NCBI GenBank assembly: GCA_964574975.1
Contig: CAZNSL010000002.1
Coordinates: forward strand, 1 to 29,976
Length of the DNA: 29,976 bases
Reading direction: 5' to 3'
Source of the DNA: an uncultured Alcaligenaceae bacterium
GTDB lineage: Bacteria > Planctomycetota > Planctomycetia > Gemmatales > Gemmataceae
Shown: positions 1-29,976 of the stretch, one piece after another
Layout of the letters: every line of letters begins with the position of its first letter
Position numbering within the stretch: position 1 is the first letter of the stretch
Program-made: the position numbers and the translations under genes
Notes under the pieces: generated by a model
Told to the model about the DNA's origin: nothing
The model's input: the letters and a program-made list of their open reading frames with translations, nothing else
Databases searched by the model: none

Positions 1-1518
<1,518 letters not shown>

Positions 1519-1521
1519 GTC

Positions 1522-1547
1522 GGGCGGCCAGTCGAAACCGGCCGCCC
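1522..1547. terminator. GC-rich hairpin between convergent pyrG and the cytochrome operon (possible bidirectional terminator)
   Basis: GGGCGGCC-A-GT-CGAA-AC-C-GGCCGCCC: an 8-bp stem plus 2 bp with one mismatch, in the 45-bp gap between two stop codons. There is no U-tract on either side. Confidence 0.55.
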
Positions 1548-1563
1548 GCATGGAAACGCGCAG

Positions 1564-2322
1564 TTACGGCTTGAACTCGATCTTGTGTTCGGTCGTGCCG
1601 TCGATCTTAATCTTCTGGCCCTTGGCTCCGGCGGCTCCGCCGTTGAACCCGTCTTCGTGCCAGACGACGAGCATGTACTCGCCCTTGGGAGCGTGCTTGA
1701 TCTCGAACTTCCCATCGGCATCGGTCACTGCGTAATACGGGTGGTCGAACACTCGCGCCCAACCCTTCATCCACTGGTGGATGTTGCAGGACAACGCGAT
1801 CTGCTGCTTGTCGGCCTTCAGCTTGATATCGTACTTGTTGCCTGGGGCAATGATCGTATTGCCGCCCGGGTTCTTCGCACGACTGCCGATGTAGCTGACG
1901 TTATGCGCGACTGGCGCACTGTTCTTGACGACCAGGATCTGCCCCTCCCGCACCGCGACGACTCGCGGTTCGAACGCGCACATCGGCTGGTCGATTTCGA
2001 CGGACGGCTTGTCCGGTTTGGCCAAACTTGCCGGCACCGGGGGTTTCGTGCCATCGACCTTCGTTAGCCAGACGATGACGTTCTTCAAACCCTTGTTGCC
2101 CTTGTTAATGTCGTAGATGTGAGCGAGCAAAGGACCTTTGGCGAGACAGTGTCCTTGGTCCTTGTCAACTTTCAGTGTGACGGGTGTTTTCGGCTCGCCG
2201 GCCCAAACCACCTGCCCTTTCAGCGACACGCCTTCGTCGGCCGCTCGGGCCGCCGGGCCGTCCGAAAACACTGCTGCAACGGCGAGTGTGCCGAGCATCA
2301 TTGCGATGGAGTGCTTACGCAT
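1564..2322 (-). CDS. Secreted cupredoxin-like (MauL/amicyanin-like) protein with a C-terminal carboxypeptidase-regulatory/prealbumin-like beta-sandwich
   Basis: N-terminal signal peptide (MRKHSIAMMLGTLAVAAVF...ARA), HNV followed by CNIHQWM, and C-terminal YAVTDADGKFEIKHAPKGEYMLVVWHE. It starts 4 bp after the octahaem stop. Confidence 0.75.
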   Translation of the reverse strand: MRKHSIAMMLGTLAVAAVFSDGPAARAADEGVSLKGQVVWAGEPKTPVTLKVDKDQGHCLAKGPLLAHIYDINKGNKGLKNVIVWLTKVDGTKPPVPASLAKPDKPSVEIDQPMCAFEPRVVAVREGQILVVKNSAPVAHNVSYIGSRAKNPGGNTIIAPGNKYDIKLKADKQQIALSCNIHQWMKGWARVFDHPYYAVTDADGKFEIKHAPKGEYMLVVWHEDGFNGGAAGAKGQKIKIDGTTEHKIEFKP

Positions 2323-2326
2323 CGGG

Positions 2327-5300
2327 TCACTTTCCTCCGGTAGCCCCCGCAGCCGCGGTGCGGGCCTTCAAGATCGGCCAGTCCGCTACGTCGGGGTAGA
2401 ACATCAAGAAATCGCGGCAGGCTTGAATCTGCTCCTTCGAGAAACCCTTCACCGAGGCGTGGAACTGTGGGTAGGGATTCTTCTCCGCATTCGCGGGGAA
2501 GTTGATCGGCATGACGGTCTTGAACGTCAAAAACCGCTGCGGGTTGGCGATCCAGCGTTCGGTCCAATCGGGCCGTAGTCGCTCGGCGGCGAGGCCCAAT
2601 TTCGGCCCCTGTTCCTGCTCCACAGGCATTGTACCTACCTGGTGGCACTTGACGCAGAGATTCGCGTCGGAAACCAACCGATAAGCGTCGAGGACGTACG
2701 CTTCCTTCTCTTCCCACTGCTTCTTGGCGGCAGCCACGAAGTTCGACTCGCCACCCTCCTTGATCTTGGCGAGGGCGACTTCTGCCGCCTTGAGCGAGTC
2801 CGCGATTGCAGCGTCCTCTTTCATGTCCTTCTTGGCCTGTTCGACGCGTGCCTGGGCCGCTTTCACGCGGGCCTCGGCCTGGGCGAGTTCCTCGCGGAAT
2901 TGCGACTGCCAGAACGGTTCCAACTCCTTGACCCTCGCGTCGAATACCTTATCGGCCTTGAGGCGTGCGACGTACTCGCGCGTCCGAGCTAACCGGTATC
3001 CTTCGTCGCGCTGGGCGACCTTCGGGTACGGTGCGGTCAGGCCGATACCAGGGTTCTCTCGTTTGTCCACCGCAGCGAAGTAGTCGACCAACGATTGAGT
3101 GTCCTCGTCGCTCAGGTTAAACTTGGGCATCCGAAGGACCGTGAGAGGTCGGATCGCGTGAGGTTGCTGGAGGAAACGGAAGAGCCACCCCGGCTGCGTT
3201 TTCTCGCCCTCGCGGACCAGGCTCGGCGGTGAAGCCGACTGGGCATAGCCACCGTTCGGATCGTAATAGGTCTTGTCGCGTTCCTGTAGGTACTTGGTCA
3301 ATAGGTTTGCGAAAACACCTCCTTGGGCCGGGCTATGGGCCGTCATCGCGGCCTCTGGTAGTTGGACGAAGGTGTACGCAGGCAAATCCCGTACCTCACC
3401 CTTCGCATTCGCGAAGCGCAGAGCGTGCGTCAGATTGCCGGAGATGAAGTTCTGACCTTCGAAACCCTCGGCGTCCTTGACGATTTCGATGGCGCTGAGT
3501 TTCGCCGTCACTGTACCTTTGCCGTCGATCTTTCCGCCCCACACGTTGTGTTCGGAGTAGCGGTGGTCGAGACCGTACTGGTCGGCACTCTCCTTGTAGT
3601 CGGTATACTTCTTCTCGAGCCACTCGGGTGCCTTGAAGAAAGTGACCTCGTCCGGCTTGCCGTCTTCCTTCTTGACGAACTTGAGGTCGGTCGTCGAGAA
3701 CTGGAATGTCTCCGATTGCAAGGTATGACATCCGGCACAGTTAAACTTTTCGAGAACCTTGCGTCCCTTGATCTCAGCGAGTTTGTCGCCCGACGGCCGG
3801 TTTACGAACTTGGCCGGCACCGGTTCGGCGACCAGTCCGAGGACGAACGTCATCACGGCCTCGCGGGCCTCGGCCTCCGCATTGCTGGCCCGTAGCGAAA
3901 ACGCCTCGTCCGACTCGCCCTCATTTCGTTGGATGCGGGCAAACTTGAACTGCGGCATCCTCGTTCGCTCAGTCCAATCCTTGATCCGGTTGTAGTCGAA
4001 GCTCCGTGGCTCCTGCAACTTCAGGTGCAGGAAGCCTTCGCGAGTCGCGTGGCCGTGGTGGACCTTTTCGTAGAAGAATCGCTCGTATGGCTGTTTGTCG
4101 CCCTTCATCGACCACGAAGTCATTTGTCGTTCGGCAGGCCTGCCTTCGTTGGACTTCTTTTCGGCGTCGGTCAAATTGCGCCGCACATCGACGATATTGA
4201 AGTGTTCCTCGATGAAGTGTTCGGCATCCTCGAACGCGAGACGATCGGGGTCTTTCTTGCCCCAATCGTTCAGGGCAACGCCGATCGGCTTCGGGTTCTC
4301 GAAACCTGGGACGTTATGGCAGGCGTAACATCCGAGGTTAGCAATCGCCTTCTTACCGACGAACATCTTGAGCTTATCGTCGTCGAGTCGGCCAGCGAGC
4401 AGGTGTTCGTCGGCGTCGATGGCCTTGGCCGCCAATTCCGCCTCCGAGAAGCCTTCTTCGCCTTCGATAATTCGTTCGAGTTCGCGGGCCGTCAGGTTCT
4501 TGAGGTAGACGCGGGCAAGGGCCTTCAGCGCGGTTCGGTCGGGCGTTTCGACCGTTGGCCCTTTCCAGTCGGACTTTTGCGAGATGAGCCACAGTGCGAT
4601 CTTATCCGCATCGTCTTCGCTCAATTGTACCGACGGCATGAGCGTCCGCGGGCTGTGGTTGTTGGGGTTGAGGAGCCACGACACCAGCCAAGCGCGGGCC
4701 GTCTCCGGCTTGCCGGCTTCGGTGCCGAGTTTGGCGGCCAGTCGGCTCAGATTCGGACCGTGGTTCGACTCGCTCACCATGGCCGGAATCGGCTTGTCGG
4801 CAAAGGTGCCTGCCTTGGCTGCTGCGTCGTGCTTGTGACAGGCCATGCACCCGCGCGTGTTGAACAGAAAATGGCCCTCGTCGACGACTGTGCCTTCCGC
4901 CTTACGGTCCGGAAGCTTCAGAGCATCCGCAGCCGGCAGAGCCTGAGCCCGCGCGGCGATTCGAGATTTGACTGCCACTAGTTCGCGTACGGCGTCCTTG
5001 CGATCCTTCTCCAATGTCTCGTTGCTAGCGATCCTGGCCGACAACTCGGTGACTTTGGCGTCATCCGCCTCCCGGGTCGCAGCGTCATCGTTCGCGTGCT
5101 TTTTGGCCTCGCCAAGTAACTCGCGGCTCTTGGTGAAGAGATAGTGGGCGATGGCCGTGATCTCGGTATCGGGGAAGCGCTTCTGCGCGTCGGGCAATGC
5201 TTCCGGAGAATTCGTCACCTGGAGGTAGTAGTGCGGCATCCTGGTATCCGGGCGGAACTCGCGTGGAGACTTGATCCAAGCTCTGGCCCATGCTTCGTTA

Positions 5301-6898
5301 GTTTTCTCCGCGATGCGCAGGAGACTCGGTCCGACTTTGCGTTGCGTGCCCGGCGGGTTGGCCGGATCGGCTAGTCGCTTCAACCGTTCTTCGGGGGTGA
5401 GTGCCTCGAGCGGCGGTTCTGGTTCGAGGCGAAGATCGGGGCCGATTTCACGTCCGGATTTCAGGCCGCTGATCTCATGGCAGCCGAAGCAGCCGAGTTC
5501 GCGCACGAGGTTGTAGCCTTTGACGAGTACCGGTGCTTCCACCTGGCTACCGCGGGTGAGGTCCTCGACCTGGTGGTGGCACTTCAGGCAGGTCGATTCG
5601 GCGAATCGCCTGGGCTGCATCCGGTAGTCCCAGAAGTGAATCGACTGCCAGTTGTGAAGTTTCTTCCACTCCCGTTCGGTCAGGACATCGTTGGGCGTGT
5701 GAGATGCATCGACGAAGGTCGTGGCGCTACCCTGGCCATCGTGGCACGAAGTACAGCCAAACTTCTCGGCCGAGTGGGGGCTGTTCGAATCGACGAAGAG
5801 GTCCAAACGGGGATGAGCGGTGAACTGCGCTATGCGCGAGTCAGTCAGCTTCACGGCTTCTGGGGCATATTGGCCATACGAGCCGTAACTGCCGTTTTCG
5901 ATCTGCCGTGTCAGGTCGGCGATCTCTTTTTCGTTGAGTCGTTCCTGTCCGCGATTGGCGCGGTCGCGATCGGTCAGCGCGATGATCGCGTCGGTCAACT
6001 TGCCTTTGAGGTACGGGTCGCTGAGCGGATCGTCGTTGAGGCGACGGACTGCGTCGGCCGTGTACGAGGACTTCTCCATTCCCAGATGGCAGGTGGTGCA
6101 ACGGTCGTAGCGGGTAACGTACTTGAAGCTGTAGTCGATCGGCAGTTCTTCGAGCGTGTACTGCTGAATGCGCGTCGGCGAGGCGAAACCGTCGATAATC
6201 GGCAGTGACCGGAACCAGTCGCCGAACCCCCACTCTTTTTGATTGGCCAGTTTGGCAAAGCGGTCGAAGTCTTCGGTCAGTAGCTTGAGGTGCGCCTCGG
6301 CGGCGTTAAGTTTCGCCTCAGCATCGGCCGGGCTGATCGACACGGCGTCGTATTTATCGGGCTTGACATCGTACGGTTTCAGGCGGGCCTCGTCGATTTC
6401 GAAAGCGAGCGATTCGATCTGCTTTTTCTTCTCGTCGAGTTCCTTGCGAATTACGTCTAACTCGGACAGATATCGCTTTGCAGTTGGTGTCTCGGGGCTG
6501 CGGTGTTCGACTTCGATGTTGTAGAAGCTCATCAACGAATCGTAGTCGGCCTTACGATTGGCCAACTGCGTTTCCTCTTTCGCCTTCTGCGTGACCCGTG
6601 CCCGTACGGACTCGTTGGCCGCGCCTTTCGCAGCGGCGAGGGTCGCCTTGGCCTTCGCAACCTCGGCCTCGGCTTCGAACACTTTGGCGCGGGCATCGGC
6701 ACTGGGGGCTGCCGCGAGCATGGTGCGTTTCGATAGCTCTTCCTCGACGGTTCGAAATACCTTCTGTTCTTTCTTGAAGGGCCGGTTGTAGTCCTCCCAG
6801 AACATCCAAAACGTGGTAACGAGCATGAAGACGCTCGACGCGGCAAAGACCACGTGGAGTACCTTCGTCTGGCGGTATGTCTGGTCGCTCGCGGCCAT
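2327..6898 (-). CDS. Giant membrane-anchored octahaem cytochrome c (1523 aa)
   Basis: Eight CxxCH motifs: CTTCH 6086-6100, CTSCH 5741-5755, CLKCH 5576-5590, CFGCH 5477-5491, CMACH 4835-4849, CYACH 4316-4330, CAGCH 3725-3739, CVKCH 2642-2656. One N-terminal hydrophobic helix (VLHVVFAASSVFMLVTTFWMFW). Confidence 0.93.
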   Translation of the reverse strand: MAASDQTYRQTKVLHVVFAASSVFMLVTTFWMFWEDYNRPFKKEQKVFRTVEEELSKRTMLAAAPSADARAKVFEAEAEVAKAKATLAAAKGAANESVRARVTQKAKEETQLANRKADYDSLMSFYNIEVEHRSPETPTAKRYLSELDVIRKELDEKKKQIESLAFEIDEARLKPYDVKPDKYDAVSISPADAEAKLNAAEAHLKLLTEDFDRFAKLANQKEWGFGDWFRSLPIIDGFASPTRIQQYTLEELPIDYSFKYVTRYDRCTTCHLGMEKSSYTADAVRRLNDDPLSDPYLKGKLTDAIIALTDRDRANRGQERLNEKEIADLTRQIENGSYGSYGQYAPEAVKLTDSRIAQFTAHPRLDLFVDSNSPHSAEKFGCTSCHDGQGSATTFVDASHTPNDVLTEREWKKLHNWQSIHFWDYRMQPRRFAESTCLKCHHQVEDLTRGSQVEAPVLVKGYNLVRELGCFGCHEISGLKSGREIGPDLRLEPEPPLEALTPEERLKRLADPANPPGTQRKVGPSLLRIAEKTNEAWARAWIKSPREFRPDTRMPHYYLQVTNSPEALPDAQKRFPDTEITAIAHYLFTKSRELLGEAKKHANDDAATREADDAKVTELSARIASNETLEKDRKDAVRELVAVKSRIAARAQALPAADALKLPDRKAEGTVVDEGHFLFNTRGCMACHKHDAAAKAGTFADKPIPAMVSESNHGPNLSRLAAKLGTEAGKPETARAWLVSWLLNPNNHSPRTLMPSVQLSEDDADKIALWLISQKSDWKGPTVETPDRTALKALARVYLKNLTARELERIIEGEEGFSEAELAAKAIDADEHLLAGRLDDDKLKMFVGKKAIANLGCYACHNVPGFENPKPIGVALNDWGKKDPDRLAFEDAEHFIEEHFNIVDVRRNLTDAEKKSNEGRPAERQMTSWSMKGDKQPYERFFYEKVHHGHATREGFLHLKLQEPRSFDYNRIKDWTERTRMPQFKFARIQRNEGESDEAFSLRASNAEAEAREAVMTFVLGLVAEPVPAKFVNRPSGDKLAEIKGRKVLEKFNCAGCHTLQSETFQFSTTDLKFVKKEDGKPDEVTFFKAPEWLEKKYTDYKESADQYGLDHRYSEHNVWGGKIDGKGTVTAKLSAIEIVKDAEGFEGQNFISGNLTHALRFANAKGEVRDLPAYTFVQLPEAAMTAHSPAQGGVFANLLTKYLQERDKTYYDPNGGYAQSASPPSLVREGEKTQPGWLFRFLQQPHAIRPLTVLRMPKFNLSDEDTQSLVDYFAAVDKRENPGIGLTAPYPKVAQRDEGYRLARTREYVARLKADKVFDARVKELEPFWQSQFREELAQAEARVKAAQARVEQAKKDMKEDAAIADSLKAAEVALAKIKEGGESNFVAAAKKQWEEKEAYVLDAYRLVSDANLCVKCHQVGTMPVEQEQGPKLGLAAERLRPDWTERWIANPQRFLTFKTVMPINFPANAEKNPYPQFHASVKGFSKEQIQACRDFLMFYPDVADWPILKARTAAAGATGGK

Positions 6899-6955
6899 GA
6901 GAGCAAATCTCCACTCACCTCGCCGAGTCAGTTCAGGCGGGTCTGGGACGGTCCG

Positions 6956-8233
6956 TCAAAGGTTCGTGAAGTACTCGGGGATGTAGATGATGTACTTCAG
7001 GTTGATGGTCCAGCGCAGGACCATTTTGATAGGCAGGAGTGCCATGAACAACAGGTGGATGATCATGACGTAGTAGCGCAGGAATCCCATCTTCGCAGCC
7101 ATCGCGCGCATCACCGTGACCGCCAGGAGCGGTGGGACGACCGTGAAGTACGCGATGGTGAGCAAGATTCCTGGTAACTCGCGGATGAACCAGTGGAAAC
7201 TACGCGGTTGTCGGCCGAATAAGTTCAACCAGAACAGTTCCGACAGGTTGACGTTGTTGAGGGGTACGACCTTGTGCGGGTCCCAGTTCTCGAAAAATCC
7301 GAAGAAGTTCCAGTTCGGCCCGCGGAGGAACGTGCCGAGGACGATCAACACGACCCAGAGCACGAGGAAGCCGAACTCCCAAACCAGGATCGAGAACGGA
7401 CGCTCTCGGAAGGTGTAGTAACCGTTGCCTTTCTGGTTGTAGTCGATGTACGGCATCGCAATCAGGCCGGTGATGATCATCGTCGGTAGCACGACGCCGG
7501 CCATCCACGGATCGAAGTAGACGAGCATCTCCTGCAGGCCGAGGAAGTACCACGGGGCCTTCGATGGGTTGGGGGCTTTGGCGCTCGTCGCCGGTTGCTC
7601 CAATGGGGCTTTGAGTACGACCGACCAGACGATCAATACGGCTGTCGCAATCACCATGGCGATAAGTTCGGTATAGACGAGGTCCGGCCAGACGAGCACC
7701 TTCTCGTCGTCCTTCTCGAGCGGTGGCTTGCCCTGGGCAATCAGGTCGTCGTTGAGGACCATGCGACGGACGCCGAACCATGTGAAAAATCCGACGACGG
7801 CAAGCAGCATCACGATTGGGACGTTGTCCTCTTTCGCGATGATCGATCGGAAGTCGGAATTGGTCAACGACCAGCCGAATGCAAGGAGCGTCAAGTTCGT
7901 GAACGCAAACGCAACCGTCGGTGCCGTCAGCGTCTTGCGAAACGCAAACAGTAGTGCGAACGCGATGCAGGAACCAACGAAGTAAGTAACCGCGTTGGTC
8001 ACAGCATCGATGGCGTGCGTCACGCGCTCCGGGATGATCAGGTGTGAGCCTATGGGCAGGAAGTAGAGGACGGCGTGGGCAACGAATGCTCCACCAACGG
8101 CCGTCCACAAGAGCGCGAGCGGACGGTCGCGGTGCTTGACGTAGTACCACGCAACGCCGAAATTCAGTAGGGCGCAGAGGATGTAGAAGACGCCCAGCCC
8201 GTTTTGCACGCCTCGGGTCAGTTCCGTGTGCAT
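6956..8233 (-). CDS. Cytochrome b C-terminal / b6f subunit IV-like protein with extra membrane helices (425 aa)
   Basis: VWPDLVY...APLEQPAT...PNPSKAPWYFLGLQEML is the subunit IV core with a Qo-motif equivalent. About 10 hydrophobic segments. Start moved to the ATG at 8233 (MHTEL), which removes an overlap with the upstream cytochrome b. Confidence 0.88.
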   Translation of the reverse strand: MHTELTRGVQNGLGVFYILCALLNFGVAWYYVKHRDRPLALLWTAVGGAFVAHAVLYFLPIGSHLIIPERVTHAIDAVTNAVTYFVGSCIAFALLFAFRKTLTAPTVAFAFTNLTLLAFGWSLTNSDFRSIIAKEDNVPIVMLLAVVGFFTWFGVRRMVLNDDLIAQGKPPLEKDDEKVLVWPDLVYTELIAMVIATAVLIVWSVVLKAPLEQPATSAKAPNPSKAPWYFLGLQEMLVYFDPWMAGVVLPTMIITGLIAMPYIDYNQKGNGYYTFRERPFSILVWEFGFLVLWVVLIVLGTFLRGPNWNFFGFFENWDPHKVVPLNNVNLSELFWLNLFGRQPRSFHWFIRELPGILLTIAYFTVVPPLLAVTVMRAMAAKMGFLRYYVMIIHLLFMALLPIKMVLRWTINLKYIIYIPEYFTNL

Positions 8234-8279
8234 GGATTTCGGCCCTTCCGATCGGCCCGCCCGTGGCGGGAGAGTTTGC

Positions 8280-9053
8280 CTAGAGTGCGCCGCTGATCCC
8301 ACCGTCCTTGCGGACGCGCCAGAAGTGGACTGCGATTAATACGGCCACCACCAGCGGGAGTGCGACGCAGTGCAGTACGTAGAACCGTAGGAGAGTATCG
8401 CCCGAGACGAACCGCCCGCCGAGTAACAGGAACCGCGCGTCGGACCCAGAGTGTATTAGCGGCACGCCGTTGACTTGTAACAGGGCCGCCCCCGGTCCTT
8501 CGTGCCCGAGTCCAGGAGTCGCGCGGGCCATGTTACTACCAACGGTAATGGCCCAGATCGCGAGTTGGTCCCACGGCAACAGGTAGCCGGTGAAGCTCAA
8601 CAGCAACGTGAGTACGAGTAAGAGGACACCGACGGACCAGTTAAATTCGCGCGGCGGTTTATATGAGCCCGTCAAGAACACGCGGTACATGTGCAGCCAG
8701 ATGGCGATGACCATGGCGTGCGCCCCCCAGCGATGTTGCTCGCGGAGGATGCCGAGCGTGGTCACGTCGCGCAATGCGAGGATGTCGTTATAGGCGTGTT
8801 CGAGTGTCGGCCGGTAGTAGAACATTAAGAGGACGCCGGTGACAGTCTCCACCAGGAACAGGAAGAACGTCAGACCGCCCATGCACCAGGTGTACGAGAG
8901 CGCGATGCCACTGCGCCGCACCGAGACCGGATGCAGGTGCAGAAACACATTGGTGAGCATGACCACCACACGGTTGCGCCGATCGCGCGGCGCGGGGTGG
9001 CGGAAGACGCTCTTCCAGACCTGCGTGTTGCGGATGTATTCACCGACGGACAT
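8280..9053 (-). CDS. petB: Cytochrome b6-type (short, N-terminal) cytochrome b
   Basis: Four haem-b His in [15 protein letters not shown] and [11 protein letters not shown]...VHF. It also has TWCMGG (haem c_i Cys position), [14 protein letters not shown] and the C-terminal GISGAL typical of cytochrome b6. Confidence 0.93.
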
Positions 9054-9115
9054 TGCGGCCTCGATTTCAGCGTCCTGATTTCAGGTCTCGAATTCTGCTC
9101 GCACTTCCAACGGGC

Positions 9116-9724
9116 CTAAATCTTAACGAACGAGTCGGGGTTGTCCCACTGGTTCAACTCTTCCTGGAACTTACGGCTCTTGTCCACGACGAGTTGCCCG
9201 TCGTCGCCTACGCTGATCGCCCAACGCTCCAGTGGTCGGGGAGCCGGGCCTTCGAAGTTGATGCCCGTGATGTAGAAGCCGCTACCGTGGCACGGGCACT
9301 TGAATTTCTGGTCGGCTTCCAGCCAGTTCGGCGTGCAACCGAGATGGGTGCAGGTCGTGCTCAGGGCGAAGATTTTGCCCTGGTAGCGGACGATCCAGAA
9401 ATTCTTGTCCTTGAACGTGTCGACGACTTTGCCTTCCTCGAAGTTCTTCGGATCGCCGACCTTGACGCGGTTCGGCGGTTCCGACAGCACGTTCGGAATC
9501 ATGAACCGGAGCGTGCCAAGCGTCATCAGGCCCATGGCTGCCCAAAAGGTCGCCCAGGCAACGGTCCAGGCACTGGTCACCCAGCGGACGAGGAAGAATC
9601 GACGGTCTTCGACTTTGGCCGGCGGCTTCGCTGGGGCGGGTTTGGCCGGCATCGGCGGTTTGGCGACAACCGGGGCTGCGGGCGGTGTTGGCATCGGGGC
9701 GGGCAGGGGAGCTGCATCGGACAT
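9116..9724 (-). CDS. Rieske [2Fe-2S] protein of a Rieske/cytochrome b complex (202 aa)
   Basis: CTHLGC and CPCHGS boxes, GPAPRPL, and the twin-arginine-like DRRFFL before a TM helix. Start moved to the ATG at 9724 (MSDAAP). Confidence 0.93.
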   Translation of the reverse strand: MSDAAPLPAPMPTPPAAPVVAKPPMPAKPAPAKPPAKVEDRRFFLVRWVTSAWTVAWATFWAAMGLMTLGTLRFMIPNVLSEPPNRVKVGDPKNFEEGKVVDTFKDKNFWIVRYQGKIFALSTTCTHLGCTPNWLEADQKFKCPCHGSGFYITGINFEGPAPRPLERWAISVGDDGQLVVDKSRKFQEELNQWDNPDSFVKI

Positions 9725-9811
9725 GCGACCAAACCTCGCAGTCGGGCCACGCGGACCCGTCGGTACTCCGTCGAAACGGCCGAAAGTACGGAGAAAAGTA
9801 TCTGTCAAAAC

Positions 9812-9827
9812 GGCAAAGGCAATGCCA
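9812..9827 (-). promoter_or_regulatory. Candidate sigma54 (-24/-12) promoter for the Rieske/cytb operon
   Basis: The minus strand reads TGGCATTGCCTTTGCC, with GG and GC spaced exactly as in the TGGCACG-N4-TTGCW consensus. It lies 87 bp upstream of the Rieske ATG in a 224-bp intergenic region. Confidence 0.5.
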
Positions 9828-9948
9828 ATGTGGCGCGTTTCGCCATTCCATGCACGGGTCACAGTGGAAGGACACGACTACGAAAATCCTTGCATGCAAC
9901 GAATACGACAACGCTTCCCGTCAACGGCAACAGGACTGACGGAGATTG

Positions 9949-10956
9949 TCATTTCCGGGAATCGTCGACCAGTCGCGCCGCGACGTTTGCCGATGTTACA
10001 GGGCGGATCGTGCCACGCTCGGTGATGATCCCGGCGAGCAATTCTGCCGGCGTCACGTCGAACGCCGGGTTGTACACGGCCACGCCGTCCGGCACAGTTT
10101 GGCGACCGAAACCGTGCGTCACTTCGCGCGGGTCGCGTTCTTCGATCGGGATGGCGGCACCACTCACGAGCGAGAGGTCGAACGTACTCGACGGTGCAGC
10201 AATGTAAACTGGGATGCCGTGAGCCTTGGCCAGCAGCGCCACGCCGTACGTCCCGACCTTGTTGGCCGCGTCGCCGTTGGCGGCGATTCGATCCGCGCCG
10301 ACGACGCACACCTGCACGGCCCCGGAGCGCATGAGCGTCGCTGCCATGTTGTCGCACAGAACCGTTACTTCAAGTCCGCCTGCCTGCAATTCCCACGCCG
10401 TGAGCCGAGCGCCCTGGAGCAGAGGCCGCGTCTCGTCCGCATACACGCGAAAGCGCTTCCCGTCGGCATGGGCCGCATAGAGTACGGCCAACGCGGTACC
10501 GGCTCCGGCCGTGGCGAGGCTGCCGGCGTTGCAATGCGTCAGGACGCCGCCACCATCCGGCACGATCTCGGCCCCGTACCGACCGATGGCGTCGCACATC
10601 GCCCGGTCTTCCGCGTCGATGGCCACGGCTTCGGCAAGCATTCGCTCGGTGTCGCCGCCGATAGGGGCCATGCGGTTGAGCGCCCAGAACAAATTGACCG
10701 CCGTCGGGCGGCTGGTGCGAAGGTGTGCGATTGCGCCCGCGGCATCACCAGCCTGCGCGCCGAGAACGACGCCGTATGCCGCCGCAACACCGATGGCCGG
10801 CGCGCCGCGGACGCGCAGCATCTTGATCGCTTCCCAAACGTCATCGACGGTACGGCAATCGCGGAACGCGACCTCGCCCGGCAATCGCGTCTGGTCGAGC
10901 AGCCGCAGAAAGCCGTCGGAGCCGCCGACCCATTCGAGCGTCTTCGGAACGGCCAT
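9949..10956 (-). CDS. mtnA: S-methyl-5-thioribose-1-phosphate isomerase
   Basis: RGAPAIG, LTHCNAGSLAT, ETRP, GADRIAANGDAANKVGTY, NPAFDVTP. The ATG at 10956 overlaps the hisN stop (TGATG). Confidence 0.95.
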   Translation of the reverse strand: MAVPKTLEWVGGSDGFLRLLDQTRLPGEVAFRDCRTVDDVWEAIKMLRVRGAPAIGVAAAYGVVLGAQAGDAAGAIAHLRTSRPTAVNLFWALNRMAPIGGDTERMLAEAVAIDAEDRAMCDAIGRYGAEIVPDGGGVLTHCNAGSLATAGAGTALAVLYAAHADGKRFRVYADETRPLLQGARLTAWELQAGGLEVTVLCDNMAATLMRSGAVQVCVVGADRIAANGDAANKVGTYGVALLAKAHGIPVYIAAPSSTFDLSLVSGAAIPIEERDPREVTHGFGRQTVPDGVAVYNPAFDVTPAELLAGIITERGTIRPVTSANVAARLVDDSRK

Positions 10957-11750
10957 CAGTACTTCTCTTGCAGGATCGCTAGGCACTCGTCGTGCAAGAG
11001 TCCGTTGGAGGTCAGTACATCGGGCTTATGGATGGTCGGGACACCGGACCAGTCGGTGAACCGCCCGCCGGCCTCCTCGACGATGACCTTGATCGCGGCG
11101 ATGTCCCACGGATGGACGCCGTGTTCTGCCATGAGTTCGCCCGAACCCTGGGCGACCAGCAGGTGGCCGTAATAGTCGCCGAAACCGCGCTGCCGTTGGG
11201 TGCGCTTGGCGAGTTCGATGAAGCAATCCTGCTTGCCGGCTGCGATGAACCAGTCGATGTTCGAGTAAAACATCATTGCGTCGTCGAGTTTGTCCACGGT
11301 CGAGACGCGGATACGCTTGTCGCCGCGGTATGCCCCGTCTCCGCGCAGGGCGCGAAACAGGTGGCCGACGACCGGCTCGTAGGCAATGCCAGCGATTGGC
11401 TCACCCTTGTATTCCAGCCCGATCAGAGTCGCCCACAGCGGGATGCCGCGGACGAAGTTGCGCGTCCCGTCGACTGGATCGACGATCCAGCGGTAGCCGG
11501 AATCCCCGTCGGTCATACCGAACTCTTCGCCGTAGAACCCATCGCCGGGGAACGCATCGAGCAGCAACTTGCGAAGGCACGTCTCGGCATCGCGGTCGGC
11601 GACCGTGACTGGGCTATTGTCGCTTTTCCAGACGACCTGCGATGCGAAGTCGGCCGAGTCGATATCGGGGAAGTAGTTCAGGGCGATGCGTCCCGCCTCT
11701 TGGGCCGCGCGGGCCATGAAGTCGTAGCGGGAGGTCCAGTCCGGGTTCAT
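10956..11750 (-). CDS. hisN: Histidinol-phosphatase, inositol monophosphatase family
   Basis: KSDNSPVTVAD, GEEFG, WIVDPVDGTRNF and WDIAA motifs. The HisN-like subfamily is judged from overall pattern; other IMPase-family substrates are possible. Confidence 0.8.
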   Translation of the reverse strand: MNPDWTSRYDFMARAAQEAGRIALNYFPDIDSADFASQVVWKSDNSPVTVADRDAETCLRKLLLDAFPGDGFYGEEFGMTDGDSGYRWIVDPVDGTRNFVRGIPLWATLIGLEYKGEPIAGIAYEPVVGHLFRALRGDGAYRGDKRIRVSTVDKLDDAMMFYSNIDWFIAAGKQDCFIELAKRTQRQRGFGDYYGHLLVAQGSGELMAEHGVHPWDIAAIKVIVEEAGGRFTDWSGVPTIHKPDVLTSNGLLHDECLAILQEKY

Positions 11751-11795
11751 AGAGTATCCACCGGGCGGGCGAATCAGGTTGGGGTGATTGTAGCG

Positions 11796-12869
11796 ATGCG
11801 GTTCGCGATTCTAGGGGACCACCCCGACGGTAGGGCCGTGGCCGCTGCATTGCCGGCCGCCGGTCATGAGCTGCGGGCTTACCAGGGATCGCTACCGGAC
11901 GACTGGCCGGGCGTCAAAACGACCGCCGACCTGGAGGAGATTCTGGCCGATCCCGCCATCGAGGCCGTCATCGTTGCCGGTGGCCCCGGCGAGCGACTTA
12001 ACCAGCTTCGGCGAGTATTGCAGTCGGAACGCTCGGCACTTGTTGTCCATCCCGTGGATGACAAGCCGGACGGCGGGCACGAAATCGCCATGCTTCTGGG
12101 CGACGTGCATCAGGTCGCGATCCCGATCCTGCCTGGGTCGGTGAGCGAGGCCGTTGCGACATTCGCAAAAACCAGCGAAAATGCAGCGTGGGTCTCGTTG
12201 GAGGTGGAGTCACCTGACGAACAGGTCTGGGAGACAGGTGGCCGGCCGAGCTTGCCCGGTTGGACCGAGTTGCGCCGGGCCGGTGGCGATATCGTCGAGT
12301 TGGCCGCATTCGCGCTGGCTGAGGAGATATTACCCGGCGACGTGGTTATGGTGCACGGACGGTTCGCCGACGGGCGACTGTTTCGCGCGCTGTACGCACC
12401 GCGGCGCTCGAATCGAACATCCATTTTGAGCGCGCCCGGTGCCCCGCAAACCGCAATCGACGAGACTGCCAAGCCCTGGAAGTTGCTCGTGCGCCGCTTT
12501 GAGGAGGCCGTTACGCGTCTTCGGGCCACACCGCGGGCCGCGCCCGGGGCCGGCTCGCCAGTCGATCTCCGCGATGGCCTGAGCTGGCTCGATGAGATAC
12601 GAGCGCTGGAACTCGATGATGCGGTTCGCCAGAGCGTCAAGCGGCGCCGGGCCGTCGCGCTCGATTTTCAAGAAGCGAACGAGGAAGTTGGTTTCAAAGG
12701 GACGATGACCCTCGTCGGCTGCGCCCTCGTTTGGCTACTACCGGTCATGCTGCTCGTCGCCGCGTGGTTGCCAGGGCTGTTCTGGATTCTCGTTGCGTCG
12801 GTGTTCGGCTTTCTGGTCCTGCAAGTATTCCGCTGGATCGTGCCGGCGGGCCACCGGCAAGCGAAATGA
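11796..12869 (+). CDS. Hypothetical protein with a degenerate Gfo/Idh/MocA-like N-terminal domain and two C-terminal TM helices (357 aa)
   Basis: Start at the ATG at 11796 (MRFAILGDHPDG). LEEILADPAIEAVIVA resembles the Gfo/Idh/MocA fold. The C-terminus is hydrophobic (VGCALVWLLPVMLLVAAWLPGLFWILVASVFGFLVL). The upstream part of the 625-aa track ORF is antisense to hisN. Confidence 0.65.
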   Translation: MRFAILGDHPDGRAVAAALPAAGHELRAYQGSLPDDWPGVKTTADLEEILADPAIEAVIVAGGPGERLNQLRRVLQSERSALVVHPVDDKPDGGHEIAMLLGDVHQVAIPILPGSVSEAVATFAKTSENAAWVSLEVESPDEQVWETGGRPSLPGWTELRRAGGDIVELAAFALAEEILPGDVVMVHGRFADGRLFRALYAPRRSNRTSILSAPGAPQTAIDETAKPWKLLVRRFEEAVTRLRATPRAAPGAGSPVDLRDGLSWLDEIRALELDDAVRQSVKRRRAVALDFQEANEEVGFKGTMTLVGCALVWLLPVMLLVAAWLPGLFWILVASVFGFLVLQVFRWIVPAGHRQAK

Positions 12870-12879
12870 TCGCCCGACA

Positions 12880-13833
12880 TCACGCAGTGGCTTGATCCCG
12901 TGCGAAGGCCGCCGCGCCGACTATGCCGCTGTCGTCCTCAAGAGCTGCTGCGACCAGTCGTACGCCGTTTGCCGCACCCGGCAGCGCATAGCGCGACGCA
13001 ATCTCCCACACCCGCTCACGGAAGCTCTCGCCGAGCGCCCCGGCGACTCCTCCGCCCAGGACGATGACTTCGGGACTGATGAGGTTAATGACGCTGCCGA
13101 TGGCCGCACCCAGCGCCCGCGCCGCGTCGTCGACCAGATCGACCGCGATCGGGTCATCTTTCTCGTACAGCGACGCCAATTGGGAGCTCTTGACCTTGGC
13201 GACATCGAGACCCTTCCATTGTTTCCTTGCCGCCTTGGGACTATCGTCCAGGCGCTCGGCAGCCCGCTTCATCATCGACCGCCGGCCGGCCACATCTTCC
13301 AGTGATGTCCCCTTGCGCCAGTTCAAGACAATGTGGCCGATTTCGCCGCCATTGTAGTTGAAGCCGTAATGCGGCTTGCCGTCGAGAATCAACGCGCCTC
13401 CGACGCCGGTGCCGGCAAATATGCCGAGTACGTGATTGGCTCCCTTTGCGGCTCCGTGCTTCCACTCGCCGTAGGTGCCGGCCCGGACATCGTTCTCGAC
13501 GTGGACCGCCCAGGTCCAATCGGATGGCGTCAATGCCGTGAGATCGACGTTGTGCCATTCGAGGTTCGGCGCGAACTTGACGCGACGGTGGACCGGGTCG
13601 ATCTGGCCGGGGATGCCGAAGCCCATTGCCCGAATACGACTGCGCTCGGCCTTCGCTTCGGTCAGAACGCTCTCGACGCAGCGGTCGATGGCCGCAAACA
13701 CGGCGGACGGCCCTTGCGTTGGCGCGGGCGTCGCCTCCTTTGCGCGTGCTAAAAGCTTGAACGAGTCGTCGAATAGACCGGCGAGTATCTTGGTGCCGCC
13801 GAGGTCTACCCCAATCCAGAGGTCGTCAGCCAT
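12880..13833 (-). CDS. ROK-family sugar kinase (probable glucokinase)
   Basis: GVDLGGTK, GIPG, ENDVRA, GTGVGG, GEIGH, IVLGGGV, GIVGAA. Start moved to the ATG at 13833. Confidence 0.88.
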   Translation of the reverse strand: MADDLWIGVDLGGTKILAGLFDDSFKLLARAKEATPAPTQGPSAVFAAIDRCVESVLTEAKAERSRIRAMGFGIPGQIDPVHRRVKFAPNLEWHNVDLTALTPSDWTWAVHVENDVRAGTYGEWKHGAAKGANHVLGIFAGTGVGGALILDGKPHYGFNYNGGEIGHIVLNWRKGTSLEDVAGRRSMMKRAAERLDDSPKAARKQWKGLDVAKVKSSQLASLYEKDDPIAVDLVDDAARALGAAIGSVINLISPEVIVLGGGVAGALGESFRERVWEIASRYALPGAANGVRLVAAALEDDSGIVGAAAFARDQATA

Positions 13834-13872
13834 AAGCCAATCCGAAGTAGGTGGGCGATAGGACAACGATAC

Positions 13873-15408
13873 TTATTTGCCCGGCAACTGGACGGGGCAT
13901 TGGTCGTCCACGTCAGGCTCGTGCCAGTGACGGCCGTCGCGCGCCAGCATCATCGTCGATGCCTCCGGACCCCAGGTACCGGCCGCGTAATTCGGGAAGT
14001 GTTCCGGCGGGTTTGCCTCCCAACTCTCCAGGATCGGCATGACTAGCGACCAAGCCTCCTCGACCTGGTCGGATCGCATGAACAGCGTCTGTTCGCCGAG
14101 CATCACGTCTAAGAGCAGCGTCTCGTACGCTTCCGGCTGCGTCTCGCGGAACGCCTCGTTGTACATGAACTCCATCTCGACTGGCTTGAGCCGTAGCTTC
14201 TGTCCCGGTGTCTTGGCCTGGAAGCGCAGGTTGATCCCTTCCTCCGGCTGGATGCGAATGATGAGGGAGTTCGGCAGCATGTCGCGGGCGGCCGCAGTCG
14301 GGAACGACAGGTGCGGCACCGGCCGGAACTGGATCATGATCTCCGACACCTTGGCCGGCATACGCTTGCCGGTGCGAACGTAGAATGGCACGTCCTGCCA
14401 GCGCCAGTTGTCGATGAAGAACTTGACGGCCGCGAACGTCTCGGTCGTCGACTCCGGGCTGACTCCCGGCTCGGCGTTGTAGGCCTGGACGCGCTGGCCG
14501 CAGTGCCAACCGTTACCGTACTGTCCGCGTACTGCAACGCGATCGATCTCGTCGGCGTCGAACGGCCGCACCGCCCGCAGCACATCCACCATCTTGTTGC
14601 GAATCTCGTCGGCCTTGAACGAGACGATCGGCTCCATCGCCACCAGGCACATGAGCTGCATGATGTGGTTCTGAATCATGTCGCGCAGCGCACCCGAGTT
14701 CTCGTAGTAGCCTCCGCGATGTTCGACGCCAACGGTCTCAGCGACGGTGATCTGCACGTGGTCGGCATAGCGACGGTTCCAGATCGGCTCGAACAGCGAG
14801 TTGGCGAAGCGGAACGCCAGGATGTTCTGAACGGTCTCCTTACCGAGGTAGTGGTCGATGCGATAGAGTTGTTTCTCGGTGAATCCCTTCGCCAGGGTAG
14901 CGTTGAGTTGCCGGGCGGTGTCGAGGTCGCGCCCGAACGGCTTCTCGACGACGATGCGGGTGCGCTCGCGGTCATTGGCGAAGCCAGCCGCTTCGATCTG
15001 CCCGGTGACGACCCCGATGAATCGTGGGGCAATGGCGAGATAAAAGATGTGCTGGGACGCGCTGATGCCCCATTCTTTCTCCAGTGCGGCAAACTTCTCC
15101 CCAAGCTTGACGTAAGTGTCCGGACTGCTGAAATCGGCGGTTAGATAGGTCACGTGCCGGGCGAGTTCGGCCCACTTGTCCGCGTCGAACTTCGTGCGCC
15201 CGGACTGCTCGATGCCTTTGCGCAGCGACTCGCGGTACTCGTCGTCGGTCATCGGCTTGTGGTCCACACCGATGACGTGAAATCCCGCTTCGAGCCAGCC
15301 GTCTTGGCTGAGATGGTAGATGGCAGGGATGAGTTTGCGCCAGGTGAGGTCGCCACCGGCCCCGAAGATGACGAGGATGGTCGGTTCCGGTTTCGCGCTC
15401 TTCGCCAT
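13873..15408 (-). CDS. zwf: Glucose-6-phosphate 1-dehydrogenase
   Basis: GAGGDL, RIVVEKPFG, RIDHYLGKE, GALRDMIQNH, WQDVPFYVRTGKR, AYETLL. Confidence 0.97.
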   Translation of the reverse strand: MAKSAKPEPTILVIFGAGGDLTWRKLIPAIYHLSQDGWLEAGFHVIGVDHKPMTDDEYRESLRKGIEQSGRTKFDADKWAELARHVTYLTADFSSPDTYVKLGEKFAALEKEWGISASQHIFYLAIAPRFIGVVTGQIEAAGFANDRERTRIVVEKPFGRDLDTARQLNATLAKGFTEKQLYRIDHYLGKETVQNILAFRFANSLFEPIWNRRYADHVQITVAETVGVEHRGGYYENSGALRDMIQNHIMQLMCLVAMEPIVSFKADEIRNKMVDVLRAVRPFDADEIDRVAVRGQYGNGWHCGQRVQAYNAEPGVSPESTTETFAAVKFFIDNWRWQDVPFYVRTGKRMPAKVSEIMIQFRPVPHLSFPTAAARDMLPNSLIIRIQPEEGINLRFQAKTPGQKLRLKPVEMEFMYNEAFRETQPEAYETLLLDVMLGEQTLFMRSDQVEEAWSLVMPILESWEANPPEHFPNYAAGTWGPEASTMMLARDGRHWHEPDVDDQCPVQLPGK

Positions 15409-15479
15409 CGTCGATCCTCGTCGGGGAAGGGGTCACCGGAAGCATACGCGCCCGCCGCGTGCAACGCCACCCCTGGCGG

Positions 15480-18230
15480 CTAACGGTTCGATTGCAGGTA
15501 CGCGAACAAATCGCGCAACTCAGCGTTCGAGAAGGCGTCGAGCAGCTTTTCCGGCATGAGCGAATGGCGGGACGGTTCCAGCGATTCGAGCTTCGCCCGC
15601 GGCACCGTGGCCCGCTCTCCCTTCGAGTCGACGATCGTAACGACCTGTGGCGACTGCTCGGCAAGTAACCCCTGTAGCAAACGCCCATCGCGGGTCAGGG
15701 CATCGTAGGAGACGAACTCGGGCCGGACGATGGCGCTCGGATCGACGATCTGCGTCAGCAACCAGTCGCGGTTGCGGCGGTCGATCGTCGTCAGATCGGG
15801 ACCGACTTTGCCTCCGTCTCCGTGCAGCGTGTGGCAGTTGGCGCAGTGCTGCTTGAACAGTGCTATGCCGCGGGTCACGTCGCCAGTCCCTTCCCGGAGC
15901 CGGGCCGACAGGTGGCGAACGTGAGCCAGTTTCTCGCCGCTCGACTCCGGCGCGACGCGGCCCCAATGTTTGGCGATCAGCGTGTCGAGCGCATCGTGTC
16001 GATAGCCTGCGACGCGCCGAAGCACGTCCAGTGGCACGTCCTTGGCGGCGAGGCGGCCGGCGTCCACCGCGGCGAGTAACGTCTCTGCCGATTCCGGGCG
16101 AGAGGCGAGGACCGAGACCGCTTTGGCCCGCAACGACGAAGGGAGTTTTGGCACAAGGCTCGCGACGGTCTCGGCCGCGGCGCGATCGGGGACGCCGCCA
16201 ACGACCGACAGGGCCGCGGAGCGCACGGCGTCGGTCGCGCCGCCGCGGAGGACGTCGAGTGCGACCGGCAGAGCATCGGACGGGTTGATTTCGCCGAGTA
16301 ATTCGAGCAAGGCCGCCTGATCTGGCGAACGTACATCGGCGGCTGCCGTGCGAAGCTGTCGAAATGCTGCCCCGTCGCCGAGTCGCACTGCGATGCGAAG
16401 GGCCAGCATCGACGGGAGTTCGTCCTGAAGCGTGCCGAATGGCTTCGCAAGGGGCGGCGGAACATGGCTCAAGCGGCGGCCGTCGAGCGCCCGTTCCATG
16501 CCTCGGGCAAGCAGTTCGCGCTCGGCACGACCGGGGGCCAGTTCGAGTAGCCGCGCCGTCGTGGCAAAATCGTCCTCGGCGACGTAACGCCGGCCGAGAC
16601 GTTCCAAGAGCATTGTGCGGGAGATGGGCGAACGCCACATGTCGGGTTGTGCGATTAGTTCAGCGACGAGGTCTTTGCCGCGAACGGCGTGAGCCTCGAC
16701 GGCCCACCACGTCAGGAGCGGGATCATCGGGTCGCGCTCGTCGTCGGCGTGCGCGAGCAAGCCGCGGACGATTGCCAAGCCATCGAGTGCAGGCAGCCGT
16801 CGTGCGGTGCAGGCGAGTTGGTTCCGCACTATCGCGCTCGGTTCGGAACGCGCCAGTTCGGCGAGGTGCGCCGCTTGTCGCGGCGTCACATTCACCCCGT
16901 CGCCGAGCAGGCGAACAGCCCACGCTCGGACGAATTCGTCGGTGTGCGTCAGGCCGACATCGGGCGAATCGCCGTCGCGAACGCGCCGCCAGAACTCTAC
17001 GAGTGCGGTGGCGTATCGCGGTGTGACGGGGCCATGCGGTGCCTTGGGTGCGATGCGGTATATTCGGCCGGTCGTCTTGTCCCAGTTGTCCACCGGGTCG
17101 ACGTGGTTGGCCCGCTCGTCGTACCAGTCGGCAACGTACACAGCGCCATCCGAACCGACCGTCAGGTCCACGGGGCGGAAGTGCCGGTCGTCGGTGGTCA
17201 GAAGTTCGCCAGCCTGCCGCGACGAAAACGACGAACCGTGCGGCGTCAGGTCGTACCAGTAGACCGCGTTGGACAGGAGGTTGCAGGTGAGGTATCGCCC
17301 CTCAAAGTGCTTCGGAAACGTGCCGCCGCGGTAGACGATGCCGCCACAGGAGACGTGACCGCCCTTGAAGTTGGGGCAGGGGATGTGATCGAAGAAACCA
17401 TAAGTGTGCGGGTTGTGCAACGCCCCGTGCTTGCCCCAGTTTTTGACGTAGTAACCGCCCTGAACTACGTGCATGCACGCGACGCCGCCGAAATTCGTCC
17501 CGGCAATGAGACGGGCGTTACGGTCGAAGTCGAGGCCCCAGATGTTGCCGCCACCCTCGGCAAACAACTCGAAACGGTCGGTCGGCGGGTGGTAGCGCCA
17601 GACGCCCTGTTGAAACTCGATGCCGCGGACGTTGGCAGTGACCGTACTGCCCTGCGCGCCGTAGAGCCAGCCGTCCGGCCCCCACTGGAGTGAGTTCGCG
17701 TAGGCATGGGAGTCCTCCGTGCCGAACCCACTGAGTACGACTTTCGGGTCGCCATCCGGTACGTCGTCGCCGTCGCGGTCTTCGTAGAACAACAAATAGG
17801 GTGGTTGGGCGACGTACACGCCACCGCCACCGACACAGAACCCCGTCGCTAGATTCAACCCGGTCACGAAGTCCTTGGATTTCCGAAACCGGCCGGTATC
17901 GTCGCGGTCGTAGAGGATGGTAAGCTTGTCGGCACCCTTCGGCCCCTTCGGGGGCGGTTCTGGTACCCGGTCGTACTTGGTTCGCAGGAATTGATCGACG
18001 GCGACTGGCGTCAGTCCAGCCGGGTTCGGGTATTGGAGGTATTGCAATACCCACAGTCGCCCGCGGTCGTCGAACGAGATTGAAACCGGCTGCCGGACGA
18101 GCGGCTCCGCGGCGGCGATCCGCACCTCGAAGCCATCGGGGACGCGGAAATGCTTGAGCGCCTTGACCGGCGGAAGGCCGGCTGCGCGAGCGACGCCCGT
18201 CGCCATTAGCACCAATAACGCGATGCGCAT
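15480..18230 (-). CDS. PVC-type haem-binding putative membrane-bound dehydrogenase (beta-propeller + HEAT-like region + C-terminal CxxCH domain)
   Basis: Signal peptide, then the FRVPDGFEV...AAEP...FDDRGRLWV and WGPDGWLY propeller repeats, and FRPVD. The C-terminus has CANCH (15831-15845), VGPDL, DPSAIV and SLMPE, typical of the Pirellula/Verrucomicrobium haem-binding family. Confidence 0.88.
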   Translation of the reverse strand: MRIALLVLMATGVARAAGLPPVKALKHFRVPDGFEVRIAAAEPLVRQPVSISFDDRGRLWVLQYLQYPNPAGLTPVAVDQFLRTKYDRVPEPPPKGPKGADKLTILYDRDDTGRFRKSKDFVTGLNLATGFCVGGGGVYVAQPPYLLFYEDRDGDDVPDGDPKVVLSGFGTEDSHAYANSLQWGPDGWLYGAQGSTVTANVRGIEFQQGVWRYHPPTDRFELFAEGGGNIWGLDFDRNARLIAGTNFGGVACMHVVQGGYYVKNWGKHGALHNPHTYGFFDHIPCPNFKGGHVSCGGIVYRGGTFPKHFEGRYLTCNLLSNAVYWYDLTPHGSSFSSRQAGELLTTDDRHFRPVDLTVGSDGAVYVADWYDERANHVDPVDNWDKTTGRIYRIAPKAPHGPVTPRYATALVEFWRRVRDGDSPDVGLTHTDEFVRAWAVRLLGDGVNVTPRQAAHLAELARSEPSAIVRNQLACTARRLPALDGLAIVRGLLAHADDERDPMIPLLTWWAVEAHAVRGKDLVAELIAQPDMWRSPISRTMLLERLGRRYVAEDDFATTARLLELAPGRAERELLARGMERALDGRRLSHVPPPLAKPFGTLQDELPSMLALRIAVRLGDGAAFRQLRTAAADVRSPDQAALLELLGEINPSDALPVALDVLRGGATDAVRSAALSVVGGVPDRAAAETVASLVPKLPSSLRAKAVSVLASRPESAETLLAAVDAGRLAAKDVPLDVLRRVAGYRHDALDTLIAKHWGRVAPESSGEKLAHVRHLSARLREGTGDVTRGIALFKQHCANCHTLHGDGGKVGPDLTTIDRRNRDWLLTQIVDPSAIVRPEFVSYDALTRDGRLLQGLLAEQSPQVVTIVDSKGERATVPRAKLESLEPSRHSLMPEKLLDAFSNAELRDLFAYLQSNR

Positions 18231-18278
18231 CGTGCCCCTCACTCGCCGCGCATTGGTCGTTCGACGCTATCACTCGGA

Positions 18279-19613
18279 TCACTCGAACGCCCCGAGGCCC
18301 GGCCTACCGAGTTCTCCCGTCCGCACAATACCGTCCGCGATCTGGAAAATGCCGCGGAAGCGCTCGGCCCACGGAGCGTTGGCCGCGGGCACGTATTGGC
18401 GAGCGTTCGCTTCGACGGCCGCAACACCGGGAACGTGTGCCGCCAGCCCCACCGACTGCACGAGTGAAGCTCCGGGGCAGGTCAGGTCCTGCACGCACAG
18501 GAACATACCCATTTTCTGGGCCGCAGCCGCCAGGAGTACCGATTGAGTCTGCCCCTTGCACGCTTTCAGTGCGGCTCCCGTGTACCCCATGTCGCGGGCC
18601 AGATGCAGGCTTTCGAGGTCGACGAGCGACTCGTCGATCACCACGGGCTTGAGTGCCGAGGCCTTGTGCATCGCGTTCCCGCGGTCGGCCTTCAAATCGC
18701 GGCGCGTCGGTTGCTCGATGTAATGCACGCGATCGTACGCGGACGGTGAACGGTCGCGCAATTGCCCGAGGAAGTCGAGGAGGTAATCGACGTTCGCACA
18801 CCGTTCGTTAAAGTCGAGCGAGTAGTGCGTCGCCCCAGCCCCGCCGGCGACGCGCTCGACGCCGAGGACGCGATCCACGTCCCAGACCAGGTCGTTACCG
18901 TTGAGTTTCACCTTGAGATGCGTCAGTCCATTGTACGCGATCCACTCACCGAGCGTTTCCGGCAGGCCGTCCCCGACGGGCGTTGTGACATCGCTCGGCA
19001 TCAGCGGGTCGAGTGCCCCGACGAGGTGGTACAACGGCAACTCCGGTACCGGCTCACGACGGACGAAATCGCCCAGATGCAGGCCGCGGTACTCGGGGCC
19101 GAGATAGTGTTCGAGGCCGTACGGCAATTCGTCGCGGCCGTAGGTGTGGTAGCAACTGCGGCCGAGCAGCTTGCCGAAGCCGTCGTGCAAGGCCGCGTCG
19201 AACGCACTGGCTACGACCAGGGTCGCCAGTTTCGGGATCGGCTCCGGCAGGCCACGCTCGGCGGCCAAGTCGTCGGCCGCGTCGAAGATTGCCGGTTCGA
19301 GTTCGTGTGTGATATCGATCGGGTGGCCAAGTTCACTACGGCCGACAATTATGCGCGCAATCTTGACCGCGACACCGAGCATGGTGCCGAGCGTCGTCGT
19401 GTAGTCGAGCTGTTGGGTCGGCCATGCCCAGACGTTACCCAGTGGCATCGACCCGCGGCCATCGGCCTCACGCCCGGCCTCGTCGCGCACCTTGAGCTTG
19501 ACATTCAGTAGCGTCGCCCGGTCGAGGGCGACACCGCCGAACTTGATCGGCGTTCGGTAATGGAATTGCTCCGCCTGAAACGAAGCGTCGGTAGCGCGAA
19601 TCCTGGTGGGCAC
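18279..19613 (-). CDS. Enolase-superfamily (mandelate racemase/muconate lactonising-like) protein of unknown substrate (444 aa)
   Basis: KVK motif (HLKVKLNG) and metal ligands DFNE, IEQP and IDES, plus ALKACKG. GTG start at 19613 with an upstream GAGGGG RBS. Confidence 0.8.
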   Translation of the reverse strand: MPTRIRATDASFQAEQFHYRTPIKFGGVALDRATLLNVKLKVRDEAGREADGRGSMPLGNVWAWPTQQLDYTTTLGTMLGVAVKIARIIVGRSELGHPIDITHELEPAIFDAADDLAAERGLPEPIPKLATLVVASAFDAALHDGFGKLLGRSCYHTYGRDELPYGLEHYLGPEYRGLHLGDFVRREPVPELPLYHLVGALDPLMPSDVTTPVGDGLPETLGEWIAYNGLTHLKVKLNGNDLVWDVDRVLGVERVAGGAGATHYSLDFNERCANVDYLLDFLGQLRDRSPSAYDRVHYIEQPTRRDLKADRGNAMHKASALKPVVIDESLVDLESLHLARDMGYTGAALKACKGQTQSVLLAAAAQKMGMFLCVQDLTCPGASLVQSVGLAAHVPGVAAVEANARQYVPAANAPWAERFRGIFQIADGIVRTGELGRPGLGAFE

Positions 19614-19711
19614 GCGGTCCCCTCGCGCGGTTGGCTGGCGAGTGTCCACGTCAGTGTGCGCAACTGGCGGCCCGGAATCCAGAGCGAGCCAGAACGCGGT
19701 CGCATCGCGAC

Positions 19712-20596
19712 TCACGAGCGTGAGCCGTGTAGTGCCGTCCGTCGGTCGCCGCTTCGGGCCGAGGGCGTGTCGCCCTGCTCGAAGCGGATTTCGGAGAATA
19801 CCTGGGTGAATTGCGCGCCGAGCAACAGAATGAGAGAGGCATAAAAGTCCCAAACGAGGATGACCGCGAGCGAGCCGGCCGCTCCGTAGGGCGAGCCAAC
19901 GCTGAAATGGGCGAAGTACAGACCCAGCAGGTACTTGCCGAGTGTGAACAGCCCGGCGGTGACGGCAGCCCCGACCCAGACGTTGGACCAGGCGACCTCG
20001 CAGTCCGGCAATACCTTGAAGATCACCGCGAAGACCATCGTCAGCATGGCAAACGAGAGGGCGTGATTCGCAGACTGGGCGACGTGCGCGTCGCCCTGCA
20101 AAAGTCGGTCGCCAAGTGCCGTTAGCCCGGTGCTGGCAGCGAGCAGGATGAGCAAGAGCAACCCGGTTCCGAGAACCATGGTAAACGAGAGGAAACGGGA
20201 CTTGATCCAGCCGAGTATTCCACCGCTGGTCTTCGGCGGCACTTCCCAGATGGTGTTGAGCGAGGTTTGCAGTTGTCCAAAGACGCCCGCGGCCCCGAAG
20301 AGGAGGACTACGAAACCGACGAGTGTCGCCGTCGAGGTCGACGCCGATGCCCGTGCGGCCGATAGGGTACTTTGGATCGCATCCGCAACAGCCGGTCCGA
20401 CCGACGACTTCAACTCCTGCGACAGTCGCCCCTCCGCCGCTTCATCACCAAAGACGACACCGGCGATCGCCACGGCAATCAACAGCAGCGGCGCGAGCGA
20501 GAACGCCGTATAGTACGCTAGGGCCGCGCCCAGGGTGAACGTGTCCTTGGCAATGAACTTCCGCACTGTCCGGACGACCAGTTCGATGACCTTCAC
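19712..20596 (-). CDS. YihY/virulence factor BrkB family membrane protein
   Basis: GAALAYYTAFSLAPLL, FGQLQTSLNTIW, GAAVTA, YGAAGSLAVILVW...GAQFT. GTG start at 20596 with a GGAGGG RBS. Confidence 0.9.
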   Translation of the reverse strand: MKVIELVVRTVRKFIAKDTFTLGAALAYYTAFSLAPLLLIAVAIAGVVFGDEAAEGRLSQELKSSVGPAVADAIQSTLSAARASASTSTATLVGFVVLLFGAAGVFGQLQTSLNTIWEVPPKTSGGILGWIKSRFLSFTMVLGTGLLLLILLAASTGLTALGDRLLQGDAHVAQSANHALSFAMLTMVFAVIFKVLPDCEVAWSNVWVGAAVTAGLFTLGKYLLGLYFAHFSVGSPYGAAGSLAVILVWDFYASLILLLGAQFTQVFSEIRFEQGDTPSARSGDRRTALHGSRS

Positions 20597-20664
20597 GACA
20601 CCCTCCGAAATACTCGGTCGATGGTCGAGGGAGTTGCTCCCGTGCTCATTATCGAGGTAACAGA

Positions 20665-21480
20665 GTGGATGATAGCGTTCGCGACCGGCTGTGCGAACTG
20701 ATTGCCGAACACGGGCGGCCCGTGTGCTCGACGCCCGGGTCGCTCCGGATGCTCTTACGCCAAACGTGCCCCAACGGCGGCGAAGCCATCGACGACATCG
20801 TGCGGTCGCTCGACGTGCCGGCCGTCCGTGCGCTGCTCGCCAACCCGGTGGAAGTCGCCGACCGGCCTGCCACGGTTGCGGCACTCACAGCGACCGGCTA
20901 TAGTTCCGAGCGTGCTGACTGGGTGGCATCGAGTTGGCTTGACGCCCTCGGCAGCGAGCGGTTCGACCGGCCCGGCGTTTCCGCCGACTGGTCCGCCTGG
21001 AACCGGCTCGACGTATCGGCCGAGACCGCCGGTGGCACAGGCTCACATCAGCGCTCGATCTGGCACCTGGCCATTGTCGCGCTTGCCGGACTAGCCGGCG
21101 GGGCAGGGGTGGCTGTCAGCCTCTGGCGGCTCGGCGAGGAGGGCTTGATTGAGCCGTGGCGCGAGGCGTTCGACGGAATGACGTTTGCCGCAGGCGTGGC
21201 GTCGGTGGCCGTCCTCGGTGCGTTGGGCGGTGCAGCGGGCGGCATCGCGGGTTGGGCACTCGGCGGCGGCCGTAGTTGGACCTACGACGCCTGGGGCGGC
21301 ACCTCGCTCGGCCGCCTGGGACTGGCCGCGCTCGGGGCGTTCAACATGGCCTCCGTGGGCGTTCTCGCGTCGCTTGGCTTCTTCGGTCTCTACGGTGTCT
21401 TGCCGCTCGCGCTCCTCGGCGCGGCATTTGGTTCGTTCATCGGGTTGTTGGTCGCCGAGCGGATTTCGAGGTTCTTGTGA
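20665..21480 (+). CDS. Hypothetical membrane protein (small N-terminal helical domain, about 4 Gly-rich TM helices)
   Basis: 271-aa ORF with GxxxG-rich hydrophobic segments. Its stop overlaps the next ATG (TGATG at 21478-21482). Confidence 0.7.
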   Translation: MDDSVRDRLCELIAEHGRPVCSTPGSLRMLLRQTCPNGGEAIDDIVRSLDVPAVRALLANPVEVADRPATVAALTATGYSSERADWVASSWLDALGSERFDRPGVSADWSAWNRLDVSAETAGGTGSHQRSIWHLAIVALAGLAGGAGVAVSLWRLGEEGLIEPWREAFDGMTFAAGVASVAVLGALGGAAGGIAGWALGGGRSWTYDAWGGTSLGRLGLAALGAFNMASVGVLASLGFFGLYGVLPLALLGAAFGSFIGLLVAERISRFL

Positions 21481-22463
21481 TGTTGCAGGTCACACTCGAA
21501 CGACCGGGCCGATTCATCGCGGACACTGTGGAACCGCCGAAGCCGCCGCCAGGTCACGCACTCGTCCACCCACGCGCCATCGGCGTTTGTGGCACCGACC
21601 TCCACGCCTTCGCCGGCCGGCAAGCGTTCTTCACCTACCCGCGCGTCATCGGCCACGAACTCGGTGTCGAGGTCCTTTCGCTGCCTCCCGGCGACCACAT
21701 CGTCAAGGTGGGCGACCGCTGTGCGGTCGAGCCGTACATCCATTGCGGCACCTGCAACGCTTGCCGGCTCGGCAAGACGAACTGCTGCGAGTCGCTCCAG
21801 GTTCTGGGCGTCCACATCGACGGCGGCATGCGCGGTCAGTTCGCCGTGCCAGTGAAGTACCTGCACCGTTCCGACTCGCTGAGCTACGAACAACTCGCCT
21901 TAATCGAAACGCTGAGTATCGGTCAGCACGCGATCGAACGTAGCGGTCTGCAACGCGGCGAGTCGGCGCTGATCATCGGTGCTGGACCGATCGGACTGGC
22001 TGTGACGCAGTTCGCACTGGCCGCCGGAGCCGCCGTGCGCGTCCTCGACGTGAATCCGACTCGACGCGCGTTCGTCGCTCGCTGGGGTGTCGAAACCATC
22101 GGCGAAACGGACGGGCGGCTGGCAGATGTCGTGTTCGACGCGACCGGGAATGCCAACTCGATGGAAGCGAGTTTCGCATACGTCGCGTTCGGCGGTCGAT
22201 TGGTTTTCGTCGGCATCGTACTCGATAAGGTCCCTCTCGATGACGTGGTGTTTCACCGCCGCGAGATGACGCTGTTCGCCACTCGCAACAGCGCCGGAGC
22301 ATTCCCGACTATCCTCAAACAAGTCGAATCGGGCGCGATCGACACATCGGCGTGGGTGACGCACCGGATGAAATTGCGCGACGTTCCGACACAATTCCTG
22401 CAACTGCCGACGATGCCGGGTCTGGTCAAAGCGATTGTCGAGGTGGACGATGCGGATGCGTGA
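21480..22463 (+). CDS. Zn-dependent medium-chain dehydrogenase (YjjN/L-galactonate dehydrogenase-like)
   Basis: GVCGTDLH, GHELG, the structural-Zn motif CGTCNACRLGKTNCC, and GAGPIG. Start moved to the ATG at 21480 (MLQVTLERPG). Confidence 0.88.
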   Translation: MLQVTLERPGRFIADTVEPPKPPPGHALVHPRAIGVCGTDLHAFAGRQAFFTYPRVIGHELGVEVLSLPPGDHIVKVGDRCAVEPYIHCGTCNACRLGKTNCCESLQVLGVHIDGGMRGQFAVPVKYLHRSDSLSYEQLALIETLSIGQHAIERSGLQRGESALIIGAGPIGLAVTQFALAAGAAVRVLDVNPTRRAFVARWGVETIGETDGRLADVVFDATGNANSMEASFAYVAFGGRLVFVGIVLDKVPLDDVVFHRREMTLFATRNSAGAFPTILKQVESGAIDTSAWVTHRMKLRDVPTQFLQLPTMPGLVKAIVEVDDADA

Positions 22464-23406
22464 GTTCGGCCGCACGGGATTGAAGGTGTCGTCGATTGGC
22501 TTCGGTGCAGCCCCCGTCGGCGGCCACTACGGCGACGTGGACGACGTTGGCCACATCGCGGCCGTGCGGCATGCCATCGACCGTGGCATCAACATCATCG
22601 ACACTAGCCCCTACTACAGCGGCACGCGGAGCGAAACACTGCTTGGGCAAGCGCTCGCCGACGGCTACCGGACCAAGGTGATCCTCTGTACGAAGGCGTG
22701 TCGCTACGGGCGCGACGAATTCGACTTTTCAGCCAAGGCAATGTTGACGGGTCTCGATGACTCCTTGAGGCGGTTGCGCACGGAGTACGTCGATGTTTGG
22801 CACGCCCACGACATCGAATTCGCCACCGATTACGAGCAGGTGTTCACTGAGACTGCGGACGCTCTGCACCGGGCGAAGGCCGCTGGCAAGTGCCGCTTCG
22901 TCGGCATGACCGGGTATCCACCAGAGTTGCTCGCACGGGCGGTGGCGCGATGTCGACTCGACGCCGTGTTGAATTACTGCCATTACTCGCTGTGCAACGA
23001 TCGGATGTTGTCGCAACTGGTGCCGGTCGCCGCCGCAAATGGCGTCGCCGCTTGTAACGCCAGCGCCCTGATGATGGGGTTATTCGCCAGCAAAGGGCCG
23101 CCGGCATGGCACCCGGCACCGGAGCGGCTCAAGGACGCGTGCGCGCGAGTCGTGGCGTTGTGTCGCGCTCGTGGCGTCGCTCCGGAGGAACTTGCGTTGC
23201 GGTACGCCCTGGCCGACGAACGGATCGCCACGACGTTCGTCGGCATGAGTAGTATCGCTGAGGTGGATACAAACTTGCGAGCGCTCGACGATTCGCCGGA
23301 CCCGGAGTTGCTAGTGGAAGTCCGAACGATCCTCGAACCGGTGTTCAACGCCGAGTGGCCGAGCGGGAATTGGCGAGGCGAACGGCTAGCGGAGCATCCG
23401 AAGTGA
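22450..23406 (+). CDS. Aldo/keto reductase, L-galactose dehydrogenase-like
   Basis: FGRTGLKVSSIGFGAAP, IDTSPYY, TK..RY, FDFSA and HDIEF, with the catalytic D/Y/K/H present. The start (22450 or 22456) overlaps the upstream dehydrogenase. Confidence 0.85.
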   Translation: MRMREFGRTGLKVSSIGFGAAPVGGHYGDVDDVGHIAAVRHAIDRGINIIDTSPYYSGTRSETLLGQALADGYRTKVILCTKACRYGRDEFDFSAKAMLTGLDDSLRRLRTEYVDVWHAHDIEFATDYEQVFTETADALHRAKAAGKCRFVGMTGYPPELLARAVARCRLDAVLNYCHYSLCNDRMLSQLVPVAAANGVAACNASALMMGLFASKGPPAWHPAPERLKDACARVVALCRARGVAPEELALRYALADERIATTFVGMSSIAEVDTNLRALDDSPDPELLVEVRTILEPVFNAEWPSGNWRGERLAEHPK

Positions 23407-23964
23407 GGTCGATGACACGTCCGCGCGGTACTCGGTTTCCGCGAGACCCGCGAAGAGATCGGCCGGCAGTTCGAGCGATTCAACGCCAACGAACATACCG
23501 CACCCGTTGACCCTGCCGGCCACGAGGAAGCCGCACCGCCGACTGCGAATGTCCTCGAACGCGGATTGCATTGCTCCTTCGCCACCGTAGTAATGTGGCT
23601 GCGCCACCCGCTCCGCGGTGTCTGCCCCGACTACGAACGTTGCCTCGGGAAAGAGCCGCGCCTTCCCGACGAACGTTGGCTCGCGCGTCAGCCAAACGGG
23701 GGCCAGCCGCTCGAACTGCCGCAAGCGCCGCCGCACCACGTTTTCGCCGAGTGGCGGCTTGTCGGCGTTGAAGACACTAATCTCAAACGCCGCGGGCCGT
23801 CCGAGTTTCTGGGCCGCCACCACGGCGAGTTGCCGGTGGCCCTCGTGGAGCGGGTTGAACGAACCGCAAACGAGGACGGCCGGCGACGCCTCATCGGGAG
23901 TCAGCCGGCCGTCGGGCATTTGGCACAGGCGCGGCAATCGACCACGCAATAAATCGGCAATCAT
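23386..23964 (-). CDS. Cytidylyltransferase/NadD-like nucleotidyltransferase domain protein
   Basis: GSFNPLHEGH (HxGH), FVVGADT and the C-terminal VSSTSLR. ATGA overlap with the upstream EIIA gene. Confidence 0.75.
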   Translation of the reverse strand: MIADLLRGRLPRLCQMPDGRLTPDEASPAVLVCGSFNPLHEGHRQLAVVAAQKLGRPAAFEISVFNADKPPLGENVVRRRLRQFERLAPVWLTREPTFVGKARLFPEATFVVGADTAERVAQPHYYGGEGAMQSAFEDIRSRRCGFLVAGRVNGCGMFVGVESLELPADLFAGLAETEYRADVSSTSLRMLR

Positions 23965-24665
23965 CCGTCCATTGCCAGGATGGCGGCCTCGGCACTGCGG
24001 ATGACGAGTATCGCATCGGCGGCCGTTTCTGCGTCGCGGAGCGTGTCGAGGAAGCCGGGCCGAAGGATCAACCGCGAGAGCCGGGCAAGGACTCGCAGGT
24101 GAGTGCGTTCATCCCGACTCAACACGATGAAAAACAGGTCCGTCAGCCCCCCGCGCGGCGCGCCGAACGGGATGCCGGAGAGCGTCCGGCCAAACGCGAC
24201 CAATGCCTCACCGAGCGCGTCGGCAAGCGGTCGACGCGGGTGCAGGATGGCCACGCCGTTTTCCTGCGCGGTACTGGCCATTTCCTCGCGGGTGAAAACG
24301 GCGTCGAGGATCGCCTGTGGGTCGTACACTTGCCACGACTGCTCGGCCAGGCGGACGAGTTCGCGCGGCACAGACGCCGCAGTGCGTGCAGGTAACGGAA
24401 CTTCGACACACGCCGGCTGTAGGAGGGTACTCAGCAGCGGCTCCGTCGGTTCCGGGTGCGTCTCCTCGAGGTTGCGTAGTTGCTCGTCGTCGAGACCGGG
24501 CATTTCCCGTTCGAGCCAGTTCTGAATCTCGGCGCGGTGAAACCGCCACTCGCCGGCAACCTTGCGACCTGGCAAAGTACCCTTGACGGCCAGTTTGCTC
24601 AACTCGCGGGCATCGCGGCGGAGCAAACCGGCCAGTTGGTTCAGGTCTAACGTCTCGCTCCCCAT
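23961..24665 (-). CDS. HTH DNA-binding domain fused to a PTS EIIA (Ntr/fructose-type) domain
   Basis: N-terminal excisionase-like HTH (LNQLAGLL...LPGRKVAGEWRF). The EIIA part has RE...ST..NGVAILHP with the phospho-His retained, and HLRVLARLSR. ATG at 24665 with an AGGGAAG RBS. Confidence 0.85.
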   Translation of the reverse strand: MGSETLDLNQLAGLLRRDARELSKLAVKGTLPGRKVAGEWRFHRAEIQNWLEREMPGLDDEQLRNLEETHPEPTEPLLSTLLQPACVEVPLPARTAASVPRELVRLAEQSWQVYDPQAILDAVFTREEMASTAQENGVAILHPRRPLADALGEALVAFGRTLSGIPFGAPRGGLTDLFFIVLSRDERTHLRVLARLSRLILRPGFLDTLRDAETAADAILVIRSAEAAILAMDG

Positions 24666-24673
24666 GTCTTCCC

Positions 24674-25918
24674 TCAATCGTGCTTGCCCGGTAAACCGGG
24701 AAGGTCGAAGCCGGCCCCTCCCTTGAGCAATTGTAGGCGAGCTTGCGTCTGTTGGCTGAGGCCGTGAATCCGGATGAACCCTTGGGCAGCCGACTGGTCG
24801 TAGTCGCTACCCTCGTCGTAGGTCGCTAATTTCTTCGAATACAGGCTGTGTTCGCTCTTGCGGCCGACGACTGTTGCCTTTCCCTTATACAGTTTGACGC
24901 GCGTCGTGCCCGAAACGAATCGCTGATTGCTGGCGACGAATGCGAACAGGTCCTGGTGGAAGGCGCTGAACCACAGGCCGTTGTAGATCAGGTCGGCGTA
25001 CTCCTGGGCGACGATCGTCTTGAAGCGACTCGCCTGCTTCGACAGGCAAAGCGTCTCAAGCTCGCGGTGTGCATCGTGCAGGATGACGGCCGCCGGAGCC
25101 TCATATAACTCGCGAGACTTGATGCCGACCAGTCGATTCTCCACATGGTCGATTCGACCAACACCGTGCTTGCCGCCAAGTGCGTTCAACCGCTCGATGA
25201 GCGCGACACCATCCATCGCGTTTCCGTCGAGCGCAATCGGGACGCCGTGCCGAAACTCGATTTCCACATAAGCCGGCTCGCTCGGGGCCTTCACGGGATC
25301 GGACGTCCAAGCGTATGCCTCGGCCGGGGGTTCGTCCCACGGGTCTTCGAGAACGCCGGCTTCGCACGAACGGCCGAATAGGTTCTGGTCGATTGAGTAC
25401 GGGCTTTCCGGCTTCGCTTCGACCGGAATCTTGTGCCTCGCAGCGTATTCGATGGCCGCGGGCCGGGTCATCGACCATTCGCGCACCGGGGCGATGATCT
25501 TCAGGTCGGGTGCGAGCGTCTGGAACGTCACATCGAAGCGGACCTGGTCGTTGCCTTTGCCGGTACATCCGTGGGCCACGGCCTTCGCCCCGTGGTCTCG
25601 GGCTGCATCGACCATCAGCTTCGCAATCAGCGGTCGGCCGAGCGCGGTGGCTAGCGGGTACTTGCCCTCGTACAGTGCCCCAGCCATCAGGGCCGGAAAC
25701 ACGAAGTGGTCGACGAAAAGGTTTTTGGCGTCGATGGCGACGGCATCGACCGCGCCGGTCGTGAGGGCTTTGCGGCGAATGGCCTCGATATCTTCGCCCT
25801 GTCCGAGGTCGACCGTGAAGGTGACAACATCGAGGCCGTACTTCTCGCCGATCCACGGCACCATGACCGAGGTGTCGAGTCCGCCGGAATACGCCAGAAT
25901 GACCTTGTCGCGCGCCAT
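24674..25918 (-). CDS. argG: Argininosuccinate synthase
   Basis: LAYSGGLDTS, YEGKYPLATALGRP, HGCTGKGNDQVRF, DHVENRLVGIKSRELYE. Start moved to the ATG at 25918. Confidence 0.98.
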   Translation of the reverse strand: MARDKVILAYSGGLDTSVMVPWIGEKYGLDVVTFTVDLGQGEDIEAIRRKALTTGAVDAVAIDAKNLFVDHFVFPALMAGALYEGKYPLATALGRPLIAKLMVDAARDHGAKAVAHGCTGKGNDQVRFDVTFQTLAPDLKIIAPVREWSMTRPAAIEYAARHKIPVEAKPESPYSIDQNLFGRSCEAGVLEDPWDEPPAEAYAWTSDPVKAPSEPAYVEIEFRHGVPIALDGNAMDGVALIERLNALGGKHGVGRIDHVENRLVGIKSRELYEAPAAVILHDAHRELETLCLSKQASRFKTIVAQEYADLIYNGLWFSAFHQDLFAFVASNQRFVSGTTRVKLYKGKATVVGRKSEHSLYSKKLATYDEGSDYDQSAAQGFIRIHGLSQQTQARLQLLKGGAGFDLPGLPGKHD

Positions 25919-25952
25919 GAACGTCCCCACCGTGTCGGCCGTGTTTGCCGAC

Positions 25953-25980
25953 ATTCTAGAACGGTAATCAATCGTGTCAC
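25953..25980 (-). promoter_or_regulatory. Candidate sigma70-type promoter for argG
   Basis: The minus strand reads GTGACA-N16-TAGAAT, ending 34 bp upstream of the argG ATG. Confidence 0.45.
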
Positions 25981-26417
25981 CCGATGAAACATCAACTTCG
26001 GCAAGGTCGCCGTGCCTTCGCTTGCCTCGGGGCATTCTAACCGCAATTCTGGCGCAGGCGGATGCGGAACGGCCCAACGAATGCTGTGGCGTTCTGGCAG
26101 GTGGACCTGACGGTCTCGTGCGGAGGCACTACCCATTGCCGAACGTACTCGCTAGTCCGGTCGAGTTCGAGTCGGAACCGCGCGCGATGTTCGACGCCGT
26201 TAAGGACATGCGGTCGAACGATTGGGACGTATTGGCCGTTTACCACTCGCACCCGACGACAGCCGCAGTGCCCAGCCGTACTGACCTGGCTCGAAGCTAC
26301 GGCACAGGCGTCGTCAACGTCATCGTGTCGCTCGTCACAGCGCCGTCAGACGTGCGGGCATGGCTATACGCGGACGATGGCCCTCACGAGATTGCCTTTG
26401 AGTGTATCGAGCCGTGA
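25974..26417 (+). CDS. JAB/MPN+ (Mov34) metallopeptidase
   Basis: PNECCGVLAG and YHSHPTTAAVPSRTD (E...HSH...S..D). The start codon is uncertain. Confidence 0.85.
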   Translation: MSPDETSTSARSPCLRLPRGILTAILAQADAERPNECCGVLAGGPDGLVRRHYPLPNVLASPVEFESEPRAMFDAVKDMRSNDWDVLAVYHSHPTTAAVPSRTDLARSYGTGVVNVIVSLVTAPSDVRAWLYADDGPHEIAFECIEP

Positions 26418-27199
26418 GGAGCCTTCGGGCGGATACGAATGTTCAGCATTTCGACGACGACGGCGAACGCCATGGCGAAGTAGATGTAGCCCTTATTCAG
26501 GTGTTGCCCGAGCCCTTCGGCGACCAGCAGAACGCCAATCAGGATCAGGAAGCTGAGAGCGAGAATTTTGATGGTTGGGTGCCGTTCCACGAAATTGCTG
26601 ACGGTACCCGCGAACACCAGCATGACGATGACGGCCACGATCACCGCCGCGGACATGATGTAGATGGGCAGGATTTCGACGCCAAACAGAACCTGGTTCG
26701 GCACCGGATGACCGCTCTTATCGGTCGTGTTGACCATACCGATGGCCGTGATGACCGAGTCGAGCGAAAAGATGATGTCCATGATGGCGATGTTCACGAT
26801 GACGCCCAGGAAACTCGCCCTTGCTCGTCCCGCCTTGGCAGCATCGGCTTCGGCGTGCTCGAGCTTGTCGTGGATTTCGTGGACGCTCTTGGCGATGAGA
26901 AATAGACCGCCGACTATCAGGATCAGGTCGCGGATCGAAACCTCACGCGCCTCCACGTTATCGAAGAACGGTAGTTCGGGAATCGTAAACAGCGGACTGG
27001 TCAGGCGAAGAATGTAACTCAGCGATGCAAGTAACACGAGTCGGGAAATCAGGGCCGCGGCGAGTCCGAGACGGCGGGCGCTCGGCTGTTGACTAACCGG
27101 TAAACGCGCGGCGACTATGGCGATGAAGATGATGTTGTCGATCCCGAGGACGATTTCCAATGCCGTGAGGGTGAGTAGGGCAACGACGAGTTCGAGCAT
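26384..27199 (-). CDS. TerC-family integral membrane protein
   Basis: LEIVLGIDN, DIIFSLDSVITAIG, HPTIKILALSFLILIG, KGYIYFAMAF. Confidence 0.92.
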   Translation of the reverse strand: MLELVVALLTLTALEIVLGIDNIIFIAIVAARLPVSQQPSARRLGLAAALISRLVLLASLSYILRLTSPLFTIPELPFFDNVEAREVSIRDLILIVGGLFLIAKSVHEIHDKLEHAEADAAKAGRARASFLGVIVNIAIMDIIFSLDSVITAIGMVNTTDKSGHPVPNQVLFGVEILPIYIMSAAVIVAVIVMLVFAGTVSNFVERHPTIKILALSFLILIGVLLVAEGLGQHLNKGYIYFAMAFAVVVEMLNIRIRPKAPHGSIHSKAIS

Positions 27200-27321
27200 A
27201 GTGCCTCACATAGTCGGAACGCGGTTCGACCCGCGAATGGTTATACGGGCGAAGCGAGCAGCGTGAAAGCACAAGATGCGAACCCCGCATCGACAAAGCA
27301 AGGTACAAGTACCACGGGCGC

Positions 27322-27351
27322 TTGCACGGCTACCCCCGACTCCGGTACACT
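27322..27351 (+). promoter_or_regulatory. Candidate sigma70-type promoter for the HEAT operon
   Basis: TTGCAC-N18-TACACT, 24 bp upstream of the GTG at 27376. Confidence 0.35.
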
Positions 27352-27375
27352 GGAGGACGGAATGGGGGGAACATC

Positions 27376-27846
27376 GTGCGACCACTTCATCTTGCCGCGG
27401 TTACCGTCTTGACTCTGGTCGGACCAGTGTGGCCACAGGTTCCAACGCCACCACTGGCGACACGCGAGATTGTCGCTGCCCTAATCGACACGCTCCGCGA
27501 CCCCGATGTAGAGGTCCGCACCTATTCTGCCGTTGCACTTGCAGCAGTGGGAACCGAAGCCGTCGATCCCCTCATCGTCACGTTGGCCGACAAGAACCCG
27601 TCGGCTCGTGCCTATGCCGCTTATTCCCTCGGCGTCATGGGTAGCCCCGCAGCCCCCAGCATCGGCCCGCTCGTGAAGACCCTCAAGGACGAATCGACTG
27701 ACGTGCGGCGGCAAGCCGCACAAGCGCTGAGCCGAATTCTGTCGGCTCAGAAAGTATCAACGGGTACCCTGCTTTCTCCGGCACCGCGGCCGTCCGAGAT
27801 GCCGCCGTCACCGATGTTTCCAGCCCCGGCAGGTACGGGCCGGTGA
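27376..27846 (+). CDS. Secreted HEAT-repeat protein (156 aa)
   Basis: GTG start with a GGGGGA RBS and a signal-like N-terminus. Three HEAT/PBS-type repeats (LRDPDVEVRTYSAVALAAVG, LADKNPSARAYAAYSLG, LKDESTDVRRQAAQAL) and a Pro-rich tail. Confidence 0.8.
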   Translation: MRPLHLAAVTVLTLVGPVWPQVPTPPLATREIVAALIDTLRDPDVEVRTYSAVALAAVGTEAVDPLIVTLADKNPSARAYAAYSLGVMGSPAAPSIGPLVKTLKDESTDVRRQAAQALSRILSAQKVSTGTLLSPAPRPSEMPPSPMFPAPAGTGR

Positions 27847-29045
27847 ATCGACTATCAACGATCGCTGTCGTCGTGTGTGTATGCGCCGCACCGTCGCAAG
27901 AGCGACTGTCGCACCGCGAAATTCCGCACAACCGGAACTTCGACGTGAAACGGGCGTTCGACGAAAAGTTCAAGAACGCTCAGATTCGCGGCGAAGTCGA
28001 TGCGCTCCTGAGGCAGTTGGGCCAAGGGCAGGGCGGCGCATTGGCCGAGCAACTGCGCAAGATGGTCGAGAACGACCCGACTTTGCTGGAAAAAGCCCGC
28101 GAGATGCTCGGTTCGAACGATCCTAAGACGCGCGAACTAGTCCGCGGGGCGATCGATGGCGCGTTGAAGGGTAACCCCGACCTCGGCAAGCTGAACCTTT
28201 CGCCGGAGGAAATGCAGCGCCAGATTCAACAAGCATTCGGCAACGGGCGGTTGAAGGAGACCGTCGGTTCGTCGAGTCGATTGGATTCTCGACAGTCGGT
28301 AGCGAACGAAGATAACCGCCGAGCGTGGGCGCGAGACCTCGCTGCGTGGGCGGAGCGGATGAACAAGAACCGGCTCGCGGAACCATTGCGGAACTCCGCC
28401 GCGGTCAACGGACTGCTCAACGACTTGACGAAAGCCGGCCTCGAATCCGCGAAATCGGGGCGGACGGGTGAAGGGCTGGACGCCCAGTTGTCGCAATGGC
28501 AGGAGTATTTGCAAACTGCCCGCGACTGGCTCCCAGACGAAGTGCCGTCGGCGTTGCGCGAGAGACTCAACAGTCTCGATCTGCCGACACCGGACTTCTC
28601 CGCGCCGCACTTCGACGCGCCGGCCGGACTTGGAAGATTTCCGGCACCAGCAATCAGTGGCATCGCCGACTTACTCCAGTACGCGGCCTACGTCGCTGCC
28701 GCCGTGGCGGCGCTCGTCCTGCTGCGCCGGTTGCGACCGTCGGCCGGCGTCGCCAATCGCCGTAGGAGCGAATTGGTTGCATCGCTCGACGCCGACACAC
28801 TCGCCAATGGTGCGGACCTCATCCGGGCCTTCGAGGCGCTAGCACTGCTTCGTCACGGCGAACCGGCACGCACCTGGCATCACCGAGCCACGGCTGCCGG
28901 CTTTGCCGCCGATGAACGGGACGCCGCTGACCGCCTCGCCGGCCTATACGAATCGACACGATACGCGCCGGAACAGCCGGAGCCGACCGCCGACCAGTTG
29001 GCCGCCGCCCGCCGTGACTTGGCCCGACTTGCGGGGGCCATATGA
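27843..29045 (+). CDS. Membrane-anchored hypothetical protein with a DUF4129-like C-terminal domain
   Basis: GTGA overlap with the HEAT gene. Signal-like N-terminus, helical domain, Pro-rich linker and a TM helix (YAAYVAAAVAALVLL). The C-terminal LAGLYESTRYAPE...AARRDL pattern is DUF4129-like. Confidence 0.7.
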   Translation: MNRLSTIAVVVCVCAAPSQERLSHREIPHNRNFDVKRAFDEKFKNAQIRGEVDALLRQLGQGQGGALAEQLRKMVENDPTLLEKAREMLGSNDPKTRELVRGAIDGALKGNPDLGKLNLSPEEMQRQIQQAFGNGRLKETVGSSSRLDSRQSVANEDNRRAWARDLAAWAERMNKNRLAEPLRNSAAVNGLLNDLTKAGLESAKSGRTGEGLDAQLSQWQEYLQTARDWLPDEVPSALRERLNSLDLPTPDFSAPHFDAPAGLGRFPAPAISGIADLLQYAAYVAAAVAALVLLRRLRPSAGVANRRRSELVASLDADTLANGADLIRAFEALALLRHGEPARTWHHRATAAGFAADERDAADRLAGLYESTRYAPEQPEPTADQLAAARRDLARLAGAI

Positions 29046-29976
29046 GGACAGCATTCGTCGTTGCACTCCTGATCGCATCGGATGTTGTGGCTCAGGTGCC
29101 GTCGCGCGGCGAGTTTTGGAAGGGGACGCACGCCTTCCGGGGAATCCTCAACAAGGAAGGTGTGAGTTCCGTCGTCAGCTTCGATGAGTTGACCGCGGAG
29201 CCAGCTCGCTCCATATTGATCGTCCTCGGTCGTACCGATCGACTCAACGAGTTTTGCGCGTCGGGCGAGGCCACTCGGTTCATGCGCAACGGCGGCGCAA
29301 TCATGTTCGCCACCGACCGGCGCACCGAACCAGCAATCCACAGCACATTCTGGCTGCGAGTCAGCGGTGAAACCATCCGTTCGCCACGACACTGTTACCG
29401 CGAGAACAGCAGGGATCAACACCCGATGCGGGAATGTCCATTGCTGATGGAAGCCACTGGTCGCGGCAAACGCCACCCGATCTTTGCCGGCCTACCGACC
29501 GAGCCGGACGAACTCGTCATTGCGACTAACCTTCCAAGTTTCTTCAGCGACATCGGTCTGCCGTTCCCGCTCGCCAATTTGCCGGGCTACCGCACGTTTT
29601 GGTTCGGGCAACGGTCAGTACAAATGCCAATTCCGTTCGCCTTCGGCGACGACTACCGCGGCGGCGGCCGCTACCTGGCGTTGGCCGACCACAGCTTGTT
29701 CATCAACGACATGATGCTCCAGCCGGACACACACAACTTTCCCTTCGCGGAAAACGTCGTCCGCTGGCTTTCCGACGGTGGGCGGCGCGACCGAGCGTTG
29801 CTTTACGAAGACGGTGCGGTTCAATCGGACTTCAATGTCTCCCTCGAATACGTCGATCCGCCGGTGCCACCCCAGGAAGTCCTCGTCGGAGTCGCCAACC
29901 GTTTTCTCGGCAACCTCCAGCGTGAGGATGCACTCAACCGAACGCTGCTGCGCCTCGTCGATCACCGCACGCTCCT
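29042..29976 (+). CDS. Secreted hypothetical protein, DUF4350/GATase1-like; 3'-truncated by the window and absent from the ORF track
   Basis: ATGA overlap at 29042-29045. My translation is open to the window end: MRTAFVVALLIASDVVAQ...KGTHAFRGIL...FMRNGGAIMFATD...GRYLALADHSLFINDMML...NFPFAENVVRWL... Confidence 0.75.
   Translation, partial: MRTAFVVALLIASDVVAQVPSRGEFWKGTHAFRGILNKEGVSSVVSFDELTAEPARSILIVLGRTDRLNEFCASGEATRFMRNGGAIMFATDRRTEPAIHSTFWLRVSGETIRSPRHCYRENSRDQHPMRECPLLMEATGRGKRHPIFAGLPTEPDELVIATNLPSFFSDIGLPFPLANLPGYRTFWFGQRSVQMPIPFAFGDDYRGGGRYLALADHSLFINDMMLQPDTHNFPFAENVVRWLSDGGRRDRALLYEDGAVQSDFNVSLEYVDPPVPPQEVLVGVANRFLGNLQREDALNRTLLRLVDHRTL

Follow-up and report, generated by a model that had tools for sequence, protein, structure and literature searches.

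A Rieske/cytochrome b operon with an octahaem cytochrome c and a blue-copper protein in a Gemmataceae planctomycete, and its probable link to an A-type oxidase

Where would electrons go after leaving a Rieske/cytochrome b complex in which, as proposed here, an octahaem cytochrome c takes the place held by cytochrome f or c1 in the b6f and bc1 complexes? This question is raised by a window of 29,976 nucleotides, the whole stretch of DNA analysed, from an activated-sludge planctomycete of the Gemmataceae. Five co-directional ORFs encode a Rieske protein, a b6-type cytochrome b, a subunit IV, an octahaem cytochrome c and a cupredoxin. All five were found on the minus strand where an earlier note on this DNA had placed them. 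Successive genes are separated by 62, 46, 57 and 4 bp, the octahaem gene starting 57 bp past that of subunit IV and the cupredoxin gene 4 bp past that of the octahaem protein. Pfam matches run across the operon (PF00355, PF00033, PF00032, Cytochrom_C and PF00127). From upstream to downstream, the features are:

9725..9948, minus strand: intergenic region of 224 bp upstream of the Rieske gene, past the mtnA stop (sequence read); presumed promoter/5'-UTR region
9116..9724, minus strand: Rieske [2Fe-2S] subunit, 202 aa, ATG at 9724 (Pfam PF00355 at 2.7e-11)
8280..9053, minus strand: b6-type cytochrome b (split, four-helix), 257 aa (PF00033 at 2.9e-39)
6956..8233, minus strand: enlarged subunit IV, 425 aa from ATG (PF00032 at 1.9e-4)
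2327..6898, minus strand: membrane-anchored octahaem cytochrome c, 1523 aa (motif and TM scan)
1564..2322, minus strand: secreted two-domain blue-copper (type-1 cupredoxin) protein, 252 aa (PF00127)
1521..1548, minus strand: G+C-rich 12-bp hairpin (RNA fold, z -3.14, 0/200 shuffles as stable)

The hairpin that the earlier note had seen behind the operon is indeed present. Its 12-bp G+C-rich stem (~1521-1548, dG -30.9 kcal/mol) lies where the cupredoxin gene and pyrG converge, between their stop codons at 1564 and 1518. The absence of a T-run explains why a simple terminator scan made no call there, and the hairpin is likely a bidirectional terminator-like element. The promoter in front of the operon stays a candidate: a sigma-70 consensus scan of 9725-9948 was empty, but planctomycete promoters may not fit this consensus. 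Four of the five genes (cupredoxin, octahaem, subunit IV and cytochrome b) are covered by contigs of RNA libraries made from the same sludge sample; none of these contigs validly bridges a gene junction, and none lies on the flanking pyrG or mtnA.

The nearest solved structure to the cytochrome b is the b6 subunit of a b6f complex (1q90_B, 7.8e-41). The ligands of the b haems (H107/H121/H228/H243), the haem-ci motif W-C57-M-G-G and the HLHP motif with H39 and H41 are the same in 85/85 homologues, anammox-like sequences included. The NCBIfam model ExtP scored 259 bits and did not reach its cut-off of 290. In the assembly, which is 78% complete, the single Cytochrome_B locus found is that of the operon. 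Subunit IV has about 10 predicted helices. Its ATG start is backed by the orthologue alignment A2; an alternative GTG at 8302 would give 448 aa. A PetD-like canonical core (~180-305), which matches subunit IV of b6f (1q90_D, 3.8e-4) and carries the Qo motif A226-P-W-Y229, is preceded by a helical bundle varying by lineage (~7-166) and followed by a conserved extension (~330-425); homologues of other phyla can be aligned only from residue ~69-125 onward. There are 128 or more invariant columns in alignment A2, K-A-P-W-Y among them. The match to NCBIfam ExtQ (1.6e-15) is below cut-off, and the AF2 model has a pLDDT of 65 overall and of 77-96 in the N-terminal bundle. The cytochrome b core is a member of the published 'APWY clade' with its WCMGG haem-ci motif. 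As for the Rieske protein, an N-terminus rich in Pro, Ala and Lys leads to a twin-arginine motif (R41-R42-F-F-L), then to a membrane anchor and to the cluster motifs CTHLGC...CPCHGSGF. The best PDB match, over residues 87-202, is 9rk3 (E 5.8e-40), the Kuenenia Rieske protein Kustd1480, for which an Em of +335 mV has been measured (PMC12954380). Together with the homology, this value would fit a high-potential branch made of c haems and blue copper.

The octahaem cytochrome has one N-terminal TM helix (12-35) followed by a long helical region. It contains exactly eight CxxCH motifs, at residues 267, 382, 437, 470, 684, 857, 1054 and 1415, and the motif scan found neither CxxCK nor any other open-site motif. 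The first three belong to a trihaem module with conserved H362, H375 and H400. The other five belong to class-I-like His/Met domains, where M554, M754, M981, M1257 and M1463 are the Met candidates, all within Met-Pro motifs except M1463. In a 74-sequence alignment, these three His and five Met stand as eight conserved candidate distal ligands, and planctomycete-specific insertions appear at ~276-350, 601-675, 901-950, 1076-1200 and 1301-1400. The eight CxxCH are kept across phyla in orthologues of 940-1750 aa. Database matches are partial (Cytochrom_C, Cytochrome_C7, FixO and SoxX in Pfam/NCBIfam), and the protein is homologous to the 970-aa octahaem of an anammox-like locus of the Kustd1480-1485 type (E 8.5e-49). 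With a conserved candidate for the sixth ligand at each of the eight haems, the data fit a function as a relay rather than as an enzyme, in line with the eight-haem relay of the earlier note.

The last gene encodes a protein with a Sec signal peptide, ending in ARA before ADEG. PF00127 matches it with 21.5 bits, barely above the cut-off of 21.2. The cupredoxin domain (~105-192) has H140, C179, H182 and M185 as ligands, with the C-x2-H-x2-M spacing of amicyanin, and C59 and C115 likely form a disulfide. In 40/40 homologues of 26-49% identity the type-1 Cu ligands and the two Cys are unchanged, and the ligand motif is found in 70/71 further homologues. Foldseek searches with the AF2 model (pLDDT 90, pTM 0.84) returned cupredoxins, amicyanin and plastocyanin as top PDB matches, with a probability of 1.00 and TM(target) of 0.65-0.74. 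The designation as blue-copper-like, made at first from the letters, is thus borne out by ligands and fold. The beta-strands flanking the domain have weak CarboxypepD_reg-like similarity.

The same gene order is observed in about 100 related Planctomycetota loci. The five genes recur in 20 relatives and in most of 80 further loci, far beyond chance. Practically all loci of sufficient length, from at least five phyla, have the order Rieske-b6-subunit IV-octahaem, whereas their flanking genes differ. A version with a shorter octahaem protein occurs in Thermoanaerobaculia, Omnitrophota and Latescibacterota. The cupredoxin gene lies directly 3' of the octahaem gene in 36 of 38 assessable Planctomycetota loci, and also in Thermoanaerobaculia (4/4), Omnitrophota (1/1) and Latescibacterota (1/1); among the loci examined, an operon has from one to three cupredoxin paralogues in tandem. 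Both genes are thus conserved beside those for Rieske/cytochrome b, and the lack of conservation that would have refuted the earlier note is not what is seen. In Vicinamibacterales and Bacteriovoracaceae, the complex is present with an adjacent cupredoxin gene in 0/11 cases, so the core does not require the copper protein.

No terminal oxidase or reductase lies in the window, as had been remarked, its other genes being all housekeeping or unrelated. The electron sink had for this reason been left blank; gene linkage and co-occurrence now allow it to be named. In Pirellulales and Schlesneria, the operon continues directly into genes for a dihaem cytochrome c, COX2 and COX1, and in one locus (L062) dihaem c and COX2 follow it. 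COX1 comes next, in the same orientation, in each of the genomes tested (5/5). The linked enzyme is an A-type haem-copper oxidase whose COX2 contains CuA but lacks a fused cytochrome c. In the genome studied here, the orthologous oxidase is on another contig (C248), with dihaem-COX2-COX1 in the order of the linked loci; its COX1 is 58-62% identical to the linked ones, against 37-43% for the other COX1 genes of this genome. With an orthologue threshold of at least 60% identity, 20/27 relatives that carry the complex have this COX1, against 0/14 of those that lack it; for genomes at least 90% complete, the figures are 16/16 and 0/11. These relatives are not phylogenetically independent. We conclude with fair confidence that the sink would be this specific A-type oxidase with its dihaem cytochrome c.

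What is known of Planctomycetes points to menaquinol as the membrane quinol. In the model that we favour, with a probability of about 0.7, a menaquinol-oxidising variant of complex III would feed a haem relay, blue copper and an A-type oxidase. The b6c-type complex would oxidise the membrane quinol by a Q-cycle. The low-potential electron would cross the membrane by way of haems bL, bH and the covalent haem ci and re-reduce quinone. The high-potential electron would go from the Tat-exported Rieske cluster to the membrane-anchored octahaem cytochrome, which would act as a pure relay with three bis-His haems and five His/Met class-I domains, and from there to the secreted type-1 copper protein. 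Copper protein and dihaem cytochrome c would then serve one particular A-type oxidase, encoded in the same gene string in Pirellulales and Planctomycetales and on another contig here. We infer that the products make up a single complex, and likewise which way the electrons flow, in what order the carriers follow the Rieske centre and which quinone is used. Bis-His haems usually have low potentials, and three of them fit awkwardly with downhill flow at high potential. The value near +300 mV deduced for the Rieske centre from homology is strangely high if menaquinol is oxidised (PMC12954380), so the energetics may be unconventional.

Other mechanisms may be envisaged. The octahaem protein could be a branching hub, or a long-range wire through the enlarged periplasm of planctomycetes, distributing electrons from quinol to several acceptors, periplasmic or outer, such as N-oxide reductases, metals and other oxidases; the aa3 oxidase would be just one outlet. 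Eight haems far exceed the need of a single hand-over, the presence of as many as three cupredoxin paralogues in an operon suggests more than one partner, and the family extends to phyla that do not as a rule respire O2. The long helical insertions of planctomycete forms are missing from the 940-1090-aa forms of other phyla, and the model of the Kuenenia homologue Kustd1485 shows long helices and haem groups set apart from one another, a layout whose purpose was called unclear (PMC12954380). Such a role is nevertheless unlikely, as the A-type oxidase is the only redox enzyme consistently linked in the genomes examined and no reductase or outer-membrane cytochrome gene was seen beside the operon in about 100 loci. 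Flow in the opposite direction is known from Acidithiobacillus ferrooxidans, whose PetI bc1 complex runs in reverse, fed by rusticyanin and cytochrome c. Here, a periplasmic donor would reduce the cupredoxin, then the octahaem protein and the menaquinone pool, uphill, at the expense of the proton-motive force. The entry through a blue-copper protein and c haems would be common to both cases, the family also occurs in lineages rich in anaerobes or lithotrophs (Omnitrophota, Latescibacterota, anammox relatives), and the Qo motif is APWY, that of a clade whose complexes Kao & Hunte argued may operate in reverse (PMC4122944). Their proposal is, however, based on one gene-cluster argument; no lithotrophic donor enzyme is linked to the operon in any locus examined, and the window and genome context is of heterotroph type (sugar kinase, G6PDH, housekeeping flanks). 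Fusion to and co-occurrence with a terminal oxidase module are as predicted by a forward chain from quinol to O2, and we hold reversal to be improbable.

A copper-handling or assembly factor of the PCuAC/Sco type, metallating CuA or CuB of the oxidase while octahaem and dihaem alone carry electrons, would account for the co-occurrence of the cupredoxin with a CuA-containing enzyme, for the core complexes of Vicinamibacterales and Bacteriovoracaceae that lack its gene nearby, and for beta-sandwich parts absent from classical small blue-copper proteins. Cu(I) chaperone motifs are Met/His-rich, unlike the ligand set found here. The invariant His...Cys-x2-His-x2-Met is that of a classical type-1 electron-transfer site, the best structural matches are redox cupredoxins (pseudoazurin among them), and tandem paralogues suit alternative shuttles better than a chaperone; such a function is thus quite improbable. 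It is hardly credible, finally, that the octahaem and cupredoxin genes are mere neighbours from an unrelated pathway, the Rieske/b6/subunit IV core using another acceptor. The unbridged junctions in the RNA contigs would agree with it, but gene order is retained despite changing flanks, the two genes follow at 57 and 4 bp, the operon encodes no other c-type cytochrome as Rieske acceptor, and the homologous Kuenenia products have been treated as subunits of one complex, expressed and modelled whole (PMC12954380).

The architecture is less novel than the earlier note supposed. The APWY core (PMC4122944) and Rieske/b6/subunit IV/octahaem operons of Nitrospina, Kuenenia and M. oxyfera (PMC3578206) have been described, and the homologous Kuenenia complex Kustd1480-1485 has been the subject of proteomics, of crystallography on its Rieske protein and of modelling with AlphaFold3 (PMC12954380). 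This closest studied relative shares a homologous Rieske protein and octahaem cytochrome with the present operon, but it has an NAD(P) oxidoreductase and no cupredoxin. The complex is dispensable, being absent from several complete genomes within the family, and the genome studied here also has an ACIII-caa3 cluster. This form of complex III is nonetheless widespread.

Five co-directional genes on the minus strand make up the operon.

Genes of the operon, in operon order (coordinates in the window, strand, product and length, from the ORF listing and translation)
9724..9116, minus strand, Rieske protein, 202 aa
9053..8280, minus strand, cytochrome b6, 257 aa
8233..6956, minus strand, subunit IV-like protein, 425 aa
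6898..2327, minus strand, octahaem cytochrome c, 1523 aa
2322..1564, minus strand, cupredoxin-like protein, 252 aa

In this order, the genes are separated by 62, 46, 57 and 4 bp. ORF listing, translation and Pfam searches bear out the tight arrangement, with gaps of 4-62 bp, described in the earlier note. The Pfam matches are Rieske, Cytochrome_B, Cytochrom_B_C, Cytochrom_C and Copper-bind, the last barely above threshold. Housekeeping genes flank the operon, pyrG being convergent with it and mtnA lying upstream. The hairpin that had been noticed behind the operon was recovered by RNA folding: it is G+C-rich, 12 bp long, and located between the convergent stop codons (dG -30.9 kcal/mol, z -3.1). 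As to the candidate promoter that had been proposed in front, a scan for the sigma-70 consensus upstream of the Rieske gene gave no match. Further upstream, 5.7 kb from the operon, on the same strand and beyond intervening housekeeping genes, the window encodes a protein of 920 aa that combines DUF7133 and HEAT repeats with a cytochrome c domain at its C-terminus (15480-18242, minus strand). This protein is typical of planctomycetes and is a putative periplasmic dehydrogenase-like haem protein. For two long plus-strand ORFs, at 10992-12869 (625 aa) and 27843-29045 (400 aa), Pfam gives nothing at E <= 0.001.

DNA nearly identical to the window was found in activated-sludge and biofloc metagenomes. 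In two metatranscriptome runs, both made from the sludge sample that also gave the best DNA run, short RNA contigs map to the cupredoxin, octahaem, subunit IV and cytochrome b6 genes. No contigs were found for pyrG and mtnA in those two runs, and the Rieske gene had zero coverage by the contigs, which are 150-300 nt long. One RNA contig crosses the gap between subunit IV and cytochrome b, with just 18 nt on the cytochrome b side as against the 31-nt rule. These data suggest that the operon is expressed in sludge.

The first three genes encode a b6-type core. The Rieske protein (PF00355, 2.7e-11) carries a twin-arginine motif and the two cluster boxes, CTHLGC at 125-130 and CPCHGS at 143-148. 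Its soluble domain matches PDB 9rk3 (5.8e-40), with which it has the CPCHGSGF box in common; 9rk3 is Kuenenia Kustd1480, for which an Em of +335 mV was measured (PMC12954380). If this homology holds, the Rieske centre encoded here would lie near +300 mV. Four-helix cytochrome b (9053..8280) and subunit IV (8233..6956) are encoded by separate genes, which is the b6-type split. The b-haem ligands of cytochrome b6, H107/H121 and H228/H243, have the correct spacing of 14 and 15 residues and are invariant in 85/85 homologues. Equally invariant are C57, G59 and G60 of the haem-ci motif W-C57-M-G-G, where C57 would be the putative site of covalent attachment of haem ci/cN. An HLHP pair, H39/H41 (window 8931-8939), precedes this motif and is also invariant (85/85, anammox-like copies included). 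H112 is likewise invariant in the 85 homologues. AlphaFold3 models of the Kuenenia homologues place an unexpected extra b-haem at the dimer interface, with a His of this region as ligand (PMC12954380); one His of the HLHP pair probably corresponds to that ligand. In subunit IV, the Qo motif A226-P-W-Y229 is invariant in 19/19 sequences; APWY is one of six major Qo patterns (PMC4122944). About ten helices are predicted in this subunit. They are distributed over a core resembling PetD, a C-terminal extension that is conserved, and an N-terminal bundle that varies between lineages. The AF2 model of the core is weak (pLDDT 32-55 over residues 170-260) and too poor for a fold search, and the model was used just for helix counts and for the confident N-terminal bundle.

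The octahaem cytochrome c starts with an N-terminal transmembrane anchor followed by a long helical stretch. Three of its CxxCH motifs (267, 382 and 437) are accompanied by invariant non-motif histidines, H362, H375 and H400, which would make these three haems bis-His. The other five (470, 684, 857, 1054 and 1415) are each followed by an invariant or near-invariant methionine (M554, M754, M981, M1257 and M1463). All but one of these five methionines sit in Met-Pro, inside a repeated G-P-x-L...W...P...M-P pattern that is typical of cbb3-type class-I domains. Haem geometry being derived from the sequence alone, eight haem motifs are matched by eight conserved sixth-ligand candidates, and no CxxCK or other open-site motif is found in the protein. 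On these two grounds, the octahaem cytochrome is predicted to be a relay and not an enzyme, and an HAO-, ONR- or Otr-like activity is rejected. The HAO-like octahaem cytochrome of anammox loci is a separate protein of 594 aa.

The last gene product has a Sec signal peptide. Its type-1 ligands, H140 and C179-x2-H182-x2-M185, are invariant in 40/40 homologues, as is the cysteine pair C59/C115, and the ligand motif is present in 70/71 further homologues. The AF2 model has a pLDDT of 90, and Foldseek retrieves amicyanin, plastocyanin, pseudoazurin and Cupredoxin_1 with probability 1.00 and TM(target) of 0.65-0.74. Fold and ligand set thus point to a Greek-key type-1 cupredoxin, for which copper binding and electron transfer are predicted. 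The family comprises 3,468 representative clusters at E <= 1e-30, with generic annotation. It also contains giant multi-domain proteins of 1300-3200 aa, such as P0007 (3178 aa), P0029 and P0061, in which as many as seven stretches match; the cupredoxin module of two domains therefore serves as a building block elsewhere too.

The genome to which the window belongs is a 6.9-Mb MAG (78% complete, 1411 contigs), and among named relatives the best match to its cytochrome b6 comes from a Gemmataceae MAG (89% identity). The five-gene order is kept in 20 relatives from the same family, order and class, the cupredoxin gene being often doubled or tripled in tandem. More broadly, a scan of species-representative genomes with cytochrome b6 gave at least 597 matching stretches in several phyla. 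The best 80 named loci among them are mostly from Planctomycetota (Gemmataceae, Pirellulales, Planctomycetales, Isosphaerales, Phycisphaerae) and also include Acidobacteriota, Omnitrophota, Latescibacterota and Bacteriovoracaceae. In all loci where the sequence is long enough, the Rieske, b6 and subunit IV genes are followed by a cytochrome with eight CxxCH motifs, 1200-1750 aa long in Planctomycetota as against 940-1090 aa in other phyla; the extra length in Planctomycetota consists of five insertions. A cupredoxin gene lies directly 3' of the octahaem gene in 36 of the 38 assessable Planctomycetota loci, as well as in Thermoanaerobaculia (4/4), Omnitrophota (1/1) and Latescibacterota (1/1). 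The synteny search suggested in the earlier note thus shows that both genes are conserved beside the Rieske/cytochrome b pair, in 36/38 Planctomycetota loci and 6/6 loci of three other lineages. No cupredoxin gene was seen at this position in Vicinamibacterales or unclassified Acidobacteriota (0/10) nor in Bacteriovoracaceae (0/1). The Vicinamibacterales loci (L082-L096, L110) have Rieske, b6, subunit IV and an octahaem cytochrome of about 950 aa without a cupredoxin gene; in one of them, the gene after the octahaem cytochrome (L085:14786-15895) is an unrelated DUF429/Xre-antitoxin-like ORF.

Within the phylum, a close cytochrome b6 was detected in 104 of the 235 high-quality genomes sampled from Planctomycetota, and the complex is missing from several complete Gemmataceae genomes. 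The complex is widespread, though not universal. The former count is from the tally made with cytochrome b6. The phylum-wide octahaem tally at E <= 1e-40 was 11/251 and was set aside as uninformative, because it scored just two candidates per genome and its HSPs are fragmented. A search of genome contigs with octahaem seeds retrieved no related loci, since exact-peptide seeds are too strict for a protein whose orthologues share just 33-49% identity; the conserved cytochrome b6 served as query in its place. Some individual loci deserve a comment. In genome G020 (locus L022, G020:C2:1423000-1442000), the Rieske, b6 and octahaem genes each occupy at least two frames, the octahaem gene being in four pieces; in genome G005 (locus L027, G005:C18), the octahaem gene is split in two. 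These broken frames mean either that the operon has decayed into pseudogenes or that the assemblies contain indel errors. Besides, four loci on MAG contigs labelled 'Candidatus Kuenenia' (L060, L068, L071, L072) carry a Pirellulales-type operon, with b6 79-83% identical to that of the window; in L060 and L068, cupredoxins and a dihaem cytochrome c are present as well. Anammox-like b6 copies are only about 61-62% identical and their loci contain NAD(P) oxidoreductase inserts. The four labels look like mis-binning or mis-naming.

Where do the electrons go? The earlier note left the sink unknown, on the grounds that no terminal oxidase or reductase lies in the window. The remaining window genes indeed include neither, but linkage and co-occurrence now indicate an A-type oxidase. 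Locus L062, from Pirellulaceae, continues with cupredoxin, cupredoxin, dihaem cytochrome c and COX2. In 5/5 genomes tested, namely Schlesneria sp. T3-172 and four from Pirellulales, a COX1 gene follows immediately on that strand. In Pirellulales and Planctomycetales, the extension consists of a dihaem cytochrome c of 420-530 aa and a COX2 that has CuA but lacks a fused cytochrome c, then COX1 and additional oxidase genes, all on the operon's strand; such loci are L062 (18927-20768), L134 (G291:C2:5384500-5396000) and L135 from Schlesneria (G295:C1:2188000-2199000). In Gemmataceae, the oxidase module is unlinked. The window's own genome has it on contig C248, where dihaem c, COX2 (CuA, no fused cytochrome c) and COX1 follow one another in the same order as in the operon-linked module. 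The COX1 of C248 is 58-62% identical to the operon-linked COX1s, as against 37-43% for the other oxidases of the genome. Among about 40 relatives, which are not independent and in which absences nevertheless span eight genera in two families, a COX1 orthologue at >=60% identity is present in 20/27 genomes with the complex and in 0/14 without it. The seven complex-bearing genomes without the orthologue are 66-87% complete. When only genomes at least 90% complete are considered, the counts become 16/16 with the complex and 0/11 without. Fusion in some lineages and strict co-occurrence in others are strong comparative evidence that the complex and the linked oxidase form a functional unit.

The operon is the single cytochrome b locus found in the window's own assembly. 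Several haem-copper oxidases are encoded on other contigs, one of them beside an ACIII-type NrfD cluster. This ACIII-like cluster (contig C133:170-9754) comprises a 1046-aa ActB-like ORF, a 506-aa NrfD-family ORF and a monohaem ORF. It adjoins a caa3-type oxidase, with a COX2 carrying CuA and one CxxCH, followed by COX1. The same genome would therefore have two separate quinol-to-oxidase routes.

The closest studied system is Kuenenia Kustd1480-1485, the anammox 'R/b-2' complex (PMC12954380). Both have a four-helix cytochrome b of b6 type with a haem cN/ci site, a subunit IV-like protein that is enlarged, and a large octahaem cytochrome c, anchored in the membrane, where b6f has cytochrome f; the Kuenenia octahaem cytochrome has long helices and grouped haems (PMC12954380). 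The window cytochrome b shares about 61-62% identity with anammox-like copies and has the HLHP pair, WCMGG and the b-haem histidines in common with them. The 970-aa octahaem cytochrome of a Kustd-type locus, from a genome whose anammox-like status is inferred from gene content, is collinear with that of the window (E 8.5e-49), which is about 550 aa longer owing to insertions. The two systems differ in other respects. In Kuenenia, subunit IV has 5 helices as compared with about 10 here, and a Cys-rich NAD(P) oxidoreductase (FAD/FeS) is inserted in the operon, whereas the window operon contains none. This subunit, proposed to make NAD(P)H (PMC12954380), measures 570-598 aa with 21-23 Cys in anammox-like loci and was not seen between subunit genes in about 100 non-anammox loci. 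Conversely, a cupredoxin gene follows the octahaem gene in the window but not in the anammox-like locus.

Cytochromes b of this kind have been classified before. The APWY clade, defined by a split cytochrome b, an APWY Qo site and a WCMGG putative haem-ci motif, was reported from Planctomycetes and scattered phyla, with no member characterised at the time (Kao & Hunte 2014, PMC4122944). Short CxGG cytochromes b form Dibrova subfamily G (PMC5600118). The window carries both marks of the APWY clade, each invariant. These surveys classify cytochrome b and Rieske proteins and describe neither the octahaem and cupredoxin partners nor the oxidase linkage (PMC4122944, PMC5600118). A b6-like operon with an 'atypical octaheme' was noted by Lücker et al. 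in Nitrospina, Kuenenia and M. oxyfera (PMC3578206). From this study and the Kuenenia work, the four-part core was already known at the genomic level. This published work on the core reduces the novelty raised in the earlier note. In the openly accessible literature, several key subscription reviews being outside this scope, we found no description of a conserved operon-encoded blue-copper partner, no linkage of the complex to a particular oxidase, and no recognition of the form devoid of NAD(P) reductase as the widespread one. An earlier account of the cupredoxin link may exist in Dibrova 2013, ten Brink 2013 or Kartal 2013.

With b6f (PetB/PetD/PetC/PetA), the complex has in common the split b6 and subunit IV, the haem-ci site and the Rieske protein. 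The nearest solved cytochrome b is b6 of b6f (7.8e-41). The likeness extends to a soluble type-1 copper protein that would accept the electrons, and the best fold matches of the cupredoxin include plastocyanins. However, b6f has cytochrome f (PetA) and PEWY, whereas the window has no PetA-like gene, an octahaem cytochrome c and APWY. Subunit IV has 3 helices in b6f as against about 10 here, no small Pet subunits are evident in the window, and the copper protein has extra beta-sandwich parts. Moreover, the host does not photosynthesise, and its electrons probably end on an aa3-type oxidase.

A cupredoxin placed between a Rieske/cytochrome b complex or ACIII and an oxidase is known from sulfocyanin SoxE in the Sulfolobus SoxM supercomplex, from halocyanin in haloarchaea and from auracyanin with ACIII in Chloroflexus. 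In these chains, the copper protein is encoded with the quinol-oxidising module and carries electrons to a haem-copper oxidase. To our knowledge, no multihaem relay links the Rieske centre to the copper protein in these systems, and their cupredoxins are not known to be related to the present family; the likeness would be one of functional analogy only. Finally, the best NCBIfam matches of cytochrome b and subunit IV are Geobacter ExtP and ExtQ (NF040969/NF040970), grouped here with other deltaproteobacterial Cbc-type b6-like modules. They too are split b6-type modules working with multihaem c-type cytochromes. Naming the genes after this selenite/tellurite operon was rejected, since both scores are under the curated equivalog cut-offs (259.1 versus 290 for ExtP; 57.5 versus 150 for ExtQ); ExtQ is a family of 134 positions as compared with the 425-aa subunit IV of the window. 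A link of the operon to selenite or tellurite reduction is unsupported.

Considering the cofactor ligands, fold, synteny and co-occurrence observed, a mechanism may be envisaged. We infer that the gene products assemble as a single complex that oxidises menaquinol, MK-6 being the quinone of Planctomycetes; the direction of flow and the order of carriers are proposed on the same footing. Quinol would be oxidised at the APWY Qo site, one electron returning to quinone via bL, bH and ci. The other electron would be taken by the mobile Rieske head to the octahaem relay, and from there, via the secreted blue-copper protein and the dihaem cytochrome c, to CuA of the A-type oxidase. The idea that an octahaem relay ending on a copper protein replaces the usual single-haem acceptor is supported by conserved ligands, fold and synteny.

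It may further be imagined, although we consider it unlikely, that the present complex is the ancestral 'plain' form of a large Rieske/cytochrome b class with its own energetic design. This idea stems from a Rieske centre of about +300 mV working on low-potential menaquinol, the invariant HLHP pair, the eight-haem wire, the dedicated blue-copper partner and the hard-wiring to one aa3 oxidase, with which the complex might form a supercomplex across the wide planctomycetal periplasm. If true, the unusual energetics that have been suggested for the anammox complexes would characterise the entire family and would not depend on NAD(P) reduction; the family would then stand as a third major complex III architecture beside bc1 and b6f.

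Rieske/cytochrome b complexes count among the energy converters that are understood best. The sequence data argue for a widespread octahaem/blue-copper complex III with a specific, testable link to an aa3-type oxidase. The predicted chain leads from menaquinol to Rieske/b6, octahaem c, blue copper (with dihaem c) and one specific A-type oxidase. Carriers that can be cultured, for instance Schlesneria and Pirellulales isolates, bring purification, cryo-EM and genetics within reach. The complex also provides a natural control for the anammox debate, having the same core minus the NAD(P) reductase. Should the Rieske centre of this plain form, too, have a very high potential, the argument for 'bifurcation to NAD(P)H' would have to be reconsidered.

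Follow-up and report, generated by a model that had tools for sequence, protein, structure and literature searches.

A conserved octahaem cytochrome as the probable cytochrome c1/f replacement of a planctomycete b6-type Rieske/cytochrome b operon

Few energy converters have been studied as closely as Rieske/cytochrome b complexes, yet to our knowledge their output side is known only in one-haem (cytochromes c1 and f) and two-haem versions. The Rieske/b complexes of anammox bacteria have a hexa- or octahaem cytochrome in the place of cytochrome f; one of these, Kustd1485 of Kuenenia, has long alpha-helices and haems grouped in twos and threes (PMC12954380). Here we describe an octahaem cytochrome encoded within a 29,976-nucleotide stretch of Gemmataceae DNA (the window; GenBank assembly GCA_964574975.1, contig CAZNSL010000002.1, positions 1 to 29,976). 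A literature search found no description of this octahaem cytochrome in non-anammox planctomycetes, and the family to which it belongs is not known to have been the subject of a bench study.

The octahaem gene is the fourth in an operon on the minus strand of the window. The first gene encodes the Rieske iron-sulfur subunit (9116..9862, minus strand; Pfam PF00355), which contains the CTHLGC and CPCHGS boxes and a twin-arginine-like motif, RRFF, ahead of its anchor. This is followed by a cytochrome b6 of the four-helix type (8280..9053, minus strand; Pfam PF00033, 135 bits) with its CxGG motif in 'WCMGG', and by an enlarged subunit IV of 448 aa (6956..8302, minus strand; Pfam PF00032 at residues 238-326), which has the APWY Qo motif (in 'KAPWYF') and many additional hydrophobic segments. 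The last gene, downstream of the octahaem gene, encodes a secreted blue-copper-like protein composed of a cupredoxin and a beta-sandwich (1564..2322, minus strand; Pfam Copper-bind, 21.5 bits). The candidate ligands of the cupredoxin, H140, C179, H182, and M185, are retained by 59-64 of the 64 homologues that are linked to such an operon. No homologue of cytochrome c1 or f is present in the operon. The b6 gene at 8280..9053 is the only cytochrome b found in the source genome, a status that is provisional because this genome is a 78%-complete MAG.

The same arrangement recurs across 80 related loci from Gemmataceae, Planctomycetaceae, Pirellulales, Isosphaeraceae, and Thermoguttaceae: a Rieske homologue lies upstream in 63 of them and a cupredoxin homologue downstream in 69, and the operons of Schlesneria and Singulisphaera agree with this gene order. 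In 26 of the 80 loci, as also in Schlesneria, the operon continues into an aa3-type oxidase (COX2-COX1). Oxidase genes are not adjacent to the operon in the source genome or in other Gemmataceae loci, so the electron acceptor is not fixed by context; the source genome encodes several haem-copper oxidases that are candidate acceptors. By published description, the operons encoding Kustd1485 and Kuste4573 in anammox bacteria resemble the present one in being planctomycete b6-type operons with split b6 and subunit IV, and in both cases a membrane-anchored multihaem cytochrome appears to replace cytochrome f (PMC12954380). The anammox operons differ in adding an NAD(P) oxidoreductase and, in one of them, also an HAO-like octahaem enzyme (PMC12954380), whereas the octahaem operon has neither of these extra enzymes and ends in the cupredoxin gene. 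Loci labelled 'Candidatus Kuenenia' were not taken as evidence for anammox homologues, having a GC content of 58% and an oxidase-linked operon; they are apparently mislabelled.

The octahaem cytochrome (P0001) is a protein of 1523 aa encoded at 2327-6898 of the window on the minus strand. Eight CxxCH motifs are found at exactly the residues at which the sequence-only reading of this DNA had placed them (267, 382, 437, 470, 684, 857, 1054, and 1415). They use 16 of the 17 cysteines of the protein, and CxxC variants are absent. Only 0.005 CxxCH motifs would be expected from its composition, and among 20000 shuffles of the sequence, 87 contained one such motif and none contained more than one. 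The range given in the earlier reading, 2327-6100, spans the first CxxCH to the stop codon, the full open reading frame being 2327-6898.

The sole strong N-terminal hydrophobic segment, residues 13-33 (6800..6862, minus strand), contains two conserved methionines, M25 and M32, and is the putative membrane anchor. Attachment of c-type haem requires the haem domains to be on the periplasmic side; the N-terminal helix would thus tether the protein to the cytoplasmic membrane, leaving the remainder in the periplasm. A second hydrophobic stretch spans residues 1014-1032; reading it as a transmembrane helix was rejected, because haems 7 and 8 would then end up in the cytoplasm, and the AF2 model buries it as a helix. 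Between the anchor and the first haem lies a charged helical stalk, residues 35-235 (6194..6796, minus strand; 37% K/R/E/D and 16% Ala), for which a Pfam scan gave no family above noise. The stalk is missing in compact octahaem homologues of ~940 aa, in which haem 1 follows ~40-60 residues past the anchor.

Haems 1-3 belong to a module spanning residues 240-455 (5534..6181, minus strand; CxxCH 267, 382, and 437), which has a variable helical insert at about residues 280-355. The sequence-only reading held that these three motifs lack a class-I Met-Pro signature and have spare histidines nearby, and this was borne out: exactly three spare histidines near haems 1-3, H362 (AHPR), H375 (SPHS), and H400 (ASHT), are invariant, also among 116 cluster representatives. 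The fourth that it named, H421 (IHF), is conserved to only 82% and is, with M427 (93%), an alternative ligand candidate. From this conservation, haems 1-3 are probably bis-His ligated through H362, H375, and H400. The module gives weak matches to Pfam models of c7/c3/MtrC-type multihaem cytochromes, the c7/c3 models being PF14522 and PF14537. Of these two, PF14522 scores 34.2 bits against the whole protein (cut-off 24.8), yet no single stretch passes, residues 240-460 reaching 18.9 bits. A profile of the trihaem module returned only noise from the PDB, with c7 at an E value of 7.5. In the AF2 model of residues 232-665, none of the three N-terminal haem sites reaches a pLDDT of 50, and a Foldseek search with this model, poor as it is at haem sites 1-3, gave nothing meaningful. 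Because the CxxCH of haem 4 follows 33 residues after that of haem 3 and the Pfam c7/c3 models cover haems 2-4, the N-terminal cluster probably comprises four haems rather than three.

Behind each of the last five CxxCH motifs the earlier reading had placed a Met-Pro, and these are found inside the strings it quoted, as M554, M754, M981, M1257, and M1463. Each methionine is conserved in 99-100% of 120 homologues, and M554 and M754 are conserved in all 116 cluster representatives (32-48% identity). Among 212 octahaem family members, Met-Pro follows haems 4, 5, and 7 without exception, haem 6 in 208, and haem 8 in 197. The repeated signature described around these endings stands in its Met-Pro part; the 'GVAL' of domain 6 lies ~10 residues after CxxCH rather than just before the methionine, and together with 'GPDL' of domain 4 (at about residue 486) it matches the position of the NorC-type 'APEL'. 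From CxxCH to Met the spacings for haems 4-8 are 84, 70, 124, 203, and 48 residues. The large insertions of domains 6 and 7 are real given the spacings of 124 and 203, the latter agreeing with the ~200 aa that had been claimed between CAGCH and RMP.

Domain 4, residues 456-610 (5069..5533, minus strand), contains CFGCH at 470 and the axial Met candidate M554, which a profile search against PDB chains pairs with the methionine in the KMP motif of CcoO (3mk7_B). In isolation this domain scores 24.8 bits against Pfam PF00034 and 29.4 bits against FixO. The CcoO/FixO model PF02433 reaches 30.2 bits (cut-off 29.6) through profile positions 100-197 of 219 only, and no gene for cbb3 subunit I is present in the operon; the similarity to CcoO is one of domains only, and membership of the CcoO family is not indicated. 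A helical linker, residues 611-664 (4907..5068, minus strand; AF2 helices with pLDDT 90-97), leads to domain 5, residues 665-800 (4499..4906, minus strand; CMACH 684, M754), which in isolation scores 33.1 bits against PF00034 and in which M754 is aligned to the PIPMPPN methionine of cytochrome c551. The domain 5 model has the three-helix class-I fold, matching SoxX (2c1d_B) with Z 9.3 and an rmsd of 2.0 over 94 residues, followed by NorC (Z 7.6), c551 (7.5), and CcoO (7.2). Structure matches to the 864-residue C-terminal model as a whole (Foldseek, VIA-align) come mostly from domain 5 and from look-alikes of the helical hairpin.

Domain 6, residues 840-1030 (3809..4381, minus strand; CYACH 857, M981), carries an insert of ~80 aa and has no Pfam match in isolation. 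Its N-terminal half matches domain 4 with an hhalign probability of 97.7%; its C-terminal half has diverged and matches domain 7 only weakly and without significance, and the M981 position is retained as Met-Gly in compact homologues. Domain 7, residues 1036-1300 (2999..3793, minus strand; CAGCH 1054, M1257), matches NorC in both halves, M1257 aligning with the Met of RAMPQF in 3o0r_C, and holds a beta-rich insert of ~130 aa that forms beta strands in the AF2 model (pLDDT about 70-93). It is followed by a long helical hairpin, residues 1301-1395 (2714..2998, minus strand; 38% charged), modelled by AF2 as helices at model residues 660-698 and 704-750 with pLDDT 90-97. Domain 8, residues 1396-1523 (2330..2713, minus strand; CVKCH 1415, M1463), matches the 2l4d cytochrome c domain (E 8e-6) and SoxX by profile, scores 57.8 bits against the NCBIfam SoxX model (below its cut-off of 61), and matches domain 4 at 96.9% by hhalign. 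Isolated domains 7 and 8 score 20.6 and 19.4 bits against PF00034, just below the cut-off of 21.3 that the whole protein passes with 80.6 bits.

In the AF2 models all five domains keep the order helix, CxxCH, W-helix, Met loop, and C-terminal helix, the candidate methionines occupying the expected loop before the C-terminal helix. The methionines of CcoO, c551, and NorC that align with M554, M754, and M1257 are the axial ligands of those proteins. We infer that M554, M754, M981, M1257, and M1463 are the candidate sixth ligands of haems with His/Met ligation. The eight haems would thus be covalently bound and six-coordinate: a compact N-terminal trihaem cluster may pass directly into the CcoO-like His/Met domain of haem 4, with haems 5-8 held in four further His/Met class-I domains, packed together and bearing helical and beta-rich insertions.

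Similar class-I domains are found in several described systems. The motif order CxxCH ... GPxL ... W..W/L..P ... MP, with the axial Met in the same position, is shared with CcoO (FixO), NorC, and SoxX. Each of those three has one haem and serves as a subunit of cbb3 oxidase, NO reductase, or the Sox system, respectively, whereas the octahaem protein fuses five such domains and their partner subunits are missing. Comparable in placement are the dihaem cytochrome cc (QcrC) of actinobacterial bcc complexes and the dihaem cytochrome c of epsilonproteobacterial and Aquificae bc complexes, in which duplicated tandem class-I His/Met domains replace c1 in a Rieske/b complex and wire it towards an aa3 oxidase. 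The likeness of the octahaem cytochrome to both is at the general class-I level only; both have two haems, with no bis-His cluster, no stalk, and no large insertions. Purple-bacterial reaction centres, with their tetrahaem subunit, and alternative complex III, with ActA/ActE, offer an analogy of working only: in these, fixed wires of bis-His and His/Met haems connect a membrane complex to periplasmic carriers, but the folds and complexes are unrelated.

With cytochromes c1 and f themselves the octahaem cytochrome shares its slot in the operon, its anchoring at the P-side of the membrane, and its presumed role as the Rieske electron acceptor. It differs from them in having an N-terminal rather than a C-terminal anchor and eight haems instead of one. 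Neither the whole protein nor any of seven segments matched cytochrome c1 (PF02167) or cytochrome f (PF01333) at E values up to 1, and by its sequence it appears to be an analogue of c1 and f that belongs to neither family. Given the operon context and the continuation into oxidase genes in 26 of the 80 loci, it most likely replaces c1/f as the cytochrome c subunit of a b6-type quinol oxidase (a Rieske/cytochrome b complex, or complex III), and we hold this assignment with good confidence. Electrons from (mena)quinol at the Qo site would pass to the Rieske cluster, then into the haem chain, and would leave by the co-encoded blue-copper protein and/or cytochrome c oxidases. The octahaem cytochrome would in this way act as a fixed intramolecular wire, substituting for the single c1/f haem plus a soluble carrier. 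A complex prediction of the Rieske soluble domain with residues 232-631 and four haems gave a score of 0.00, which speaks neither for nor against docking at those residues. Replacement of c1/f suggests that in a major phylum, one abundant in the environment, the aerobic chain passes through a subunit of eight haems that is not known to have been purified. The domain map of three probable bis-His and five His/Met haems, with named candidate ligands and insertions, provides targets for mutagenesis and predictions for spectroscopy, as well as a frame in which to interpret the multihaem subunits, so far unexplained, of anammox complexes.

The point of electron entry allows several readings. The trihaem module was taken in the sequence-only reading to be a low-potential entry; it would lie beside the Rieske head, with electrons running from N- to C-terminus through domains 4-8 of rising potential, a scheme that we consider possible and rather doubtful. 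Bis-His haems usually lie far below the Rieske potential, and an electron leaving a Rieske cluster would normally have to move uphill to reach one, so thermodynamics is mildly against the scheme, and the canonical acceptors, c1 and QcrC, are His/Met haems. The trihaem module is, on the other hand, closest in sequence to the anchor (~40-60 residues away in compact homologues), and haems 2-4 are tightly spaced, at 54-70 residues from haem 2 to haem 3 and 28-49 from haem 3 to haem 4 in 212 proteins, although sequence order need not match spatial order. Also in its favour, the two membrane-nearest c haems share a common position in AlphaFold3 models of the anammox complexes (PMC12954380). A bolder proposal, which we judge unlikely, is that all eight haems form one continuous rigid wire that makes complex III free of diffusible cytochrome c, leaving the bis-His cluster as a low-potential side branch or electron buffer. 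If so, a dedicated blue-copper protein or oxidases would receive electrons straight from the wire, the bis-His cluster could link two monomers or serve an alternative acceptor instead of being a simple relay, and complex III would have an output mode unseen in bc1 or b6f.

It is more improbable again that the octahaem cytochrome is co-transcribed with the complex yet is a separate membrane-tethered periplasmic carrier resembling cytochrome cy or c552, shuttling among complex III, the cupredoxin, and several oxidases. The N-terminal anchor and the long, flexible-looking stalk (residues 35-235) do resemble those of tethered carriers, and the non-adjacent oxidase genes of Gemmataceae would suit such a role. 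However, the operon would be left without a cytochrome to accept electrons from the Rieske subunit, the gene order is fixed across the phylum, the stalk is missing in compact homologues, and in anammox bacteria the corresponding multihaem cytochromes co-migrate with the complexes (PMC12954380). That at least one haem is catalytic or ligand-switching, making the protein an enzyme such as a peroxidase or one of N-oxide or sulfur metabolism, is very improbable: although domain 8 scores close to the SoxX cut-off (57.8 against 61 bits), domain 7 is NorC-like, and domains 6 and 7 have large insertions, the SoxX and NorC likeness goes no further than the general class-I fold, the partner enzyme genes SoxA and NorB are not in the operon, neither CxxCK nor a distal signature of the Cys/Lys/Tyr type is present, and the conserved candidate sixth ligand at every haem argues for electron transfer rather than catalysis.

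The family of the octahaem gene is very large and strongly conserved, and this gene is typical of it. Clustered at 50% identity, the family has at least 751 clusters (E at most 1e-30). It was found in roughly one in three of the Planctomycetota genomes sampled, a share that rises to ~40% among near-complete genomes. All eight motifs keep their layout in 119 of 120 close homologues and in 92 of 99 distant full-length ones. The homology of the five class-I domains, claimed earlier as the product of internal duplication, is upheld by a whole-genome scan in which they are each other's best non-self matches, a result that fits such an origin. Aligning repeat against repeat with hhalign ties domains 6, 7, and 8 to domains 4 and 5; the C-terminal half of domain 6 alone has no significant match to the other domains. 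The duplication would be ancient and not peculiar to the present gene, since the eight-haem layout is fixed in hundreds of 50%-identity clusters, including the ~940-aa compact forms. The insertions within the domains are lineage-specific.

P0001, the product of a single minus-strand ORF of 1523 aa (2327-6898), is encoded by the fourth gene of a five-gene minus-strand operon, and is most likely the replacement for cytochrome c1 or f in a complex III. The first gene (9116-9862) encodes a Rieske protein with an RRFF motif, the second (8280-9053) a four-helix cytochrome b6 with the CxGG motif of haem ci/cn, the third (6956-8302) a 448-aa subunit IV with an APWY Qo motif, and the fifth (1564-2322) a secreted cupredoxin-like protein. 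No cytochrome b other than this b6 was found in the genome, which is 78% complete and encodes several haem-copper oxidases. In b6f and Firmicute complexes, CxGG is the motif to which haem ci/cn binds; here it reads WCMGG, and the core probably holds three haems per b6. Subunit IV has about five extra hydrophobic segments ahead of its PetD-like core and two to three behind, and is likewise enlarged in Schlesneria (461 aa) and Singulisphaera (529 aa). As listed, the Rieske ORF begins with a long Pro/Ala/Lys-rich N-terminal extension, followed by the twin-arginine-like RRFF motif and an anchor; its start codon is uncertain. Kao and Hunte described an APWY clade of split cytochromes b, planctomycetes included (PMC4122944).

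The octahaem feature is real. A motif scan of P0001 located eight CxxCH motifs at residues 267, 382, 437, 470, 684, 857, 1054 and 1415, as the sequence-only reading had claimed, and found no variant haem motifs in the whole protein. That reading gave the feature the range 2327-6100, whose limits are exactly the first CxxCH codon and the stop codon. Sixteen of the 17 cysteines sit in these motifs. From composition, 0.005 CxxCH motifs would be expected, and none of 20,000 shuffles gave more than one. A Met-Pro follows each of haems 4-8 (M554, M754, M981, M1257 and M1463), all five lying within the strings quoted earlier. The observation is thus confirmed, while the interpretation placed on it is partly supported.

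This architecture is widely conserved. A word-indexed search returned over 1200 relatives that are full-length (about 1450-1650 aa), those with names being Gemmataceae proteins annotated as 'c-type cytochrome' or 'mono/diheme cytochrome c family protein'; among the matches listed, the number of CxxCH motifs is exactly eight in 119 of 120. When a profile of residues 232-665 was searched exhaustively, the cluster representatives numbered 2644 at E ≤1e-3 and 751 at E ≤1e-30, and 92 of 99 full-length representatives share the eight motifs and their spacing pattern. The five Met-Pro methionines are 99-100% conserved in the close set of relatives, and neither M554 nor M754 varies among 116 representatives with 32-48% identity. 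Across 212 octahaem members, Met-Pro is present after haems 4, 5 and 7 without exception, after haem 6 in 208 and after haem 8 in 197, and the spacing from haem 2 to 3 (54-70 residues) and from haem 3 to 4 (28-49) is tight. The trihaem module (haems 1-3) is present in 107 of 301 sampled Planctomycetota genomes, and in 77 of the 190 near-complete ones.

His/Met ligation of haems 4-8 is putative and well supported by homology. Pfam PF00034 scores 80.6 bits on whole P0001; among the isolated class-I domains, numbered D4-D8 by haem, D4 and D5 exceed the cut-off, D7 and D8 fall just under it, and D6 gives no PF00034 match. When family profiles were searched against PDB sequences, M554 aligned with the Met of ESKMPSY in CcoO (3mk7_B, E 3e-6), M754 with that of PIPMPPN in Pseudomonas c551, and M1257 with that of RAMPQF in NorC (3o0r_C), which are the axial methionines of those proteins. 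For D8, the profile search matched SoxX and the cytochrome c domain of 2l4d. AlphaFold2 modelled residues 660-1523 well (pLDDT 82.7, pTM 0.80), suggesting that domains 5-8 are packed into one body, and the first domain of this model can be superposed on SoxX (Z 9.3, rmsd 2.0, 94 residues) as well as on NorC, c551 and CcoO. In the models, every class-I domain has the order N-helix, CxxCH, helix with W..W/L..P, Met loop and C-terminal helix. Between its CxxCH and Met, D7 also has a beta-rich insertion of about 130 aa that is modelled with confidence (residues about 1059-1189; 3200-3725, minus strand), for which no family match and a single weak structural look-alike, PafBC (Z about 6), were found.

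The proposed origin of the five domains by internal duplication fits the comparisons made here. In profile-profile comparison, D4, D5 and D8 are linked with a probability of 96-98% at 27-30% identity. D6 and D7 match other domains in two pieces flanking their insertions. Matches between N-terminal halves lie at 71-98% and those among the C-terminal halves of D4, D5, D7 and D8 at 62-97%; the C-terminal half of D6 matches D7 alone, weakly. Domain HMMs were also run against every six-frame ORF in the genome, among them 267 with CxxCH: the only non-self matches of D4 were D7, D8, D6 and D5, and the best other cytochrome match of D5, D6 and D7 was D4. D4-D8 thus appear closer to one another than to other cytochromes of the genome, with low scores and a genome 78% complete. 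The duplication is ancient, because compact homologues of about 940 aa and about 30% identity hold all eight motifs in the same order; these have shorter inserts, retain the D6 Met as Met-Gly and do not contain the stalk, the charged helical segment between membrane anchor and haem 1 of P0001.

Haems 1-3 indeed have no class-I signature, and searches with the trihaem module found no family above noise. Pfam c7, c3 and MtrC-domain models touch residues 373-477 and cover haems 2-4, so haem 4 is probably part of the N-terminal haem cluster in space. The spare histidines noted near haems 1-3 held up in part: H362, H375 and H400 are invariant in the 116 representatives, barring gaps in fragments, but H421 is kept in just 82%. 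Exactly three invariant spare histidines would suit the need of three bis-His haems, making them candidate ligands; H421 and M427 (retained in 93%) remain alternatives. A variable helical insert, longer in other lineages, separates haem 1 from H362, and the AlphaFold2 model of the trihaem part was unusable.

In the proposed path, quinol would be oxidised at Qo, the Rieske cluster would pass an electron to one haem of the octahaem subunit, and the electron would travel along the haem chain to the blue-copper protein and/or cytochrome c oxidases. That the trihaem module is a low-potential point of entry, as first suggested, seems doubtful: it does lie close to the membrane anchor, above all in the compact forms, but a Rieske-to-bis-His step would go against the usual energetics. 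As a c1/f replacement, P0001 would be an electron wire rather than an enzyme, since a candidate sixth ligand exists for all eight haems. Pfam scans of the whole protein and its segments found no membership of the c1 or f families, and the class-I domains fall in the CcoO/NorC/SoxX-like part of class I. Hexa- and octahaem cytochromes replace cytochrome f in the Kuenenia anammox complexes, where Kustd1485 has long helices and haems grouped in twos and threes (PMC12954380). We found multihaem replacement of cytochrome f in the literature for these complexes only, and nothing on the non-anammox family; P0001 is most likely an uncharacterised subunit with eight haems on the output side of complex III.

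A scan of named genomes recovered at least 584 relatives, 80 of which were kept (Gemmataceae, Planctomycetaceae, Pirellulales, Isosphaeraceae, Thermoguttaceae, Schlesneria and Singulisphaera). Of these 80 loci, 63 have a Rieske homologue upstream and 69 a homologue of the cupredoxin downstream. The operon of Schlesneria sp. T3-172 runs on into genes for a dihaem cytochrome c, COX2 and COX1; a COX1 gene comes next on the same strand in 26 of the 80 loci, and in none of the Gemmataceae loci among them, nor in the window. The cupredoxin-like protein combines a cupredoxin with a CarboxypepD_reg-like beta-sandwich. Its candidate type-1 copper ligands H140, C179, H182 and M185 are kept in 59-64 of 64 operon-linked homologues, across which the C59/C115 pair is also conserved; His is replaced by Gln in five homologues and Met by Glu in five.

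Eight loci with the planctomycete operon (L020, L030, L033, L040, L054, L060, L072 and L092) come from MAGs labelled 'uncultured Alcaligenaceae' or 'Candidatus Kuenenia', and these labels look wrong. Five of them (L040, with a GC content of 58%, L054, L060, L072 and L092) also have one or both of the cupredoxin gene and a neighbouring aa3 oxidase gene. In Singulisphaera sp. GP187 (L084:7332-10984) the octahaem frame is split into a 1018-aa ORF with seven CxxCH motifs and a second, overlapping ORF of 215 aa that contains a FixO-like piece, suggesting a frameshift or sequencing error. Unrelated to the operon is a protein of 920 aa encoded elsewhere in the window (15480-18242, minus strand); it combines DUF7133 and HEAT repeats with a class-I cytochrome c domain at the C-terminus, as is typical of the haem-binding 'dehydrogenase-like' proteins of planctomycetes.
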